Virus record (IMG/VR): IMGVR_UViG_3300042013_000061
Span: 64,001-128,000 of that record
Reading direction: 5' to 3' (one strand)
Length of the DNA stretch: 64,000 bases
Origin: a virus
The position numbers and the translations under genes are program-made. This document shows, piece after piece, positions 1 to 64,000 of this stretch; within the stretch, counting starts at the first letter, position 1, and the number at the start of each line of letters is the position of its first letter. Below the pieces are notes generated by a model. That model was not told where the DNA came from, ran no database searches, and saw only the letters and a program-made list of their open reading frames with translations.

Positions 1-1043
1 ATTTCCACAAACGGGCCATACAGCGCGCCGTAGGAATTGGAAACGTTCAACACATTGCGACGATAATTCGTTGCTTTGGAAACCTCTTCGAATTCCGTAG
101 GCAGGTCGATAATCGCCATTGCATCGCCGCGAGTTTCTGCGATGGAAATCATGCGCTGCTGAATATACGGCGAAGTGAAACCACCGTTAATCAGAATTTG
201 CACTGCGAAATCGTCGGTGTTTTCGATACCTTCCCATGCAGCGATGATATCGGAATCAGAGCAACGGTTGCCGTTTTCGCCGCCGTCCAGAGTTTCGAAC
301 GTCGAAGTGCGGATATCAATCAGTGGGCAAAGTGCGTTGTTTTTAACGCGAATGAATTTCGAGTTTCCGTTAATACGGGACTCGACAAACATTTGCTGTT
401 GTTGGCCGTCAAGTTCAGCAGAGCGGCTGCACAGGTACGATTCAACCGGTACGCTGCCATTGCCTTTGTAATCTTTGAAAACTTCGACGTAGAAATGTTT
501 CGGGTTACTGAATTCCCCGACAGCGGTGCCTTGCTGGTTCGAAGGGCGCACGCGAATAGAAATGCTATCCGACCACGAACCCGGCGAAGTTGCACAGAAA
601 AACAACAGAACGTTTTCAACGCCCGGAGTGCCGACAGTGAAACCGATTTCGTTGATTGGATTTCCGAGAACACCTTTCGGGGTATTATCACCATCGTCGA
701 AATTCACCAGTTTCAGAACCGGTTCCATTGCCGCATTATCATCCACGGACAAATAGGCGCCAGCGGTCAATGCAGTTTTAACGTCAACCGCACGCTTGAT
801 ATACAGGCGCGATTCCGCAGTAAAGTGTTCAGCACAGTGCATGCTGTAACCCAATTTTGCGAAATCTTTAATGCCGAATTTGGTTTTCAAATCTTGCTTG
901 TCAGTAACAAGCGTCCATTCTTCGGTGCTGCCCATTTGCGATTCAACAACAATCGCACCAATGGAGCTAATCACCGTACCGCCGCGCTGGCTCAGGTCGT
1001 TATCCTGATCGTAAACGCCAGCACTCGTATTAGGAAATGCCAT
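1..1043 (-). CDS. Contractile tail sheath protein (5' part; runs off the left edge)
   Basis: Absent from the ORF track because no stop lies in the window. Manual translation from ATG 1043: MAFPNTSAGVYDQDNDLSQRGGTVISSIGAIVV...FFCATSPGSW...LINGGFTSPYIQQRMISIAETRGDAMAIIDLP...SYGALYGP. The N-terminal (P/A)GVY..D.S, PG.W, 'A..RGD..AI.D.P' and 'Y.ALY.P' motifs are typical of myophage sheath proteins. Confidence 0.88.
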   Translation of the reverse strand, partial: MAFPNTSAGVYDQDNDLSQRGGTVISSIGAIVVESQMGSTEEWTLVTDKQDLKTKFGIKDFAKLGYSMHCAEHFTAESRLYIKRAVDVKTALTAGAYLSVDDNAAMEPVLKLVNFDDGDNTPKGVLGNPINEIGFTVGTPGVENVLLFFCATSPGSWSDSISIRVRPSNQQGTAVGEFSNPKHFYVEVFKDYKGNGSVPVESYLCSRSAELDGQQQQMFVESRINGNSKFIRVKNNALCPLIDIRTSTFETLDGGENGNRCSDSDIIAAWEGIENTDDFAVQILINGGFTSPYIQQRMISIAETRGDAMAIIDLPTEFEEVSKATNYRRNVLNVSNSYGALYGPFVE

Positions 1044-1120
1044 GAAAAGAACCCCTTGTATGGTTGGTATATGGGAATATGTGAGAGCAAATCCTAAAAG
1101 AATTGCTATTCCACTATATT

Positions 1121-1127
1121 TAAATTA
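1121..1127 (-). promoter_or_regulatory. Putative late promoter motif TAATTTA upstream of tail sheath
   Basis: gcgTAATTTAaata on the minus strand; the same 10-mer (taaattacgc on +) occurs at 49221 upstream of another structural gene. Confidence 0.6.
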
Positions 1128-1158
1128 CGCAAAGGGGTTTTTGACTTTTTTCAGGCAA

Positions 1159-1187
1159 TAAAAAAGGGGCCGCAATGGCCCCCTTTG
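1159..1187 (-). terminator. Rho-independent terminator
   Basis: GGGGCC/GGCCCC stem followed by a U-tract on the minus strand, just after the stop of ORF 1201..1965. Confidence 0.8.
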
Positions 1188-1200
1188 GTGTAGCGTTTAT

Positions 1201-1965
1201 TCAATCATCAAAGCAATCAGAATCATCATTGTCAGGATGAATCGTACTCAGGTAATATTTGAAGCAGCGGATTGCCAATTCTTTATCACCGCGTTTCCAT
1301 GCTTTAATTGCAGGCATATACGGACGCGCATTCAGATAACGCATGTGGTGTTTGATTTGATTGTGCCGTTCGCTAACGAATTTCCACAACCAATAGGTAA
1401 TCCTTTTCGGTTCACCGCGAATCAGGAATACACGAACGAAACAGAAAACCAATGCTTCCATGTTTTCGTCTTCCATGTGTTCCGTTGATTCATGGAAACA
1501 TTCGAGGATTTGTTTCTTTTGTTCGGCGGAGAAACGCATGATCTTGTCAGGGTGTGAAGCCTGCTTAATCATCCGGTAAAGAGTTTTGATTGGAATTTCA
1601 TCTTCCTTTTCTTCACTCTTTTTCGATTCAACTCCATCAAACGAAATTGAATCATCGTCGCCTGTGAATTCGTCTTCGATACCGGGAAAGGACGTATCGA
1701 CGCCATCGTAATCCGTAACCGCCAAAGGCTGGTCAACGACCATTAATCCTTTTGCAATTCGGTTAACGGATTTCATGTCGCGTGTTTCTTCGTCTTCTTC
1801 TTCGTCGTCAATATCAACGTCTTCGTTTTCGCCGGTATGCCCGCCCATTGCATAATTGCATTCGGCTGCGAGCCAGCTATAACCCGTTTCAATTGTCACG
1901 ATCAATTGTTTCAACGTGCGATCATCACGTTGAATTTCTTCGATATCGTCGAGGGTGATATTCAT
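1201..1965 (-). CDS. J-domain (DnaJ-like) protein with acidic N-terminal region
   Basis: IKTLYRMIKQASHPDKI...F matches J-domain helix II-HPD-helix III; D/E-rich N-terminal half. Confidence 0.65.
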   Translation of the reverse strand: MNITLDDIEEIQRDDRTLKQLIVTIETGYSWLAAECNYAMGGHTGENEDVDIDDEEEDEETRDMKSVNRIAKGLMVVDQPLAVTDYDGVDTSFPGIEDEFTGDDDSISFDGVESKKSEEKEDEIPIKTLYRMIKQASHPDKIMRFSAEQKKQILECFHESTEHMEDENMEALVFCFVRVFLIRGEPKRITYWLWKFVSERHNQIKHHMRYLNARPYMPAIKAWKRGDKELAIRCFKYYLSTIHPDNDDSDCFDD

Positions 1966-2735
1966 AGGATACTCATTAAGTCCTGTTTATCGCTGCGCTT
2001 GCTGTTTAGGAACAAAGCAAACTGCATAGTCATTCGAATCTTTTCCGCGAAAAAGGAAACCGGGTCAGCCCCGTTCACTACAACGATGCGCGGAATGTGG
2101 TCGTATTTCTCCAATAAGTCACGAACCTTTTCAATCTTCTGCGGAGTGGAATCTGGCCCGACATTCGCAATGATTAACATGGAGATATTTCGTCTTACTT
2201 TTTCGTCACGCAAATCATCCTGATAACCGCCCATGACTCGGTGCCAAACCGGCAGCAGTCGGCCTTTGTGAGAACCGCTGCGCTGCTGTTCAATTGCCGA
2301 ATCCATAAAACTCATGGCGAGGAATTTAGCGCGATCATCAGTCGCCATTGAACCGATGCCAATGATTGGAGAACCGTGCAACGGATTCGTCAGCATTCGG
2401 TGACAGGTATCAATCTGTCTTTTCACACTTGTTTTCGGCAAGTGGTAATCTTCAGGCAACCATTTCGGAACAAACGGCGTAATAGAAACCAGTGCATCGT
2501 CAAGCAGAAACGGACTGCGCATGACTTGCAAAGCGCTACCATCGACGCCTTGATTTTTGAGTGTCTTTACGCGTTCCGAATCGAAACGGAATTTCAAGTG
2601 TGGTGCCGGGATGCGAAGGACAGGTGCAAATGTCTTTTTCTGCTTTTTAATCCCGGCAACCGGTTCAACTTTCTTCTTGGTTCCCTTGAGCTTTGTCACC
2701 GGTTCCGTTTTCTTTATGGTCTTTAACTCTTTCAA
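1962..2735 (-). CDS. Degenerate DnaC/IstB-like AAA+ protein (putative helicase loader), Lys-rich N-terminus
   Basis: SMLIIANVGPDS..KIEKVRDLLEKY..IPRIVVVNG parallels DnaC 'LLIIDDLG.E......L..I...R....P.IITSN'; Walker A/B acidic and GKT residues are lost; 4-bp overlap with the J-domain gene. Confidence 0.45.
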   Translation of the reverse strand: MKELKTIKKTEPVTKLKGTKKKVEPVAGIKKQKKTFAPVLRIPAPHLKFRFDSERVKTLKNQGVDGSALQVMRSPFLLDDALVSITPFVPKWLPEDYHLPKTSVKRQIDTCHRMLTNPLHGSPIIGIGSMATDDRAKFLAMSFMDSAIEQQRSGSHKGRLLPVWHRVMGGYQDDLRDEKVRRNISMLIIANVGPDSTPQKIEKVRDLLEKYDHIPRIVVVNGADPVSFFAEKIRMTMQFALFLNSKRSDKQDLMSIL

Positions 2736-3399
2736 GGTCTGGACTCTCGGAAGGGTGGGTTTGATACTTCTTTACAGTATTTGAAGTGCCGAATATACGC
2801 TGCCTGCTCTGCTCACAATGCAGCGCAAGCTCTGCGGGCGTCAGGCTTTCTAACGTGACGACTTCACCGGTTACAGGATGGTGAATATTAGGCAAGAAAA
2901 ACTCTTGTGTTTCCTGCTTCGTCAATTGCTCAAGAAGCATACGACCGTAGGGATTATCGGGCATATCAATAATCTGCTGCGAAAGCGTTTTCACTCTGTT
3001 TTCAATGTACGCTGTGATTTCATGTTCGGGGCGCATGAACAGCGGAAGTATGTGCGCTTCGTCAATCATTTCCTGATCGAAAAATCCACCGGGCGGCATA
3101 GAACACCCGCGACCGATTCTAGGCGGGAGCATTTCTTCAGTGATTTTCCAGTCATGTCCAATCGGTGGGCGTTTACGCACGAATTCTTCTTCGTCGTTTT
3201 CTGCATTCGCTTCCACGCCCGGTGCGAAATAGGCACGGTTGTAAAGTTTGCGCCCGGTATTAAAAATGACTTCCCGTTCGTATTCGACGGATGCTTTTTC
3301 GTCGGCGCTTCCCATTAATTCATAGTTCACGTGCGTGACGTATTCACCGGGAACCATCGGGTGTCCAAGATCAAACAAAGGAGATACTGGCGAGTGCAT
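2665..3399 (-). CDS. Hypothetical protein
   Basis: Track ORF 2665..3474; start moved to ATG 3399 (GAGG SD upstream, smaller overlap with the neighbour). Confidence 0.6.
   Translation of the reverse strand: MHSPVSPLFDLGHPMVPGEYVTHVNYELMGSADEKASVEYEREVIFNTGRKLYNRAYFAPGVEANAENDEEEFVRKRPPIGHDWKITEEMLPPRIGRGCSMPPGGFFDQEMIDEAHILPLFMRPEHEITAYIENRVKTLSQQIIDMPDNPYGRMLLEQLTKQETQEFFLPNIHHPVTGEVVTLESLTPAELALHCEQSRQRIFGTSNTVKKYQTHPSESPDLERVKDHKENGTGDKAQGNQEES
2771..2777 (-). promoter_or_regulatory. Putative phage promoter motif CTGTAAA
   Basis: About 36 nt upstream of the 2735 start; member of a recurrent strand-oriented motif family. Confidence 0.6.
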
Positions 3400-3742
3400 T
3401 GTAATCCTCGGCTTCTTTTCGAATTTCTTCTTGAGTGGGCATTCCGGCGACATGGCTTTCGTATGTTTTACCATCCGAATATTCGACGATGCGTTTTACC
3501 TGCTGGAAATCCCATTCATAACGTAGCGCCGTGACAAAGCGCCCGGTCACTCCGAACAGTTTAATAACCAAACATTCGCCGGTAATTGTCCATCGGATTT
3601 CTTCGCCGTCGTACAGTGCAGGAATCGCACGCAGACCGGGGCCGTCTGGATTTCTTTCGTAGTGGGAAACCTTTCTTTCGAATGGGCCTTCACGCCCGGA
3701 AAGAAAAACCTTCATAGTCGTTTCAAACTGTTCCATGCGCAT
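3371..3742 (-). CDS. Hypothetical protein
   Basis: 123-aa ORF with AAGGA SD, collinear with the operon. Confidence 0.6.
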   Translation of the reverse strand: MRMEQFETTMKVFLSGREGPFERKVSHYERNPDGPGLRAIPALYDGEEIRWTITGECLVIKLFGVTGRFVTALRYEWDFQQVKRIVEYSDGKTYESHVAGMPTQEEIRKEAEDYNALASISFV

Positions 3743-3872
3743 TCCTTTTACGATGCTTCAACGCTCGGCGCTGCGCTCGATTTAAGACGGGTGCCGGTTT
3801 ATCGGAATCGTCACACACGCAGCCGAAATCATACCAGCCACAACCTGTGCATTTCTTTTCACTGGTTTGCAT
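3723..3872 (-). CDS. Small Cys-rich protein with basic NRAQRR tail
   Basis: MQTSEKKCTGCGWYDFGCVCDD...LNRAQRRALKHRKR; GAGGTG SD before ATG 3872. Confidence 0.55.
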   Translation of the reverse strand: MQTSEKKCTGCGWYDFGCVCDDSDKPAPVLNRAQRRALKHRKRNAHGTV

Positions 3873-4212
3873 CTGGCACCTCTTTTTCTTTCCAGAATTT
3901 CTTCCGAACGTAGCTCCAGCCAATCGCCTTATAAAACGCGTAAATATCTGCGTGATGATAAGTCGGTAAATCACTGCACATTTTCTGCAAGGCCGCGAAC
4001 GTCTCAGCGTCGTAACCCGTGTTGACAAACTTTGGTGTGTCTACGTCTTTTGCTATATCAGCGTGAAGCATTTTGCGAATGGCTTTCTTAAACGCTTCGT
4101 AAGAACCCACATGCCGATAGCAGAATTTCTCACACAGTTCTGGCATGTCGAAAGTGTGGAACGATACACGCGCACAATCGACCATCAAAACACAGCGAAT
4201 TAAATGGCTCAT
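3859..4212 (-). CDS. Hypothetical protein (shares C-terminal motif with 55598..56002)
   Basis: Start ATG 4212 overlaps the upstream stop; C-terminal HHADIYAFYKAIGWSYVRKKFW. Confidence 0.65.
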   Translation of the reverse strand: MSHLIRCVLMVDCARVSFHTFDMPELCEKFCYRHVGSYEAFKKAIRKMLHADIAKDVDTPKFVNTGYDAETFAALQKMCSDLPTYHHADIYAFYKAIGWSYVRKKFWKEKEVPDANQ

Positions 4213-4436
4213 AACGGCATGTCCATCGGGTCTGGAATACACAATTCATGGAGACGGTTACGCATTCCACGGTCGAAGCACGAACTGTCAAAACCGCCGT
4301 CGCACTGATACCACAATTCATTCATGCGTTTGCTGTCGCCGCGATGTTCTGCAACAACGCTATCCACGTAATCGCGGCCAGCTTGCCAGTCTTCTTCAGG
4401 TGTGCGAATGCCCAACAGTTTGCGTAACCATTTCAT
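4209..4436 (-). CDS. Hypothetical protein
   Basis: 75-aa ORF, tightly packed in the operon. Confidence 0.6.
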   Translation of the reverse strand: MKWLRKLLGIRTPEEDWQAGRDYVDSVVAEHRGDSKRMNELWYQCDGGFDSSCFDRGMRNRLHELCIPDPMDMPL

Positions 4437-4438
4437 GA

Positions 4439-6133
4439 TTATTTTCCAATACGTTTCTGTTTGCCTTTCTCAAAGCTCATTTTCTTTTTCGCGTAACGAT
4501 CATCTTTTGCGTCATTGCGTTTGTTGTGAATCGAAGCCGCAATACCGCCAAACAATCCACCGGTAGGAATGCGAGCAACTGCACTCGTTTCCGTTTCTGC
4601 GTCCTGCTCTTCGTAGCTTATGTCCCGCTTTACATTTTTCAGCCACTTGCCCATCCGCTCCAATGCAACTGGCGTCGGCGTGTGATTGAATTCTACGGCC
4701 TGATTCCAAGTGTTCGAACAATACTTCAAAGACGCGTTCGCTTTGGTGTCTACAAAGAATCGAATAATTGGCTGACGTTTATCTGGATCGGGTGTAAGAA
4801 TACGCGAGCTTTCCTGTTTCCAGTTCGGTTCGTTATTCATCGGCATGACGTAGTAAAGACACGACCACGGTTTGATGTTGATACCGCGCTGCAACAGACG
4901 ACGAATCCCGACAACTACGCGAATTTTACGCACGCCCGCTTGTTGCTTAATCCAGTCGCGACGTTCTTTGTTTTTCTTCGGATTGCTGCCACCGGTAAAC
5001 GCTGCGGCAACTTCATAACCGACACGATCATTAATCCGTTTTACCAGTTCTTCGATATGGTCTTTGAAGTGGCACGGAATAACGATGGAATGTCCGGCTT
5101 CCAAATCTTTCATAACCCAATCAATAATCAGGTCATTTCGTTTCTTGTGCTTCGCGAGCATCTTGCCGAGGAACACAAATCCCGGCTTGCCTTTGAATGC
5201 ACCTTTCGATTTCACGCCGGTATCAACAGCCAGCAATTTCGCGACCATTTGTCCGCGTTTAATTTTCGACTTCACTTCACCGATTACAAGCGCGGTGATA
5301 ATGTGTTTCCCATCCTTGCGGGTTTCCGTACCAGTGCAACCCATACGCACGCGCATTTTCATGCTGTTCATTACGTCTGCGAATTCTGGCGCACCGGTGG
5401 CTTGTACTTCGTCCACAATTACGGTGCCGAAAACCTTGTTCACTTTCGCCAAGAATTTCCGACCTTTCGGACTCAGGAAAGACTGGTAAGTGATGATGCC
5501 GATTTGAATGTCTTCCAAATCTTTTGCAGTCTTGATAAACCCGAATAGTTTCTTCCCGGTTTTCTTTTCAAGTGCAGGCAGGTTGGTGCTTTCGCGAATG
5601 TCCCCAAGGAACTGATTCAGGAAGTCATACTGGTCAGCGATCAACAGAACTTTGTAGCCGAGTTCAATTGCGATTTTCAGTGCAGTCAAAGATTTACCAG
5701 AACGCGGCGGAAGCACGAAAAGGCCGTACTTGGCCTTTTTCATTTTCTCTACGGTTTTCAACTGGTATGAATACCAATCGCGGTCTTCACCGAGACTGAT
5801 TTTAATCTTGTAGTCGAACGGCACACGCGTTCGCTTGTCAACAACGGTGTAATCATCGAAGTCGATTTTCATCTTTTCTTCGATGTTGTTTCGGTCGCCC
5901 ATCGGCAGACCGATATATTCCACATTACCAATTACACGCTTGTTAGCAAGTTGGTAAGAGCCGTTGAAATTCTCACAGCCCTTACACTCAGGCACAGGAC
6001 GTTTCGGGCGGAAGTCACAGGACTTGCAGCCGAAGTCCGAAAAGAAGTTTTTGAAATATTCCTTCTTTACCCGCTTCTCGCTAAGATCAATGCTCGGCAC
6101 ATAGAACTTATCCGATACGATTATTTTTCCCAT
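4439..6133 (-). CDS. Superfamily 2 DNA helicase (UvsW/XPB-like) with N-terminal Zn finger
   Basis: Q motif YSYQ, Walker A LPPRSGKS, Walker B IVDEVQ, motif III GCTGT, QRGINI, motif VI QESSRILT; CKSC...CKGC; basic C-terminal tail. Confidence 0.9.
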   Translation of the reverse strand: MGKIIVSDKFYVPSIDLSEKRVKKEYFKNFFSDFGCKSCDFRPKRPVPECKGCENFNGSYQLANKRVIGNVEYIGLPMGDRNNIEEKMKIDFDDYTVVDKRTRVPFDYKIKISLGEDRDWYSYQLKTVEKMKKAKYGLFVLPPRSGKSLTALKIAIELGYKVLLIADQYDFLNQFLGDIRESTNLPALEKKTGKKLFGFIKTAKDLEDIQIGIITYQSFLSPKGRKFLAKVNKVFGTVIVDEVQATGAPEFADVMNSMKMRVRMGCTGTETRKDGKHIITALVIGEVKSKIKRGQMVAKLLAVDTGVKSKGAFKGKPGFVFLGKMLAKHKKRNDLIIDWVMKDLEAGHSIVIPCHFKDHIEELVKRINDRVGYEVAAAFTGGSNPKKNKERRDWIKQQAGVRKIRVVVGIRRLLQRGINIKPWSCLYYVMPMNNEPNWKQESSRILTPDPDKRQPIIRFFVDTKANASLKYCSNTWNQAVEFNHTPTPVALERMGKWLKNVKRDISYEEQDAETETSAVARIPTGGLFGGIAASIHNKRNDAKDDRYAKKKMSFEKGKQKRIGK

Positions 6134-6696
6134 TTTTTCCTGAAAGGCGGTTCCCGGTTAAATGCTTCGCCATACGCGCTATTTACATTATAACTGCCGT
6201 CGTTTTTATCGTAGTCTTTGTATGCACTCGGCCACGCCTGAATTGAATCAGGAATATACGGGTTTGGATTCGGTGGATAGAACGCGTCACGATTTGCGGC
6301 GTCGATGGATTCGCGATAGCTGATATCCAGTTGAACTGCGCAGTCGATTTCTTCCAGCCACTTAATGAATTCGTACATGACCGGAGGCGCCCAGTTAACA
6401 GGGAACATCCGCTGCCAAACATTTGGCCGATGCGCAAGCAGATAGCGCTTCAGGCTGTCTTTCAAAAACGTGTAATCGACGAATTCGATCACGTAAGCGC
6501 AACTGCCGTGATACAGGATTTCATTCAGCAGCAAAAACGTATGCGATTTCTTATCGAAGTTTCCTTCGGTGTGAACCTGCTGCATGCTGTTGAACATTGT
6601 GTATTTATTCGTATCGCCCTGAATCGCGATGATCGGAATAAACGGCGTAGGTTTCCACGACATACCGTCAGCGGGAGTTTCTTTAATTTCGTCCAT
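6121..6696 (-). CDS. Hypothetical protein
   Basis: 191-aa ORF, translationally coupled to neighbours. Confidence 0.65.
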   Translation of the reverse strand: MDEIKETPADGMSWKPTPFIPIIAIQGDTNKYTMFNSMQQVHTEGNFDKKSHTFLLLNEILYHGSCAYVIEFVDYTFLKDSLKRYLLAHRPNVWQRMFPVNWAPPVMYEFIKWLEEIDCAVQLDISYRESIDAANRDAFYPPNPNPYIPDSIQAWPSAYKDYDKNDGSYNVNSAYGEAFNREPPFRKKWEK

Positions 6697-7043
6697 TAAC
6701 CTTTATCCTTGTCGTACCAATAGGAAGACGCTCGGGCGGGCGGTGGATTTGCACGCGCCTGACTTTCAGGATAAATCAGGAGAATATTTCGCACGTCGTA
6801 AACGTATTTGTAAATGGCTTCGAACACTTCGACAGGAACACGCGTGGTCACAATCAAAAGCGATTCAGGATCGCGACTGAGACGCTCAAGATGTTCGAAT
6901 GCGTCTTGTGCATGGCGGACGATTACGGAATCCGCACTCTGCATTTTATTCAGGCCATAACCGGCCATGACAATGCCGGTGCCTTCGATGGATTCAGTGC
7001 TGCGAATATGCAGGTTGATTACTTTCATGCGGTTTGACTCCAA
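6696..7043 (-). CDS. Hypothetical protein
   Basis: 115-aa ORF in operon; start uncertain. Confidence 0.55.
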   Translation of the reverse strand: MESNRMKVINLHIRSTESIEGTGIVMAGYGLNKMQSADSVIVRHAQDAFEHLERLSRDPESLLIVTTRVPVEVFEAIYKYVYDVRNILLIYPESQARANPPPARASSYWYDKDKG

Positions 7044-7354
7044 ACAAAATCACGTTGAAATGGTGTGAGTTGAAACACGACAGCCGCACCCAACGCCATC
7101 AGTTCGAAAACCACACGACGGATGAACTGAATGTCGAGGCCCATGAAATAGACTTCGACGTAATCATTGGCATTCGTGTATTCCACAACCTGCTCATGGA
7201 ATTCTGTCAGGTCATCGCTTGCGCGCCCCGCCTGAAGAACCACCAAATGGCTTTGGTCGTATTGCAGCTTCGTCCCTTCGAAAAACTCTGCAATTTCTGC
7301 ATTGTTCTTGAGAGCCGACATATCTTCCGTTGAATACACGAATGCCGTTTTCAT
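7025..7354 (-). CDS. Hypothetical protein
   Basis: 109-aa ORF with ATGA overlap. Confidence 0.6.
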   Translation of the reverse strand: MKTAFVYSTEDMSALKNNAEIAEFFEGTKLQYDQSHLVVLQAGRASDDLTEFHEQVVEYTNANDYVEVYFMGLDIQFIRRVVFELMALGAAVVFQLTPFQRDFVWSQTA

Positions 7355-7902
7355 AACGATACCTGTTCGGGTTTGGTTAAGACAATGACCAGCTTCACCA
7401 GATTGGTATACATATAACCGGCTTGGTCAATGTCTTCCACAATCAGGGCCGCTGATTTGTCGAGTGTTTGCACTTGGTGCAGGAATTCATAGAACGGTTT
7501 CATGATCGCTTCTATGAACGCTTTTCGCTCAGCTTGCGCGCCAATGCCTTTCAGATGGTGCCCGAATTCTGAAAGCAAATAGTCACGCAAATTGCTAAGT
7601 GTTTTTTCCATTGCACTGCTGATCTTTACACACTGGCCGCGAATCTCTGTGCAGCGTGAACGTGTGGACTGATCTTGCAGCATGGAATCCAGAACCTTTT
7701 CGGGGAACTGGCGCATTGAATTTTTCTTGCGGCGTAATTCGCGAGTTTGCCGAGTCATGTGGAGCATTTGTAGCTCTTCATGGAAGGCGTCAAAATTAAT
7801 CGCATAGGCCGGGTTTCTTTCGAACATTTCAAGGAACTGCATGTAACGCTTGTTCTTCTTGATTACCCGGCGCAGCGCTTTAATCTCTTCGCGACTACTC
7901 AT
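7351..7902 (-). CDS. Helical/coiled-coil protein (possible UvsY-like recombination mediator)
   Basis: 183-aa, apparently all-helical, near the UvsW-like helicase; function is inference only. Confidence 0.5.
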   Translation of the reverse strand: MSSREEIKALRRVIKKNKRYMQFLEMFERNPAYAINFDAFHEELQMLHMTRQTRELRRKKNSMRQFPEKVLDSMLQDQSTRSRCTEIRGQCVKISSAMEKTLSNLRDYLLSEFGHHLKGIGAQAERKAFIEAIMKPFYEFLHQVQTLDKSAALIVEDIDQAGYMYTNLVKLVIVLTKPEQVSL

Positions 7903-8218
7903 TCACATCACGCAAGCGGGCGTTGTAGTGTTCGGCCAAGGCTTCACACGATGCAGCAATTTGCATAACCATGTCTTTTTTCAGGTCGCACAAATTGTCA
8001 AAGTTTGGTTCACCAAACGGGAACATTTGCCAGTAGTCCGCGTACCAGCTTTCAACTTCCGTCATGTCCTGCAAATCCACGATGGCGGCTGCGTACATGT
8101 TGCGGCGGTCGTTGCTTACGTTGATCCATTCAACCGGCGAATGGTCAAAGATCAATTCGATTCCTGACAATGAGTGGTGCAGGAAAATGCAGTTCGATAA
8201 ATGCGTGAATGTTTTCAT
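7895..8218 (-). CDS. Hypothetical protein
   Basis: 107-aa ORF with overlapping stop/start. Confidence 0.6.
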   Translation of the reverse strand: MKTFTHLSNCIFLHHSLSGIELIFDHSPVEWINVSNDRRNMYAAAIVDLQDMTEVESWYADYWQMFPFGEPNFDNLCDLKKDMVMQIAASCEALAEHYNARLRDVNE

Positions 8219-8661
8219 GACGGCTCCGTCACAAGATATGGAGAGGGCGCATTGCCGCTAATAGCCAAGATCGCACCAGTGCTTGTCTTGAGTATTAACA
8301 GTTTTTGCTTATCCGACGTTAAAGGCTGCTGGACGTAATCGTACAGTTCCTTTTTGTTGCACTTCACAATCAAACGATGGTCGGCCAGTTTGACTTTCGA
8401 CGTATCTGTTACAACGAACAGATGGCCGTAGATTGAACCGCGACCATTGACGAAATTGTACATCTTGCAGAACCGATTTAAGATCGTCGGATTCTGGTAA
8501 TCAATCTGCATCGGTGTGTTTACCAACTTGCGGAAAAACAAACCGATATGGTGGCCGTCATGTGCGGCCCCCAAGTCTTCAAACGTGTCTACTTTGCGAA
8601 CAGTATGTGTGAACGTATCCGCGAGACTGAAAATCGGACTTACATCACTTCGCTTCATCAT
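8215..8661 (-). CDS. Hypothetical protein
   Basis: Track ORF 8215..8670; ATG at 8661/8658 more likely. Confidence 0.6.
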   Translation of the reverse strand: MMKRSDVSPIFSLADTFTHTVRKVDTFEDLGAAHDGHHIGLFFRKLVNTPMQIDYQNPTILNRFCKMYNFVNGRGSIYGHLFVVTDTSKVKLADHRLIVKCNKKELYDYVQQPLTSDKQKLLILKTSTGAILAISGNAPSPYLVTEPS

Positions 8662-9802
8662 AAGTGCCAACCAATGTCAGCGTACCATCGTCCGTTTTTG
8701 TGATGAACCGGTAGGTGGACATTGCAGCCGGAATTTTGTAGAAGTTCATATTGATTTCCATGTCTTTCGCCTTGTTAAACAAGTCCATGAAAATGCGCGG
8801 GTCTACACGAATCTGTAGAGGCTTGCCGGTTGTTTCGGCTTTGAATTTATCCGATACCTTACCGCCTTTGCCCTGCACGTGCATATTCACAACGCCGTCA
8901 GCGATTGCGATAGCCATCCGCGTTTCACCGTCAGTCAGAACCGCCATGTTCGAAACGGTAGCAACTGCTTTCGTATCGAATTTCATTGTCGTGCGCGGTT
9001 TCAAATCATCCAGACTTTTGTTGTACTGAAGCGCCATTGTGTAATGACCTTCTTCCAACTGCGTTTCTGGAATCGACACGGTGAATTCTGGACTCGATAC
9101 GCGGAACCGTCCGCCACTTGTCGAGAACGCCACTTCGTCGCTTTCAATGAATTTGTCGATCACCGTAAACGCTTTTGCAGGCAGGGCCATACGCATCGGT
9201 GTTTTGTTTTTCACTTTGGTACGGTACAGTGCGACATGGTGTTCATCGTAGCAGTAAACACGCATGATTTTTTCACCGATATCAAAGATCACCGGCAGTT
9301 CGGTTTTCGCATAGAAATCGGTGATGTTCACACGGCGCACAGCAGCCAGCAAACGTTCGACAATCGCTTTATCCATCGGCGGGGTTTTGTCCCCGGTCAA
9401 TTGATGTTCCAGCATGCGGATATCGTCAGCGTCGAATTCCATAGCGTCCAAATGCGCTTCGAAATTCCCCTTCTTTTCTTTGAATGCGATCTTACCGCCA
9501 CCGGTTTTGAAATTGCATTCAGTTCGTGCTTTCAACAGGCCGGTCAGCGTGTTGGCATCGACACGAATTGTCCCGGCTTTTTTCACTTCACCGGAAATCT
9601 TCATAGACGCCAGCGCATCGGTGGAAGTACCAATGAGATACACGCCGTCAATCTTTTTACCTTCACCTTTCACCGCTGCGATAACAAATTTCGTATCGTC
9701 GGATTTGGTGTAGGTTGTCACGCCGTTAATCTTTGTGAAACCCGTTGCGATATCCTTGCCGGACGCGCTGAATTCCAGTTCGTTACCTTCGATTAATTTC
9801 AT
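8645..9802 (-). CDS. dnaN: DNA sliding clamp (DNA pol III beta-like)
   Basis: 385 aa with three repeated beta-clamp-type domains (LIGTSTD, CYDEHHVAL equivalent to ATDGHRLA, 'ALPAKAF', 'IRVDPRIFMDLF' equivalent to 'IGFN..YL.D.L'); lies two genes downstream of the polymerase. Confidence 0.75.
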   Translation of the reverse strand: MKLIEGNELEFSASGKDIATGFTKINGVTTYTKSDDTKFVIAAVKGEGKKIDGVYLIGTSTDALASMKISGEVKKAGTIRVDANTLTGLLKARTECNFKTGGGKIAFKEKKGNFEAHLDAMEFDADDIRMLEHQLTGDKTPPMDKAIVERLLAAVRRVNITDFYAKTELPVIFDIGEKIMRVYCYDEHHVALYRTKVKNKTPMRMALPAKAFTVIDKFIESDEVAFSTSGGRFRVSSPEFTVSIPETQLEEGHYTMALQYNKSLDDLKPRTTMKFDTKAVATVSNMAVLTDGETRMAIAIADGVVNMHVQGKGGKVSDKFKAETTGKPLQIRVDPRIFMDLFNKAKDMEINMNFYKIPAAMSTYRFITKTDDGTLTLVGTYDEAK

Positions 9803-10155
9803 TGCACTGTGTATCCTACAAGTTCGGCATGGTTATACGGGTGCAGCGTGAGTTCAAGGTGATGCTGCCCGGTATCGTCGAGCAACACTTTGTAATTCCA
9901 CAAAACGTTTACCTTGAATTCCACAACTGCAACCGCTTCCATATTTTTTATCAAAGTGTCGAGGAAAGCATCGTCCACATAAACTTTTGAAATGCCGTGA
10001 TGAACGTTAAGAACAAAACCTTGAATGAATCCGACAAAATCCTCAATCAGCGGATCGTGCGGACTCATTCCCCCGTGCATATCGACAACCACATTGACGA
10101 TTCTCGGCACGCCCTGCATAAAAGCTTCGTCGGGTATTTCGGTTAATGTGCCCAT
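9799..10155 (-). CDS. Hypothetical protein, weakly resembling a tail-sheath C-terminal domain
   Basis: FLDTLIKNMEAVAVVEFKV...LELTLHPYNHAELVGYTVQ; strong AAGG SD. Confidence 0.55.
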   Translation of the reverse strand: MGTLTEIPDEAFMQGVPRIVNVVVDMHGGMSPHDPLIEDFVGFIQGFVLNVHHGISKVYVDDAFLDTLIKNMEAVAVVEFKVNVLWNYKVLLDDTGQHHLELTLHPYNHAELVGYTVQ

Positions 10156-10165
10156 GCTTTTTCCC

Positions 10166-13100
10166 TTATCCTTTGGACAGGCGTTTCTGCGGCTTCGCTA
10201 GTTTGATCGGGTCTTTATCTTTCGCAATCTTTTTCTTCTTGCCCGGAATTGCGATTGGATCGTCCACGCCTTGTTTAATCAGGAATGCACGTTGCTTGAT
10301 TGCCCACGACGGGCCTTCGTCGAATTTGCTGTGCAGTGCGCGCAGCGTATCGTTAACATCCAAATCGTAACCGAGTTCCGAATTCATCCCCTCAATCGCT
10401 TCACGCAACAACAGGTCGAGGCTGTCTTTTTCTTTGATCGGATATTTACCGGTCAGTGCCATGTTCCAACCGCCGCACTGATCCAACGAGAAACCAAAGT
10501 CAAAGTCGATTTCCAACGGGATTTCGAATGTGAAATTGTGACGCTCTTTCGAGATTTTCGCTACGTCGTAAGTCAGACCTTTTTCGATCATGTCCACGGC
10601 CAGCCAGAAGTCTTCAAATGCACAGGAGAATTCAAGGGAGTCGTGTACGCTGTTGGCCTGTACAAAGTCCGGGTAATGTCCGGTCTTTTGGTAGTATTCG
10701 AAACGACGTTTTTCAATGCAACGTGCGCCGGTCATCATGAAGTCGGAACCCATGCCCTGTACCGGTGAGTTTACAGATTGCCGCTCGTTACGCGAAATGA
10801 TGTTGCCCGCGTCTTCGTGCGATTGCGGAGTCAGGAAACCCCACAGGTTACGGCGGCGACCGAGTGGCGATTCAACGTACAGGAATTCACGAGCGTGAGC
10901 TTTGGCTTTATCAAACCAGCCAGCACCAACCGGGAAACGTTTAAAGAATTTCGCAGTCAAATCACGAACCATTTCCACGGTCGCGTCAATCGACTTCGCT
11001 GTACCCTTTTCACCCTGTTGGTAAATCAGTCCGAAAATTACCTGCTTAACGCTGTTCCGTTTTGGCTTGTCGATCTTGTCGATATCCATACGGAAGAAGT
11101 ACGCAGCGTTAATTTTGTGTACGTCACCTTTCAGTTCAATATCTTGCGCCAATTCAATCGTCGGCGTTTTCTTGAACTTCTCACGCAGAACCAGACCTTC
11201 ACGGAATACTGCTGCCACCTCTTTGTCACCAGAGATAAGCGACCAGCCGCGAACTTCGTGTGCCGCGTAGTCCACCTTAATAAATATTCGACCTTTCGGC
11301 GTAATAAACAAACGCTTAATCAGTTTACCCATTGCCGAACGTGACGGGATTGTTTGCAGTGTTGGGTCACGTGCCGAAGTACGGCCTGTCACCACGTCGA
11401 GATAACCGAAGCGCGGACGCATGCAACGGTCGGAACGGAAGTCATCATCTTCGCCCCACTTGAGAATAAAGCTCTTCACATACGAGTTGTAAAGTTTCTC
11501 AATTTTCGACAGTTCCGAGAACAACTTAATCTCGGGAACATCTGCATACTTCTTCTGGAAATCTTTGTCGATCTTGCCTTCGCCTTTCTTGTTTAACAGG
11601 ATAGGTTTCAGGCCGAGGACTTTGAAGAACAGAAGCTGTTTGTGGTCGGACTTGTTGATCTTGAAAATCTTCAGGTTCGACCGGCCAAACATTCCCATGC
11701 TTGGAGCGCCGTTCTGTTTCGCCAGAAGTTTGTTTGCCTTTCTGACGCCTTCGGATTCGTACAGCAGTTTCGTAACGCGGTTTTTCTCTTGAACAATTTT
11801 CGAATCTTTCGACTTGAGTTTGAACAGCCAGTCAATGTCGAGATACGAACCGTTAAATTCAAGGTTGCTCAGCGTGTGAATCTGATCGCTAAGCTGCTCG
11901 GAAACCAGCGACTCATATTTCTTAAAGCCGATTGTCTTACCGAGTTTTAATTGCAGCTTTTGAATGTGCAGCAGCGTGATTACGTCGAGCGCCATGTACG
12001 TTAACACTGGCCCTTCCAAATCTTCGTCCGCAATGAACGCCCGGTTTTCTTTACCGAAGTCGGATTCGTAATATGCACGACAGCCGTACTGCATACAGAT
12101 ATTCAACAGGGAATAATAGTTACGCCCGGTTACTGTCTGGATTGCTTTGTGGTTTTCATCCTTGCCGAATTCCGCAGAGATAACACACCACAGATTCGCT
12201 TTGAAGAACCGCACGCCCAAGTCACGACGCGCACCAATCAGGTCGAACGCTGCGTTGGCATAGAGGTTGTATTTGTTCTTCGATTCCCACTCGAAATAAT
12301 CGCGAAGTTTCTTCTTGATGTATTTGAGTTCTTTCGGGAGCCACGGCGAATCTTTATGCAGGAACGGCAGAATGTATGCCCGTCCGGTTTCCGTTGCGAA
12401 CTGCCAAGTTACCGTGTGGTTTTTACGACGGTTCAGGTTCCGGGTTTCCGTATCAATCGAAACGATTTCCGCTTCAACGATATCCTTGTACATTTTGTCG
12501 AACTTTTTAATCGTATCGACCATGACGATATCGTATTTGAGCTTCGGCACTTTGTACATCAGTTCGCCGTCGTTCAAACAGGTCGTCAAGTTGCGCGCCA
12601 CGTAACCAGCAGCCGCCATCGTTTCGTCATTCTTCTGCAAGCTACGCAGACTCAATGTCGAGACGTGATTAAACTTGTGAACTTTCCCTTTGTATTCCAG
12701 TTTGGTTTTGATCGGAACGCCGTAGAAGTGCTGCCACTGCACACCCTTTTTGCCGGTGTGTTGCGAAATGAATTCGCCGTTCAATGCCTTCGTTGGGTCT
12801 TGTCCAAACGTCACCACAGTATCAGGTTTGTAAACGCTGATAATGTATTCCAAACGCTTCTTGAATTCTGCTGCTGCAATTTCCAAGAAGGCAGGCGCAC
12901 CGCCCATTGTTTTCATGCTGTTATAACTGACGGCCATCCAGTTATAATCATCCAGCTTATTTGGTGCGTGATAATATTCTTCAGCACACCACATCAGATT
13001 GCGCAACAGTTCCCCGGTCGCACCATCAAACAGCTTGTTACGACGCATTGCCTCACCGGGCATTGAATCCAAAACAAACAGGATTTTTCCACGTGCATTC

Positions 13101-13204
13101 TTCGTCACGTGTTTGGGCAATTCGACTTTATCAAATCCCACAACGTCATAAGGCTTTACCGCCTTACTATACTTGTGGGTGAATTCCACATAATCAAACT
13201 TCAT
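10166..13204 (-). CDS. polA: Family A DNA polymerase with N-terminal UDG-like domain and 3'-5' exonuclease
   Basis: ExoI SIDTET, ExoII NAAFD, ExoIII YMALD; TGRTSARDPTLQTIP; motif A VDYAAHEVR; motif B RNSVKQVIFGLIY; motif C SVHDSL. Start placed at ATG 13204 because a promoter motif lies at 13241. Confidence 0.95.
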   Translation of the reverse strand: MKFDYVEFTHKYSKAVKPYDVVGFDKVELPKHVTKNARGKILFVLDSMPGEAMRRNKLFDGATGELLRNLMWCAEEYYHAPNKLDDYNWMAVSYNSMKTMGGAPAFLEIAAAEFKKRLEYIISVYKPDTVVTFGQDPTKALNGEFISQHTGKKGVQWQHFYGVPIKTKLEYKGKVHKFNHVSTLSLRSLQKNDETMAAAGYVARNLTTCLNDGELMYKVPKLKYDIVMVDTIKKFDKMYKDIVEAEIVSIDTETRNLNRRKNHTVTWQFATETGRAYILPFLHKDSPWLPKELKYIKKKLRDYFEWESKNKYNLYANAAFDLIGARRDLGVRFFKANLWCVISAEFGKDENHKAIQTVTGRNYYSLLNICMQYGCRAYYESDFGKENRAFIADEDLEGPVLTYMALDVITLLHIQKLQLKLGKTIGFKKYESLVSEQLSDQIHTLSNLEFNGSYLDIDWLFKLKSKDSKIVQEKNRVTKLLYESEGVRKANKLLAKQNGAPSMGMFGRSNLKIFKINKSDHKQLLFFKVLGLKPILLNKKGEGKIDKDFQKKYADVPEIKLFSELSKIEKLYNSYVKSFILKWGEDDDFRSDRCMRPRFGYLDVVTGRTSARDPTLQTIPSRSAMGKLIKRLFITPKGRIFIKVDYAAHEVRGWSLISGDKEVAAVFREGLVLREKFKKTPTIELAQDIELKGDVHKINAAYFFRMDIDKIDKPKRNSVKQVIFGLIYQQGEKGTAKSIDATVEMVRDLTAKFFKRFPVGAGWFDKAKAHAREFLYVESPLGRRRNLWGFLTPQSHEDAGNIISRNERQSVNSPVQGMGSDFMMTGARCIEKRRFEYYQKTGHYPDFVQANSVHDSLEFSCAFEDFWLAVDMIEKGLTYDVAKISKERHNFTFEIPLEIDFDFGFSLDQCGGWNMALTGKYPIKEKDSLDLLLREAIEGMNSELGYDLDVNDTLRALHSKFDEGPSWAIKQRAFLIKQGVDDPIAIPGKKKKIAKDKDPIKLAKPQKRLSKG

Positions 13205-13240
13205 AGGGTAGTGTCCGGTATAGAAAACCTTCCCGTGGTA

Positions 13241-13247
13241 TTTACAG
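13241..13247 (-). promoter_or_regulatory. Putative phage promoter motif CTGTAAA(T)
   Basis: aaaCTGTAAATa about 37 nt upstream of the polymerase ATG and directly downstream of a terminator. Confidence 0.65.
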
Positions 13248-13261
13248 TTTTCCATAGAACG

Positions 13262-13297
13262 AAAAAACCCGCCAATCCAATGAGGAAAGGCGGGTTT
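13262..13297 (-). terminator. Rho-independent terminator with bipartite stem
   Basis: CCCGCC-UU-UCC-ucauu-GGA-UU-GGCGGG-UUUUUU. Confidence 0.85.
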
Positions 13298-13299
13298 GA

Positions 13300-13782
13300 T
13301 TAACCGAACAGATTCACAAGGCGCATGAAATCGGTCATACGGTCATAGTTTTCTTCAGGTGTTTCGTAAGCGATCCACGCCCGACGCATTGCGCCAAGGT
13401 GTTGTGTCGCCAACGCGGGAACGCCGAGCCGTGTATAGACTTGCCAATTAATCGGCAACTCGTAAACGGATTCTGTGCCGCCAGAAAGTACCACCTTCAC
13501 TGGATGCTCAGGACGTGCATCAACAAATCCAATAAATCGCGGATTGTCTTTCCACATCAAAAGACTGACTTCGGTATCAGGCACGTCAACGGTTGTGATT
13601 GGCATGGTTAGCCCGTCAATCCGTGCGCCTTCAAATTCGCCAGAACCTAATCCGAAATAACCCATGAAATCCGAAGATGCGTGGCCCGGTACAAGCTCTT
13701 TAAAGTTTGTAGTCAGGATATGGTAATGATGCCCACGCAATTTCAGATATGCAAAGTGCAGATGAATTTCACTCTTGTGCAT
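13300..13782 (-). CDS. Hypothetical protein
   Basis: Track ORF 13300..13806; ATG 13782 preferred. Confidence 0.6.
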   Translation of the reverse strand: MHKSEIHLHFAYLKLRGHHYHILTTNFKELVPGHASSDFMGYFGLGSGEFEGARIDGLTMPITTVDVPDTEVSLLMWKDNPRFIGFVDARPEHPVKVVLSGGTESVYELPINWQVYTRLGVPALATQHLGAMRRAWIAYETPEENYDRMTDFMRLVNLFG

Positions 13783-14176
13783 CGTCGTCTGCCCCCGGTT
13801 CTTCAACCGGCTGCGATTTCACTTGAGACTGCTGCACATTTTGTTTCGCAGGGTTTTGATTTTGTTGCGGGGCCACGACAGGTGCCGGTGCTTTTGCTTT
13901 CACTTGAGTGCGCAGCAATTCAGCCGCTTTCTCAGGGGAAAGTTTGCGATGGTTAACCAGTTTTTTATCCCAATACATTCCTTTCGGAAGTTTGGCAGTC
14001 ACGTGGAACGGCAGACCGTTGGTAGGAACGCCGGGGCAGAAAGAATCATCGCGCTCGAAAGCTTTCATTGCGAGAATACTATCGGTGCTCCAAATCCCGT
14101 CAATTGGCCCTTTGTAAAAGCCAAGAAAGGCGAGGACTAATTGTTGGGCGCTCAGTTCGATTTGACTTGTTTGCAT
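13769..14176 (-). CDS. Peptidoglycan-binding-domain (PGBD-like) protein
   Basis: QQLVLAFLGFYKGPIDGIWSTDSILAMKAFE matches PG_binding_1 (LQ..L..LG.Y.G..DG.FG..T..A...FQ); GGAG SD before ATG 14176; Q/P-rich tail. Confidence 0.7.
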   Translation of the reverse strand: MQTSQIELSAQQLVLAFLGFYKGPIDGIWSTDSILAMKAFERDDSFCPGVPTNGLPFHVTAKLPKGMYWDKKLVNHRKLSPEKAAELLRTQVKAKAPAPVVAPQQNQNPAKQNVQQSQVKSQPVEEPGADDDAQE

Positions 14177-14384
14177 TTCTTTTCTCCAAAATCCAATGCC
14201 CGGTTCGATCATCCCACACATGGTTGGGGCCGGGTGGGCCTGCAAGCGGATGCGTGCGACCATTTAAAAGGTGCGCAGGAATATAATCAGGGCCGGGAAT
14301 TCCCGGTTGACCTTCAGGGCCAGTTGGCATACCCGCCCAATAACGCGCCGGGCCGTCGTCACCTTCATATCGCGGATGGCACAT
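14100..14384 (-). CDS. Small Gly/Pro-rich protein with short collagen-like stretch
   Basis: GPEGQPGIPGP; clear GGAG SD upstream of ATG 14384. Confidence 0.55.
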   Translation of the reverse strand: MCHPRYEGDDGPARYWAGMPTGPEGQPGIPGPDYIPAHLLNGRTHPLAGPPGPNHVWDDRTGHWILEKRNANKSNRTERPTISPRLSWLLQRAN

Positions 14385-14394
14385 TTAATTCTCC

Positions 14395-14419
14395 AAAAGA
14401 AAAGGGCCGTCCGTGGCCC
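14395..14419 (-). terminator. Rho-independent terminator
   Basis: GGGCC-acggac-GGCCC followed by UUUUCUUUU after the SNF2 gene. Confidence 0.65.
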
Positions 14420-14425
14420 ATAATC

Positions 14426-17400
14426 TTATTTGGTTTTCTTGTAGCGGAACTTCAGTTCGGCCAATTCTTTCAGGGCCGCAGCTTTGTTCACTACGTTGTA
14501 ACCAGCCTTGCCGACTTTCGAAATCATGTCTTTAAGGTCGGTTTTGTTTTTACCGAAGTACAACCACTGTCCTTCGCTACGCTGCCACTTCACGCCAGCG
14601 CCGGTAACGGTTTTGCCAATGTGTTTAACAATCGCAGGGTTAGTGCGAATGTCGATACACAGCATTACGTGGTCTTCCATGAAAATCGGGAAGACACGAA
14701 CCGCACGACGGTTGCTGGTGATGCGTTTACCTACGCTGAAGAATGCAGGCAGTTCGGAGACTGGCGCCAGTTCCAAGTCATACCACAATTTGTGAGTATT
14801 TTTCATACCCGGCTGGAATGCCGCGTTGACTTCTTGAATCAAATCAACCGTCTTGTCAGGAAGGTCGAAGTTTGCATCAAGATACTCGTAAATTGCATGG
14901 AACTTTTTCTTGTTGGAAACGGTAACGAACGCGTAACTTGGAGTCCAAGTGAAACCCAAGTTTTTCAGGTTCACATCGCTTTCGTCGAATTCCGCTTCCA
15001 GTGTGGCGAAGCCGTGGTAATAAGCAGGCGACAGCCAAACGTCGAGGTCGGCATTTGCTGGAACGATGCGGCCAATATCCGGTTCAGCTTCGTCCGTAAC
15101 AACAACCTTTTTACCGGTCGGGGCGATTTTGATAATACCGTCTTTGACTTTGTAAATGCCATCGTTAAGCGGTTTGCCTTTGATTTCGTTTTCCTTGCGC
15201 TTCTCGCCGTCGGCCTGTTCCTTCTTGATAATGCCGATGGTTTCTTTTTGCTGGCGCTCGCGAATACGACGTTCTTTTTCTTCCTGCTCTTCTTGCGCCT
15301 TCTGCTGTTTTTCCAAACGCTTATCGCGTGCTTCTTGGCGCTTCTCTTCGGTTTCCGTACCAGCAGTCGAAACATCGAAATATTTCGATTCTTGATCCGG
15401 CGTAATGTTTTCCAACGCGATGTAGCACATGTTCGCCTGAATCGTCACACGGGAGGACATGCCAGCCGGTGGATTTTTCAAGTTCACAATCAGCGACGAC
15501 AAACGCTTACCGCCATCCTTCTTGTTGAAGCCTACGATACGGCCAGTGCCCCATTCGGTAACAACTGGTTTTTTCGACAGACGTTCCACAAAGTTGTTGG
15601 CGACTTCTTCATCGCGCAACAGGATTTCAATGTTGGTAAGTTTCCATTTGTTTGGATCGGAAATCGGCATGTTCGGAACGAACGGGCGAACTTCCATCGT
15701 CTTCGCGCCTGCTACGTTTGGAGCCGCTTCGATAGGCAGCAATTCTGCTGTCTGTTCGTTGCGCATATCGCGAAACTCTTTGTTTTCAATATCGTTGAGT
15801 TCTTCATACGATTCGCGCATGCCTTTAAACGGTTCGTCATCCAAACCTTTAATGTTTTTCAGCATGTCGATACCGAGAGACAGCGCAGCGTTTTCACGCT
15901 CTGTCGGAACTTTACGACGTGTCAGCATTTCTTTGTAGCGCGGGTTATCGGCTTCAGTGAAACGAGCGATCCCGAAAGTTTTGGAAATTACACGCGCCTG
16001 TTTAGGCACTTCCATTGTGTTGTTCGCCAGTACCCAATCGAGATAAATAACATCCCGAGTCATTTCGCCTTCGCCATTGGCGGCAGCAATCGCGCCCTTT
16101 GGATCAGGACGGAAAATACGGGCGTTCGTTTGGTTAAGCGCACCCGGCCCCCACGGCGATTCGGCACGGATAATCCGGCTTGCCATTTGCAGGTTGTGCC
16201 CTTCGGACATACCCTGTTCGTTAGCAATCAGAATCTGTACACGGTCGTCGGTTTTAAAGTCGTTGAATGATTTGACTTTATCCGGTTCATCACCCGTGAA
16301 TTTCACGGCTTTTTGCTTGTAGTTTTCTGGCAGCGCATCGTAAATTGCCGAGGCACTGTGATTGTAGCGAGTGATAATAATCAGCTTGCCACGTGGTTCC
16401 TTTTTCCAGTAGTCCGGGTTTTCATCCGGGGAAATACTCAGTTGGTCACGCGGCAGGGCCATGTGTTCCGCACTGGAATGGTATTTCTTCGCGACGTACA
16501 AATCTTTTCCAACAGAAACCAAATCATATTCGGTGTACTGCTGGCCGCGTCGCCATGCTGGAGTGTTGAAGTGCAGGTGTACAAGGTTGGCAATGTATTT
16601 CGCTTTACGCGATTTAAACTGCGCGCCCTTGCCGAAAACTTGTTCGTAGGCTTCGTCGTATTGCGGGGCGATAATCAGACGTTCAAAACGTGCAAGGTTC
16701 TTTTCCCAAAGTGCCTGTTTGATTTTCTCGCCAGCAAAGTCAGCATCGTTGTCGATAAGACCAACGCCACCGCCACCTTCGCTTTCTTCTTGACCGCCGT
16801 GTTCGCCTTCGCTGCCACCTTCTTCGTCATACTCGTGGTCGGCTGCATCTTCCGCTTTCTTTTTCTGCGCCAACAACGGCTGCAAATCTTTCAGCGTTTT
16901 ATCCAGTACCAATTTGTACAACTGTTCGTGCAGTTTTTGCTGCTCGATTTCTTCAGCCGAAGTGCCGTCGTTACCTTGCGAATCCACCAGCGCGATTGCG
17001 TGGAAAGTTTCGATTGGTGCAGGCAGCATGAACGCCCATTCTTTACGCTTTTTCACGATGAACGCGGTGTAGTGGGAAAGCTTATCCACTGCGCGTTTGC
17101 CGTTAAGCGGAGTATAGGTTGCAACGGTGCGATCACCGATTTTTACATCGGAACCAGAAGCTTCTGCATCGGAACGAATGTTCGCAATTTCACCAGCACG
17201 GAAAACGTGCGGAGTTTTCAGAGCGATTTGACCTTCGATATCTTTTGCACGGTCAGGCATGATTGTACCGGTGAGGATACGCAGCCATTTAACCATCGTC
17301 GAAGTGGTCAGGATTTTCGTTGCACGGTGACGCGCAGAGTTAAACGATTTCAGGTTGTGCGATTCGTCGATTGCGATGTAATTGCAACCGAGACGACGAA

Positions 17401-20400
17401 TGAATTCCAAGTTAGCCGAGAAATTCACTTGTGCATTACCGATACACACGCGTTTGTTACGGCCCTGAATGAACGTCATGGAAGCGATGAAAATTGTGTT
17501 CGGCGGCGCAGCAGTTGCCACTTCCAGCAAACGTTTTTCACCCCAACGTTTCATCACGGCAGCGGACAACGGGAATGCGTTCCAGTTTTCGCCAACGAAA
17601 TATTTCATATCTTCGCACCACTGGTTAATCAACCCGTTCGGGCAAATCACCAACGGTTTAACAACGGTGCCAACGTCCAGCATATCTTTGACCATACAGG
17701 TCATGTCAATTACGCCTTGGCCGGTTTTACCACCACCCGGATCAAGTGCGAGAATTGCGAAAGAAGGCGGAACTTTTTTACGCAGATACGATTGCACAGA
17801 CGCTTGGTGCGGGAACACTGCACGCGGTGAGTCAGTCACCATACCGGGAACTTTAATGTCCTCGGAAGAAAACGAATCATCAGGACGAATGGATTCAACT
17901 TGTTCGTCTGCTTCTGCGAAAATCGTTTCCTGATTTGGTGCGTATTTGCCGAGCATGGTAGTGAACGGCAGAACGTCGTGCATGATGCGACGGTTATTCA
18001 GCTTCGGAATATCAAGCTTGTATTCGGCATCTGGATTGTTCGGGTTTTGACCCACTGCAATTTGCAGACGGCCGCCGCGTTCGTTGAAGTAGTCAGCAGT
18101 CGGAATCGCGTTAATCGCGTCCAGAATTTGTTTGAATACTTGACCACCGAAATAATTGTACAGCTTTGCAAAATCGGCAGTGGTCGAAGTCGAAGCGTTG
18201 AAGTAATTCGGATGCGAGGCAAGCTCTTCCTGAATTTCAAAACTCTTCGGACTGTAATCGTCGGTACGCATGTCGTTGAACGTATCAGTCCACAATTGCG
18301 AACCTTGTTCACCGGAAGCCTGCACCATTGCCGAACCGAGGATCGACGAAATAGCGCGTTTGGTCATGCTCACTTGCGAAGGTTTGAACGAACCGTCTTC
18401 GTTGAAATACTCGAAATAAGTCGTCGAGTAATCGTGACCTTTTTCAGTCGGAAGTTTTTCGTAACCCAGCGCACGAATTGCGTTCTTCGCGATGGCGTCC
18501 AGCTTCGGCGCTTTGTTATCCGCGTAAGCCAGTTTCAAATACAGGTCAACGATATCGGTAACAATGTCGCTGTTTGCAAATGTCGCTGCGGAAGTTTTCG
18601 AGCCATAAGCGCGTTCGGATTTGTAGGCGATTTCACCGATGTTCTGGTATTTGGTCAGCACCCACATTGTCGAGGCGAAATTCCGCACCATCGGTTTTTC
18701 ACCTTCTTTCGAAAGGTTGTAACCGAGATAATCCGCGATAGAAAGCGAATCAGGAATTACCGAACCAACGTCAACACGGGTAGTTGCAGAACCGGGCATG
18801 TCGCCAGCGGTCATGGTGATACCGAAGTCCCAATCGTAACCGATAATGCAACCGTCGAAACCTTTCAGTTCCACCATCAATTCATTCAGACGTTCAACGT
18901 CGTGCATGTCGATGTGCGGCCATGCGTCGGCACGCGGGTTGGCATAGAAACCGGCAATTGGAATATCGTTGCGGTTGAGAATTTCCAGAATTTCTTCGGA
19001 AACTTTTTCGTAGTCTTCGGCCAGCGTCGATGCTTTAAAAGCTTCGATATCAGGACGCGTTGCCATTGTCCCGTTCGGACGAATGTACATGTTTTCCGCG
19101 TTGCCTTTGGTTTTCTCTACAACGAAACCGTGCTGTGTACGAATATCCGAAATCTTTTTCAGCGTGGTCGCACCCATCGAATAACGAGGGATGTTAACCA
19201 TTTTGATTGCACGTTCGTTGCTGTACGACGGAACGCCTTTACGCGTTTGCGCAACTTTCGCACGGATTACTTGACCGATATAAACCGAGAACCATGCGTT
19301 GGTGCGGCTCAGGTTCGGGCGTTCGTTGGCTTCGGTCTGGCTGACGAAATGCGCAATGTCAGATTCCAGAGTAAAGCGAATCGAAGTCCGCATAACGAGG
19401 TTGAGAATTTCAGCTTCAGGGGCGAGTTTTGCATTGCCGCCGTTAAGCGTGGTTTCGACCATCGAATTGTTTGCAGAGCTTTCACCCATACGCGCTTGGC
19501 GGCGTACATCGGCAGCAGCTTCGATAGCCTGTTCCGATGGCATTTTCATGACTTCAATTTGCAGGAATTGTTCTGCAAGGTGATTGGTCACGTCCATGTC
19601 GGTGATGATGGATTTCGGCAGCGGGAAACCGGTGTGCTTAGTCCAGATTTGTTCGATATCGGTGAACTTGGTATTTACCGACAGACCACGGTGAATAACG
19701 CGCTCAGAAATTGCAGTGGAACCGAACAGGAATTGCGTGATTTCTTTTGCAGCGGCCAGAATGTTTTGACCGAACGGCGACTGCCAGCGACCGCGACGAT
19801 GCTGTTCAACGAAATAATGGTTGGAACCATTGTTCGCCAGCAAATCACCTTGGCCCATGTTGGTATCGTCGGAACCGAAATACGGCGCGGGTACATGCTC
19901 AGCGCGTTTATCAGTACCGGTGCCATTCAGCACAATATCAATACCGTCGTTATAACGCTGCGAACGATAGACGTTGTGGAAAGCGGTTTGCGACATACGA
20001 ATTGCGCGGAGGAAACCAACAACCGAAGATTTCACGGATGCTTCGTCGCGCTTACGCTGCATCACGTCATAGAACAAACGCTCTACGCGGGATTTTGCAG
20101 CTTCTTCGTCCATGCCCGAAATGTAATTCGAATCGGCCATACACAGACGCATGAAACGGAAAAACAAGTTGATATTCGACGTTACGTCACTGAGGGATTC
20201 CAGAATCGCAACGAGGAATTGACGATCACTCGGGTAGAAGAAACCTTCGTATTCCGAATTGCGATCAGGCTCCAAATTGATTGGACGAATCGAACGGATA
20301 AATTCCGACTCTTCGTTCTCGCCGTCTTCGTCGTCATCGTCGCCGTTTGCACGGGCAATTGCCAGTTCGTCGCGATACTCTTCTTCGTAAGCAGCGTGAA

Positions 20401-20452
20401 GTTTGATCGCCTCGGTAATCGGATTTTCACGCCACACAATTTGTCGATTCAT
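14426..20452 (-). CDS. Giant SNF2-family ATPase/helicase (2008 aa)
   Basis: FPHQ, Walker A LALDPGGGKT, LVICP..L..QW, Walker B IAIDESH, LTGT, EGHNLQMASRII, SPW.P....Q...RIFR; about 880-aa unknown N-terminal region. Confidence 0.9.
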   Translation of the reverse strand: MNRQIVWRENPITEAIKLHAAYEEEYRDELAIARANGDDDDEDGENEESEFIRSIRPINLEPDRNSEYEGFFYPSDRQFLVAILESLSDVTSNINLFFRFMRLCMADSNYISGMDEEAAKSRVERLFYDVMQRKRDEASVKSSVVGFLRAIRMSQTAFHNVYRSQRYNDGIDIVLNGTGTDKRAEHVPAPYFGSDDTNMGQGDLLANNGSNHYFVEQHRRGRWQSPFGQNILAAAKEITQFLFGSTAISERVIHRGLSVNTKFTDIEQIWTKHTGFPLPKSIITDMDVTNHLAEQFLQIEVMKMPSEQAIEAAADVRRQARMGESSANNSMVETTLNGGNAKLAPEAEILNLVMRTSIRFTLESDIAHFVSQTEANERPNLSRTNAWFSVYIGQVIRAKVAQTRKGVPSYSNERAIKMVNIPRYSMGATTLKKISDIRTQHGFVVEKTKGNAENMYIRPNGTMATRPDIEAFKASTLAEDYEKVSEEILEILNRNDIPIAGFYANPRADAWPHIDMHDVERLNELMVELKGFDGCIIGYDWDFGITMTAGDMPGSATTRVDVGSVIPDSLSIADYLGYNLSKEGEKPMVRNFASTMWVLTKYQNIGEIAYKSERAYGSKTSAATFANSDIVTDIVDLYLKLAYADNKAPKLDAIAKNAIRALGYEKLPTEKGHDYSTTYFEYFNEDGSFKPSQVSMTKRAISSILGSAMVQASGEQGSQLWTDTFNDMRTDDYSPKSFEIQEELASHPNYFNASTSTTADFAKLYNYFGGQVFKQILDAINAIPTADYFNERGGRLQIAVGQNPNNPDAEYKLDIPKLNNRRIMHDVLPFTTMLGKYAPNQETIFAEADEQVESIRPDDSFSSEDIKVPGMVTDSPRAVFPHQASVQSYLRKKVPPSFAILALDPGGGKTGQGVIDMTCMVKDMLDVGTVVKPLVICPNGLINQWCEDMKYFVGENWNAFPLSAAVMKRWGEKRLLEVATAAPPNTIFIASMTFIQGRNKRVCIGNAQVNFSANLEFIRRLGCNYIAIDESHNLKSFNSARHRATKILTTSTMVKWLRILTGTIMPDRAKDIEGQIALKTPHVFRAGEIANIRSDAEASGSDVKIGDRTVATYTPLNGKRAVDKLSHYTAFIVKKRKEWAFMLPAPIETFHAIALVDSQGNDGTSAEEIEQQKLHEQLYKLVLDKTLKDLQPLLAQKKKAEDAADHEYDEEGGSEGEHGGQEESEGGGGVGLIDNDADFAGEKIKQALWEKNLARFERLIIAPQYDEAYEQVFGKGAQFKSRKAKYIANLVHLHFNTPAWRRGQQYTEYDLVSVGKDLYVAKKYHSSAEHMALPRDQLSISPDENPDYWKKEPRGKLIIITRYNHSASAIYDALPENYKQKAVKFTGDEPDKVKSFNDFKTDDRVQILIANEQGMSEGHNLQMASRIIRAESPWGPGALNQTNARIFRPDPKGAIAAANGEGEMTRDVIYLDWVLANNTMEVPKQARVISKTFGIARFTEADNPRYKEMLTRRKVPTERENAALSLGIDMLKNIKGLDDEPFKGMRESYEELNDIENKEFRDMRNEQTAELLPIEAAPNVAGAKTMEVRPFVPNMPISDPNKWKLTNIEILLRDEEVANNFVERLSKKPVVTEWGTGRIVGFNKKDGGKRLSSLIVNLKNPPAGMSSRVTIQANMCYIALENITPDQESKYFDVSTAGTETEEKRQEARDKRLEKQQKAQEEQEEKERRIRERQQKETIGIIKKEQADGEKRKENEIKGKPLNDGIYKVKDGIIKIAPTGKKVVVTDEAEPDIGRIVPANADLDVWLSPAYYHGFATLEAEFDESDVNLKNLGFTWTPSYAFVTVSNKKKFHAIYEYLDANFDLPDKTVDLIQEVNAAFQPGMKNTHKLWYDLELAPVSELPAFFSVGKRITSNRRAVRVFPIFMEDHVMLCIDIRTNPAIVKHIGKTVTGAGVKWQRSEGQWLYFGKNKTDLKDMISKVGKAGYNVVNKAAALKELAELKFRYKKTK

Positions 20453-20865
20453 TCTGAAACCTCGTCGAGTTCCCCGTCACACTGAATAATTGCAGGCCAC
20501 AGTGGGTTGGGTTCTTGTTTCTGGTCAACAGCACAGCGCATCAGTGCTTTGCAAAGGGCTACACGAATAAACGGATCGGGTTCATCCAGAAAAGTCGTGC
20601 GGTGATAGTAATCGTACAGATTGAAATAAATCTGTTTGGAAAGTGGCTCGTACAAATCATCAACCGCTTTCTTCATGTCGAAGGTCGGCTGCGCCCGTGC
20701 AGGCAAATAAGACGAATATTCTTGATCGGCCAAATCCTGAATATCGTTGCGGGCGACTTCAGCAAGGTCACTGATTGCCTTCAGCTTTGTGGCCGGATCG
20801 GCATCACCCTTATTGATAACCGCCAGAATGGAATTCAACCCATTCAATGCGCTTTGTACTGTCAT
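20449..20865 (-). CDS. Hypothetical protein
   Basis: 138-aa ORF with ATGA overlaps on both sides. Confidence 0.65.
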   Translation of the reverse strand: MTVQSALNGLNSILAVINKGDADPATKLKAISDLAEVARNDIQDLADQEYSSYLPARAQPTFDMKKAVDDLYEPLSKQIYFNLYDYYHRTTFLDEPDPFIRVALCKALMRCAVDQKQEPNPLWPAIIQCDGELDEVSE

Positions 20866-21545
20866 CGAAAATCTCCGATTGAAGCTCTACGCCAAACGGC
20901 AAAAAGCTGTTTATCCAAGTTTGGGTACATGGGAATTGTGTTGTCAAAATAAAGCTCGTATTTCAACACGAGGAAATCGTTTTTCAACCGCGCAATACTG
21001 ACTCGCATGTCCGAGTTTAAAATCACGACTACTTCCATTGACTCGCGCACCTTATCGGCACGTGGAGGAAAACGATCAGCATAAACCGTTTTCTTTTCAC
21101 CCGCGTGCAGTTTCACACGCGACGAAAGCTGTAGTTCCTCGGGCAATGACTTGAATACTTTCAGTTCAACCAAACGGCGCAGAAGGTAATCAAGTTCGAA
21201 TCTTTGCGGCTTCAGTTTGACTGTTCCGCGAATGGTGAATCCGTTTACGACGTTAACCAATTCATCGGCTTTCATCACGAATTCGTATTGGTGCTGCACG
21301 GGTAAAAGGTGATACAAAAGAAACTTCGAATGCACCTGTTTTGAAAAGGACTTGTACCGGGTATTTACAGTAAAAAAGTCCGCTAACAATTTCGTTGTTT
21401 TGATTTTGATACCAGCTTGCTGCAAAAGAATGCGGAAACATTCACCCAACACAAGCGGTTCAAGTTTGCTTGTACGGGGCAGCTCTAAAAACGCATCCCA
21501 TGAACCTTGAAAGTCTTCGCTAATATCGGATGGCATTTTCATCAT
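20862..21545 (-). CDS. Hypothetical protein
   Basis: 227-aa ORF in operon. Confidence 0.65.
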   Translation of the reverse strand: MMKMPSDISEDFQGSWDAFLELPRTSKLEPLVLGECFRILLQQAGIKIKTTKLLADFFTVNTRYKSFSKQVHSKFLLYHLLPVQHQYEFVMKADELVNVVNGFTIRGTVKLKPQRFELDYLLRRLVELKVFKSLPEELQLSSRVKLHAGEKKTVYADRFPPRADKVRESMEVVVILNSDMRVSIARLKNDFLVLKYELYFDNTIPMYPNLDKQLFAVWRRASIGDFR

Positions 21546-21868
21546 TTCTTTTTCGCCAAGATCAAATGTTTAGCGGCACCATGCCCCGGTCGTTTTGCAT
21601 GACAATCGGCGCACAGAGTCCAAAGGTTACTCATGGTTGTTTGCCCACCACGTGCTGCTGGTCGAATATGATCGACTTGCAGATTGGTTTTGCAAGGGCA
21701 TTTGCGGCACGTGTAATTATCACGCGCTAAAACTTTCTCACGAACTGCCATCCAATCCCAACGCTCGCCATAAACCTGCACAGACGTGCGACGAACCTTG
21801 GCAACAACAGCCGGTTTTTTCGTAACGCTTTTTGCTTTGAAAGGTTTGATGCGTTTCGGTGTGGTCAT
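21542..21868 (-). CDS. HNH endonuclease
   Basis: W...R..VL.RDNYTCRKC...LQVDHI.P...GG.....NL.TLC..CH. Confidence 0.92.
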   Translation of the reverse strand: MTTPKRIKPFKAKSVTKKPAVVAKVRRTSVQVYGERWDWMAVREKVLARDNYTCRKCPCKTNLQVDHIRPAARGGQTTMSNLWTLCADCHAKRPGHGAAKHLILAKKK

Positions 21869-22674
21869 AGCAGAACCTTCCGTGCGCGATCAATTGCCAA
21901 GCCGTATTCAGCCTGAAGGTTATCGGCGCATTCAGACAAAGTATTTTTCAACTTCTTCTGAATCTCAAGACGCATATCAGAATCCTTTACGAATTTCGAC
22001 ACGGCACCGTCAATGTGGAAATACAGGTCGGTTAGCGACTGCGCCACAACCATTTGGTATGGCCGCAATACGATGCTTTCCAATTCAGCAATTTGTGCGC
22101 TGATATCCCGTGTGGCCCGCAGGTCGGCAATCACTTCGCGAATCTGCGAATAAATAACGTTTAGTGCGTAAACGTCTTTGTTATAAATCCGATCTTCCAT
22201 CTGCTCTTCGAAACGACCAGCAAGGTGAATCAGATTTTCAAAAATGCGGCGCGACTCGGCATCGAATTCATCAACAACCGGAGGCAATTCAACGAATACC
22301 TCGACGGCATCAATTACTTGTTGTTTGCCTTTCGCTTTTTTCTTCAGTGCAGCAACACCAGCGACTTTAGGGATTGTCGCCAGTTCGGTTTTCACCGCTT
22401 TTTTCTTTTCTTTGATACGTTCGACCGTACCTTCGATTGTTACCGGGGTCTTACGCTTTTTCTTTTTGAGTTCACTGCCTTTCTTGTACGTGTTGTCTTC
22501 GATAATAACGACTTCACGTTCGACTTTCTTTTTCTTCTTTTTCGTTTTCAGAATAGAAGAGCCGCGACCGCCGCCGTCGTCAGCATCCTTGTTACGGAAT
22601 TTCCCGCGTTCATCAATGTCACCACCACTGCCGCCACTAACACGGCGAATGGAATCCCCACTATTCTTTTTCAT
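21865..22674 (-). CDS. Hypothetical protein with Lys-rich N-terminus (possible small terminase-like)
   Basis: Basic disordered N-terminal half and helical C-terminal half; adjacent to HNH; function speculative. Confidence 0.55.
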   Translation of the reverse strand: MKKNSGDSIRRVSGGSGGDIDERGKFRNKDADDGGGRGSSILKTKKKKKKVEREVVIIEDNTYKKGSELKKKKRKTPVTIEGTVERIKEKKKAVKTELATIPKVAGVAALKKKAKGKQQVIDAVEVFVELPPVVDEFDAESRRIFENLIHLAGRFEEQMEDRIYNKDVYALNVIYSQIREVIADLRATRDISAQIAELESIVLRPYQMVVAQSLTDLYFHIDGAVSKFVKDSDMRLEIQKKLKNTLSECADNLQAEYGLAIDRARKVLL

Positions 22675-22696
22675 ATTTCCCCCGGCTTAAATCGGC

Positions 22697-22719
22697 AAAA
22701 GGGGGCACGTGGCCCCCTT
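22697..22719 (-). terminator. Rho-independent terminator
   Basis: GGGGGC/GCCCCC stem followed by UUUU. Confidence 0.65.
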
Positions 22720-22736
22720 CTGTTTGTAGCAATTAC

Positions 22737-23579
22737 TTAGAAGAAAACGTGGGCGCGTACACGCTCCATGAATTTTTCGTAGTAGGCCGGACGACGTGCA
22801 AAAACACGAGCGTAGTAGGCGCTGATTTGTTCGATGTTCGGAGTTGCAGCCGTTGCGATTTCGTCTTCTGGATCATCAACGATTTCGTGGTCGGCGGCGG
22901 CAATTACAATCATGTCGCGATGCACGGTTTCTTGCTGACCATTTTGACGAACGACTTGAATATCAGTAGTTGGGCTACCGTCTTCGTTGTCGATAGAAGC
23001 AACAGCGATTGCCACGTTCAAATCGCAAGACTGCTGCGAAATGTAAGTAATCAAATCGCCACCGGTTACGGTTGCGCGAGCTTGTGCGGTATCGGCGCCG
23101 ACGTTCGCATTTACGAAATCGTTATGGTCAACCGAAGCACAGGCCAGCAATTGCTGCATTACCAGATGATCGTCGGCAACAGCCGATTTAACCAGAACTT
23201 CACCGGTCGCAGTTTTGCGCAGTGCCCACAGGCATTCGGTGTCGTCCATGAACATATTTGCAGCAACGGCTTTGTAATTGCCGCGATTCGCATCACTCAG
23301 GACAACGCGCTCAGCAACAACGCCGACGATGCCTTCGAAAATGTGGGTACGTGCATCGCTGGCGAGCGAAACAAACGAACCGGTAATCGGAGTGATATTT
23401 GCGAATTGCTTTTTGATACCGGCAAACACTTGATCTTTGCTTGCAGCAACGGAAGCGGTTGCGATAATACGCATGAAACGATCATCAACCTGATACGCTT
23501 CACGAATACTTACTTCAGTGGCTTCAGATTTGACGTTGTGGGCCAAAGCCGATTGCGCACGATTGAGGGAAAAAGTCAT
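22737..23579 (-). CDS. Putative virion/head protein
   Basis: 280 aa, strong GGAG SD, own TAATTTA motif and terminator, Ala-rich. Confidence 0.55.
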   Translation of the reverse strand: MTFSLNRAQSALAHNVKSEATEVSIREAYQVDDRFMRIIATASVAASKDQVFAGIKKQFANITPITGSFVSLASDARTHIFEGIVGVVAERVVLSDANRGNYKAVAANMFMDDTECLWALRKTATGEVLVKSAVADDHLVMQQLLACASVDHNDFVNANVGADTAQARATVTGGDLITYISQQSCDLNVAIAVASIDNEDGSPTTDIQVVRQNGQQETVHRDMIVIAAADHEIVDDPEDEIATAATPNIEQISAYYARVFARRPAYYEKFMERVRAHVFF

Positions 23580-23619
23580 TGTTTATCTCCAGTAGAGTAA
23601 GCCAAGTGTTACTCTTATT

Positions 23620-23626
23620 TAAATTA
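23620..23626 (-). promoter_or_regulatory. Putative late promoter motif TAATTTA
   Basis: gtTAATTTAaata about 41 nt upstream of ATG 23579. Confidence 0.6.
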
Positions 23627-23629
23627 ACT

Positions 23630-24844
23630 TTAGAAGAAATTGCGGAAGAATCCGCCAGTTGATCCACGACCGGGCAAACCCGGCAATCGGGTCATTGGTG
23701 TGTTCGAAACTCCGAGAATACCGATTGCTCTACTGCTGTCGATGAATCCACCACCAGCGGAACCATCACCACTCAAAACACCGGCTCGGCCTAACAACTT
23801 CTTGAGAGGTTTTACAACGCTTTCAATTTCTGCATCGAGTCGGCCCAAAGCACTTTCCAATGCTGGCGTTCGATCAACGTTTAAGCTAACCGTTTGCCCA
23901 CCGAAATCAAATGCTAACGCACCTTCAGCTTGAATCTGTGCGCCCAATGCGTAAATGGCAGAACAAGTCAGCCATGCACCCATTAATGGCCCCTGCATAT
24001 TCGTGCCGGTAAAGCTCGAAATGTTTGGTTGCAGGGAGTTAAACATATTCAAGCCACGCGACAACGATTCCATCAAATCGGATTGTGTGTATTCCAATTC
24101 GGGAATAATGTTCGCGATTCGCGCACGGTTAATAAAATCCTCAAGCTGACGTGCAGCCATAAGGATTTGCGGAGTAACCGCCCACACTTTATACGACAGT
24201 GTGCTACTTGCCAGTTTGCGCGTTGGTGTGTGTTCTACAAGCATTGTCAGCGGCGACATTTGAGGCGTGCCGACTACTGCGGGCATATCCACAACGGTGC
24301 GATTTTTCATCGCCTCGACGTAAATGCCTGTGTCTTCTACGTTCCAGTTTTCATACACTGCGCGGTTGTTGAAATACAGCGACAAAGTTAGCTTATCGCC
24401 TTCAACTCCTTTGCGTGCTTTTGTTCCCTTTGCCAAATTGGCAGGAACAGCAGCGACCGGGGCTTTGTAGGTAATCGGCAGGGTTAATTGCATACGCGCA
24501 TCACGCCCGCAAACAATCACAATATCCGATTCACGGCCAAGCGTTGCAGGCTCGACAGTGATGGAAGTTTTAGCCTGATAATTCCCGTCTTGCCCTTCGT
24601 ATGTCCACCGGGCAAACAATTCAACAGCGTCACGCAAATTCATATTCGGAATTGGTAGGTCAGCCATCCAATTACCGGGCATGCTTGCGTGAGGTTTTGC
24701 GTAAACTTCTGCGATCACAGAACGGTCGGTGTCGAATAATCGAACCAACGGGGCAGGCGAGTTTTCCGACGGCAAGACTGGATCGTCGAACGCATCGAAA
24801 AACTCTTCTGTAATCGTACACGTTTGTCCTTCGTATACGTTCAT
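23630..24844 (-). CDS. Putative virion structural protein (Ig-like N-terminus plus neck/adaptor-like helical C-terminus)
   Basis: Beta-rich N-terminal half; C-terminal 'EYTQSDL...L..GL..FN..QP...F' and 'FDFGGQTVSL.VDR' resemble head-tail adaptor proteins. Confidence 0.5.
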   Translation of the reverse strand: MNVYEGQTCTITEEFFDAFDDPVLPSENSPAPLVRLFDTDRSVIAEVYAKPHASMPGNWMADLPIPNMNLRDAVELFARWTYEGQDGNYQAKTSITVEPATLGRESDIVIVCGRDARMQLTLPITYKAPVAAVPANLAKGTKARKGVEGDKLTLSLYFNNRAVYENWNVEDTGIYVEAMKNRTVVDMPAVVGTPQMSPLTMLVEHTPTRKLASSTLSYKVWAVTPQILMAARQLEDFINRARIANIIPELEYTQSDLMESLSRGLNMFNSLQPNISSFTGTNMQGPLMGAWLTCSAIYALGAQIQAEGALAFDFGGQTVSLNVDRTPALESALGRLDAEIESVVKPLKKLLGRAGVLSGDGSAGGGFIDSSRAIGILGVSNTPMTRLPGLPGRGSTGGFFRNFF

Positions 24845-25740
24845 TCGATTATTCCTTTCGACAAATTCACAACCAATGTTTCTACGTCGTGGATTTGCGA
24901 TTCGTCAGCCGGTAGCAATGCGACCAGACCGGCTTCGTCAGGCTGCACCATGTTCTGCAAATAACGCAGAATGAATTGGCGCAAATGTTCCTGCACCTCT
25001 TCTTCGTACTGCGCGTAATACTTGCTGCGCTGTCGCATGGGCAGTTTGTCCGCGATGTACCGAACGTAATATTCGATAAATTTCGGTGTCCATTCTACAT
25101 GCAGCAGGTCGGGCATTCTCTTCCAGAAATCCAATACATATTTCCAGTCCGTCATCGCCGTATAAAACATGGCTCGTGGAATGGTATTGTAGAGATATTT
25201 CCGAGTGACTTGCACGCCACCATGAAACTCTTTGACAGATCGAATCACAGCTTTGGTATAGCCGCCAGCAATGTCGAATAAATATCGCTGATCCCGAATC
25301 ATCATCTGCTGCATTCGCGCCGATGTAAGAATATTTAACGGGATGGAAATACTTATAAAATCATTCGCGCTGTCGGTGTCATTTCCCCAAATTGCTGTGT
25401 AGCCGCGCAGCCAATAAACATGCTTTGCAGTTCCCGGCCCGTTGTTGTCTTTCGTTCGGGCGAAGGTGAACACAAGGCCGCTGCGCCGGACATTTTCGTC
25501 AGGCTCCGAAACTAATCCCACACTGGTATGCGTGTATTGAGAATAAACGTTAACCAGTGTGAAACTTGTTTTCAAAATAAACGCTAGCGGAGTCTTTCGC
25601 AGTTGCAATTCCAAGTAATCCAGAATTGCGCGAATATCAATGAGGTATCTATCGGTGTTGTACGTTGTAACGTACCGATCCCCGCCATAAGGCCATGCCG
25701 ATAAACGAAAGTCTAACGGCATTTGCGCATGGATATACAA
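24841..25740 (-). CDS. Hypothetical protein (late operon)
   Basis: 299-aa ORF. Confidence 0.6.
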   Translation of the reverse strand: MYIHAQMPLDFRLSAWPYGGDRYVTTYNTDRYLIDIRAILDYLELQLRKTPLAFILKTSFTLVNVYSQYTHTSVGLVSEPDENVRRSGLVFTFARTKDNNGPGTAKHVYWLRGYTAIWGNDTDSANDFISISIPLNILTSARMQQMMIRDQRYLFDIAGGYTKAVIRSVKEFHGGVQVTRKYLYNTIPRAMFYTAMTDWKYVLDFWKRMPDLLHVEWTPKFIEYYVRYIADKLPMRQRSKYYAQYEEEVQEHLRQFILRYLQNMVQPDEAGLVALLPADESQIHDVETLVVNLSKGIIE

Positions 25741-25742
25741 AC

Positions 25743-26942
25743 TTAATCCCGAATGGTCAGGCTGTAGGTATGCACGCCCGGATCAATGGTGCGCAGAGTT
25801 GGCGAGTATTCTTTATTCAGCAGCTTTTTGATCGACGGAATTGCATTCATGGTGCGAAGAACTTGCGCCTGAATTGAGCGATCACCATCAGGATATTCGA
25901 GGGTAACTTCTGTCGCTTCAACAGTAACGCCGGTAACGCCTTCGATTGCGGAAAGACGCGTGGTAACTTCGGTCGCGTCGAGGTCGAGTTCAACCGGGGC
26001 GGCGAACGCAGCAACGTCAGCGATTGCGAATTTACGCGGCATCACTTTATCCAAATCTTTTGCGAGTGCTGCGGTATCGTTACCATTCAATTCGGAACCG
26101 ATTGCGTACAGACCCGGCAGACCGACTTTATCGTGAACGGCGACATACGCTTTCATCGAGAACGCATCGTCAGTTGGTGTCAAACGCGCAGTGATAATTA
26201 CAACCTTTGCACGTTCGGTCACACCGGCAGCAGGCCAGTGACTGATATCGCAGTTCAACACGAAATCCATCACGTCATTTTTGATACCGACGTTGATGTA
26301 ATAATCGAGTTCTGCATCGCTGAAATACGGAGGATCAATTTTCGCTTTTTTCGCTGCTTCAATTGCGGCGTCACGCGCTTTGATATAATCCGCATCCAGA
26401 GCGTCGAAGTATTTCTGCACACGTTTGAACAAATCACCCACGGCTTCTGGAATGTGATTGTCGGCAACGTCGCTCATGTTTTGCAGTGCTTCAGTGTAAA
26501 CGTCGATCAGTGCATCACGATCACGGTTCAAATTCGGCACGAGTTTATTCAGGCTTTTGTTTTCGGACGCGGCGAACAATTCAATCATGCGTTCCAGTTC
26601 GTCGATTGCTTGACGGGAATCAAGTGCGTCGATGTATTGTTTCAGAACACGCGGGCCGGGGGTATCAACCTTTTGAACAATGAGGCCGAAGCCTGCATTC
26701 TTTCCGCCTTTTTTACCGCTGGTTGCGCCCTTACCTTGACCGCCAGAAACACGACCAATAAAGTCCGTGCTTTCCGATGCGGTGGAGAGCATGCGCTTGC
26801 CAAAAACTTTACCTTTGAAGAGTTTCAAAAGGCTGGTGAACTTGGAGATAATACGACGATAAACCGGCTTGCGTTTATTGTAGTATTTCAACAGTTGTTC
26901 GTCTGTCATCTTGTTAAGGAAGGCAACGTTCTGTTTGCTCAT
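25743..26942 (-). CDS. Putative virion protein
   Basis: 399-aa ORF in the TAATTT-led operon. Confidence 0.55.
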   Translation of the reverse strand: MSKQNVAFLNKMTDEQLLKYYNKRKPVYRRIISKFTSLLKLFKGKVFGKRMLSTASESTDFIGRVSGGQGKGATSGKKGGKNAGFGLIVQKVDTPGPRVLKQYIDALDSRQAIDELERMIELFAASENKSLNKLVPNLNRDRDALIDVYTEALQNMSDVADNHIPEAVGDLFKRVQKYFDALDADYIKARDAAIEAAKKAKIDPPYFSDAELDYYINVGIKNDVMDFVLNCDISHWPAAGVTERAKVVIITARLTPTDDAFSMKAYVAVHDKVGLPGLYAIGSELNGNDTAALAKDLDKVMPRKFAIADVAAFAAPVELDLDATEVTTRLSAIEGVTGVTVEATEVTLEYPDGDRSIQAQVLRTMNAIPSIKKLLNKEYSPTLRTIDPGVHTYSLTIRD

Positions 26943-27955
26943 GATGGTTCCATAATTGTGTTGAGTTTTACTTTTTCATCCTTGCTGACATTCAAGATTT
27001 TAGTCAGCTTACTCAGCGAACGCGCATCATAGATTTTGCGTTTACCGACGATGAACGAAATCATCCGGTTTTCACCATACTGCGAGACGCGGTGAATAAT
27101 ATCCGTGTTAGGGAGATTCACGGCACGCTTCAGATACGGGAGAACTTGAGCAAGGAATTTGTTAATGTCGTCGGGCTGCACAAAAGGTTTCAAAATAACG
27201 TTCAATTTATCGTCCGTCACTTCGATATCTTGCACCATGTTCGACGCCAGCAGCGAATCGTCTTTCGGCTCGGGTTTACCCACGTATTCGAAATCAGACA
27301 GATTGCCCATGATGTAGGTTTGCACGTCTTTTGCGGTATCCACATTGGATTCCTCAGACGATACAAAAGGCGAGTCAGGAATAGACACGCGATATTGCCC
27401 GCCGCTAAGCGAAAGCTTTACGGTGATTGGGCCGCTAACAAAACCGTTTTTATCCGTTACGCCATGATCCGTCCGAAAACAAATCATTTGATTCTCAGGC
27501 AGACGAATGTGTAACTGAGTCGTCGGACTAATGCGCGAAAGAATGCGGTATACGGTTTCCGAAAGGTACGACAAATGCTTATCCATACGGGATGCGCAAA
27601 CGCCGTCGATCAAATCCATAATGGTCTTTTGAAACGACCGGATGTTTGTTTGCTGTGCGTTAATCATATTGAAACAACGATCACGCTTTGAATCGGAAAA
27701 CTCTTGCGCAACCGAACGTGCGCAGCGCAATTCAACTAATGAATCAACACAGAATTGCAAGGCTTCAACAGCGTCACTGACTTTCAGGTACGGCAGTTTC
27801 TTTTGGTTGAACTTCGATACCAAAACGCTAAAAGTCGTATTAATCTTTGACAATACAGTAATGACTTCATTCGCGTTTCGGGCGTTCTTTAAATCAATGA
27901 CATTTGGATTGTCATCAATATACTTTGATTGAATTTGCAATGCTCGAACACCCAA
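26939..27955 (-). CDS. Putative virion protein
   Basis: 338-aa ORF with TTG start; TAATTTTA motif at 27972-27979. Confidence 0.55.
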   Translation of the reverse strand: MGVRALQIQSKYIDDNPNVIDLKNARNANEVITVLSKINTTFSVLVSKFNQKKLPYLKVSDAVEALQFCVDSLVELRCARSVAQEFSDSKRDRCFNMINAQQTNIRSFQKTIMDLIDGVCASRMDKHLSYLSETVYRILSRISPTTQLHIRLPENQMICFRTDHGVTDKNGFVSGPITVKLSLSGGQYRVSIPDSPFVSSEESNVDTAKDVQTYIMGNLSDFEYVGKPEPKDDSLLASNMVQDIEVTDDKLNVILKPFVQPDDINKFLAQVLPYLKRAVNLPNTDIIHRVSQYGENRMISFIVGKRKIYDARSLSKLTKILNVSKDEKVKLNTIMEPS

Positions 27956-27992
27956 ATAAGTGGATATACAATAAAATTAGCGTCCAGATAGC

Positions 27993-28028
27993 AAAAAACC
28001 CGCCGATCCACTAGGGAAGGGCGGGTTT
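27993..28028 (-). terminator. Rho-independent terminator with bipartite stem
   Basis: CCCGCC-CU-UCC-cuagu-GGA-UC-GGCGGG-UUUUUU. Confidence 0.85.
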
Positions 28029-28056
28029 CTTTTATTGCAAACCAATCAAACGGCTA

Positions 28057-29427
28057 TTAACCGAAAGCTGGTTTTTTGTTACCGGACTTCTTCGGAACAG
28101 CGCCACCTTTCGGTTTAGCGGCTGCTTTCGGAGCGGCCTTTGGTGCGGCTTTAGCGGCGGCTTTCGGCGCTGCTTTTGCTGCTTTTTTCGGAGCGGCTTT
28201 TGCTGGTGCAGCTTCAGCTTTTGGCTTGGCTGGACGACCACGTTTTTTCGGAGCGACTGCCGGAGCGGCTGCTTCTTTTACTTTGGCTGGGCGACCACGC
28301 TTTTTAGCTGGTGCGGCGGCTGGCGCTGCTTCAGCTTTTGGCTTGGCCGGACGACCGCGTTTCTTTGCCGGTGCTGCTGGTGCTGCTTCGGCTTTTGGTT
28401 TTGCAGGACGACCGCGTTTTTTCGCTGGAGCGGCTGGAGCAGCAGCTTCAGTTTTTACTTTCGCAGGACGACCGCGTTTTTTCGGTGCAGCGGCTGGAGC
28501 GGCGGCAACTTCAGTTTTCACTTTAGCTGGACGGCCACGCTTTTTGGCTGGAGCGGCTGGAGCAGCAGCTTCAGTTTTTGGCTTGGCAGGACGACCGCGT
28601 TTTTTCGCTACTGGAGCCGGTGCAGCATCAGCTTTTGGCTTGGCTGGACGGCCACGCTTTTTGGCTGGTGCAGCTTCAGCAGCCGGAGCGGCAGCAGGTG
28701 CTTTACGCGCTTTTTTCACAGCACCGCCGGTTTTGCCGAAGTGCTTAGTGGAAATAGCTGCGGTTTCTTTTTGTGCAGCAACTTTGCGAGCAGCAACCTT
28801 TTTAGGGTCGATGGTTTGCAGACGCTTGCCTTTCTTGGAGATTGGCTTGGCGCTGAAGTTACCGATGAAATCCTTCAGGCGGAAAACGCCGCGCTTTGCA
28901 GACTGCGCTTTGATTTTGCCGATGGTTTTCTGGTGAGTTTTCACCGCTTTCATACGCTCGCCAGCGAGTTGTTTACGCTCGGAAGCGTAACGCTGTTTCT
29001 CAGCGGCGCGCATTTTCATACGAACGGCAGGAGCGACTTTTGCAGTGCGGATTTTTTGCAGTGCTTTTTTGTGAGCACCGGAAACGGCTTGAGCCTTCGA
29101 TTTCAGTTGACCACGGATGGACTTCTGAGCGGTGACGGCTTGACGTTTCTGTTCCGAAGCGTGCTTACCAGCGTGGCGAAGTTTGCGGTTGGCTTTGTAG
29201 GCACGAACGGCTTTTTTCGCTTCAGCTTCGGTAGCACCGTGACGCATGGCACGCAGAAAAACCGAGTTTTCCAGATGCGCCAGTTTTTCCTGATGCGTCA
29301 TGGTTTTGTAACGGTTTTTTGCAACCTTGTTCAGCTTCGATTTGTTTTTGTTGCGGTATTGTTTAGCCTTTTTGGCAGCAGCGCGTGCCTCGGGGCTTTT
29401 GTCCTTACGGACGACTTTCGTGACCAT
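28057..29427 (-). CDS. Histone H1/AlgP-like basic DNA-binding protein with 8 AT-hook (KKRGRPAK) repeats
   Basis: Very K/A/R/P-rich; eight KKRGRPAK units separated by AAPAAP linkers; KAAPKAA tail; monocistronic with its own TAATTTA motif and terminator. Confidence 0.88.
   Translation of the reverse strand: MVTKVVRKDKSPEARAAAKKAKQYRNKNKSKLNKVAKNRYKTMTHQEKLAHLENSVFLRAMRHGATEAEAKKAVRAYKANRKLRHAGKHASEQKRQAVTAQKSIRGQLKSKAQAVSGAHKKALQKIRTAKVAPAVRMKMRAAEKQRYASERKQLAGERMKAVKTHQKTIGKIKAQSAKRGVFRLKDFIGNFSAKPISKKGKRLQTIDPKKVAARKVAAQKETAAISTKHFGKTGGAVKKARKAPAAAPAAEAAPAKKRGRPAKPKADAAPAPVAKKRGRPAKPKTEAAAPAAPAKKRGRPAKVKTEVAAAPAAAPKKRGRPAKVKTEAAAPAAPAKKRGRPAKPKAEAAPAAPAKKRGRPAKPKAEAAPAAAPAKKRGRPAKVKEAAAPAVAPKKRGRPAKPKAEAAPAKAAPKKAAKAAPKAAAKAAPKAAPKAAAKPKGGAVPKKSGNKKPAFG
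28210..28680 (-). repeat. Imperfect ~57-66-bp coding tandem repeat (AT-hook array)
   Basis: Repeated ggacgaccgcgtttttt / ggacggccacgcttttt units on the + strand. Confidence 0.85.
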
Positions 29428-29498
29428 CGGAGCATCCTCGATTATAGGGTTTTGGCAGTTGGCCTACAATCGTAGCGCCACGATGTACCAACTAATAA

Positions 29499-29505
29499 TA
29501 AATTA
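29499..29505 (-). promoter_or_regulatory. Putative late promoter motif TAATTTA
   Basis: acTAATTTAtta about 72 nt upstream of the AT-hook gene. Confidence 0.55.
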
Positions 29506-29522
29506 GTATTATCGTGAATTAA

Positions 29523-30572
29523 TTAACTGGCCGAAATCCCCAGCCGGGCACAAGCCTTTTTAACTTCTTTTCGACCGGCTTTAATCAACTCTTTATCAAA
29601 GCCTTCTGCCACCATGAACTCTTTTAAACCAAACATTGGATCAATATCAATGTTTTCCACTTTAATTGAATCATCTTCAGAAACATTCGATTTTTTCGCA
29701 CCAGCCTTATGAATGCCCCCGGTAATGTTCGGGTATTGAATCATTAGGTCTGCTGGAATAGGAACATCTTCAGCCACGTGCAGCTTATAACGAACGTTAT
29801 CCGAGTACGTCAGCTTCTTGTAATCATTCAGATCATTAATCTCTACGTTCTGCAACGTAAAGTTTGGTTTGTTTTCAACGAACTTGTGTTGGAACGCAAC
29901 GCGGTTTCCTTCCATGCTGGCTTTAAAATGAATAAAGCCTTTTGGCAATGCTTCGCCAAAGTTTTTCTGGAATGGATTACCGCAATAAACGGCCCGCTTT
30001 GTTTTCATGAATTGGTATTGGTGAATATGCCCGGAAATAGTGAAATCGTTTTTGTGGGTTTCCAATTCATGTTTGGTTTTTAACGAACGACCGTTATCAC
30101 CAATAGCGCCGCTGTATTCAACGTGCGCAAAGTTCAATGCACCCTGTTTAGTGGACAGGGTTTTCAAGCATGGGTACGGCAGGAAATTCACCGGTACGTT
30201 TTCGATTACAACGCGTTCCGGTTTCAGGACGATTTTCAGACGCTTAAACGCTTTCGACGTTGCCAGCTTGTGCATGAAATTCATCGACGTATTTTCGATA
30301 TCACCGAAATCATGGTTGCCCATGATGTAATACGTGTAAAGGTTTTCATCGTGTCGCAGAAACAAATCGTACAGCTTGCCGTATGTATCCCAATCGAGGT
30401 CTGGTGTATCAGACAAATCGCCCGGAATAAATACGTGTTTAATACCGTTGCTATACGCGTACTGGTAAATCTTTTCCATTTCCGCCAAGATGCGATCATT
30501 TGCATCGGGGAAATGCTTGTTCAATCCGTCAAGGTGAACGTCAGAAAATGCAATGCCTTCAAGATCAGCCAC
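29523..30572 (-). CDS. sbcD: SbcD/Mre11 (gp47-like) metallophosphoesterase nuclease
   Basis: SDVHL, PGDLSD, MGNHD, FAH, SGHIH, YCGNPFQKNFGE...KGF. Confidence 0.92.
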   Translation of the reverse strand: MADLEGIAFSDVHLDGLNKHFPDANDRILAEMEKIYQYAYSNGIKHVFIPGDLSDTPDLDWDTYGKLYDLFLRHDENLYTYYIMGNHDFGDIENTSMNFMHKLATSKAFKRLKIVLKPERVVIENVPVNFLPYPCLKTLSTKQGALNFAHVEYSGAIGDNGRSLKTKHELETHKNDFTISGHIHQYQFMKTKRAVYCGNPFQKNFGEALPKGFIHFKASMEGNRVAFQHKFVENKPNFTLQNVEINDLNDYKKLTYSDNVRYKLHVAEDVPIPADLMIQYPNITGGIHKAGAKKSNVSEDDSIKVENIDIDPMFGLKEFMVAEGFDKELIKAGRKEVKKACARLGISAS

Positions 30573-31008
30573 GTTTTACTTCCACTGTGAATTGAATGTA
30601 TTTCAGGGGGCGCGAAGGTTGGAACGAATACGGCATAACCAACATACCGATCAGACCCCGACCACGCTTTTTCGCCGTGCGTTTGTTACGCAGGAATAAG
30701 TGCGTAATCCGTTCACCGTCAGCCGTGTTCCCGCCGACCAGAACGCCACGGCGATTTCCCCGTTTTTCATCATTTACAGTAAACGATTCGACGATACCTT
30801 CACCCGGCCCGCCGACAGTGAAGTCATTAATGCCACGCCGATCTATTAAATCGTCAAAGAATTTCTTGATAATTGGTTTTGCGTCTGCGGTTTCCATACC
30901 AATTGTGTGTGACAGTTGATCGCTGATATGCTGCACCATTCTGCGCACGTTGATATCGTCGATAGAGCTACGCGCTGGTATGTCGTCGAGGCCAGTGTGG
31001 TCAGTCAT
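30565..31008 (-). CDS. Stand-alone tail-sheath C-terminal-domain-like protein
   Basis: SSIDDINVRRMVQHI...FFDDLIDRRGINDFTV...FQPSRPLKYIQFTV matches sheath C-terminal consensus (INVRRL...FL..L...RGI.DF.V...P.R..EFI). Confidence 0.65.
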   Translation of the reverse strand: MTDHTGLDDIPARSSIDDINVRRMVQHISDQLSHTIGMETADAKPIIKKFFDDLIDRRGINDFTVGGPGEGIVESFTVNDEKRGNRRGVLVGGNTADGERITHLFLRNKRTAKKRGRGLIGMLVMPYSFQPSRPLKYIQFTVEVKRG

Positions 31009-31282
31009 TTTTATATTCTCGTGTGCGCAGGCAGGAACCGAAATACAGGATGTTTTTATCGAACAGGTTATTCACGAATGCCAGCCGGTCTTCGTCAAGA
31101 TCGAATCGCGCTGCAATTTCTGAGAGCTTATCGTTTGTCTTGATGTGGTAGATTCCGAAGTTTTCGACTAAGTGGCGTTCGTACTTGATTTCCGAGGCTG
31201 CGCGTTCCGGGTCACTCCACTGGATACGCTTCTCGAAAATTGCACGATCTTTTTCGTGTACATCGAATTCGTCGGCTGGCAT
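31001..31282 (-). CDS. LysM domain protein
   Basis: YHIKTNDKLSEIAARFDLDEDRLAFVNNL..KNILYFGSCL. Confidence 0.75.
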   Translation of the reverse strand: MPADEFDVHEKDRAIFEKRIQWSDPERAASEIKYERHLVENFGIYHIKTNDKLSEIAARFDLDEDRLAFVNNLFDKNILYFGSCLRTREYKND

Positions 31283-31287
31283 TTAAA

Positions 31288-31626
31288 TCACCGTAGTTTG
31301 ATTACTTGGCCCGGAAAGATCAGATGCGGATTTTCCAGATTGTTCAACTGTGCGAGAGTGCGCCACGAATGGCCGGTGCCTTCACCAATGTGCGAAAGCG
31401 TATCGCCTTCTTGCACAATGTACATGCCGTACTCTTTCGACACTTGATAACGCAGTTTTTTCTTCAGCGCTTTCAGTTCGTCGCCGGTGATTTCGTGGAT
31501 TTCCAAACCATGCACGGTCTGGCGTGCGACAGAATCTTTAATCGGAATGTTAGACGCGCTCACTGTGAGGTTGCCGTCAGTCTGAACATGCACATTGCCA
31601 GCGGAAATATCTACTTTGGTATTCAT
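31288..31626 (-). CDS. LysM domain protein
   Basis: YIVQEGDTLSHIG...GHSWRTLAQLNNLENPHLIFPGQVIKL (canonical LysM). Confidence 0.9.
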   Translation of the reverse strand: MNTKVDISAGNVHVQTDGNLTVSASNIPIKDSVARQTVHGLEIHEITGDELKALKKKLRYQVSKEYGMYIVQEGDTLSHIGEGTGHSWRTLAQLNNLENPHLIFPGQVIKLR

Positions 31627-31988
31627 GAGATTGGCGGCGCCTCGTCGATTTTCAGTTCTTCGGGAGTTTTAAGATTGCGTGCTGCAAACATGGATGCGCG
31701 CAGACGATTCAAACCTTCGACCGTCAATTGATCTTGCGCGTAATTCTCTTCCGCGTGGAACGGATGATCGACGTGGCCGATGGTGCCAACATTCGGAAAT
31801 TTCTTACCGAATTTTTGCAGCTTGGCTTCTTCGTCGAGGTTACGCACATGCTGATTGAACTGGCGCAGCATCTGATCGTAAGCGGCGCGCTGGTAAACAT
31901 ACGCATTTTGAAACGCAAAGTTTCCGATGTTTGCTTGCTGAATGCAGTAAGCCAGAAACTTTACGGGAGGGCGAATTGGAATTGCCAT
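31623..31988 (-). CDS. Small protein carrying the EF-Tu N-terminal motif [10 protein letters not shown]
   Basis: [19 protein letters not shown]; no GKT and no further G-domain motifs; AAGGA SD. Confidence 0.7.
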   Translation of the reverse strand: [121 protein letters not shown]

Positions 31989-32000
31989 GACGGTTCCTTG

Positions 32001-32483
32001 TTAAAACGAATGTGTGAAATTCAGTGTGTAACGTTTGCCGTGAACGCGGGCGAGGCGCTGACTGCGGAATTCGATTTCGACGTTCGCAATCCCTGTGTGA
32101 TAAATCAGGGTAGCGCCGCGCCTGTGGGAGCGAACCGAAAAACGTTTACGTTCGGGTTCTGGGTTATTCACCCGGTCGTACCATTCTTTCATCCACTTAT
32201 GCGCAGCGTTCGACTGTTCGAAATAGCTGTGCGACGAAACCGTTTTCGATGGTTTGCGTTCGTGGAAAGGCAAACCGTTTTCATTCGCCGTCAAGGTGAT
32301 ATGAGTTGCAGGCGATGGAAATGCGCCGGGGTGGCGGGCGCTGACTTCGAACGCAGGCATACCGCCAATTTCAATCGTCCACTGATTTTTCGTTTCTTTC
32401 GGGAAGACGTGAGCGACATGCAACGGCCCGCTATGGTTCGCTAAAACGTCCATCAAATTCGCTGGTGAATTTTGCTCTACCAT
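32001..32483 (-). CDS. Hypothetical protein
   Basis: 160-aa ORF in operon. Confidence 0.6.
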   Translation of the reverse strand: MVEQNSPANLMDVLANHSGPLHVAHVFPKETKNQWTIEIGGMPAFEVSARHPGAFPSPATHITLTANENGLPFHERKPSKTVSSHSYFEQSNAAHKWMKEWYDRVNNPEPERKRFSVRSHRRGATLIYHTGIANVEIEFRSQRLARVHGKRYTLNFTHSF

Positions 32484-32956
32484 CCCCGTCTCCCGATTCC
32501 GTAGCGTTTCATATCCACGCGGGCTTCACGCGCAGAGCGATATTCATACCAGTACGTCGAAACTTCTTTGGCGTCTGGAGCGGGGTTGCGTTCCCAAACA
32601 TAAATCATAACTTTGCCGCGCTTATGCACGAGCGAATAAATGTGTTTTGTTTGGTATTTGTAATTCGGCACGAAAACGTCGGTGATGATTGTAACGTCTT
32701 GTATGTACCCGATACTCCCGGTCAGCGCCAGTTCACCGTCAACAGGTACAGGTTCAACAGTCACACAGCCATCGGTTTCGTTGCATACTTCGCATTTACG
32801 CGCAGGCAAACCCCACGGATAAGATTTCGGCATTGTGTAAAAGCCATCACCGCGTTTCATGCGTGGCAATTCACGAGGCTTGTTCGCCAGTTCCGCCCAC
32901 TTCGCCAGAAGTTCGGGCGAGGGCATAAATGGGTCAGCAATATTCCAGCCGTTCAT
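32477..32956 (-). CDS. Hypothetical protein with CxxC
   Basis: ATG 32956 (ATGA overlap, GAGG SD). Confidence 0.6.
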   Translation of the reverse strand: MNGWNIADPFMPSPELLAKWAELANKPRELPRMKRGDGFYTMPKSYPWGLPARKCEVCNETDGCVTVEPVPVDGELALTGSIGYIQDVTIITDVFVPNYKYQTKHIYSLVHKRGKVMIYVWERNPAPDAKEVSTYWYEYRSAREARVDMKRYGIGRRGW

Positions 32957-33285
32957 ACCGATTCCTCTACGCGGGGTTTCCACATTTTGGCAAACTTCAA
33001 AACGTTCGGAACGTTATTACAGTCTACCGGCATCACAACCAGACAGGACGACTCGCCGTCACAGATTGTTTTCTCGTGGCCTTCGTGACAATCGAGAGTT
33101 TCACGAATTTTATCAAACTCACGCCAGTTAACACGCAGCACAACTTTACGAAAAGAATTGTGCAGCCAATCAATGTACGTGCCTTTGTCTTGGAACTTCA
33201 AATGCGCCGAAAGCATTGAATGTGCAACCAACGTCGGCACCATGTAATCGGGAGCGTCGTCGCGTACAGCAATATACAATTTCAT
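32953..33285 (-). CDS. Peptidyl-tRNA hydrolase type 2 (Pth2)-like protein
   Basis: MKLYIAVRDD......LVAH......W....FRKVVLRV matches Pth2 'K..IVVR.DL....GK..AQ..HA ... W...GQ.K.VL.V'. Confidence 0.7.
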   Translation of the reverse strand: MKLYIAVRDDAPDYMVPTLVAHSMLSAHLKFQDKGTYIDWLHNSFRKVVLRVNWREFDKIRETLDCHEGHEKTICDGESSCLVVMPVDCNNVPNVLKFAKMWKPRVEESV

Positions 33286-33596
33286 GTTTTCGCCCTTCGC
33301 TTTTTGATCCAGACCTTCGCGGTACGCAGGCTACGGAATTTCAGAACGCTACCCTTTGGCAGCAACAGGAAAACAACCGCGCCCCACTTCGACGAATAAA
33401 CAGACGCGTAATCCCACGCAAGTTTTTTCCATTCGTCTTGTGGAACCTGCATCGCATCAATGCGAGCGACAGCACGGCGGTTGCGACGGTATTCAGTTTC
33501 GAGTTTTGCTTGTGGCAGACGTGTTTGGTACAACTTCAAAAGTGTCATGCCATCATCGCGAACCATGTTGCGCAAATCCCAATTCTGAGTCGTCAT
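33282..33596 (-). CDS. Hypothetical protein (paralog motif KFRSLRTAKVW)
   Basis: ATG 33596 overlaps the upstream stop. Confidence 0.6.
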   Translation of the reverse strand: MTTQNWDLRNMVRDDGMTLLKLYQTRLPQAKLETEYRRNRRAVARIDAMQVPQDEWKKLAWDYASVYSSKWGAVVFLLLPKGSVLKFRSLRTAKVWIKKRRAKT

Positions 33597-33991
33597 TTTA
33601 TAGATGCCCTGAATTCTTTCACCCACACTTTCGCGGTACGGCGCGAACGGAACTTTGTAACTTTCTTATGTGGATAAATCGTGTGAACATTCACGCCGCG
33701 ACGGTGCGAACTAACGATGGCTACGCGCTTGAGCGAATCCAACATTTGCTTTTGTTTCGCACGTGCGTATTCTTTGAAGCGTTCGGCGGCTGCGGTGAAA
33801 TCCGGGCTTGCATATGTGTCGCTTACGCTGCCATTTAAAAAATCTTCAGATATCCCCAGCATCGCCAATTTCTGGCGCATCAATTCGTCCGACATTATCG
33901 GGCTGTCCAACTTCCACTGTTCCGGTTCCGGTGGCTTCGTCAGAAAGAGGTCGTTTATGTCCACTTGCGTGTTCCTTTTCATGGCGAGCAA
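33593..33991 (-). CDS. Hypothetical protein (paralog motif KFRSRRTAKVW)
   Basis: Start uncertain (33982 or 33895). Confidence 0.6.
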   Translation of the reverse strand: MLAMKRNTQVDINDLFLTKPPEPEQWKLDSPIMSDELMRQKLAMLGISEDFLNGSVSDTYASPDFTAAAERFKEYARAKQKQMLDSLKRVAIVSSHRRGVNVHTIYPHKKVTKFRSRRTAKVWVKEFRASIK

Positions 33992-34217
33992 TTGCCTCTG
34001 TAATAAAATTCAGAGCGTAGCAATTTGCGCGCACGTACCAATAACCTTCGTAACCGTCGGAGAATACTACCAGAGCCGGGTACGATTTCGGATAGCCTTT
34101 GATATCTGGTTTACGTTCTTCGTTATTCCAGAATTCTTTAGCCGCTTGTTTGAAGCCAGCCTGTGTCCGCACAATGTACAGACACGGCGTAAGTTTTTCG
34201 CGATTGTCAGTAATCAT
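33846..34217 (-). CDS. Hypothetical protein
   Basis: ATGA overlap with the upstream gene; GYPKSYP motif. Confidence 0.6.
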   Translation of the reverse strand: MITDNREKLTPCLYIVRTQAGFKQAAKEFWNNEERKPDIKGYPKSYPALVVFSDGYEGYWYVRANCYALNFITEAIARHEKEHASGHKRPLSDEATGTGTVEVGQPDNVGRIDAPEIGDAGDI

Positions 34218-34969
34218 TTTTTCGCCTTCGGTTTTTTCATACCCTTGACGACCACGCCTTTGTTGATCGCACGAATGTAGCGCAATTCGTAAGCACTGAT
34301 TTTCAGTTGCTTTGCGATATCGTCTTCCTCACCTTCCATTTGCAACGCTTCACGATACAGGATCGCGGTCGGGCTGCTTAGCAAGTCATTCATTCGTTTT
34401 ACTTGCTTGTCAGTGAGTGGCACGGTTTGGCGTAGCTTCTCCACTCGTTTACAGTATTGACTGAAACTCTCTTTCGAAGCCATCCATTTGCACACCAGTT
34501 CCTTGATTGGCTTCTGGTGTGTCTCGCTCGGCGTGAGATAAACAAACGTCATAAACTGCATCAAGAATGTAGCTTGTTGCTTCGCGTGATCTTTCGCTTT
34601 TTTCACAACGTCGAAAGGCAACCGCACGATTGGCACGTCCGGGCATTTGTCGAGACGAATGCAAGGCGTCAACGCAAACCCGTCAATGTGAAAGAATTCT
34701 TCGGCGCGGTAATCGGCAGGCGTGAAACTGAATTGCGAAAGCGCAATCGGATCGTCGCACACGTAGGACTGTACTTTGCGTAGTTCCAGTCCTTCGCGGT
34801 TCCGCTGGAAAGAATGCACACTCATAAAAATGAAATGTGTGCGCTTGGTTTTGCGGTCGATGATTTCGTTATCACCAACGATATAAACGTCGGAACGTTC
34901 AATACCTTCGCCGCGTAGCTTGAGCAATACTTCGTCAGGTGCCTTATGGGCGAACGCAAAAACTTTCAT
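34214..34969 (-). CDS. Hypothetical protein with possible C-terminal HTH and basic tail
   Basis: 251 aa; EDDIAKQLKISAYELRYI; ends KGMKKPKAKK. Confidence 0.6.
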   Translation of the reverse strand: MKVFAFAHKAPDEVLLKLRGEGIERSDVYIVGDNEIIDRKTKRTHFIFMSVHSFQRNREGLELRKVQSYVCDDPIALSQFSFTPADYRAEEFFHIDGFALTPCIRLDKCPDVPIVRLPFDVVKKAKDHAKQQATFLMQFMTFVYLTPSETHQKPIKELVCKWMASKESFSQYCKRVEKLRQTVPLTDKQVKRMNDLLSSPTAILYREALQMEGEEDDIAKQLKISAYELRYIRAINKGVVVKGMKKPKAKK

Positions 34970-35125
34970 TTACTTATCCTTTGGACATTTGGCTTTGATT
35001 TCAGCCAGTTGTTCATTGCCGCGCAAACGCGAGACGGCGAGACGGGCTTCGATGTTGAAACGATTCTGCGCTCGGAAATAAGTGAAGTTGTTCAGGAATT
35101 TCGTATGACGCAATTCGACAGACAT
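34970..35125 (-). CDS. Small hypothetical protein
   Basis: MSVELRHTKF... 51 aa, fills the operon exactly. Confidence 0.5.
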   Translation of the reverse strand: MSVELRHTKFLNNFTYFRAQNRFNIEARLAVSRLRGNEQLAEIKAKCPKDK

Positions 35126-35127
35126 TT

Positions 35128-35295
35128 TTATTTCCCTGCAAGTGCGCCCGTGAAACAAGCGCCCTGCTCTTTGGCCTGCTGCATAATTGCAGAATGGGCC
35201 GCTCGGTTATCATCGGCGTAAGCCTGCACCCTTTCGAGTGCGGCTTCTACGTCAAACGTTTTCCTTTTAAGCTGTTTGTTTTTCAGTCGGGCCAT
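35128..35295 (-). CDS. Small hypothetical protein (not in ORF track)
   Basis: Manual translation MARLKNKQLKRKTFDVEAALERVQAYADDNRAAHSAIMQQAKEQGACFTGALAGK; fills the gap between neighbours. Confidence 0.55.
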   Translation of the reverse strand: MARLKNKQLKRKTFDVEAALERVQAYADDNRAAHSAIMQQAKEQGACFTGALAGK

Positions 35296-35495
35296 TGGCT
35301 AACTTTCTCGTGATGAACACGGGTTTCGTTAATCGAATTGGTCATGTCGTGAATGCTCGACAGCACTGCTTCGTCGCCCATCAATGCGCGGGGAATCAAA
35401 ACGTCAGAAGTGATTTCCACACCATCTACAAGAAGCAGCAGAGCATTAATCCGCCAGCCTTCTTTTTCTTCGTTGCATTTCCATTGAGTTTTCAT
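35283..35495 (-). CDS. Small hypothetical protein
   Basis: 70 aa, ATGA overlap with the sbcC stop. Confidence 0.55.
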   Translation of the reverse strand: MKTQWKCNEEKEGWRINALLLLVDGVEITSDVLIPRALMGDEAVLSSIHDMTNSINETRVHHEKVSQWPD

Positions 35496-37795
35496 TGCTC
35501 AAGCTTCACTTTCGAGACGCCTTTATGTTTCTCGACAGTCACGTAACTGCAATCGCTATGCACGTGCTTACCCTTTTGTGTAATCAGGAAAACATGCGGC
35601 ACCAGCGTGCGCAGGAACGGAATATAACGATCAGCAAAAAGCGTGATTGTTGTTTCGTCCATGTGTGCATCAGGTTCGTCGAGGATCGCGATGTTAACCC
35701 GTCGATCAGCCTTCGCCATAATCACGCAAGCGAGGAAGTGCAGCAGACGGAAACTATCGGATTCTGCGCCGGACAATTCACGGACGTCAGATACGTTACC
35801 ATTCCCCCGGTCAACGATGATGTGAACGCCATCGTCTTTTGCCACTACGCTAAACTTGAACGGCTCAGCGAAAATCAAGTTGGCAAATCGGTTGTAGTGC
35901 TGTTCCAACTGGTAAACGATTTGGTGCATCGCATGCAGTTTCAAGCCCTTGTTGCTGTAGGCTTTCGACAGTGCTTTGTACAACTGCAATTTCTTCGTCA
36001 GCGGTTCCAGCTTTTCAATCTCGCCGCTGATTTGATCGCGTTGTTTCGACAGCAGTTTGAATTCAGCGCGACGGCTACCGTGCTTAACGGAAATCTCATA
36101 CGCTTTTTCGTATTTCTTTTCTACCTTGCGCAACTTGGCGGCAGTCTCTTCAAGCTCTGCGGTCAAGCCTTTGTCTTCAGGCACTTCGTCGAATTCTGCA
36201 AGCCGCTCTTTCAGTGCTTTGATTTCGTCGAGAATTTCAGCCTGTGTTTCGATCTGTTCCAGCGTGAGCGTGGCAGAACCTTTCGGCGCTTTCGGCTTCT
36301 TCAGTTCGGACATTTGCTCGGTGATTTCATCGAAGCGTGCAGCATTTTCCAACTTGTCGTTAAGCTCTTCCAGTTCTTCGCTGGATTTCTTCAGCTTCTT
36401 TTTCAACGCGTAGTAATCACGCTCGTTGAATTTCAGTTTGTCGATGATCGCTTTGTTTGTCGTCCGCGTTTCACGGATTTCATAAGCGTGGATCATCGAC
36501 AGTAGCAAACCTTTACGCTTCTTCGCAGCCTTCAGACTTTTCTCAAGGTCTTTCAGGTTGATTTTCTGCATACAGGTCGGGCAGTTGCCGTCGTCGTGTT
36601 CGTGCAGCAAATCAGAAAGTTTCAGCGTGGTTTTCACCATGCTTAACTCTTCCTTCAGTTCTTCCATCGCGTCGAGTTTCTGTTTGTTGCAACGCGACAG
36701 GAAGCTACGCAATTCTGGCTCGGTATGATCGTCGAGGTTTTCCAGTTCACGCACGGCGGCATCGTATTCGTCACGAACCTTTGTCTGTCGTTTGTACTCG
36801 ACTTCCATCGTTCCGATTTCAGCACGCAATTCGTTAACGCGTTTTTTCAGCTTTTTGCCGCCGCCTGTATCGCCCAGTTCTTCCAGCTTCTTTGTCAGGC
36901 GCTTGGCTGTCTTCTGGTACTCGGCCAACTCTTCCTGATAATGCTCGGAAGCCTCAAGGAATTTGTATTGCTCTTTGAGTTCGGCCTTCGTGTATTTCGC
37001 TTTCTTTTGCAGCTTTGTCAGTTTCGATTTCGCAGACGAATAAAACTCCACTTGCTTCATGAGCGAGCGGAGTTCCTGAGTGCGAGCCTGCAACCGGGTA
37101 ACTTTCTTGGCCTGAGATTTCACAACCTCGGTGGCTTCGTCGAGTTCCTTTTGCCGGTGTCGATTCCAACCGTTTTTATTCAACGCGTCATTCGTGTTAA
37201 GCAGGTTTTTGCTATGCACGTCGGCTTTGTTCTGTGCGATCTTTACATCATCGACCAGCTTGTCGAAATACCGGCGCAGAACATCAAATTGATCCAGTCG
37301 CCACACGTCAGTGATATACGACATACGCGTTCGCGCAGTGCCGTACATAAAGTCGAGTTTTTTCTGCGACTGGAGGTGAACGTAGGAATACCATTCATCA
37401 GAGGTCAGCGGAATAATCTTTTCGATCCACTCACGCTGTGCCGCTTGGCCGCGCACTTCCAAATCCGTACCGTCGCGAAAGATTTTGTAGCCGCTTCCGC
37501 TTTGGCGAATCGTCCAGTCGTGGCCGAGGTTCTTCACGTCGATTTCAATGTGAGAACCTTTCGAGTGAATCCGATTTTTCTTGCGAGTATCCGCCAACGG
37601 CATTTGTTCGAAACGCACGTTGGGCAGCATGCCAAACAGAACAGATTTACCGGCGCCGTTGTTGGTCTTCTTCGAAATCAGCGAGTCACGGTTGTGGCCG
37701 CTTACAACGGTGAAGCCACAGTTATTCGTGAAATCAAATGCACCTTCTTTGTACGATACAACGCCATTGAAACGACTGCCGGTAATATCAATCAT
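35492..37795 (-). CDS. sbcC: SbcC/Rad50 (gp46-like) ATPase
   Basis: Walker A NGAGKS, Q-loop, long coiled coil, Zn hook CPTC, signature LSGAE, Walker B ILDEPDAHMD. Confidence 0.93.
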   Translation of the reverse strand: MIDITGSRFNGVVSYKEGAFDFTNNCGFTVVSGHNRDSLISKKTNNGAGKSVLFGMLPNVRFEQMPLADTRKKNRIHSKGSHIEIDVKNLGHDWTIRQSGSGYKIFRDGTDLEVRGQAAQREWIEKIIPLTSDEWYSYVHLQSQKKLDFMYGTARTRMSYITDVWRLDQFDVLRRYFDKLVDDVKIAQNKADVHSKNLLNTNDALNKNGWNRHRQKELDEATEVVKSQAKKVTRLQARTQELRSLMKQVEFYSSAKSKLTKLQKKAKYTKAELKEQYKFLEASEHYQEELAEYQKTAKRLTKKLEELGDTGGGKKLKKRVNELRAEIGTMEVEYKRQTKVRDEYDAAVRELENLDDHTEPELRSFLSRCNKQKLDAMEELKEELSMVKTTLKLSDLLHEHDDGNCPTCMQKINLKDLEKSLKAAKKRKGLLLSMIHAYEIRETRTTNKAIIDKLKFNERDYYALKKKLKKSSEELEELNDKLENAARFDEITEQMSELKKPKAPKGSATLTLEQIETQAEILDEIKALKERLAEFDEVPEDKGLTAELEETAAKLRKVEKKYEKAYEISVKHGSRRAEFKLLSKQRDQISGEIEKLEPLTKKLQLYKALSKAYSNKGLKLHAMHQIVYQLEQHYNRFANLIFAEPFKFSVVAKDDGVHIIVDRGNGNVSDVRELSGAESDSFRLLHFLACVIMAKADRRVNIAILDEPDAHMDETTITLFADRYIPFLRTLVPHVFLITQKGKHVHSDCSYVTVEKHKGVSKVKLEQ

Positions 37796-40047
37796 AATGC
37801 TTCCAGATACTTTCTGATATCGCGCAAGTTTGTCGCCGCACGAGTTTGATGTTCAAAGGTCAGGCGCTGTTCCAACATTTCCAGAGTCAGCAGCCATTCC
37901 AGACTTGGTGGGTTAGCGTTTTCTGCATTTACAGAATTTGCATCTTTGCGTTCGTTGTAGAATTCACGTGGTGGCGGTTCGCCAATGGAAACCCCCGGAG
38001 ATTTCAACGAATGACACAGACGTTCCATGTGCGGTTCAATTGCTGCCACACATTCGTCAAGTTCCGCTTCGTCTTCGCGTTGCTGGCGAGCGATACGCTG
38101 CTCTTCAGTTTCACCGGTTGGGCAAGGGCCGGGGCCAACAGGGCCGCGTACACCGATTGATTTTCCTTGAATGTCGAATACTTCGTGTGAGTCTTCAACT
38201 TCGTGAACAGTTTTAAACGCAGAAACCAAACTTTCTTTTTCGGTATCAGACCACGCACGCGGAGGCTGGCCGGTTGGTGCTTGCAGGTTTACGTTAACTG
38301 CAAAATCGTCGATGATTTTAACTGGCACACCGTCTGCAATTTCTTCGCCTTCTTTTACAGGCACTTCGATTACAGCAGGACTCTTCATCATTTCAGCCGC
38401 GATTTGTGCAGCAACCCATTCTGCATCTGGCAGATAGGAAAGTTGCACTTGACCGCCAGCGCTAACGCTTACGATTTTCTTGCCGTAATGTGGACTGGTT
38501 TTGTCTTCGATATGCGTAGGAGATTGGCTCACTTCCCGCGCTTCGACATTGAAACCGCCTTTGAAGTTTTTCAGCAGACCTTTACGCTCTACGATTTCTT
38601 CAACAGGTGCTGGGGTTTCAGCAACAGGTGCTGGGGTTTCAGCAACAGGCTCAGGTTCAACCGCGACCGTTACGGGCTTGCGCTTCGGAAACAGGAAGCC
38701 GGTCACTTGCACAAACTCTGCAATCCCGGCGAGCAAAAGACTCTCTTTTACTTCGTCAGTTTTTGCAGGATCGAGTTCGAAGCGTTTCATGAATACTTGC
38801 AGACGCACGCCACCTTCGATGTAATCGGTAACGTCTGCAATTTCCAGTGTGGAGAAATCTTTGTAGACTTTTTTCACAGGGTTTTTCCCGACCGGTTTAA
38901 CTTGAATTTCGTTCGGTTTGAGATTCTTGTCTTCTACGACTTTGATGCCTGCAACTTGGAGCGTTCGTTCGTCATTGATATTGACCCCGGTTTCTTCATT
39001 TATAAAACCGGGCGGGCCAGCGAAGGTTTGCAGGGTGTCGTAATTAAGTCCATGTGTTTTGTGCATTTTGTAAGCAGGCTTCGCAGTTTCTGCAACGAAC
39101 TTGTCAACAGCCTGTTTGATGATTGCACGCACGTTGCCCATCGAATAGCCGCGATGGCTGAAATAATCCAGAACCATATCGTGCGGCAAACGCGTGGTTT
39201 CGATAATCGCGTGCAAATCGTAAGGAGGTGGAACTACGCGGCAATATTCCTCAAGGATCGCGCCTACTGCATCGGCATTCATGATGCGACGAACGCTGTG
39301 CAAATTGTTGGCGTCGAAATCCAGCGTCGGGTCAACGTACTCACCGTCTTGCTTGACGTTGAAATACCCGTCCATCGACAGGTCGCCAAACACTTCGAGG
39401 AAATAGTTTTTCTCGACGATAAACGCTCGGGAAATTTCTGCGTGACATGTTTCAGCGGTGAACGCGTCTTTCATGTTTTGAATCACAGCGCGAATTTCTG
39501 TTTCAGAAGTCAGCATGCGCCGGGTTTCAACTGGCGGAACGGTATGCTTCACTTCCGAATCAGGCGTATACATCGCGTAAGTGGTGCCGACTTTAATCGC
39601 TTTTTTCTGGTCGATCAGATTGCGCAGAATCCACGTCAGTGCGCTACCTTTCTTGCCGAAGAATGCGCCGAGTTCCAACGCCGTTTTCGGGCGTCCGTTG
39701 GCGTCGATCAGCAATTGCAGAACGGATTCTTCAGACGGTTTATTCATGTCTGGTTTCAACGTCATGTCCTTCGGCGGAATGTCGTTATTCAGCGTATGCA
39801 CAATCGGATTCACTGGGGCAAATTCTTTCGAGATTGCCGCGTTCTCTTCCCGTGCATGATCCTCGTTAATGGTGAACTTATTGTCAGCATCGACGACCAC
39901 GAGATTCTGTTGCTTCAAAGTATTCGAAGCGTGAATCAGTTGGATATATTTCTCACCCATTTCGCTGGTGTAGTCCGACAGCGTTTTACCGGGGTGGCAC
40001 TGAATGTGAAGCAGCAGGGCTGCCTCTAATGTGGACAAGTTTTCCAT
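37792..40047 (-). CDS. Large protein with tandem winged-helix-like domains
   Basis: N-terminal MarR-like wHTH (LSTLEAALL...GKTLSDY...L..QNLV) and a second wHTH (EESVLQLL...PKTALELG...L..QKKAIK); acidic Pro-rich C-terminal half. Confidence 0.6.
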   Translation of the reverse strand: MENLSTLEAALLLHIQCHPGKTLSDYTSEMGEKYIQLIHASNTLKQQNLVVVDADNKFTINEDHAREENAAISKEFAPVNPIVHTLNNDIPPKDMTLKPDMNKPSEESVLQLLIDANGRPKTALELGAFFGKKGSALTWILRNLIDQKKAIKVGTTYAMYTPDSEVKHTVPPVETRRMLTSETEIRAVIQNMKDAFTAETCHAEISRAFIVEKNYFLEVFGDLSMDGYFNVKQDGEYVDPTLDFDANNLHSVRRIMNADAVGAILEEYCRVVPPPYDLHAIIETTRLPHDMVLDYFSHRGYSMGNVRAIIKQAVDKFVAETAKPAYKMHKTHGLNYDTLQTFAGPPGFINEETGVNINDERTLQVAGIKVVEDKNLKPNEIQVKPVGKNPVKKVYKDFSTLEIADVTDYIEGGVRLQVFMKRFELDPAKTDEVKESLLLAGIAEFVQVTGFLFPKRKPVTVAVEPEPVAETPAPVAETPAPVEEIVERKGLLKNFKGGFNVEAREVSQSPTHIEDKTSPHYGKKIVSVSAGGQVQLSYLPDAEWVAAQIAAEMMKSPAVIEVPVKEGEEIADGVPVKIIDDFAVNVNLQAPTGQPPRAWSDTEKESLVSAFKTVHEVEDSHEVFDIQGKSIGVRGPVGPGPCPTGETEEQRIARQQREDEAELDECVAAIEPHMERLCHSLKSPGVSIGEPPPREFYNERKDANSVNAENANPPSLEWLLTLEMLEQRLTFEHQTRAATNLRDIRKYLEAL
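38601..38649. repeat. Perfect 21-bp tandem repeat (2.3 copies) encoding PVAETPA
   Basis: caacaggtgctggggtttcag x2 + caacagg. Confidence 0.9.
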
Positions 40048-41225
40048 TACTCATACTCTGCAATGAACGCACCGACGTTGGAATAAAACAAAACACTTTC
40101 GTCAATCGTGATGCTATTCAATTTAACTTCGATTTCCGCAAGCAGGTTCTGGATCAACACCAGTGCAAGCATTTTGTTTTTGACTTTCAGATCGTCAAAA
40201 ATCTTGCCGCTATACGGACGGAATTTGTTGGTCTTCGTAATGACTCCGATTCGATAATCAATGAGCCAACGGGTTTTGTTAATCAGGCCGCGAGCGTTAC
40301 CGGCACTGCGGATTTGCACCACTGCCTGTTCCATGTCGCGCTGCAATACGGCGGCAAGGAAATGCGCTGCGGTTTCTTCCATGTCAACATCGGCGTCAGA
40401 CATAAACGATGCGATATTTGTCGGATCGAATTTCTTACCGGAAGCGACGATAGAAAGAAAAATATCCAGCTTCGACACTGCTTCACGCATAGAGCCGTTA
40501 CTGGATTCTGCAATCGTGTTAAGCGATTTCTTCGCTTCTTTTTTCAGCGTGACGCCTTCCTGTTCGGCAATGGCAGTCATGCGTTCGATCAATACGTCAT
40601 GCTCAATCGGGCGAACATGCAAAGGCATGCAACGCGATTTCAGCATCTTGTTTACTTTGTCCGGGTGTGTGGTGCAAAGCATGTAGATCGTGTGCGGCGG
40701 TGGGTTTTCTGTCGCAACCAACAACGCTTTTTCCGATTGATCGCGAAGGGTGTGTGCTTCGTCGATAATGATAATGCGTTTGCGTGTGGCCGGGGCATTA
40801 CCTGCTGCTGCGATCAGAGAACGGATTTCGTCAATCTTGCCGCTTTGCCCAGCATCAAAATAAATAATGTCCGGGTGTTTGGCGAACTGGCAGGAAAAAC
40901 ATTTGCCACAAAGGTTCAACGTTTCACAGTTGATTTGTCGCGCCGCGATGAAAGCCATCGTGGTCTTGCCGCAACCGTAGTGGCCGGAAAACATAAGTGC
41001 AGATGGAAACTTGCCGCGCTTAAAAGCCCCCTGAAGCGTAGCAACGACTTGATCTTGGCCGACAACATCATCCAAAGTTTGCGGACGATATTCGTTTGCC
41101 AGTTGAACGGTTTGAAGTGTCAGCGGGCCGGTTTTTACCAGACCAACTTTTTTCTTCTTCGGCTTCGTATCTTTCTCGACAACAGATTTGCCGGTCTTCT
41201 TCAATTTCTTTTCTGGCTTTGCCAT
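40047..41225 (-). CDS. dnaX: DNA polymerase III gamma/tau-like clamp loader subunit
   Basis: LA..YRPQTLDDVVGQ, GHYGCGKTT, C4 Zn module, IIDEAH, E.PP, SRC, G.MREA. Confidence 0.93.
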   Translation of the reverse strand: MAKPEKKLKKTGKSVVEKDTKPKKKKVGLVKTGPLTLQTVQLANEYRPQTLDDVVGQDQVVATLQGAFKRGKFPSALMFSGHYGCGKTTMAFIAARQINCETLNLCGKCFSCQFAKHPDIIYFDAGQSGKIDEIRSLIAAAGNAPATRKRIIIIDEAHTLRDQSEKALLVATENPPPHTIYMLCTTHPDKVNKMLKSRCMPLHVRPIEHDVLIERMTAIAEQEGVTLKKEAKKSLNTIAESSNGSMREAVSKLDIFLSIVASGKKFDPTNIASFMSDADVDMEETAAHFLAAVLQRDMEQAVVQIRSAGNARGLINKTRWLIDYRIGVITKTNKFRPYSGKIFDDLKVKNKMLALVLIQNLLAEIEVKLNSITIDESVLFYSNVGAFIAEYE

Positions 41226-41251
41226 TACGACACACTCTAGGGATGTGAGGT

Positions 41252-41458
41252 TTATTTACAGTTTCGTGCTGCTGCTTCTTCGCGAGCAACTAACACGCCG
41301 TGGATACGCGCATTACGCCAGACGTTACGCCTTGCGCGAGCGTCTATATCCTTTAACCATTGTTTGCGCTTGGCACGGCGCCCTCGAAAGAAGGCACCGA
41401 CCAGCAGTAAGAGAACGAACACAATCACCAACGCGAAAGCAAGTTGCGGATTGTTCAT
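41252..41458 (-). CDS. Small single-pass membrane protein
   Basis: N-terminal hydrophobic stretch LAFALVIVFVLLLLVGAFF followed by an Arg-rich segment. Confidence 0.65.
   Translation of the reverse strand: MNNPQLAFALVIVFVLLLLVGAFFRGRRAKRKQWLKDIDARARRNVWRNARIHGVLVAREEAAARNCK
41255..41261 (-). promoter_or_regulatory. Putative phage promoter motif CTGTAAAT
   Basis: About 30 nt upstream of the dnaX ATG. Confidence 0.65.
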
Positions 41459-41476
41459 GATTTTTCTCGACAGAGT

Positions 41477-42679
41477 TTAGTCGGAGGCTTGAGCGCTTTT
41501 CAAAGTTTTCTCAAGGAGCTTTTTCACGCTCTTCGGAATTTCTTTGCCGGTCGTGTGGTAGGCGTAAGCTTCAGCAAACATTTCCTGCACGCTGACTTTT
41601 GCGTATTCCGAAATCAGGGATTCCGAATTGGAGAACGATGCAGAAGTCGGCCAGATGCCCGCCAGCACTTTGCTGTTTTGATTCAGCAGAGTGTTCACGT
41701 CTTCAGGCGAAAGTTTGTGATGTTTCTTCAGGTAGGCGAGCGCTTCTTTGAACAGTTGCAGTTCGTCTTCTTCGATATCACGTTGGAATTCCCGCACGCT
41801 TTGTTGGCTGGCAACGAGCGATGTGCAAAGGTCTTCCATTTCGGATTTCTTCGCCTTGGAAACTTTGGTCAGGCTGTTGTAGATTTCCAACCATTCCGCA
41901 CGCATTTTCTCGCTGACGAATTTGAACCAGATACCGTGGCCGATTTCGTGGGCGAAAATGTATTGGTTGTAAATCTGGTCGCTGATGATTTTCGGATGCA
42001 GACGCACCATGTCTTCAGGCGTACCGGATTTGAAACTGACCGAATACGAACCGGCCCACTTGCCTTTCGCGTTCAAGACTTCCAGACGGGTGAACGGGAA
42101 TACTTTTCCGAGTCCCTGTTCATCGACTTTTTTCTTGATGCGTTTGATTGCAATCGTGATCGCTTCTTTTTCGTCGTCTTCCAGCTTGCGATACAGGTGC
42201 ATCGGGCCAATCGGCGTTTGCACTTCACCATAATGCGGCTGGATATCTACGCCGTAAGCTTTGCCCGGTGCAGGATCAGCGCCGAGGTTTGCCACCAGAG
42301 TTTCGGCGGTATATTCCACGGTCTGCGGTTCTTCGTTCGCCATCGTGTCTTCGATGTACGCAGTGTTACGTTTTGGCGAGTGCGCAAAACACAGTTTGTT
42401 TTTCTTGCCGACGCGGACGATGATGTAATCGTCTTTCTCGACTGGAAGCATTGTCTTTTCAGGCGCTTCGTCTTTCTTCTTCAGTTTCTTTTCGCCACCG
42501 CTAACTTTAACGATGGTGTCGCCGCTCTCAGAAGACTTCTTCTTTTTCTTCTTTGGCGCGCTGGTGTCGAGGCCGGTACTTTTCACCAGACCCTTGCTTT
42601 TCTTTTTGGTGTTTTCTTCACCGCCGCTTTTCTTCTTCTTTTTCTTTTTCTTCAGGTCATCACTCATTACATTCTCCAA
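41477..42679 (-). CDS. Zincin-type metallopeptidase with poly-Lys N-terminus
   Basis: FAHEIGHG (HEXXH) plus downstream SEYA....QEMFAEAY. Confidence 0.75.
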   Translation of the reverse strand: MENVMSDDLKKKKKKKKSGGEENTKKKSKGLVKSTGLDTSAPKKKKKKSSESGDTIVKVSGGEKKLKKKDEAPEKTMLPVEKDDYIIVRVGKKNKLCFAHSPKRNTAYIEDTMANEEPQTVEYTAETLVANLGADPAPGKAYGVDIQPHYGEVQTPIGPMHLYRKLEDDEKEAITIAIKRIKKKVDEQGLGKVFPFTRLEVLNAKGKWAGSYSVSFKSGTPEDMVRLHPKIISDQIYNQYIFAHEIGHGIWFKFVSEKMRAEWLEIYNSLTKVSKAKKSEMEDLCTSLVASQQSVREFQRDIEEDELQLFKEALAYLKKHHKLSPEDVNTLLNQNSKVLAGIWPTSASFSNSESLISEYAKVSVQEMFAEAYAYHTTGKEIPKSVKKLLEKTLKSAQASD

Positions 42680-42682
42680 TTG

Positions 42683-42979
42683 TTAAGGCATAAGCCAATG
42701 TTTGCGCAGGGGTTGGGTTGCAATCCACGCATCGTCACGGTGATCGGAAACACTGAGGATTTGTGTACCGTCTTCCTCTTCCACAAACGTGATTAAGTGT
42801 CCGTAGTATTCGCTAGTAACCACGACGTTATGCGACGGCGGCAAATCCAGATAACCGAATACTTTGTGGTGAAACATCAATTCGATATCTTTGCTCGTAG
42901 TTTTCACAGCGGGATACGTTGTGAAGCCGTGCGTGCGTTTCGGCATCAACTCGATTAATTCAGTCACAGATATCACCAA
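42683..42979 (-). CDS. Hypothetical protein
   Basis: 98-aa ORF in operon. Confidence 0.5.
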   Translation of the reverse strand: MVISVTELIELMPKRTHGFTTYPAVKTTSKDIELMFHHKVFGYLDLPPSHNVVVTSEYYGHLITFVEEEDGTQILSVSDHRDDAWIATQPLRKHWLMP

Positions 42980-43424
42980 TGCCGCTAGCTACCGACGATG
43001 CACCATCTGCAATTGCATCCAGAACAACACGCCCGATTGTGCCAATGCCGTCGAGAATGCTACTGGTTTCGACAGAAGACATTGAACTGCTCGATGCGAA
43101 AGAATTTCCATTGTTACCCGGCCCGGTCGCATGTGGGTTTACGCGCTGTCGGGCAGCTTCGGCTTGAGCCTTCTGATTTTCAATCCATTCGTGCGGATCA
43201 AAGCTTTCCGATTCGACGATTGTTACCAGCATTTTTTCTGCTTGATAATGATTCGGGTACGGCGGACGAATCGCGTCACAAATTTCGTTGTATTTGTTTT
43301 CGTCACAGAATCGCCATTCGTCCCACGCACCAGCAACGTCGATGCTGTCTTTGTCGCGAGTGCCATAGAAGCAACCCGAATCCCACGAACGGTAGCGATA
43401 AAGATATTCGACTTTTTCTGTCAT
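42960..43424 (-). CDS. Hypothetical protein with Ser-rich low-complexity tail
   Basis: 154-aa ORF, ATGA overlap. Confidence 0.6.
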   Translation of the reverse strand: MTEKVEYLYRYRSWDSGCFYGTRDKDSIDVAGAWDEWRFCDENKYNEICDAIRPPYPNHYQAEKMLVTIVESESFDPHEWIENQKAQAEAARQRVNPHATGPGNNGNSFASSSSMSSVETSSILDGIGTIGRVVLDAIADGASSVASGIGDICD

Positions 43425-44044
43425 GTCCGGCCCGCCGTTTCAAGAAGCGCTTTGATTTCTTTAGTCAAGAAACCATCGACCAAAGATTCGTTATTGCAAA
43501 TACCCATGTATTCGAATTCGACGCCTTCATTGAAACGGAACACGCCACCGACAGTCATGGATTCGTTGAAACTCGACAGCGGTTTATCCCACGTGAAACC
43601 GTTCGCGCCGATGTAGTGAATATTCACCGGATACTTTTCACGGTTCTGCGCGTTGGCATTCATGTTGCCGTAACCGTAGACCAGATAAGGCCGACCGCTT
43701 TTGTGCGTGAACACACCGCCGATTGGTGGAATGTCGAATTCCAAATCGGAAGGCGTAACGATTTCAGTTGGTTTGATGAAAACGGTATAGGCCGGGAGAT
43801 TGTGCGAGTAAATCAAAACGGATTTTCCGTTCTCGCTCAGGCCGCAAATCACAGCGTCATCGGCTGCAACTACTTTGAATTCTTCACCGGCGTCATTACG
43901 CAACCAATGCAGGTTCGCTTTGCAAACGGTGTAATGAACATCGCCGTCTTTTACATACGCGTTGTAAATCTGTTGCTGCGCGTTGTAGTGCAGGGCGGTT
44001 TGTACGAGGCCGGTCGCCTCTTCTTCGGTATACATTCGACTCAC
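43421..44044 (-). CDS. Hypothetical protein with DUF1653-like C-terminal domain
   Basis: GGVFTHKSGRPYLVYG.....V...Y......W.KPLSSF resembles the DUF1653 pattern G.Y.H.KG..Y.V...W.RP...F. Confidence 0.55.
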   Translation of the reverse strand: MSRMYTEEEATGLVQTALHYNAQQQIYNAYVKDGDVHYTVCKANLHWLRNDAGEEFKVVAADDAVICGLSENGKSVLIYSHNLPAYTVFIKPTEIVTPSDLEFDIPPIGGVFTHKSGRPYLVYGYGNMNANAQNREKYPVNIHYIGANGFTWDKPLSSFNESMTVGGVFRFNEGVEFEYMGICNNESLVDGFLTKEIKALLETAGRT

Positions 44045-44676
44045 GATAAAATAATCCTGTTTTGCAAAAGAAGTACCAGAGCATAACCATGCGCCGGGAT
44101 TTGTTTGGGATCGGTTGGAGCCAGACCGTAATAGGCGCGCCGGATAATCTCGACTGCATCTAAACCAATTACGTCTATATCGGCGGCTTCACAAATCCCC
44201 AAGAATTTTTCTACGATTTCAGGCATGACAGTAATTGCCATACCGCGACGGCGCAGTTTAATTTTCTCTTCCCGGTTGCGCATGACGGCAGTGCCGCTCG
44301 CATCTGGAAATGCCACGTAAACACGATCATCGGAAACAAACACATTGGCGTTTTGCCAAATGTCTGAAACCTCGGCTGTGTAGGTCATGCTCGCTACAAA
44401 CATATCGAAATTTCGCCGCACATAATTCCGCAAGTCATTCGCGATGTTTACGCGCTTCAGTTCTTCAATCGCGTCAGATGCACGTGGCGTAGGTGCAAAG
44501 AAAAGCTTGCCTAAACCATCATCGCAAACCTTTGCGAATTTTCGACCTTCTTTAAATCCGATTGCTACGCCATTGTTAAAAACATACAGGCTGTTATCAA
44601 CGAGGGTAAGGCGTTCCGCAAAACGGCGGCGGCATTCGGCTACAAAACGGCTATCAAATATATTGACCTCAAGCAT
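44041..44676 (-). CDS. Hypothetical protein
   Basis: 211 aa; AAGGA SD; CTGTAAA motif at 44707-44713. Confidence 0.65.
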   Translation of the reverse strand: MLEVNIFDSRFVAECRRRFAERLTLVDNSLYVFNNGVAIGFKEGRKFAKVCDDGLGKLFFAPTPRASDAIEELKRVNIANDLRNYVRRNFDMFVASMTYTAEVSDIWQNANVFVSDDRVYVAFPDASGTAVMRNREEKIKLRRRGMAITVMPEIVEKFLGICEAADIDVIGLDAVEIIRRAYYGLAPTDPKQIPAHGYALVLLLQNRIILS

Positions 44677-44702
44677 GATCGTTCCTTAACGTGGCTCTCT
44701 TC

Positions 44703-45650
44703 TTATTTTACAGTTTTTCGCGCTTTGGCATAAGGCACAATGCTTTTCGAAATGGCTGATGCAATATCGGTACGCATTTGATTTGATTCATCAAACGATG
44801 CGGCCAGTGTACGCATATCGTATTCGCTGTATTCGACCGGGGCGTTTTCATTGCGTGTCATAACTTCGATCAAACGCAGGAATTTTGCCAGTTCAAAATA
44901 ACCATTGCGCACATAGTATTCACGGTCGTTGTAATTCATCGGTTGCGTGAACACAATGTAACGAGCGTGGCCGAGAATTTCTTTCGCACACTTGTTAATC
45001 ATTTCAGTTCGTTCGCGGGTAAACTGATCGTCGATTGATTGCGACCGTTCCCGGCGTTTCATCAATTCCGCTACGTCGGCTTTGTCTTTCATGCCGCGCA
45101 AAAATTGCGATGCGGCGTTAATGATTCGCTTCGATTGATTTTCCATGCCCCGGCCATATTGCAGGGTTTGGATTTTCTTTCCATCCAGCGCAACAGCAAG
45201 GCCCACGGCGTCTGCACTTTCACGGGCGTAGTCACGGAAAAACAAAACAGCGCTATTCGATGTTGGCGTTTTAACCGTGGCTTTTTTCCAGTGGCGTTCA
45301 TACCACAGTTCACCTACGCAAACGAATTCAACGCCGTCGCGGTAAACGGTATTGCCGAACCACTCGTAAATAGTGGACAGGTGATTTAAATAATCCACGT
45401 AGCTGTTGATATCCAGCGTGTCGAAAATCTCTTCCACGTGCTGCATCGCACTCTTCAGCATTTCTTCGTGGAATTCCATAACGCTAGACGTATCGTTTTG
45501 ATATTCACCGTCAGTCGATGCGTGGGCATACAAACAGAAGCGCAGCACTGCCTGATATTCGCCAAGGCGTGAGAACAATGCGCGGGCATTCATTTTCTGC
45601 GCAACGCGGACGTAAGAGGGTTGAAAGTATTTCATGTTTTCGTCACTCAT
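44703..45650 (-). CDS. Hypothetical protein
   Basis: 315-aa ORF following a long leader region. Confidence 0.7.
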   Translation of the reverse strand: MSDENMKYFQPSYVRVAQKMNARALFSRLGEYQAVLRFCLYAHASTDGEYQNDTSSVMEFHEEMLKSAMQHVEEIFDTLDINSYVDYLNHLSTIYEWFGNTVYRDGVEFVCVGELWYERHWKKATVKTPTSNSAVLFFRDYARESADAVGLAVALDGKKIQTLQYGRGMENQSKRIINAASQFLRGMKDKADVAELMKRRERSQSIDDQFTRERTEMINKCAKEILGHARYIVFTQPMNYNDREYYVRNGYFELAKFLRLIEVMTRNENAPVEYSEYDMRTLAASFDESNQMRTDIASAISKSIVPYAKARKTVK

Positions 45651-45756
45651 AAATGCGGCGGTAGGCCGGTGGGCGGGGCTTTGGCTGGCGAGGGTTTGCG
45701 GTGGGGAAGGGGGCGAGCGGAATGGGGGATGGGGTGCGCTTGCGCGCTTTTAACAT
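45643..45756 (-). CDS. Candidate 37-aa Pro/Arg-rich micro-ORF / leader peptide
   Basis: MLKARKRTPSPIPLAPFPTANPRQPKPRPPAYRRIYE*; stop overlaps the next start; no clear SD. Confidence 0.3.
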   Translation of the reverse strand: MLKARKRTPSPIPLAPFPTANPRQPKPRPPAYRRIYE

Positions 45757-46120
45757 TGCCGATGGTCTATTATTTGTGCGAACAAATAACGCGGACAGAA
45801 CTATCCTTAAAAGATCGAACATTCATCACAGCAGTCATTCCATGCAAAACGCAAACAATCTCTTTTGTTTGGCTGGCTGGTAAATTGCTCGGTCACTTTC
45901 GTACCGGTTCCTAACGGAACCAGTCTCAGCCGCTCCGCGTCCGAGCCTGTTTCGCTTCGCTTCTCTCGCTGCGCTCGCCAGAGCAACACGAGAATCAATC
46001 TGTTCCTAAACTCAATCACCGCAAACAATCATGGCTCGACGAAGCAGTCTCGATCCGTTCCAAACCAAATGAATCATTTTGTTCTGTCACTCAATATTCC
46101 GCAACGAGTACACAGACCCC
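45757..46120 (-). other. Long, apparently non-coding structured region (ncRNA/leader or origin candidate)
   Basis: No convincing ORF; hairpins GGTTCC-GTTA-GGAACC, GGTAC-GAAA-GTGACC and TCTGT..ACTC/GAGT..ACAGA; GCGAAGCGA-type repeats; CTGTAAA motif at 46123-46129. Confidence 0.45.
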
Positions 46121-46219
46121 ACTTTACAGTTTTTAAAAGTAGGCCATTTTGCTCGAAAAACATTCCATACAAAACCCATTTGTTTCAATCATTCAAACAA
46201 AAGTCGAATAAAAGGCAAT

Positions 46220-46248
46220 AAAAAAAGGGGAACCGATTGGCTCCCCTT
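46220..46248 (-). terminator. Rho-independent terminator
   Basis: AAGGGGAGCC-aatc-GGTTCCCC followed by a U-tract. Confidence 0.8.
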
Positions 46249-46257
46249 GGGTGAAAC

Positions 46258-47046
46258 TTACAGCGAACGACACGTAACAAGGCGGTCGTAGAGTTCCAGA
46301 ACGTTGGCGTTAAAGTCGAAACCCGGAATAGGGTTTGCACAATCACGACAATCAATCCAATCGTGTTTTTCACAACGGGATTCGGGAACCATTACAGGCG
46401 CGCATTCAACCGGTACAGGATCGCACGGCGGAATAGGGCACGGGTCTGCATCCATTAGCAAACGTTCGCAAACGAGTTTAATCAGCAGGCAAATATTTAC
46501 GTCATTGATAACGTATTTTTCACCAGTGTTTTCCGTCTCGAAAGCGATTGTCGTTTTGACATTACCGGTATTGGTGCAGTCTGCCGGAGTGCAACCATTG
46601 TCGATTGAAATCGGTGGCAAGATTGCTTGTTCCGGTTGGGCCATTTGAATTGGATTCGCCGGGACAAAGGTTCCGTTTTCCGGTATGCCATCCAGAACAG
46701 TTGTGCCGTTCATGGAAATGCGAACTTTTTTCGGGCCGAAGGTTTGAATGCAAACGGCAGTTTCACCATCACGCTCAAACGTGGTCACGTCTGCATAAGT
46801 GTCGTCCGATGCCGTAGCTTTGTAGTGCCCGCTAGCAGAAAGCTTGGCTTGAATTTCATGCTTCACTTTATCCCACATGAGCGCGAATTTCTTGCTGCTG
46901 TGTTCGGCAATTGCTTGTGCGAGTTTGTCGCCGGTTTCACGACTGAGAAAAGGCATAATCATTCGCAGCATAGCCGAACGTTTACTGTCGCCTTTTCGAT
47001 TGCGTGCCAGTGCGATCATGTTGGACGCAATGACAAGTTCTTTCAT
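46258..47046 (-). CDS. Hypothetical (possibly virion) protein with Cys/Pro-rich C-terminus
   Basis: GGAGG SD before ATG 47046; C-terminal PCPIPPCDPVPVEC...CRDC. Confidence 0.6.
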   Translation of the reverse strand: MKELVIASNMIALARNRKGDSKRSAMLRMIMPFLSRETGDKLAQAIAEHSSKKFALMWDKVKHEIQAKLSASGHYKATASDDTYADVTTFERDGETAVCIQTFGPKKVRISMNGTTVLDGIPENGTFVPANPIQMAQPEQAILPPISIDNGCTPADCTNTGNVKTTIAFETENTGEKYVINDVNICLLIKLVCERLLMDADPCPIPPCDPVPVECAPVMVPESRCEKHDWIDCRDCANPIPGFDFNANVLELYDRLVTCRSL

Positions 47047-47615
47047 GGCAAAACCTCCCAATCAATTTCGAAGCCTTTGTGGTGGCAGAATGTGCGTGTG
47101 GCATTGTGAATTGCGTCGTGCAATTCTGGAATCAAATCGGCAGGTTGCAAACCACCCTTCAGAATTACACGATTCACGCTGTGACCACGGCACACGCGCA
47201 TATAGCATTTCTGTTCATCGTTGACCGTGTGGATTTCGTAATCAGGATAAATTTCTGGAATGCTTGTGCTATCCGGCCACACGGTAATCGTTTTCCATTT
47301 AAAACCGGACGCGACTTTCGTGTAACCGTCTTCGAATACGTCAGCCGGACTGAAAGACTGATAACCGTTATCGTAGCGCACGAAATAACCGCCAATATGC
47401 GGTTCATGTTTCGTGTAGTAATCATCACCGACGACCACGGTATATTCACCAGCAACCGAAGTAATTACATATTCGGTTTTCTGTGCAACCAAAACGCCGC
47501 CGATGTAGCGCAGTGGCTCGCGTGTGTCATTGTGCGTGCCTTTTTCCTGAGCGTAGATGCTGCCGATTTGAAAACCCTGCACCCGCTTGTGGCTTTGGTA
47601 AACTGCGAAGTCCAT
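47043..47615 (-). CDS. Conserved phage protein (GY.V.Y..GY.S.SP..VFE..Y family)
   Basis: YQSHKRVQG..I...GGYFVRYDNGYQSFSPADVFEDGYT. Confidence 0.6.
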   Translation of the reverse strand: MDFAVYQSHKRVQGFQIGSIYAQEKGTHNDTREPLRYIGGVLVAQKTEYVITSVAGEYTVVVGDDYYTKHEPHIGGYFVRYDNGYQSFSPADVFEDGYTKVASGFKWKTITVWPDSTSIPEIYPDYEIHTVNDEQKCYMRVCRGHSVNRVILKGGLQPADLIPELHDAIHNATRTFCHHKGFEIDWEVLP

Positions 47616-47617
47616 AT

Positions 47618-48097
47618 TTAATCCCTCAGAGAATAAGCGAACTGAATTGTGCCACCGTGAGGAGAACCGCTGATGATTCGGCCTTCACCGATTGCAAACA
47701 AATCCTGCGATGCGTTAATGATCGGCGTCCACGATTCGATTTCAACCGGCGTCAAAGTAATCTTGGAATTCGGCGGACGATCAAACGACAGATAAATACA
47801 TTGTGAAGCCATCACCACGCGCACCAGTTCTTCATGGCCTTCCCACGCCTGCATTTCTTTTACACGCAAGAATTCTTGCAGGATGATATTGCGAATGGTG
47901 GCAGTGCCAATGCTCAAGGCGCGATCCAAATCGAAATTCAACCAGCCTTTCGACTTGTTAACGATTTCCCCGATTGTGTGCCCACGGAAAACCGCTAGCG
48001 ACTCAGGTTCGTTGCGCACGGAAATAGAATTGGCGGTAATCACGGGCGGTACGTTGTCGTCATGCAAATACAAACGCATTACTTGTAGGTCTTTCAT
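47618..48097 (-). CDS. Hypothetical protein
   Basis: 159 aa, ATGA overlap. Confidence 0.6.
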   Translation of the reverse strand: MKDLQVMRLYLHDDNVPPVITANSISVRNEPESLAVFRGHTIGEIVNKSKGWLNFDLDRALSIGTATIRNIILQEFLRVKEMQAWEGHEELVRVVMASQCIYLSFDRPPNSKITLTPVEIESWTPIINASQDLFAIGEGRIISGSPHGGTIQFAYSLRD

Positions 48098-49200
48098 CGC
48101 AGCTTATATCCTTTGGCAATATTTCTCAGTGGTTCCGTTGGCTGTAGCACCCGCGTAGAACAGACCCATTCCAACCGGGCCTGATCCTGCATAATCTTGC
48201 GTTCTTTGTCGCGAATTTTCAGATAGAGATTTCGTTCTGGAATACAAACGATATCACCCTCGTTTACTTCTGATACTTCAGGGCCAAAAACGATTGGAAT
48301 ATCGCTCATGGTTTGCAGGCGGTCGTAATCCAGTGTGGTCGTTTCGCCGCCGATGTTTGCGTTAATTCGCTGGATACCCAAATCGAATTCAAACAGCACG
48401 TGCGTGAAGCGTTGCGCATGCACATAAAAATCCAGCGTGGTTCCGGCGTGCTGGCGAAGGTCTTCAATCGTTAGTGCTTTACCATCCTTGCGGCATGGCT
48501 TGTCACGCAGAATAAAAAGGTCTTCGCGAATGCTGTAGGTTGCCGAATTGAAATACTTCGGAACCAGCAGCTTAAAACAAACGTAAGCGTCTGCGATTTC
48601 TTTTACAAACGCGTGCGGTGCGCTTGTGGAATCGACGTGGAAACCGTCAATGTTTTCGATATCGTAATTGGTGAACAGACGGCGCTGCAAACCGTAAGCT
48701 TGATAACCCGGCTGACGCAGCGAGCGATAACAAATCCCGCAATTGATACTGCCTTGCGAAACACCATCGTGATAATGTTCGTCGTCGTCTTCGTCAATCA
48801 AAGTTGTGATTGCGTCCAGACCTTCATTGGATTCACCGCGACCACCGCTGACTTTTACAACCACATCATCGTTCATGATTTTCTGACTGAAATCAGAACC
48901 GAACAAATCGTCGTCCTGCATTTCAATATCAATCGTATCGGTCACACGATCTTTATGCGGAATCACAGGGGCTTCAGTCGAACCGGGTTGAATCGGCACG
49001 TTTGTTTTTGAACAGGTGCAAGGCCGACCGACTAGGCGTTCAACCTGATAAAGAATTACGCCAACCGCGTTAACGGCAAGGCTGTTAGAAACCTGATGGT
49101 TGTATGCCGCGACAGTTTCATCCATACGGGCTTGCGCTTGCGTTTGAATAAAGTTTCGGGCGTGAATGCGTTTGTTGTTGGACGGGCCGCGCTTAATCAT
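48094..49200 (-). CDS. Putative head-completion/neck protein
   Basis: GRPCTC ... CGICY Zn-like motifs and C-terminal 'GDIV......YLKI' beta-barrel typical of head-closure proteins; GGAGG SD; TAATTTA motif at 49221. Confidence 0.5.
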   Translation of the reverse strand: MIKRGPSNNKRIHARNFIQTQAQARMDETVAAYNHQVSNSLAVNAVGVILYQVERLVGRPCTCSKTNVPIQPGSTEAPVIPHKDRVTDTIDIEMQDDDLFGSDFSQKIMNDDVVVKVSGGRGESNEGLDAITTLIDEDDDEHYHDGVSQGSINCGICYRSLRQPGYQAYGLQRRLFTNYDIENIDGFHVDSTSAPHAFVKEIADAYVCFKLLVPKYFNSATYSIREDLFILRDKPCRKDGKALTIEDLRQHAGTTLDFYVHAQRFTHVLFEFDLGIQRINANIGGETTTLDYDRLQTMSDIPIVFGPEVSEVNEGDIVCIPERNLYLKIRDKERKIMQDQARLEWVCSTRVLQPTEPLRNIAKGYKLR

Positions 49201-49220
49201 TTTGATACCTCCGTTCCCTA

Positions 49221-49227
49221 TAAATTA
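49221..49227 (-). promoter_or_regulatory. Putative late promoter motif TAATTTA
   Basis: Identical 10-mer to the site upstream of the sheath gene. Confidence 0.6.
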
Positions 49228-49285
49228 CGCCTGAAAAAGTGAGATTGCGGATAGTAATTCAGTAGTATGCAAAGGAGATACAACG

Positions 49286-49933
49286 ATGGCCCGGCGTAAA
49301 AGCAAAAAGAAAGTGCAGGTAAGCAGCGCACCGGCATTGGTATTCAAACGCAAGAAGCTTAAACGCAAGTTTCCTGATTCGGTAATCGTTACCGGGCAAG
49401 ACATGGGAACAAAGAACTATGCGGTAACGCAGGTTGAAGCGTGGATTAAAGACGGACGTTTCCGTTTCCGCGTGATCGGTTCCAAAATGATGACGCACCT
49501 AATCCATGACGTGAAAGTTGCGCAGAATGAATGCGCTTTGTTCGTGGAAGAATACCGCGCATTGCCGGAAGCTGATTACATTGCAGCAGAGCGGTATCAA
49601 TCCCGCCCCGGTGGCAGTACAGGTTCAACCGTTGAAGCTATTTCGATGATGTTGGGCGCGATGATGCTAATTCATCCAGATACACCAATCGAATACTACA
49701 CAGCGGCGACGTGGAAGAACGCATTCAACGGCACGCAAGCTGATTTGAAATCAATGTACGAAGATTTGAAAGAATACAAAGCCTTCGGAATCGTGATTCA
49801 CCAACTCGATTCGTTCTTTATTGCGCTCTATCATGCAGCTAAAATGCTGGGCGTAAAACCATTCGATTTCATTCAAAGTTTTAAGGACGAAGAACGGCTT
49901 TTCAAAGTCCTTTGCGATGCGCCGACCTTATAA
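49286..49933 (+). CDS. RuvC-like (poxvirus A22-type) Holliday junction resolvase
   Basis: VTGQDMGTKNYAV, IAAERYQ.R, A..WK, HQLDSFFIA; AAGGAG SD; basic N-terminus. Confidence 0.8.
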   Translation: MARRKSKKKVQVSSAPALVFKRKKLKRKFPDSVIVTGQDMGTKNYAVTQVEAWIKDGRFRFRVIGSKMMTHLIHDVKVAQNECALFVEEYRALPEADYIAAERYQSRPGGSTGSTVEAISMMLGAMMLIHPDTPIEYYTAATWKNAFNGTQADLKSMYEDLKEYKAFGIVIHQLDSFFIALYHAAKMLGVKPFDFIQSFKDEERLFKVLCDAPTL

Positions 49934-49980
49934 ATAATGTAAATAAAGGGGGTATTTTACAGAAACCTCCGAGGTCATTT

Positions 49981-50397
49981 ATGCAAACCGACAAAGGCTT
50001 TTCCGTTACAACCGATACGCCCCTCCGACGTAGTGATTTCGAGGTGCAAGGGGACTTTCCGAAAACGATTTTGAGCCGCGCCTTCTACGTTTCGTATGAA
50101 GTTGAACGCCGCTATGAAGCTGATCGTCAACGTCCGCACACCGTAATCGTTTCGTTCATGGAAACCGGAAATAACATTTCGGATTTGAACGCCATTACGT
50201 TCGGCCAAGTGGCGCCGGAAAACCTGATCCTGATTACCAAAACCAGAACAGGCCGCGTTGTTTCGAAACGGACTTTTACCAGTCTGCGTTTGAAAACAGC
50301 CGGGGCCAGTTACGCTATGCACGGCGACCACGAGGTTCCTTTGCAGCGTTTTGTTTTTGACTGCTACATGTCTGACGCGGAATTTCCAAAGTCTTGA
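49981..50397 (+). CDS. Hypothetical protein
   Basis: ATG 49981 with GAGG SD; ATGTAAAT motif at 49937. Confidence 0.6.
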   Translation: MQTDKGFSVTTDTPLRRSDFEVQGDFPKTILSRAFYVSYEVERRYEADRQRPHTVIVSFMETGNNISDLNAITFGQVAPENLILITKTRTGRVVSKRTFTSLRLKTAGASYAMHGDHEVPLQRFVFDCYMSDAEFPKS

Positions 50398-50894
50398 AAA
50401 GCAAGCAATGCCCGTTGTTGGATTCCTATCGTTTCAAATCGCAGTGCCGTATAGAAACCTGCAAATACTATACGGAAAAAACTGCGAATAAGTGCATGGC
50501 ACTCGATACGGTATTTTCGTCCACCGACAAAGGCACGACTGACGCGGAGTTACGGCTGTTGAAATTGCCGGAGCATTCGAAGCGAGAAGTTTTTGTAGTG
50601 CGAAAAGAAGCACTGGATAACGTACAGGCCGTGATGGCTTTGTATCGTGCGGTGAGAGTTTGCCGCGAAGAAAAAGACAGTGACGTTTTCCCTGAAGAAA
50701 ACACAGTCACGCAAAAAATCGTGGCACACCCGTTGTTCAAAGACCCGGATATCGGGTTAGAGGAATGGATGCTGCCATATCTGTTTGATCCGAAGTTCAT
50801 GTCGAAATTCGGCAACCCGAAAATTCATACCCTGTTCGATATTTCCGAAAAGGAATTAGAACAAGTCTACCCTAGCCCCGGAGAAAAGAAATGA
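50394..50894 (+). CDS. Cys-cluster protein with possible sigma-region-4-like HTH
   Basis: CP......C....C........C then TDAEL.....SKREV...RKEALDNV. Confidence 0.45.
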   Translation: MKSKQCPLLDSYRFKSQCRIETCKYYTEKTANKCMALDTVFSSTDKGTTDAELRLLKLPEHSKREVFVVRKEALDNVQAVMALYRAVRVCREEKDSDVFPEENTVTQKIVAHPLFKDPDIGLEEWMLPYLFDPKFMSKFGNPKIHTLFDISEKELEQVYPSPGEKK

Positions 50895-51517
50895 CTGCTC
50901 AAAGCAAAAACACCGCCCTGATGCGCAAACTGACCGTGCCTGAAGCCCTCAAGCGCGACGACCTGTGCCTGTACGTGATGAACATCGTAAAACCGGGCGG
51001 CAATATCAACCTGACTGCAAAAGGCGAAGACGGCCAGATGCAATCGGTTGTAATTCCGAAAACTTTCATCCCGGTTGACATGACCCTGTTTATCAACCGT
51101 AGCAATCTGCTGAATAACCAGATTTTCCGTCAACTGGTTGTCCGTGGCGACGTGGTAATTGTTCACCCGGACGATGCAGAAAAAGCAATCGAAGCGCACC
51201 CTAACGCGAAGAAAGAACAGAAGCGAATTCTGTCTTCGAATACCGACTACGATATCAACGCTGGCGGTTCGTCGGGCGGTTATATCGAAATGAAAGACAC
51301 GGGCGGTTCGCTGCAACAGCGCGTTGAATCCGATGCTTCCAACATTTCGCCATTCGCAGCCGGTATCGTGAGCCGTGCCGCTTCCGAAGACGTGGCAGAT
51401 TTGATGATGGATATCGAAGCCAACCGCGACACCCTGACCACCGACGATTTGGAATTCATCGCGACCAACGTTGAAGACTCCACCCTGAAGCAATTCATCG
51501 TGGATCAACTGGCGTAA
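50891..51517 (+). CDS. Hypothetical protein (probably highly expressed)
   Basis: 208 aa; GGAG SD; followed by a terminator. Confidence 0.7.
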   Translation: MTAQSKNTALMRKLTVPEALKRDDLCLYVMNIVKPGGNINLTAKGEDGQMQSVVIPKTFIPVDMTLFINRSNLLNNQIFRQLVVRGDVVIVHPDDAEKAIEAHPNAKKEQKRILSSNTDYDINAGGSSGGYIEMKDTGGSLQQRVESDASNISPFAAGIVSRAASEDVADLMMDIEANRDTLTTDDLEFIATNVEDSTLKQFIVDQLA

Positions 51518-51531
51518 CGTTTTCCCGAAGC

Positions 51532-51573
51532 AAAAAAAAGGCCGCAATCCAATTAAGGAAAGCGGCCTTTTTT
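51532..51573. terminator. Bidirectional terminator with bipartite stem
   Basis: A8-GGCCGC-aa-TCC-aattaa-GGA-aa-GCGGCC-T6 between convergent genes. Confidence 0.88.
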
Positions 51574-51580
51574 ATTTCTG

Positions 51581-51883
51581 TCATTTGTTAATTATCGGTA
51601 CGCCACGTTCGGGAATACCCATTTCGTAAGCGAGCAAAGAAATGGTAAGTTCCACGCCGTGATTTGTTAGCGTATCGTGCAAGCCTGCGCGTTCATCCCA
51701 CGCAGCTTTCAACTCACGCATGATTTGCATCGCTTCAACTTCGCTGGTCGGATACGGCTGCGTGCGTGTCCAGAGTCCGTGCAACTTAATCGGGATATCG
51801 AAATCTTTTTTCAGTAGACGATCCAGTGCCCAAATTTTATCGCACGCCAAACACAGGTAGCGTTTCGAATCTTCACTAATCAT
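51581..51883 (-). CDS. Hypothetical protein
   Basis: 100 aa, coupled to the upstream gene. Confidence 0.6.
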   Translation of the reverse strand: MISEDSKRYLCLACDKIWALDRLLKKDFDIPIKLHGLWTRTQPYPTSEVEAMQIMRELKAAWDERAGLHDTLTNHGVELTISLLAYEMGIPERGVPIINK

Positions 51884-52179
51884 GGTTTAAATTCCATCAT
51901 GGCGTCACAGATTGCATTGGTACGTGCGACTAGCGCGCCGTTGCGTAATGACAGCAATTGCTTCATTTTGTTTTCGATGTTGTCACGTATCGCCATCGCA
52001 TACGACAGGCACTGACCTTTTGTCACACCGCCATGCAGACCTGATGCCCCGCGCCCGTATGGATTATTGCCAATGCCGAATTCCGCATACAGCGCGTAAT
52101 CAAATTCAGTTTCGCGCTCCATCAATTTCTGCACAGCTTGAATAGTTTCCCAGTCCGCCAACTCTCTGCCTTCTTTCAT
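51880..52179 (-). CDS. Hypothetical protein
   Basis: 99 aa, ATGA overlap with primase. Confidence 0.6.
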   Translation of the reverse strand: MKEGRELADWETIQAVQKLMERETEFDYALYAEFGIGNNPYGRGASGLHGGVTKGQCLSYAMAIRDNIENKMKQLLSLRNGALVARTNAICDAMMEFKP

Positions 52180-53285
52180 TTCTTCACCCCGATACGTTTT
52201 GTTTTCTGTTCGATTTTCAATTTCGGCACGAGCTTTTTATCCGCCGTAATCTTTTTCTTTTTCTCTTCGGTCACAGCCTTTTTCTTTTTCTTCTTCGGCG
52301 CTACAGGCACCGCTCCCGCGTAAACGATTTCCTTCACCTTGTCGATGATCTTCTGGCTGGCGTCGTCCGGGTCAAGCTTAATCAAATTGCCTTCTTCGTC
52401 ATACTTGCGTGGCAGTTTCAGTTCCTCGAAATCAATCATGTTTTCGCAGAACGATTCTACCAACCGCGCCATGCCTATACCTGCACTGTCGTTATCCGTC
52501 AGCGTATAGATTTTCTTGATGCCAAGTCCCATCAAAAGCATGAGCTTACGTTCGCCAAACATTTTGGAACCGAGGATACCGATTGCCGGGATTTTATTCA
52601 GCACCAAACGCAGCCAGTCACGCGGGCCTTCACATAGCACCACGGAATCACAACCGAACAATTCATGCTTGCGTATAAAATCGTAACCGAGCAATCCGTA
52701 ATTCTGTACCCAGTCGCCGCCGGTGTTGAGATACGACGGGCCTTTTTCTGGTTTGTCCCACAACGCTTTTACACCGCCACGATAACGACCGTTAATGTAG
52801 ACCGGAAGCACCAACATTAATTCGTCACGTTTCCCTTCGTTGAACATGTAACCGTCAACGCGCTTAATCATACTGCCGGGATAACCGCGCCATTCTTTTT
52901 TCTCAGGCCACGGAAGCACCGCGCCGCCGACCTCTTCGAACAACCGATTCATGCTGCGATTGTTTGTCGATTCTGCATCTTTCTTCGAACGATTAATTCG
53001 ACCCCAATCACCCGCAGTTGTGCCGGTGAAATTCTGCCATTCTTTAATGACACGTAGGCCCATCTTTTCTGCAAGCTTATTCCACGGGCCTGCTGCACCA
53101 CAACCGTAGCAGTTGAAAAAGCCTAACGGTACTTTTGCTTCATACGAAATGTTAATGCCGCAAGATGGTGTCTTTTCATCATGGAACGGACAACAAATAG
53201 AAAAACTGGAATGGGTTTGTTTTGTATAGCCTTGGATTTTGTCCAGTTCTTCATGGAGAATCGTAAACGCATCTTCCATACTCAT
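52176..53285 (-). CDS. dnaG: DNA primase (CHC2 Zn finger plus TOPRIM)
   Basis: CPFHDEKTPSC...FNCYGCGA.G; VLCEGPRD; DNDSAG; DPD; poly-Lys C-terminal tail. Confidence 0.92.
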   Translation of the reverse strand: MSMEDAFTILHEELDKIQGYTKQTHSSFSICCPFHDEKTPSCGINISYEAKVPLGFFNCYGCGAAGPWNKLAEKMGLRVIKEWQNFTGTTAGDWGRINRSKKDAESTNNRSMNRLFEEVGGAVLPWPEKKEWRGYPGSMIKRVDGYMFNEGKRDELMLVLPVYINGRYRGGVKALWDKPEKGPSYLNTGGDWVQNYGLLGYDFIRKHELFGCDSVVLCEGPRDWLRLVLNKIPAIGILGSKMFGERKLMLLMGLGIKKIYTLTDNDSAGIGMARLVESFCENMIDFEELKLPRKYDEEGNLIKLDPDDASQKIIDKVKEIVYAGAVPVAPKKKKKKAVTEEKKKKITADKKLVPKLKIEQKTKRIGVKK

Positions 53286-53288
53286 AAA

Positions 53289-53332
53289 CTGTAAACCTGA
53301 AATATCAATTTAACAATGTACACCCTTTACAG
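53289..53332. promoter_or_regulatory. Pair of opposed CTGTAAA motifs in the divergent primase / Cas4-like intergenic region
   Basis: CTGTAAA on + at 53289-53295 and on - at 53326-53332. Confidence 0.65.
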
Positions 53333-53347
53333 TATCGCTCGCAGTAG

Positions 53348-54472
53348 GTGAAGCCTGTGTTTAAGGACATTGCTACCAAAATAAGGGCCGATAGAAGGTT
53401 CGCACACGTGGAATCACACGTAGGCAAAGTCTATGCACAAGTAATGGATTCTCAAATCTTTACGCCGAATGGACGCGGGCCAGAATATCGACCATCATCA
53501 TTTCCGATTTGCCCTGTACTCGTGCATATGCAATTCATTAAAGCCGCACGTGATGGCTACTATGAAAGCAACATGTTTGCAGGCGGTGGCTATTTCACAA
53601 CGGTCGGAACCGCAGCACACGAAAACATTCAGTATTATTTCGGCCAGACAAAGAAAACGTTTGGTGACTGGAAATGTCGCAACAACAAATGTCAACGGCA
53701 CCATGACGCCCGCGACCTTTACGATGAAAAGGGCAAGATCACACGCCCCGGAATTCTCACAGCGAAAAACACGACAGACAATTTGTGTCCGACGTGCAAG
53801 GTCGCTTGTGAGTATGTCGAAAAGTGCATTAATTACAACGGCCTGAAGGGACACATCGACTGCATTTATGAAATGCCGGACGGTTCTTATTGGGTCATGG
53901 ATTACAAGACCAGTACGAAAGGACAAATCAAGGGCAACAAATTGCCCAAGCGCGAACACTTGATGCAGGTTCCAACATACTGCTATGTGCTCGAAAAGAA
54001 ATACGGAATGAAAATTTCCGGTTTCTCGCTTCTGTACCTGAGCCGCGACAACCCATACGAATATCGGGAATATGCCGAGCAGTGGGGGCCACGTCGCCGC
54101 AACGAAATCAAGGAACTGATTAAGTCTCAGAAGAAAATCTACCGGGCTGCTGTGAATTCGTTCATACAGAACAAACCGGAAATCGCAATGAAATGCAAAC
54201 CGTGCCAAGTGCCGGACGATTACGAACGTCTCATGCCTGCTTACGAAAAATGCCCGATGGAAAAGGTGTGTTTCAACAAGCGCGATCTACGCGACAATAT
54301 GCTGCATGCGTTGAAACCAGCCGAGCTAATCAAGGTGCTGGATATCACGAACAACATGCGGAATTATGTCGAAGACGAAGACATGCCGGTCGTGAAGAAA
54401 ATTGCGAAGAAAAAGAAAACTCTCGATCCAATCAAATCGGCCAAGAAGCCTAAGAGGATTGCCAAGAAATGA
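53348..54472 (+). CDS. Cas4-like PD-(D/E)XK exonuclease
   Basis: PSS..IC, GTAAH, GHIDC, MDYKT, Q..TY; inserted CxxxxC/CPTC and C-terminal Cys cluster. Confidence 0.85.
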   Translation: MKPVFKDIATKIRADRRFAHVESHVGKVYAQVMDSQIFTPNGRGPEYRPSSFPICPVLVHMQFIKAARDGYYESNMFAGGGYFTTVGTAAHENIQYYFGQTKKTFGDWKCRNNKCQRHHDARDLYDEKGKITRPGILTAKNTTDNLCPTCKVACEYVEKCINYNGLKGHIDCIYEMPDGSYWVMDYKTSTKGQIKGNKLPKREHLMQVPTYCYVLEKKYGMKISGFSLLYLSRDNPYEYREYAEQWGPRRRNEIKELIKSQKKIYRAAVNSFIQNKPEIAMKCKPCQVPDDYERLMPAYEKCPMEKVCFNKRDLRDNMLHALKPAELIKVLDITNNMRNYVEDEDMPVVKKIAKKKKTLDPIKSAKKPKRIAKK

Positions 54473-55155
54473 GAATCAAACTGAACCTTAACGAAACCAG
54501 TACGGCTGGCAGTGTCTACAGCACGCCGAGCATGGAATCCGCAGAGCAACAGGAACCGTCAGACGAAGAACTGGCGATTCGTGATACCGAAGAAAAAGAA
54601 CGCGAAGCACAACAGTTGGAAAAAGAACGGCAAGACGCTGCGAAAAAAGCAGAAGAAGCCGCGAAGAAAGTTCCTAAAACACCAAAGGAGAAAGGCGAAG
54701 ATGCTGGCGGCGATACGGGCGGTGACGATGATGACGATCTTGGAGGTGACGACGATGACTCCGACGATTCCGATGATGGTGATGATGACAAAACTTCGCC
54801 CGACAAAGATTCTGACGATGAAGAAGATTTAGACGAAGAAGATTTGGACGACGACGAAGACGAAGAGGACGAAGAAGCAACCGCTTCGACGCTTCCATAT
54901 CCTGACGCACAAAATGCAAAATCTGATGCGCCAATTCTCCCGCCGAAAGAAGTCCCGGCTGACCCTGAAGTGGAAGAAGAAACGCTCAACGTTGACGATA
55001 ACACTGCATCGAATTTGAAAAATACCCCGGACGATCCAAACGTAAAAGAAGGGGATAACAAAATCGAAGCAACAATCGAAGCCGTTGCGTCTGCCTATTC
55101 GGAACGCCAATCAATCCGGGCCTCAATGCCTTACCCGGACGCGTGGAAAGCTTGA
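54469..55155 (+). CDS. Highly acidic low-complexity protein with duplicated AS(TL/M)PYPDA motif
   Basis: Long D/E tract; ATASTLPYPDA and IRASMPYPDA. Confidence 0.7.
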   Translation: MRIKLNLNETSTAGSVYSTPSMESAEQQEPSDEELAIRDTEEKEREAQQLEKERQDAAKKAEEAAKKVPKTPKEKGEDAGGDTGGDDDDDLGGDDDDSDDSDDGDDDKTSPDKDSDDEEDLDEEDLDDDEDEEDEEATASTLPYPDAQNAKSDAPILPPKEVPADPEVEEETLNVDDNTASNLKNTPDDPNVKEGDNKIEATIEAVASAYSERQSIRASMPYPDAWKA

Positions 55156-55250
55156 TTCAAACGAACCGCATTCAGAGCAATCTGTTTGCGGTTTTTTCGT
55201 ATGGATTTGAATACTGTAAATACACACAAATGATTAGGAGTATTCCCTCT

Positions 55251-55601
55251 ATGCTGACCCACGTAATCAATGGAATCGACATTAATGGCGAGAACAATAC
55301 CCGTGCAAAGTTTGCAAGCACGGTCGCCACATTCAAGGTCGATAAACGCCTGTTCACAAAAGAATATAAATTCGAACACCACAAAGTCGTATCACTGCAC
55401 GGCAAGCGTTTCCTTTCATGTGTGAAACGTGGGCAATACGCAATGCTGGTCGAAGCCAATGCCGACGCAGAAAACTTTATCGTTTGTGCTGAAATGGATT
55501 CGTCAATTTATTCGGATGCGTTGGCCGAAGCGTTGGCTCAAATCAAAATGCACGTGTTCCTGACGCGCAAGCCAACCAAAAAAGAAGCGGTGTCCGCATG
55601 A
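55251..55601 (+). CDS. Hypothetical protein
   Basis: ATG 55251 with AGGAG SD; CTGTAAAT motif at 55214. Confidence 0.65.
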   Translation: MLTHVINGIDINGENNTRAKFASTVATFKVDKRLFTKEYKFEHHKVVSLHGKRFLSCVKRGQYAMLVEANADAENFIVCAEMDSSIYSDALAEALAQIKMHVFLTRKPTKKEAVSA

Positions 55602-56002
55602 GCTTTGCGAAGTCTGCGACTAAAAATCCGGTTTATCGCAACATGCTTATGTGTCGCGGTGACGTTCTGGAAATCCACACGTTCACGCTTGAGCCGGAAG
55701 GAAAGAATCGGTACAGCGCGCTAGTCAGCATGCAATGGTTTCAGGAACGTGAACTGGAATTGCGCTACGGTGACAAACCGAAAAAGAACCTGCCGCCGTT
55801 CTACGTGGGATTGTTCGAACAGAAACATTTCGTCGATAAGCTGGAAAAGCTACGGCGTGAGGATTACGCGAAACGCGGCGAAGAGTACGAAGACATTTGG
55901 ACGCAGTTTCCGCATTTCCACCACGAATCTTTGTGGGATTTTTACAAGGCTGTTGGCTACGATTACAAAGCGAAAAAGTGGACACGTCCCTTACCTAATT
56001 GA
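55598..56002 (+). CDS. Hypothetical protein (shares C-terminal motif with 3859..4212)
   Basis: HHESLWDFYKAVGYDYKAKKW. Confidence 0.65.
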   Translation: MSFAKSATKNPVYRNMLMCRGDVLEIHTFTLEPEGKNRYSALVSMQWFQERELELRYGDKPKKNLPPFYVGLFEQKHFVDKLEKLRREDYAKRGEEYEDIWTQFPHFHHESLWDFYKAVGYDYKAKKWTRPLPN

Positions 56003-56013
56003 GAACACACCGA

Positions 56014-58125
56014 ATGGCAGTCGCGAAGAAAAAGCCTGCGAAAAAAGAACTGGATACGCACCAGTCCAAATTCGTAGAACCGAAAGAAAAGAAAACGAAG
56101 AAAACGGCAGTCGCTGAAGCAGTCGGCAAAACGATCAAAAAGAAATCCGCAAGTCAAGACGGTTTCCAGATTCTGGAAGGCTTGATGGGCGTGCGTCACA
56201 ACCCGACAATGTATCTCGGGGAACTCGGCCCGTCGATGGCGTATCGCTGTATCAAGGAAGCGGTAGACAACGCTTACGACGAACACATTGCCGGTCGCAA
56301 CAAAGTAATCGAAGTGATTGTCGATTATGACAACGGAATTTATATCATCGCTGACCAAGCGGGCGGTATTCCAACAGATTTCAAAAAGCTGGAAAACGGC
56401 GACAAAATTTCCATCATGACTGCGGCCTACACAAAGACTCACGCAGGCGCAAAGTTCAACGACAAGGCTTACAAAACTTCGGCGGGTACGCACGGTATCG
56501 GTATGGCTGCTGTAATGGCCGTCTGCGAAGAAATGCGCGCTTGGACAACGTACAAAGGCAAGCTGCATTATCAGAAATACGGTAAAGGCAAAATCACTTC
56601 GAAAGGCGAGCATCCGCTGCCTGTGAAGTCCGTCGATAAAGACGTGATGCCGCACCTGAAAGACAAGATGAAAAAATACGGCACAATCGTTGCGCTGAAA
56701 CTGGATCAAGAAGTTGTATCCGAAGACAGCCGACGCGGCAAAGCACTGCCGAAGAATTTCCGTGTTGCGGAACCTGTAGCGGCTGACGTGCAATCGTGGT
56801 TGCAGAACGTGGCGATGCTTAACCCCGGTCTGGAAATTCGTTTCGCACAAATTCGCAACAAGAAACGTGAAGACCACGTTTTCATGAACAAAAAGGATTT
56901 GGCATATGTACCTAAATACATGTGTGATATCCGCGAACTGTCGGCACAAGGCAAACCGTTCACATTCAAAACCGACAACATCACCTGTGCAATCGTTTGG
57001 TCTGACCATACGGACGCAGATAATTTCCTGACATTCGTGAACACTTCGCCAACGGCTGACGGCGGCTGGCACGTGACAGGATTTACCGCTGCACTTTCCG
57101 CCGCGCTGAAGAAATTCATGCCAGCGCCGAAGAAAGGACAGAAAGGACAAGGTTTTACCGGTTCGGATTTGCTCACTGGTTTGACGGGCATGTTTGACTG
57201 GCGTATGCACGGCGCACAATACACGTCTCAGGTAAAAGATAAACTCGCCTCGAAAGTGGACAAAGAAGTTTACGACGCCCTGCTGCCTGAATTGGAAAAG
57301 TATTTCGACACGAACAAATCGGTCGGAAAAAACATCATCAAACGTGCTCAAGTTCTTAACAAAGGTCGAATCGAACTGGCGGCTGTCGTCAAGTCGATGG
57401 CTGACGTGAAGAAAAAGAAAAATGGTTCGGCACTCCCGGCTGCGCTCGCTGCTGCACCGAAATGCAAACCGCACGAACGTGAATTGTTTATCGTGGAAGG
57501 CGACTCGGCAAAAGGCCCGTCTGTTAACTCCCGCGACGTTTACAATCAGGAAGTAATGGCTGCATCCGGTAAGCCACTTAACGCCCTGAAAGCTCCGCTC
57601 GCAAAAGTTCTCGCTCACAAAGAAATCGGCAACATGCTTATTTCTCTCGGCGCGGATTTGAAGACGCTTGATCCGAAAGCAGAAAACCCAATTATCAGCG
57701 TGGAAAAACTCCGCGTTGCGAATATCATTTTCCTTGTTGACCCTGACCCGGACGGCGGACACATCGCTGTACTGTTCATGGCGGCGCTGTGGCGTTTGAT
57801 GCCTGACCTTTTCCGTCAAGGTCGTGTGTGGTGTGTGCAGGCTCCACTTTATGCTGCGCTTCACGAAAAACGCATTTACGGTGCAATGACTTTTGCAGAC
57901 TGCCGTGGCCTCGCGCCAAAAGCTGTAAAAGACAAGGACATTGTTCGCATCAAAGGTTGGGGAGAGGTCAACGAAGATTACGTCGGCCCAATCGCATTCG
58001 ATCCGAAACAGCGCAAGCTCATTCGTATTGACGCGTTTTCCAGTGTCGAACATGAGAAATTTTTCCGTGGCGTTGTGGCAGAAGATGCCGTACACCGTCG
58101 CCGTCTGCTGGGGCTTGAAGACTGA
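56014..58125 (+). CDS. gyrB: Type IIA topoisomerase B subunit (GyrB/ParE-like)
   Basis: LEGL.GVR..P.MYLG, E.VDNA.DE, THAGAKF, GTHGIG, EGDSA, DPDPDGGHI, KGWGE. Confidence 0.95.
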   Translation: MAVAKKKPAKKELDTHQSKFVEPKEKKTKKTAVAEAVGKTIKKKSASQDGFQILEGLMGVRHNPTMYLGELGPSMAYRCIKEAVDNAYDEHIAGRNKVIEVIVDYDNGIYIIADQAGGIPTDFKKLENGDKISIMTAAYTKTHAGAKFNDKAYKTSAGTHGIGMAAVMAVCEEMRAWTTYKGKLHYQKYGKGKITSKGEHPLPVKSVDKDVMPHLKDKMKKYGTIVALKLDQEVVSEDSRRGKALPKNFRVAEPVAADVQSWLQNVAMLNPGLEIRFAQIRNKKREDHVFMNKKDLAYVPKYMCDIRELSAQGKPFTFKTDNITCAIVWSDHTDADNFLTFVNTSPTADGGWHVTGFTAALSAALKKFMPAPKKGQKGQGFTGSDLLTGLTGMFDWRMHGAQYTSQVKDKLASKVDKEVYDALLPELEKYFDTNKSVGKNIIKRAQVLNKGRIELAAVVKSMADVKKKKNGSALPAALAAAPKCKPHERELFIVEGDSAKGPSVNSRDVYNQEVMAASGKPLNALKAPLAKVLAHKEIGNMLISLGADLKTLDPKAENPIISVEKLRVANIIFLVDPDPDGGHIAVLFMAALWRLMPDLFRQGRVWCVQAPLYAALHEKRIYGAMTFADCRGLAPKAVKDKDIVRIKGWGEVNEDYVGPIAFDPKQRKLIRIDAFSSVEHEKFFRGVVAEDAVHRRRLLGLED

Positions 58126-59774
58126 TGGCTGCTAAAAAACCTGAACCGAAAAAGGGAGTCGCCAAAAAGGCGGCTTCCAAAGCTGTAGTTAAATCCAAAT
58201 CGAAAAGCGTTACGAAAGCGCCGACCACGCGTGACAAAATGTTGGAAGCTGGACTTCAGTTTGTGACTGAATCCATGTACCCGCTAAAAGCGCAAAGCGT
58301 AATTGAACAAGGGCTGGACGTTTACACGCGTGACGCCCTGAAAGTTTATGGTTCGTATGTGGTTGAACAGCGAGCGGTTGCGGATTTCCGTGACGGCATG
58401 AAACCTGTTCACCGTGCGGTTTTGTGGTCGATGGCGGGACTCGGTTTGCGTCCGTCTGCTGGTCATAAAAAATCTGCGCGAACTGTTGGTGATGCAATCG
58501 GTAAATATCACCCGCACGGCGATAGCGCTGCATACGAAGCGATGGTGACAATCACAAACACGGTGCCGCCATTTGTTGACGGTCGTGGTGGTTTTGGTTC
58601 GCCTGATACCCCTGCTTCTGCTGCGCGATACACCGAAGCGAAAATGTCGAAGTTTGCACACACGTTTTTGCTCGACCCGGATTATCTGAAAGTCGTTCCT
58701 TACGAACAAAACTTTTCGAACGACGATCAAATCCCGCTGTACCTTCCTGCACTGTTGCCAGCGCTGCTTTTCGTGACCAACATCCCGGCCCCGGCCTACG
58801 GTGTTAAAGCGGGCAACCCTGCATTCAGCATGCCGACTGTTGCGAAAGTAATTATCGACATGTTGAAGGGCAAAACGTACACCGCGCAAAAACTCAGCGA
58901 TTCGTTGAAAATTTATCACCCGTATGGCTGCCTCGACGTTTCGAAAGATTCCGATATCGAAGCCTTGATGGCAACCGGCGCCGGTAAAGTCAGTTATGCA
59001 CCGCTGACAAAATACGATGAACCGAAGCGCACGATCTACCTGCAATCGTTTGTGCCGACCACGCTGGCAGGCACCGAAAGCATCGACAAAACCCTGAATA
59101 AAATTCTCGATCTGGACGGCGTGAAAAACGCATACAACTCGCCCGGTAAAAAGAATAAGAACGCGGGGCCATTCGGTGCGCTGTGTGAAATCAACGCGCA
59201 GAAGAATACGACCGACGAACGCTTCGACGAAATCTGCCACTCGGTTGACAACATCGTCAAATCGTCTGTGCATTACCGTCTCGGTGTGACCATCCGTAAA
59301 AAAGATGCGCCGAACGAATTCCGTTATCTGGACTACGTGACGTATTTCAACGCGTGGATCAAGTACCGCATCAAATTGGAAGAGCGACTGATTGCCTACA
59401 AGCTGAAAAGCATTGGCGAGCAATTGCATTTGCAGGAAGTCTACCTGTTCGCTGTACAGAACATGAAAGAACTTCTGAAGATTTTGCCAAAGGCATTGTC
59501 TGCAAAAGACCCGGAAGTGGTTTTGGCGAAGGCGTTGAAAATGCCGGTCGAAGACGCAGCGATTATTCTGGATCGAAAAATTCGCCAATTGGCTGCAATG
59601 GAAGCGGACGCCCTGAAAGAAAAAATCAAAGGGTTGAAAGCCGATATCAAAACCTTGCTCACTGAGCAGAAGAATCCGGGGGAGCGGGCCGCACGCGATA
59701 CCGAAGCACGCGTGAAGTCCTATTTGAAAAAACCAGACCCAACGCAACCGGGATTGCCTGTCAGTCCCGATTAA
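58125..59774 (+). CDS. gyrA: Type IIA topoisomerase A subunit (GyrA/ParC-like, no C-terminal beta-pinwheel)
   Basis: RA..D.RDGMKPVHR, KKSARTVGD..GKYHPHGDS, active-site AARYTE; ends at 549 aa. Confidence 0.93.
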   Translation: MAAKKPEPKKGVAKKAASKAVVKSKSKSVTKAPTTRDKMLEAGLQFVTESMYPLKAQSVIEQGLDVYTRDALKVYGSYVVEQRAVADFRDGMKPVHRAVLWSMAGLGLRPSAGHKKSARTVGDAIGKYHPHGDSAAYEAMVTITNTVPPFVDGRGGFGSPDTPASAARYTEAKMSKFAHTFLLDPDYLKVVPYEQNFSNDDQIPLYLPALLPALLFVTNIPAPAYGVKAGNPAFSMPTVAKVIIDMLKGKTYTAQKLSDSLKIYHPYGCLDVSKDSDIEALMATGAGKVSYAPLTKYDEPKRTIYLQSFVPTTLAGTESIDKTLNKILDLDGVKNAYNSPGKKNKNAGPFGALCEINAQKNTTDERFDEICHSVDNIVKSSVHYRLGVTIRKKDAPNEFRYLDYVTYFNAWIKYRIKLEERLIAYKLKSIGEQLHLQEVYLFAVQNMKELLKILPKALSAKDPEVVLAKALKMPVEDAAIILDRKIRQLAAMEADALKEKIKGLKADIKTLLTEQKNPGERAARDTEARVKSYLKKPDPTQPGLPVSPD

Positions 59775-59787
59775 CCCGGAGAACAAA

Positions 59788-60327
59788 ATGGACGAAACGC
59801 CAATCGTTGAAATCGTAGAGTCGGAAGAGATTTACGTCCACGGCTCGCCGGTTACATTCAACACAAAAGTTTACTGTTTCATGCGTAGTTTCCATCTGCC
59901 GATTCTGGAAGATCAGGAATTGCCGCTGCAAGATACATGGTTCATGGTTCCGGCTGTTCAACATGGCCCGATGATTTCTCTCGCGAATCCAAACATTGAG
60001 TTGGCCGCGTTGATGATGATCGACCAGAACGGCCTTGTGGTTAAAGCGCACCGTGTGAATCCGCACGTGACGCCGCCACTCGGTAACTACGAACTGGAAA
60101 TGATGAAAAAAGAAGCGTTCGATATTTCCGTGTGGGAAAAGGCCAAACAAAAGTCTTTCCCTTACGAAACCATGTTCGACAAAAGCGCCGTAGCCGCTCG
60201 TTACCGCGATGCAAAAGCTACGCCTGCAATGGCGATGAATATCGAATCGTCAAACATCACGTACCAGACAATCCGCAAGAAAATTCAACCTAAACCATGC
60301 ACGACGTGCGGGGGCCGTAACAAATGA
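59788..60327 (+). CDS. Hypothetical protein with C-terminal CxxC
   Basis: GGAG SD; ends PCTTCGGRNK. Confidence 0.65.
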   Translation: MDETPIVEIVESEEIYVHGSPVTFNTKVYCFMRSFHLPILEDQELPLQDTWFMVPAVQHGPMISLANPNIELAALMMIDQNGLVVKAHRVNPHVTPPLGNYELEMMKKEAFDISVWEKAKQKSFPYETMFDKSAVAARYRDAKATPAMAMNIESSNITYQTIRKKIQPKPCTTCGGRNK

Positions 60328-60830
60328 GTGCCGTATTAAAAGAAGGCGTACAAGATTTCGTAGACCTGACGCCTTACGACGTGTTGCGTCGGGAATTGCA
60401 AACTGACGTAATTACATACGGCGCCCTGCATGAAAACTTCGTGAGTAAATGCGTGCCGCATATGGTTGTTGCTCGCGTGCATTTCACTCTGCCTCAATTG
60501 GTGAACGGTAAAATGCCGTTTGCTGATACGGTAATGAGCGAAGCCACCGTCGAACGTGCATACACCGAAGGCGCAGCGATTTGTAATTTCGTTGACAACG
60601 TTCTGGCGCAGGAACATCCGCAGGATAAGCGTTTCCTTTTGCGTTACATGGAACAGCTTTGCATGCGCTACGGCAAAAGCAATGATCGTGCGTTGGGTTT
60701 CGGCCACGACATTATTTATAGCCGCGATCCAATCGGCACCGGTTTTTACAAAGCGTTTGATAATACTTTGTACATTCCACCCCTCACTGGTCACTGGGCA
60801 ATTGCGTCGAAAGGCAGCGCCCGCGACTAA
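60324..60830 (+). CDS. Hypothetical protein
   Basis: 168 aa, overlaps the upstream stop. Confidence 0.65.
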   Translation: MSAVLKEGVQDFVDLTPYDVLRRELQTDVITYGALHENFVSKCVPHMVVARVHFTLPQLVNGKMPFADTVMSEATVERAYTEGAAICNFVDNVLAQEHPQDKRFLLRYMEQLCMRYGKSNDRALGFGHDIIYSRDPIGTGFYKAFDNTLYIPPLTGHWAIASKGSARD

Positions 60831-60882
60831 AACTGTAAAGAAAAGGCGAGCGCACATTGTTCTCGCCTACTTTCTCGGATGA

Positions 60883-61191
60883 ATGAAAATGGAACATAAT
60901 CTCGAACTGCACAGCCTCATGACTGATATGCAAATCGGTTATTACATGGCGTTGAAATACAACAGCGAAACTGGCAAGGTGCTAAACCAGAAAGAAGCTG
61001 TCGCTGTGCTGAAACAGATTGCAAAAAACGCCATCGTGAACAAGCGCATTCCACGCAGCCTGTTTATGTACGCAAAAGTTTTCCTGCTGTCCGACGATCC
61101 GATGGGCGTTGTTGAACGTGCCTATCAGGTTTACTGCCAAGATAACCCGGAAGAGGTCGAAGGCGATGGAACTTTGGCTATGCAAGCGTAA
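60883..61191 (+). CDS. Hypothetical protein
   Basis: 102 aa; CTGTAAA motif at 60833-60839. Confidence 0.65.
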   Translation: MKMEHNLELHSLMTDMQIGYYMALKYNSETGKVLNQKEAVAVLKQIAKNAIVNKRIPRSLFMYAKVFLLSDDPMGVVERAYQVYCQDNPEEVEGDGTLAMQA

Positions 61192-61636
61192 CGAATTCGG
61201 ATTGCTGAAAGACGAAAGAAAGATTTCTTTTTTCCGCGTCAACAATCCACACCAGCCAATCGAAACGCTGGAATACATGAGCGGCAATGCGAAAACCACG
61301 GCTCGCACGTTTATCGACGAACATGTGAAAAAGCATGGGATGTTGAAAGCGAAAATAGACGGCGCAGAATTGCCAGACCTTAAAGGATTCTTTGAGGTCA
61401 TTGATTTCAATCACGTGCATGGTGTTCGGTTGCTGGCCCTGTCGTCGGGTTACAAATATCTGACGTTTCTTGCTTATACCAATTTACAACCTACTGGCGA
61501 AGAGAAACCCGCGTTCGTACAATTCTTTGTGCAGAATCATCGCGGACGGAATTTTGTACGGTGCCGCGCACGTGAAGCCTTCCAGCCACTGACGTTAATC
61601 AACTCGGTGCCGGGCTTCCTAATTTTTGAACACTAG
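61166..61636 (+). CDS. Hypothetical protein
   Basis: ATG 61166 within track ORF 61109..61636. Confidence 0.6.
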   Translation: MELWLCKRNEFGLLKDERKISFFRVNNPHQPIETLEYMSGNAKTTARTFIDEHVKKHGMLKAKIDGAELPDLKGFFEVIDFNHVHGVRLLALSSGYKYLTFLAYTNLQPTGEEKPAFVQFFVQNHRGRNFVRCRAREAFQPLTLINSVPGFLIFEH

Positions 61637-61644
61637 GGTGACGC

Positions 61645-62064
61645 ATGGACAAGCGCATATACGGAACCGTTAATCGCACGCAGAAAGGCGAAACGTTTTT
61701 GCAGTCCGTCACAGTCGAAGGGCCGGGAGCGCAGCAATTGCTTGTGCGCCTTTTCCGTGACAGAAATCCAATGCACTTTGTTGTGCGTGGCGGAATGACT
61801 GCGCTGGTGCGTCAAGACCTTGCGTATGAAACGCTCGACGAAATAATTAACCAGATGAGCACGAAAAAGGCTGTGATAGGCGAGCATAACGAAACGATTT
61901 TTGTAATCGTGACTTATGCAAAAGGTCGGCTGTGTGATTGCCTGATCCGAAGCGCTCGCGCCCTCCGCACAATCAAGGCTCCAGTACGATTGATCGAATC
62001 GGAAAAAGATTTGTTAAACGCGCCCGTCTCGTACCAACCAACACGCGTCTATAAGGACGACTAA
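61645..62064 (+). CDS. Hypothetical protein
   Basis: 139 aa, coupled to the exonuclease gene. Confidence 0.6.
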   Translation: MDKRIYGTVNRTQKGETFLQSVTVEGPGAQQLLVRLFRDRNPMHFVVRGGMTALVRQDLAYETLDEIINQMSTKKAVIGEHNETIFVIVTYAKGRLCDCLIRSARALRTIKAPVRLIESEKDLLNAPVSYQPTRVYKDD

Positions 62065-62897
62065 TGACCCTTCTATCTGTGGACGGCACCAACGCAATCC
62101 ACCGGGCACACCATGCCGTCAAATACATGGAACACAAGGGCACTCCAACGAATGCAATTATCGGATTCTTTGCAATTCTGAATTCGAATTTGCGATTGAT
62201 CGGCGCGAAGAAATGTCTCGTGACCTTCGACCGAACTGGCGGACAAAACTTTCGTCAAATTCTGCATCCGTTGTACAAAGGCACACGTGACAAAGACCCG
62301 GTGAAGAGTGCTGCGCTCGCAAAGCAGGTTCCAATCATCTGCGATTTGCTAGAAGCGATGGGCATTTCGTTTGTAGGTAAAAAAGATATCGAGGCTGACG
62401 ACATTATCGGCAGCACAGCGGTCAATTACCCGGATGGAATCGCATACATCCTTTCCGGGGATAAAGACTTCGCGCAGGAATTGATTCACAAACACGTTCG
62501 TTTAATCAATCCGAACAAAAAGATCATTGTGTCCCGTAAAAACTGTAAAGAAGTATACGGAGTTCACCCAAAACACATGATTGATTACCTAATGCTTGAC
62601 GGCGATTCGATTGATAACATCGACGGCGTTCCGGGCGTTGGGCCAAAGACCGCAATTAAACTGATTGAAGAGTTTGGAAAGGCTGAAAAGATTCCATTGG
62701 ATCGTTTCCCTCCCAAATCAAAAACTGTAAATGTAACGAAACTGCTAAAGCTTAATCGAAAGCTGGTAACAATCCGTTCCGACCTGTATGATGCAAACAC
62801 GGAATTGGATTTATCAATTTCCAAGATGGACGTGAAGGAATTCACGAAAATCTGTGAACGATACCGATTGAATTCACTTTTGAAGACAATCAGATAA
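62064..62897 (+). CDS. 5'-3' exonuclease / flap endonuclease (Pol I N-terminal-like)
   Basis: VDG...HRA.HA, PTNAI.GF, FR...P.YK..R, EADDIIG, SGDKDF.Q, L.GD..DNI.GVPGVGPKTA. Confidence 0.94.
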   Translation: MTLLSVDGTNAIHRAHHAVKYMEHKGTPTNAIIGFFAILNSNLRLIGAKKCLVTFDRTGGQNFRQILHPLYKGTRDKDPVKSAALAKQVPIICDLLEAMGISFVGKKDIEADDIIGSTAVNYPDGIAYILSGDKDFAQELIHKHVRLINPNKKIIVSRKNCKEVYGVHPKHMIDYLMLDGDSIDNIDGVPGVGPKTAIKLIEEFGKAEKIPLDRFPPKSKTVNVTKLLKLNRKLVTIRSDLYDANTELDLSISKMDVKEFTKICERYRLNSLLKTIR

Positions 62898-62956
62898 ATG
62901 TGTAGATAACTACATAAACCACGGCAATACGCCAACCCTAGAAAGAGAGAAAAATC

Positions 62957-63532
62957 ATGACCGCACCAATCGTTAAAGTTTCGAAAGCTGTTGCCGCCGC
63001 CACCAAACTGCTGGCCGCTCGCACCGACGCACTGACCGCTGCAAAAGCTGACCTGACCGCTGCCAACGCTACCGCCAAGCGTCAAAGCAAACTGGTTCTT
63101 TCTGCACCGAAAGTTGTCGCCACCGTTCAAAAGAACGCTCAAGCTTCCATCGAAGGTTTCACCCAAGCCGTTGCCGTTCTGACCACCGAAGTTGCCGATG
63201 CAAAAGCTGCACTGGCGCTGGTAATCAAAACCGAACGTGACGCCGCGACCGCTGCTGCAAAAGCTGCAAAAACTCTGCAAGCACAAAAAGATCGCGATGC
63301 AAAAGCTGCACAGCGTCTGGCCGACAAAGCTGCAAAAGCTGCGCCGGTTGTTGTTGCCCCGGTTGCTGCTCCTGCTGTTAAAGGCGCACCGAAAGCCAAA
63401 GCTGCAAAAGCTGCTGCCCCTGTTGCTGCTGTGAAGGCTGCACCGAAAGCAAAAGCTCCAAAAGCCGCTGCTGTTGCCCCGGTCGCCAAAGCTGCACCGA
63501 AAGCAAAAGTTGCCAAGGCTCCAAAAGCCTAA
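62957..63532 (+). CDS. Ala/Lys-rich histone H1/AlgP/PhaF-like protein
   Basis: Coiled-coil N-terminus then KAAPKAK repeats; own terminator. Confidence 0.75.
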   Translation: MTAPIVKVSKAVAAATKLLAARTDALTAAKADLTAANATAKRQSKLVLSAPKVVATVQKNAQASIEGFTQAVAVLTTEVADAKAALALVIKTERDAATAAAKAAKTLQAQKDRDAKAAQRLADKAAKAAPVVVAPVAAPAVKGAPKAKAAKAAAPVAAVKAAPKAKAPKAAAVAPVAKAAPKAKVAKAPKA

Positions 63533-63560
63533 GCAATTCGCTTTACTGGCAATGAAACCG

Positions 63561-63589
63561 AAAGCGGCCTAGAAATAGGTCGCTTTTTT
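63561..63589 (+). terminator. Rho-independent terminator
   Basis: AAAGCGGCCTA-gaaa-TAGGTCGCTTTTTT. Confidence 0.85.
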
Positions 63590-63609
63590 ACTTTCCAGCG
63601 GGGAAAAAT

Positions 63610-64000
63610 ATGATTAACGCTAGCGGAATCATCAAAGATATTCTGAACGGCAAGCTGACTTACACCGAATTGCTGCGCGACGTAACGACTATGCAGCAGT
63701 TGAGTTCAAACGTTGTCGATTTCAATTTCATCGTTAACCAATTCCTTGCAATGGGTTGCCGCCTGATCCTTAATGGCGAGAACGTACAGGTTGTTCCGAA
63801 CGATGCAAAGATTCATCCGACCCCACCTGATTTCATGCGCATTCGTCCAAGCGAAGCGCTGCCCCTCATTCGTAGCGAACCGTTTGCCTTCTTGCCAAAT
63901 TGGGACAAGGTTTACGCTCGTTTAGAAATCATGCTTCAAAGCAAAGGCCCGCAGCCGATGACGACTGCACCTTTCCGCGAAATCCTGAGCATGAAATCTA
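63610..64000 (+). CDS. Hypothetical protein (5' part; runs off the right edge)
   Basis: ATG 63610 (MINASGIIKDILNGKLTY...), open to the end of the window. Confidence 0.6.
   Translation, partial: MINASGIIKDILNGKLTYTELLRDVTTMQQLSSNVVDFNFIVNQFLAMGCRLILNGENVQVVPNDAKIHPTPPDFMRIRPSEALPLIRSEPFAFLPNWDKVYARLEIMLQSKGPQPMTTAPFREILSMKS

Follow-up and report, generated by a model that had tools for sequence, protein, structure and literature searches.

A predicted free-standing relative of the tail-sheath C-terminal domain, encoded among replication genes of a giant Lu11-like phage

The window, which is the whole 64,000-nt stretch of DNA that we analysed, comes from the genome of a giant Lu11-like phage. 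On its minus strand it carries a small gene (30565..31008, ATG start), here called gene X, whose 147-residue product, protein X, appears to be a free-standing paralog of the tail-sheath C-terminal (handshake) domain. Gene X sits in a variable cassette of small genes between sbcC and sbcD. Its stop overlaps by 8 nt the start of an SbcD/Mre11-like nuclease gene (29523..30572, minus strand; phrog_100 E 4e-37, Metallophos), and its start overlaps by 8 nt the stop of a gene for a small LysM protein (31001..31282, minus strand; PF01476 23.5 bits against a cut-off of 20.9). A second small LysM protein is encoded at 31288..31626 (minus strand; PF01476 E 7.1e-12), and an annotation search placed an SbcC-like gene at 35492-37795. 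From position 34969 down to sbcD the spacing between genes is -146 to +12 nt, and the operon with gene X and sbcD also holds sbcC, the clamp loader and an AT-hook-like protein. A preliminary description of this DNA had located the ORF among replication genes, and the neighbours (SbcD-like, SbcC-like, clamp loader, DNA polymerase and helicases) bear this out.

The sheath genes are elsewhere. The 3' two-thirds of tail sheath paralog 1 (546 aa; phrog_23 E 1.8e-72, PF17482 31.3 bits) occupy 1..1043 on the minus strand, and the gene extends past the window start (full gene G000:C1:63403-65043). A second paralog of 529 aa lies outside the window, about 50 kb from gene X. The nearest full-length sheath ends at window position 1043, about 29.5 kb off, in agreement with the distance of roughly 30 kb first claimed. 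It had also been claimed that no TAATTTA motif stands upstream of the ORF, and we found 0 copies between gene X and the sbcC gene, with 4 copies window-wide. TAATTTA precedes sheath paralog 1, and none of that kind is present at gene X.

All three sheath motifs that had been attributed to the 147-residue ORF are present in its translation. INVRR (residues 19-23; 30940..30954, minus strand) is at the start of helix 1 and has VNVRR of sheath paralog 1 as its counterpart, and F..L...RGI.DF.V covers residues 51-65 (30814..30858, minus strand), where RGINDF resembles RGINDW of paralog 1; both correspondences were seen by BLASTP and hhalign. P.RP..YI (residues 131-138) is borne by the last beta-hairpin, residues 121-144 (30577..30648, minus strand), which BLASTP and hhalign match with the sheath platform strands. 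Sheath C-terminal domains (PF17482; paralog 1 of this genome, DSY3957 PDB 3hxl and the phi812 sheath 5li2) consist of two helices and then a beta-sheet platform, as predicted for protein X, and they have NVRR, RG[IL]xD[FW] and P..P...I in the same order. Protein X retains the two helices and the platform hairpin. It differs from these domains in standing alone and in adding a basic strand-helix of ~26 residues and a 10-residue loop, and from full-length sheaths in being encoded among replication genes. With neither the sheath N-terminal motif nor a PF04984 domain, it is not a full-length sheath (PF04984 plus PF17482). It stops 2-3 residues past the last aligned strand, whereas sheath 1 runs 11 further; we infer that these further residues of sheath 1 are a donor arm, absent from protein X.

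The insert is specific to the family. It spans residues about 95-120 (30649..30726, minus strand), is made of one strand and a basic helix (LRNKRTAKKRGRG), and falls in a gap of the hhalign alignment opposite the sheaths. In an alignment of 11 sequences R107, R110, A112 and R117 are invariant and L106 and G116 nearly so, all of them within the insert. P131 in the last hairpin is also invariant and the platform hairpin is kept, but most of the family-invariant residues belong to the insert and not to the platform. In distant members the sheath motifs decay and NVRR is lost. Residues 66-122 have a pI of 11.25, against 5.08 for the acidic tail tube.

The preliminary description had proposed an HMM search against Phage_sheath_1C (PF17482), and this gave a divided answer. 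As a single-model match, protein X reached only E 0.047 and 14.2 bits, which misses the gathering cut-off of 26.9 bits; 4 of the 8 family members match PF17482 at E<=1, with a best E of 0.0053. Profile-profile comparison supported the relationship: when hhalign compared the family alignment of 11 members with the last 147 residues of 28 sheaths, the probability was 95.1% and P 3e-8 over 99 columns, and residues 12-146 of protein X were paired with residues about 432-535 of sheath 1. As controls, three other thirds of the sheath gave P 0.19-0.63, and 30 column shuffles gave a lowest P of 0.033. An 8-member family alignment (P 2.4e-6) and the six distant members alone (P 5.7e-6) also matched the sheath C-terminal domains. 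Of the two sheath paralogs, compared at equal depth, paralog 1 is the nearer to protein X (P 9.3e-6, against P 1.8e-3 for paralog 2), and judging by these alignments paralog 1 is the probable source lineage of gene X.

Other searches returned weaker signals or none. Protein X matched phrog_23 at E 0.0021 (PHROGs) and the two cognate sheaths by BLASTP at E 0.03-0.5, with its last hairpin aligned to residues 493-516 of paralog 2 at E 0.029. When an HMM of the cognate sheath C-terminal part was run on 1761 six-frame ORFs, protein X was the top non-sheath frame (E 0.068; next 1.6). On the 266-kb genome of Erwinia phage Alexandra, the sole match of the family profile was the C-terminal part of the sheath ortholog (E 0.014), and the cognate sheaths were unmatched by the family profile at E<=10. 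The best E from phmmer and hmmsearch against PDB sequences was 0.67, megablast of 4 kb against phages gave no match, tblastn of protein X matched Lu11 as its sole hit, the ESM Atlas search gave no usable match, and no NCBIfam family was matched. Pfam matches to TLP1_add_C and MSMEG_3727_PQQ-assoc (E 0.002-0.02, residues 54-101) were rejected as noise, being below cut-off and unsupported by fold or context; the TLP1_add_C match (E 0.0016) was seen in 4 of the 8 family members and is as weak as the sheath matches.

We compared AlphaFold models of protein X (pLDDT 69.8; 84-88 in the insert region) and of the distant member P0006 (pLDDT 68.9) with 48,161 chains by exhaustive VIA-align search. Sheaths came first for both: 3hxl_A (Z 7.7, rmsd 2.7, 88 aligned residues, chain 325-439) and 5li2_A (Z 6.4) took the first two ranks for protein X, and 5li2_A (Z 7.6), 7b5h_AO (6.5) and 7adz_2A (5.9) took the first three for P0006, every Z here being below 8, a range flagged as possibly a common arrangement. 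The sheath chains aligned to both models through their C-terminal part. Sheath likeness of the fold came solely from this search; a Foldseek search of the PDB had 0 matches at E<=0.001, with sheaths missing from the matches listed, and one of BFVD had uncharacterised proteins only (I1TQB4, UPI00155E09A5 and PaBG S5VM52). Sheath initiators also resembled the two models (6gj1_D, Z 5.9 and 5.8; 2ia7_A, Z 5.3 and 5.0), as did the anti-adaptor IraD of E. coli (6od1_B, Z 5.3 and 5.0). The claim that a homolog of the sheath C-terminal domain stands by itself, away from the tail module, is upheld by the hhalign P of 3e-8 and by two structure models with sheaths on top. On the profile alignments protein X is homologous to that domain, on the models it is predicted to take the sheath C-terminal (handshake) fold, and chance resemblance is largely refuted.

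Gene X is a real gene under purifying selection because its dN/dS is 0.20 against an 83%-identical copy on the viral contig L007 and because homologs occur in Lu11, HRDY3 and PaBG, namely Lu11_0112, XDJ15189 and PaBG gp50. The family is small, with 8 clusters among billions of proteins in addition to these three phages, and at about 30% identity it is conserved as far as PaBG and three lineages from metagenomes. The preliminary description had spoken of a truncated sheath subunit, and this part does not stand: gene X belongs to an old, diverged paralog family that is under purifying selection and carries the basic insert, and we see no recent truncation. For further genomic contexts, viral contigs yielded L007 only, and metagenome contigs and genome contigs yielded none. 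Relatives of the region also occur on contigs of four runs, which has no bearing on expression. The cassette is hypervariable and accessory in character, its content differing among Lu11, HRDY3, PaBG and NCTB. The linkage to sbcD is interrupted by one gene in HRDY3 and lost in PaBG, where the homolog is two genes from a gene annotated as DprA-like.

Homologs of gene X were present in three of six named complete genomes searched (Lu11, HRDY3 and PaBG). None was found at E<=10 in NCTB or Dickeya JA13, and in Erwinia Alexandra only the sheath matched. All carriers checked for sheath count (our genome, Lu11 and PaBG, the last as reported in passages of PMC7412058) have two paralogs. The same passages place PaBG, NCTB, JA13 and Alexandra in one group with two sheath proteins as a group feature, and cite Kurochkina et al. 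2018 for a tail sheath of two components in PaBG and in the 'Lupandier' group; the two-sheath status of NCTB, JA13 and Alexandra is taken from there and not from a gene count of our own. Since these three group members lack gene X, it would be unneeded for building a two-component sheath, and we rejected the idea that gene X is tied to the two-sheath trait. Sheath-gene duplication is an established trait of the phage group that has gene X (PMC7412058, same passages), with two full-length virion proteins; gene X would be a third, domain-only derivative, and we did not find it in the passages of PMC7412058 matched by term. The PaBG virion proteome described there has 14 gel bands and the gene X homolog is not among them, but the gel is uninformative on a product of about 17 kDa because its smallest band is 18.9 kDa. 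Our literature searches found no such protein in titles or abstracts, in papers searched by term or in passages of the jumbo-phage overview PMC7824862.

We considered that protein X might be the gp25-type sheath initiator and rejected this, as it has no PF04965 match at E<=1 and the clade has a separate candidate gp25-like gene. The gp25-type initiators (T4 gp25, P2 gpW, T6SS TssE; PF04965; 6gj1_D, 2ia7) are like protein X in size and fold class (Z 5.0-5.9), whereas protein X has no sequence or profile similarity to them and is encoded outside the baseplate module, in the sbcC-sbcD cassette. None of the 8 family members matched PF04965 at E<=1, and hhalign of the family against six gp25-like proteins of the group gave P 0.042 and a probability of 1.3%. 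At about 175.6 kb in Lu11 this candidate gp25-like gene adjoins a PAAR-like one; the scores of the pair, 18.8 and 20.9 bits, fall short of the Pfam cut-offs. Homologs of the gp25-like gene are in 5/5 other genomes searched, three of which are without gene X, so that gene X is not conserved in all relatives. We take gene X to be an accessory gene and not a gp25-type starter. We also rejected a baseplate remnant (a LysM gpX-like protein next to a gp25-like one): the LysM domain is fused to PTH2 in Lu11 and HRDY3, and the linkage reflects descent and is not independent.

In the assembled sheath the C-terminal domain, which the sheath initiator resembles, is the platform. Two arms add strands to its beta-sheet, an N-terminal one from one subunit and a C-terminal one from a neighbour in the ring above (passages of PMC10457771). 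The preliminary description had suggested capping or poisoning of sheath polymerisation in competing contractile machines, assembly chaperoning or a decoy function, and the predicted anatomy of protein X, which retains the platform hairpin but has neither the N- nor the C-terminal donor arm, would fit such jobs. Our tentative reading, to which we give a probability of about 0.35, is that protein X stays out of the virion, binds parts of contractile tails and so modulates the assembly of sheaths. It would be cytoplasmic and non-stoichiometric. Its platform might take up free sheath arms, its basic helix might contact an acidic surface such as the tail tube, or both contacts might be made together. 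Such binding would hold back or cap sheath polymerisation, whether the sheath is the two-component one that the phage itself makes or belongs to a foreign machine. We infer every one of these binding steps and its consequence. An essential role in assembly is argued against because gene X is absent from the reported two-sheath relatives (PMC7412058, in part) and because the conserved residues are in the insert.

The gp25-type initiators have an acceptor-only design, a platform without donor arms, and protein X may work likewise. The bolder claim, that it is an acceptor-only 'handshake platform' which captures sheath arms or coats acidic tubes and is the first dedicated soluble regulator or inhibitor of sheath polymerisation, we hold to be unlikely. 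A point against sheath modulation in general is that six strands are predicted in protein X, compared with four aligned in the sheath domain; in the model the two extra ones (62-65 and 100-106) might occupy the platform in cis, so that no room would be left for foreign arms.

Nearly as likely as sheath modulation, though still doubtful, is that the sheath-derived fold is an exapted scaffold, a stable frame that has nothing to do with the tail and whose basic insert would bind nucleic acid, or some other acidic partner, during replication, recombination or the take-over of the host. The invariant and nearly invariant residues of the insert, its high pI and the decayed sheath motifs of distant members all favour such a role, as do the translational coupling of gene X to sbcD, the other genes of the operon and the DprA-like gene near the PaBG homolog. 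IraD is a precedent for this fold doing non-tail work; we take it to be a member of the GPW_gp25 family, we saw no sequence relation between it and protein X, and it is a bacterial regulator and not a phage gene. However, Pfam, PHROGs and NCBIfam yield no nucleic-acid-binding family, the insert region by itself (residues 74-120) resembles only unrelated small units at Z 4-5, the sbcD linkage does not hold in PaBG or, strictly, in HRDY3, and the platform hairpin and P131 are still conserved.

It is a good deal less probable that protein X is present in the virion in small amounts, where, as an additional adaptor derived from the sheath or as a second initiator, it would sit at one end of the two-component sheath in Lu11- and PaBG-type phages. 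Structural genes are scattered in jumbo phages, which counts for this explanation, as do the two sheath paralogs in all carriers checked and a fold equal to that of the sheath initiators. It is weakened by the lack of gene X in NCTB, JA13 and Alexandra, which are reported to be of the two-sheath group, by the gp25-like homologs in all five other genomes searched, by the hypervariable cassette, by the missing TAATTTA of the sheath-paralog-1 kind and, as far as a gel blind to a 17-kDa protein allows, by the PaBG virion bands (PMC7412058, in part). Less probable again is a defence decoy: made early, protein X would mimic the inner domain of the sheath and so occupy a host immune sensor of that domain. 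A location in a variable cassette of small genes, away from the late structural module, and a narrow, patchy distribution as for accessory genes would suit a decoy. No defence system is known to us in which the sheath C-terminal domain is sensed, and a sensed surface should persist, yet the sheath motifs decay while the novel insert stays invariant. Finally, the sub-threshold Pfam and PHROG matches (with unrelated families such as TLP1_add_C matching as weakly), the empty Foldseek search of the PDB and the low VIA-align Z could mean a chance resemblance with no sheath homology, or a functionless relic of a partial duplication. We regard this as very improbable in view of the hhalign result with its clean controls, the match of the distant members alone, the sheath domains at the top of 48,161 chains for two models, the dN/dS and the conservation at about 30% identity.

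The sheath C-terminal domain is a universal connector of contractile injection machines, that is phage tails, tailocins and T6SS, and the gp25/TssE starter is the one form of it known to us outside full-length sheaths. Gene X, encoded among replication genes, is a free-standing copy that is conserved, under selection and equipped with a new basic surface, which indicates that the domain is detachable and reusable. If protein X does bind the arms of the sheath or the tube, it would offer a natural means of acting on sheath polymerisation and could serve to study or block contractile machines; if the handshake-platform idea is true, such a protein could time the phage's own two-component sheath or disable host tailocins, T6SS and co-infecting myophages. 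If protein X does other work, it would clearly exemplify how jumbo phages can turn a structural domain to a non-structural use.

A motif search also found a promoter-like CTGTAAA within gene X (30773..30779, minus strand), which lies upstream of sbcD, about 200 nt from its start. The motif is present 19 times where 6.1 copies would be expected, with copies within the small-gene cassette and beside replication genes. The copy inside gene X is conserved in L007, and an annotated Lu11 promoter between the gene X homolog and sbcD carries the same motif.

Gene X (window 30565-31008, minus strand) is an ATG-started ORF of 147 codons, in a virus record of 139,569 bp that CheckV puts at 47% complete and of which the window is bases 64001-128000. 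Its translation has all three sheath C-terminal motifs named in the preliminary description: INVRR at residues 19-23, F..L...RGI.DF.V at 51-65 and P.RP..YI at 131-138. X overlaps both neighbours by 8 nt, at its start the stop of a small LysM gene (31001-31282) and at its stop the start of an SbcD/Mre11-like gene (29523-30572). It is surrounded by genes for replication and recombination (SbcC-like, clamp loader, DNA polymerase, helicases, primase and topoisomerase II). Two full-length sheath genes with 33% mutual identity are in the record. The end of sheath paralog 1 (546 aa) is at window 1043, at a distance of 29.5 kb from X; sheath paralog 2 (529 aa) is at 42.7-44.3 kb of the record. The gene map bears out the description of X as far from the real sheath gene and amid replication genes. 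It is paralog 2, rather than paralog 1, that the tail tube gene (G000:C1:41636-42187 of the whole record, outside the window; phrog_45 E 3.3e-20) directly follows. Paralog 1 is followed by a gene (62753-63397 of the record) that matches an unnamed family and has weak matches to tail-protein and HNH families.

Judged from sequence, single-model evidence that X is a sheath protein is weak. A search against Phage_sheath_1C, suggested earlier as a check, did return a match (PF17482, E 0.047), but its 14.2 bits fall below the cut-off of 26.9; this model matches 4 of the 8 family members. The phrog_23 match (E 0.0021; 5 of 8 members) consists of two weak collinear stretches at profile positions 357-385 and 439-464. 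X family members have equally weak Pfam matches to unrelated families. The decisive tests of sheath identity were profile-profile comparison, reciprocity and fold.

For the profile-profile comparison we used hhalign with an alignment of 28 sheaths (the two cognate sheaths, Lu11 paralog 2 and 25 orthologs). The 8-member X alignment matched the last 147 residues of the sheaths with 88.9% probability (P 2.4e-6), versus P 0.13-0.3 for the other sheath thirds and a minimum P of 0.022 for the reversed alignment and 29 shuffles. An 11-member X alignment matched the C-terminal residues with 95.1% probability (P 3e-8, 99 columns; shuffle minimum P 0.033), and the six distant members alone matched the same region with P 5.7e-6. 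At equal depth, X matches paralog 1 (P 9.3e-6) more closely than it does paralog 2 (P 1.8e-3). As for reciprocity, the sole match of the 8-member profile in the 266-kb genome of Erwinia phage Alexandra is the C-terminal part of Alexandra_162 (E 0.014), a sheath ortholog (BLASTP E 4e-79).

We compared AlphaFold2 models of X and of the distant family member P0006 with 48,161 PDB representatives. The top matches of the X model (pLDDT 69.8) are sheaths, 3hxl_A (Z 7.7, rmsd 2.7, 88 aa, chain 325-439) and 5li2_A (Z 6.4), and those of the P0006 model (pLDDT 68.9) are 5li2_A (Z 7.6), 7b5h_AO (6.5) and 7adz_2A (5.9), with every Z below 8 and both models built on the same 8 sequences. Other entries in the P0006 top 50 have titles that name sheaths, tails or injection systems. 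Foldseek against the PDB gave no match at E<=0.001. A structural match to the sheath C-terminal domain, whose absence was to have counted against the idea, is thus present in the predicted X model (3hxl_A). With the hhalign P of 3e-8 and sheath chains ranked first by predicted fold, the proposal that X is a stand-alone sheath C-terminal domain homolog holds.

Proteins of the gp25 fold rank next (6gj1_D, 2ia7_A and IraD 6od1_B, Z 5.0-5.9), and a figure legend in PMC10457771 aligns the sheath initiator with the sheath C-terminal domain. We rejected X as a gp25-type sheath starter: PF04965 matches none of the 8 members at E<=1, and hhalign of the 11-member alignment against six gp25-like proteins gave P 0.042. 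PF04965 has no match anywhere in the record, and no gp25-like gene was found in this half genome. Lu11 has a gp25-like gene (129 aa, ~175.6 kb; PF04965 18.8 bits, below cut-off) adjoining a PAAR-like gene (20.9 bits, below cut-off), with homologs in all five other group genomes searched.

Kurochkina 2018, cited in the PaBG paper, reportedly covers the two sheath paralogs of this group. PMC7412058 reports that the group has two full-length sheath paralogs; X is a third, domain-only derivative. The accessible portions of PMC7412058, the jumbo-phage overview PMC7824862 and PMC10457771 do not mention such a derivative, nor do the titles and abstracts of the literature searched.

The X model has helices at 12-32, 40-58 and 109-119 and strands at 62-65, 75-83, 86-94, 100-106, 123-130 and 138-144. 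In hhalign, X and sheath pair over two helices, FTVNDE with ETICDE, the 86-94 strand and the last hairpin (X GMLVMPYSFQPSRPLKYIQFTVEV, sheath NDMAIDFVIDPEIPASRASLTADI). The loop 66-75 and an insert at residues ~95-120 have no sheath counterpart; residues 66-122 have a pI of 11.25. In the 11-member alignment R107, R110, A112, R117 and P131 are invariant and V91, L106 and G116 nearly so (M1, also flagged, is merely the start codon). Because these residues concentrate in the basic helix of the insert, it is the best-conserved element of X. X has no sheath N-terminus and stops 2-3 residues past its last strand, while sheath 1 runs 11 further. In PMC10457771, a lower-ring subunit provides a platform, its C-terminal domain, which one upper-ring subunit (by its N-terminus) and the neighbour of that subunit (by its C-terminus) extend into a four-stranded sheet. 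We therefore infer that X is a platform lacking donor arms.

Our tentative reading (probability about 0.35) is that X is a non-virion protein that binds contractile-tail parts and modulates sheath polymerisation. Its platform would bind free sheath arms and its basic helix an acidic surface (the phage tail tube has a pI of 5.08), and polymerisation would be modulated as a result. An unrelated job through the basic insert is almost equally probable. Against the modulator reading, the invariant residues are in the insert and not the platform. The two extra strands in the model may also fill the platform in cis, which counts against a modulator, as do relatives that lack X though the PaBG paper gives their group a two-component sheath (PMC7412058). 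The 8-member profile matches Lu11_0112 (E 1.8e-21), HRDY3 XDJ15189 (E 6.2e-17) and PaBG_00050 (E 7.2e-8); phage NCTB and Dickeya phage JA13 give no match at E<=10.

A minor virion adaptor is unlikely; the PaBG proteome, 14 gel bands with the smallest at 18.9 kDa (PMC7412058), leaves room for one. A defence decoy we hold to be quite improbable. That the sheath likeness is a chance resemblance or a relic is very improbable. The copy of X in L007, a 300-kb IMG/VR contig, is 83% identical and at the same position, with dN 0.13, dS 0.65 and dN/dS 0.20 (Nei-Gojobori counting). Searches show a very small family, with 5 clusters in a 5.8-billion-protein collection (E<=0.001), 4 representatives in a 1.84-billion library, and 8 in all with the profile. 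With tblastn, three different members found only Lu11 and HRDY3 among 50,697 phage records.

To judge by where promoter-like motifs fall, X looks to be co-expressed not with the sheath but with the genes of replication and recombination. From window 34969 down to sbcD, genes are spaced by -146 to +12 nt. CTGTAAA, a heptamer within Lu11's annotated "putative middle/late promoter", has 19 copies in the window versus 6.1 expected (three-fold over; 0 of 100 shuffles reach 19), mostly with an A/T-rich run ahead and in the local transcription direction at 18 of 19 sites. Several copies are intergenic, upstream of replication genes; examples of the motif are at 41255-41261, 44707-44713, 46123-46129, 53289-53295 and 53326-53332. 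The copy at 30773-30779 is inside X (codons F-T-V-N) and may be an internal promoter, since it lies ~200 nt upstream of sbcD and is kept in L007. TAATTTA occurs 4 times, below the 7.1 expected by chance, always on the minus strand, intergenic and just upstream of gene starts: 1121-1127 (sheath paralog 1), 23620-23626 (ORF 22737-23579), 29499-29505 (AT-hook-like gene 28057-29427) and 49221-49227 (ORF 48094-49200). TAATTTA may represent another class of promoter. None of the four is upstream of X within its cassette, as the preliminary description had stated. The AT-hook-like gene (minus strand) encodes a 456-aa protein with many KKRGRPAK repeats and no PHROG family at E<=1e-4; a similar word, AKKRGRG, is in the basic helix of X, in close relatives only.

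The sbcC-sbcD interval is a variable cassette in Lu11, HRDY3, PaBG and NCTB. Lu11 has sbcC, four small genes, a PTH2+LysM fusion annotated as endolysin, X, an annotated promoter and sbcD. HRDY3 has 16 small genes with X second from sbcD, PaBG has three different genes with X elsewhere at 27.5 kb, and NCTB has four other genes. The "endolysin" genes of Lu11 (Lu11_0113, L008 5179-5805) and HRDY3 (L015 3877-4512) are fusions of PTH2 (peptidyl-tRNA hydrolase) and LysM that lack a lysozyme domain; the window has individual small genes for PTH2 and two LysM proteins (32953-33285, 31288-31626 and 31001-31282). Residues 1-29 of Lu11_0114 (L008 4671-5171, 166 aa) share 41-45% identity with positions 491-519 in orthologs of sheath paralog 1 (BLASTP E about 1e-5; E 4.9e-9 with the sheath C-terminal HMM), and the remainder is an HTH_37 domain. 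By this similarity, the cassette of the X homolog holds a further sheath-derived piece, at the start of Lu11_0114. In one relative's 2927-nt metagenome contig, the first LysM gene upstream of X (window 30965-31288) has given way to an unrelated stretch of 375 letters, with X and the flanks retained, and there is therefore local gene turnover beside X.

Follow-up and report, generated by a model that had tools for sequence, protein, structure and literature searches.

An EF-Tu-identical peptide conserved on a 121-residue protein of a Lu11-type jumbo phage, and its recurrence on other short phage proteins

No bacterial protein is more abundant than EF-Tu; the Lit protease cleaves it at G59-I60. 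Several phage defence systems are directed at EF-Tu. In the accessible parts of the sources, the type IV Thoeris caspase is described as cleaving EF-Tu after R45 and R59, Lit as likewise targeting it, and Avs7 as co-opting it and binding it via domains II and III, and EF-Tu is put at 6-10% of the proteome (PMC13581612; 10.1101/2024.10.24.620036; PMC13459536; PMC5593925). In the literature searched, no published link of phage defence to residues 13-22 of EF-Tu was found, and searches on the motif string and on phage/EF-Tu mimicry returned no paper describing phage proteins of the kind considered here.

The window, that is, the whole stretch of 64,000 nucleotides analysed here (GC 48.2%), represents bases 64001-128000 of the IMG/VR record IMGVR_UViG_3300042013_000061, which has 139.6 kb and is 47% complete (CheckV). 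It carries a replication module:

Positions 10166-13255: family-A DNA polymerase (replication module)
A gene for a protein of 2008 aa: SNF2-type protein (replication module)
A helicase gene: ResIII helicase (replication module)
A topoisomerase gene: topoisomerase IV A subunit (replication module)
Positions 29523-30572: SbcD-like nuclease (replication module)

The polymerase shows 76% identity to that of Pseudomonas phage HRDY3 (313.7 kb), 75% to that of Lu11 (280.5 kb) and 54% to that of PaBG. Because of these identities, the source virus is classed as an uncultured Lu11-type jumbo phage, with Pseudomonas or a relative as the probable host. After sbcD, small and tightly packed minus-strand genes run on, and ORF 31623-31988 is one of them. 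The cassette around this ORF also holds other fragment-type genes, namely a mini-sheath and LysM minis. The parts of the ORF and its immediate surroundings are as follows:

31623-31988, minus strand: motif-bearing gene of 121 aa, stop codon included (from the ORF list, codon comparison and homologues)
31764-31793, minus strand: motif 10-mer, codons 66-75; its residues are those of strand beta-1 and the initial half of the G1/P-loop in EF-Tu
31800-31964, minus strand: N-terminal helical part, residues 9-63, with helices 9-20 and 29-63 (AlphaFold2)
31722-31763, minus strand: variable linker behind the motif, residues 76-89 (homologue alignment, AlphaFold2)
31677-31721, minus strand: C-terminal predicted helix, residues 90-104 (AlphaFold2; conserved block)
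31994-31999, minus strand: Shine-Dalgarno-like AAGGAA, 5 nt ahead of the ATG (read from the sequence)
31623-31626, minus strand: ATGA, shared by the stop of this gene and the start of the LysM gene behind it (31288-31626)

On the minus strand, the stretch with the Shine-Dalgarno-like box reads TAA CAAGGAACCGTC ATG, and the downstream gene at 31288-31626 encodes a LysM mini-protein (Pfam LysM, E 7e-12). One 300-kb IMG/VR contig (L003) keeps the gene order, at 85.5% nucleotide identity. Compared with it, the codons of the motif-bearing gene differ at 31 synonymous and 12 non-synonymous places, counts that come from this one DNA relative, and the sole difference inside the motif is a single synonymous nucleotide change (ACC/ACT). 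Given these codon changes, the ribosome-binding site, the ATGA overlap and the kept gene order, ORF 31623-31988 is a real gene under purifying selection. The contig (L002/L003) was the only DNA relative found, and none was found in metagenome_contigs. In other metagenomes, contigs from four sequencing runs reveal relatives. No matching sequencing run listed is on record as RNA.

The identity of the motif itself is straightforward. It had been noticed that ten consecutive residues encoded at 31764-31793 are exactly those of bacterial EF-Tu, and BLASTP against the EF-Tu of locus L042 confirmed this (10/10 identical). The equivalent segment lies at residues ~13-22 of the mature E. coli protein (tuf; PF00009 GTP_EFTU), and no second copy of the motif was found in the 139.6-kb record. 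It had also been stated that the match stops before GKT and that a G domain is lacking. Indeed, Walker A (GxxxxGK[ST]) is absent, as the sequence reads GHVDHPFH with PFH in place of GK[ST], and the homologues have DHPFH, DHPHH or DHPQ at this position. No Pfam family matched the protein at E<=10 and no PHROG family was assigned to it. A G domain of ~200 residues with G2-G5 is not found in this protein of only 121 aa, and its length and predicted all-helical flanks leave no space for the beta-barrels of EF-Tu domains II/III. Because the GK[ST] needed for GTP binding is gone, the 121-aa protein cannot be a GTPase. It is not a member of the EF-Tu family. A phmmer search of the PDB gave just N-terminal fragments of EF-Tu, over a motif region of 14-21 residues (E 0.63-2). 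UBR5, the top PDB match (E 0.012), was set aside as a relative, its short His/Pro-rich local match being taken as chance.

Outside the ten residues, likeness to EF-Tu fades. The earlier note had seen a similar KF...P spacing upstream of the motif. The echo is present, and the BLASTP alignment with the L042 EF-Tu extended over it has 13/20 identical residues with a 2-residue gap; however, P0002 and P0005 have KL and KN there, and 748 of 2000 shuffled sequences reach the score. Homology of the flanks to tuf was rejected more generally, since the upstream score was reached by 707-748 of 2000 shuffles and the downstream score by 597 of 2000. The tail compared with the remaining EF-Tu did no better (320 of 500 shuffles), and a G1-G3 deletion fusion was discarded as well, its G3-like 12-residue match to HVDCPGHADY (BLASTP pair E 0.038) not rising above shuffles. 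Because the flanks are no more like EF-Tu than shuffled sequences are, the earlier suggestion of a captured tuf fragment is not demonstrable in this family.

The protein has seven full-length homologues including itself (window, P0001, P0007-9, P0002 and P0005), which have 116-121 aa and are 72-95% identical. An exhaustive HMMER search gave just P0001 and P0003, and a profile search added P0005. P0003 is a distant homologue of 67 aa with 40% identity, which aligns to no more than query residues 5-67 and stops at the expected start of the motif; it lies on a 10.6-kb contig and may be truncated, and no DNA relatives of it were found. In 50,697 phage records, among them those of Lu11 and HRDY3, searches by megablast and tblastn gave no homologue of the 121-aa protein, and the ESM Atlas gave no usable match. 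Since Lu11 and HRDY3 are without a detectable homologue, the gene is accessory; among the relatives it is dispensable.

A lack of conservation in homologous ORFs had been named as evidence that would speak against a role of the motif. PNVGT[IV]GH[VI]DHP is kept in 7/7 full-length homologues with V/I swaps only, so this test does not refute it. In the block P65-P76, ten of 12 columns are invariant across the seven homologues; I70V and V73I make up the rest. No more than 12 of the 110 twelve-column windows reach this conservation, which puts the block level with the best-conserved blocks of the protein. None of the 13 linker columns 77-89 is invariant, and P0005 deletes 5 residues there. P0002 carries NVGTIGHIDH and P0005 another V/I variant, so that exact identity to EF-Tu is not required. 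Selection at the protein level thus maintains the motif. AlphaFold2 was run twice, with 4 and 8 sequences, and both models are of low confidence (mean pLDDT 56.8 and 62.1). Both place helices at residues 9-20, 29-63 and 90-104 and put the motif into an interhelical loop of low confidence. In both, pLDDT is <50 for residues 68-86, and in one it is ~64-82 in the N-terminal helical part. The linkers around the motif are probably flexible. The protein is modular, consisting of an N-terminal helical part, a conserved peptide between variable linkers, and a short C-terminal helix.

The same peptide occurs on other phage proteins. A search of phage proteins lacking a G domain had been proposed earlier, and a degenerate DNA pattern found the exact 10-mer at 49 loci in IMG/VR. 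At 19 of these, the sequence continues EF-Tu-like past the motif, and 8 of the 49 are EF-Tu-sized (387-560 aa) with GKTT. At 22, the motif lies on complete ORFs of 35-207 aa that depart from EF-Tu directly behind it. These 22 short-ORF loci were sorted here into about 11 unrelated groups:

Group A: 6 loci, 72-115 aa
Group B: 3 loci, in two of which the C-terminal half matches DUF1364/YbcO-type phage genes
Group C: 4 loci, an Erwinia jumbo phage gene (ChrisDB gp215, annotated 'putative elongation factor Tu')
Group D: 2 loci
Group E: 1 locus, the family of the 121-aa protein
Singletons: 6 loci

ChrisDB gp215 of group C has relatives in 48 phage records, and a Salmonella SPN3US homologue of this type retains KHINVGTIG and has lost HVDH. 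In groups A and B, the EF-Tu N-terminus is present in full, starting at Met1, and is clearly derived from tuf. The loci of both lie between P and Q, in the nin region of lambdoid phages. Among the ORFs beside them, Pfam matched Dam (4 ORFs) and NinB, NinG, P and Q (3 ORFs each); the neighbours of group C include Macro. In a survey of 129 of the 207 ORFs beside the 22 motif loci, with 13 ORFs of the window handled apart or omitted and ORFs of <95 aa dropped, no enzyme family recurred across groups. Within groups A and C, the codons of the motif vary synonymously, so that the constraint acts on the peptide and not on the DNA.

Further carriers among isolates were found by tblastn with the first 45 residues of EF-Tu, in which the match stops at residue 23-24. 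They are Aaphi23 (ORF27), phage S1249, Vibrio phages henriette 12B8 (VPDG_00052) and 150E35-1, Burkholderia FLC9, Pseudomonas phages PaBG (gp294) and HRDY3, and Aeromonas phage D6. They add to Erwinia ChrisDB (gp215) of group C. The motif ORF of HRDY3 is not syntenic with the gene in the window, and its likeness to it is confined to the motif. 'Phage' matches from Enterococcus, Staphylococcus and Listeria (UNVERIFIED_ORG records) were rejected as mimics; they are full-length host tuf. The NIGT variant is the form in the tuf genes of these three genera that were read, and it was found at 31 IMG/VR loci with 3 short divergent ORFs, as against 22 of 49 for NVGT. The NVGT form of EF-Tu belongs to gamma- and beta-proteobacteria, and the phenomenon looks concentrated in phages whose hosts carry it. 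The 121-aa protein belongs to an unnamed but recurrent set of phage proteins that display an EF-Tu peptide.

We tentatively favour, at somewhat less than an even chance, an explanation in which the peptide, displayed on a helical scaffold, mimics the EF-Tu beta-1/G1 segment as a linear motif and competes for a candidate factor. Its effect would be to keep occupied or divert a factor, of host or phage origin, that recognises the EF-Tu segment. The beta-1/G1 segment is buried in native folded EF-Tu; for this reason, the most plausible setting for the contact would be nascent or unfolded EF-Tu, or an open nucleotide pocket. The helical parts may supply solubility, oligomerisation or a second contact. 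Consistent with mimicry are the conserved island that the motif forms beside a variable linker and its predicted placement in a loop. However, it is difficult to imagine a partner that would recognise a buried strand in folded EF-Tu. The V/I variants, a consensus of the phages' own, the loss of HVDH in SPN3US-type members of the Erwinia/Salmonella group, the dispensable gene and the lack of a recurring enzyme among the 129 neighbouring ORFs also count against mimicry. The earlier note had proposed a linear-motif decoy for an EF-Tu-binding factor, and had pointed to Lit, toxin kinases such as Doc and the plant receptor EFR. Its first half has gained support, because the selected peptide recurs on many unrelated short phage ORFs, but no partner was found for the second. 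Prediction of a complex of the 121-aa protein with Swiss-Prot EFTU_PSEAE gave a score of 0.00 (mark 0.32), a result that speaks neither for nor against binding.

A broader version of the displayed mimic is possible but doubtful. Here, a portable EF-Tu beta-1/G1 module would be carried by at least a dozen unrelated small early phage proteins, mainly in phages of gamma-/beta-proteobacterial hosts, and would target a putative factor that reads this EF-Tu segment. The target may be, for example, an immune sensor or enzyme guarding or modifying EF-Tu, or a folding step of nascent EF-Tu, and the 121-aa protein would be one display scaffold in a cassette of fragment-type genes. If true, this would reveal a new axis of phage-host conflict at a translation factor.

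The rival that survives best, which we consider conceivable without finding it probable, takes the peptide for a structural or chemical module that phages carry and that spread by shuffling, whose likeness to EF-Tu came from an old capture of tuf or arose independently. It may serve, for example, as a core or oligomerisation beta-strand with a metal- or phosphate-binding His/Asp turn (H72-x-D74-H75-x-x-H78). The 10-mer variant of the P0005 type was found at five IMG/VR loci, PaBG among them, and all five are on non-EF-Tu proteins; because this variant sits only there, the phage motif follows its own consensus, which tolerates V/I swaps. [FYH]P directly ahead of NVGT is common to the 121-aa family, group D, PaBG and L097 and is absent from EF-Tu, and this prefix fits a phage-borne module as well as mimicry. 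An extra His at +3 in the 121-aa family and group D, and flanks without EF-Tu homology, agree with such a module too. On the other hand, H78 is not conserved and is deleted in P0005, and the motif is modelled, at low confidence, as a loop and not as a core strand. Moreover, an intrinsic strand or turn is not expected to remain 10/10 identical to EF-Tu across many unrelated scaffolds, and the clearly tuf-derived N-termini of groups A and B, complete from Met1, also speak against such a module.

It is rather improbable that the peptide acts directly on EF-Tu or other translational GTPases, with the beta-1 copy pairing with the G domain or with the nascent EF-Tu strand and modulating translation. 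In favour of this mechanism, the strand to which the peptide is nearly identical is exposed in EF-Tu only until the protein folds, and separate N-terminal chains of EF-Tu are present in PDB entries 5i4r (45 residues) and 2hcj (37 residues). However, the V/I variants weaken any mechanism that depends on identity, and the phage needs EF-Tu for its own translation. The EF-Tu pool to be acted upon is also large, at 6-10% of the proteome in the accessible parts of the sources cited above.

A fortuitous 10-mer, by chance or trivial convergence, is very unlikely. Very many windows and motifs were scanned, so that single coincidences of ten residues can occur. From the amino-acid composition of the source genome, the chance of the 10-mer is 1.4e-13 per position, and 0.03 occurrences are expected in a representative library of 2.36e11 residues. 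Against coincidence stand the retention of the motif in 7/7 homologues between variable linkers, the exact peptide on 22 short-ORF loci in about 11 groups, and near-copies in many isolates. Isolate genomes also argue against assembly chimeras with host tuf as a source of trivial matches.

Hardly credible at all is a role of the nucleotides themselves, be it as an attP core for integration into tuf, as a recombination scar, or as an RNA signal copied from the 5' region of tuf. In its favour, the copies in groups A and B include the start of tuf with Met1, and 84 nt around the motif differ from L003 by 2 mismatches, compared with 11.5 on average. However, 9.6% of the 84-nt windows in the 10-kb comparison are equally conserved, so that the stretch is not exceptional, and synonymous sites differ among members of a group. 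Of the 129 ORFs surveyed beside the motif loci, 1 matches Phage_integrase, and the loci of groups A and B belong to the nin region. The source is a jumbo phage in which no integrase was found among the window proteins scanned.

Returning to the displayed EF-Tu mimic, that many phage proteins of unrelated kinds carry a selected segment of EF-Tu implies that this segment takes part in an interaction, one undescribed in the literature searched. The set deserves attention because it is recurrent, selected, undescribed in print as far as searched, and testable; cultivable carriers (Erwinia ChrisDB, Pseudomonas PaBG, Vibrio henriette and Aggregatibacter Aaphi23) make the question directly accessible to experiment. 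To this set, the 121-aa family adds that a helical scaffold can carry the motif in mid-protein, that only V/I swaps are tolerated, and that a scaffold without the motif exists in the 67-aa P0003, which is possibly truncated.

Compared with EF-Tu, the 121-aa protein shares the motif at 10/10 residues and lacks G2-G5 and domains II/III, and the motif lies in the middle of the protein between helices, not at the N-terminus. With the other phage carriers of the peptide, it has in common that they are short non-GTPases with N[VI]GT[IV]GH[VI]D[HW] in which GK[ST] is broken or absent, and that they are found among early or accessory genes with selection on the peptide, whereas homology outside the motif is not detectable. 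Many carriers (FLC9, PaBG, henriette, 150E35-1 and L023) combine an N-terminal peptide with a strongly basic tail, whereas the 121-aa protein ends acidic and lacks the switch-I-like RGIT/RGMT piece of 150E35-1 and PaBG. As far as the accessible parts of the sources describe them, the Thoeris IV caspase and Avs7 contact parts of EF-Tu other than residues 13-22, the segment copied here. By the same sources, in those parts, EF-Tu is nevertheless a known node of phage defence, and like the mimics and decoys that phages use in defence conflicts, the 121-aa protein is encoded by a small accessory gene among small ORFs of the host-takeover type.

The gene with the EF-Tu motif (window 31623-31988, minus strand, 121 aa) lies in a run of small genes, and a repeat protein is encoded nearby.

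Window 30565-35500, minus strand: tightly coupled block of small ORFs following an SbcD-like gene
Window 28057-29427, minus strand: 456-aa repeat protein

Together with the motif gene, the block encodes two LysM mini-proteins, a PTH2-like protein of 110 aa (phrog_5822; Pfam E 0.0011, below the cutoff) and a 147-aa protein with a weak PHROG match to tail-sheath (E 0.0021). Similar basic C-terminal tails, KFRS(L/R)RTAKVW, are found on ORFs 33282-33626 and 33593-33991. Pfam returned no family for the large window ORFs 35492-37795 and 37792-40047, which leaves an SbcC label for them unconfirmed. The 456-aa protein has about nine tandem AT-hook-like repeats of the KKRGRPAKPK(A/T)E type, contained in its Ala/Pro/Lys-rich C-terminal half, and its version in the related 300-kb contig L003 has 478 aa and a different number of repeats.

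Conservation of the DNA around the motif was considered by comparison with L003. An 84-nt stretch at window 31755-31838 has at most 2 mismatches to this contig, and it is unique in this respect between about 30600 and 33280. The stretch was not judged special, because 9.6% of the 84-nt windows in the 10-kb comparison are equally conserved. At the protein level, residues 72-89 of the 121-aa protein (window 31773-31722) align to G3/switch II of EF-Tu, HVDCPGHADYVKNMIT, with 8/18 identical residues (BLASTP E 0.038 for that pair). The alignment hints at a junction of G1 and G3 at their common HVD. This candidate was rejected, as the match to EF-Tu is not above that of shuffles and H78 is deleted in the full-length homologue P0005.

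The variant 10-mer of P0005 seems to be a version of the motif that is peculiar to phages. Each of the five IMG/VR loci of the variant scan (L096-L100) places it on a protein of 93-267 aa other than EF-Tu, and no EF-Tu-sized gene in that scan carries it; Pseudomonas phage PaBG has it as well. Many motif carriers, namely those of FLC9, PaBG, henriette, 150E35-1 and the IMG/VR locus L023, terminate in a strongly basic Arg/Lys tail whose ending resembles Q-Y-K-[RH]..W. Eight EF-Tu-sized genes of 387-560 aa are present on viral contigs (L005, L007, L014, L020, L029, L034, L041 and L051), several of which are 250-436 kb long, and these genes may be either phage-encoded EF-Tu or host carry-over.

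In two jumbo phages, the neighbourhood of the motif gene can be compared directly.

Erwinia phage ChrisDB, 3453-5676: motif-gene neighbourhood
SPN3US, 2442-4865: motif-gene neighbourhood

In both, a GNAT acetyltransferase gene, annotated in ChrisDB as ribosomal-protein-alanine acetyltransferase, directly precedes the motif gene, and a macro-domain protein gene is located three genes after it. This neighbourhood is conserved, limited to the ChrisDB/SPN3US group. The carriers of 150E35-1 and PaBG additionally have a switch-I-like piece, ERGITI/ARGMT; in EF-Tu, switch I is the segment cleaved by defence proteases.
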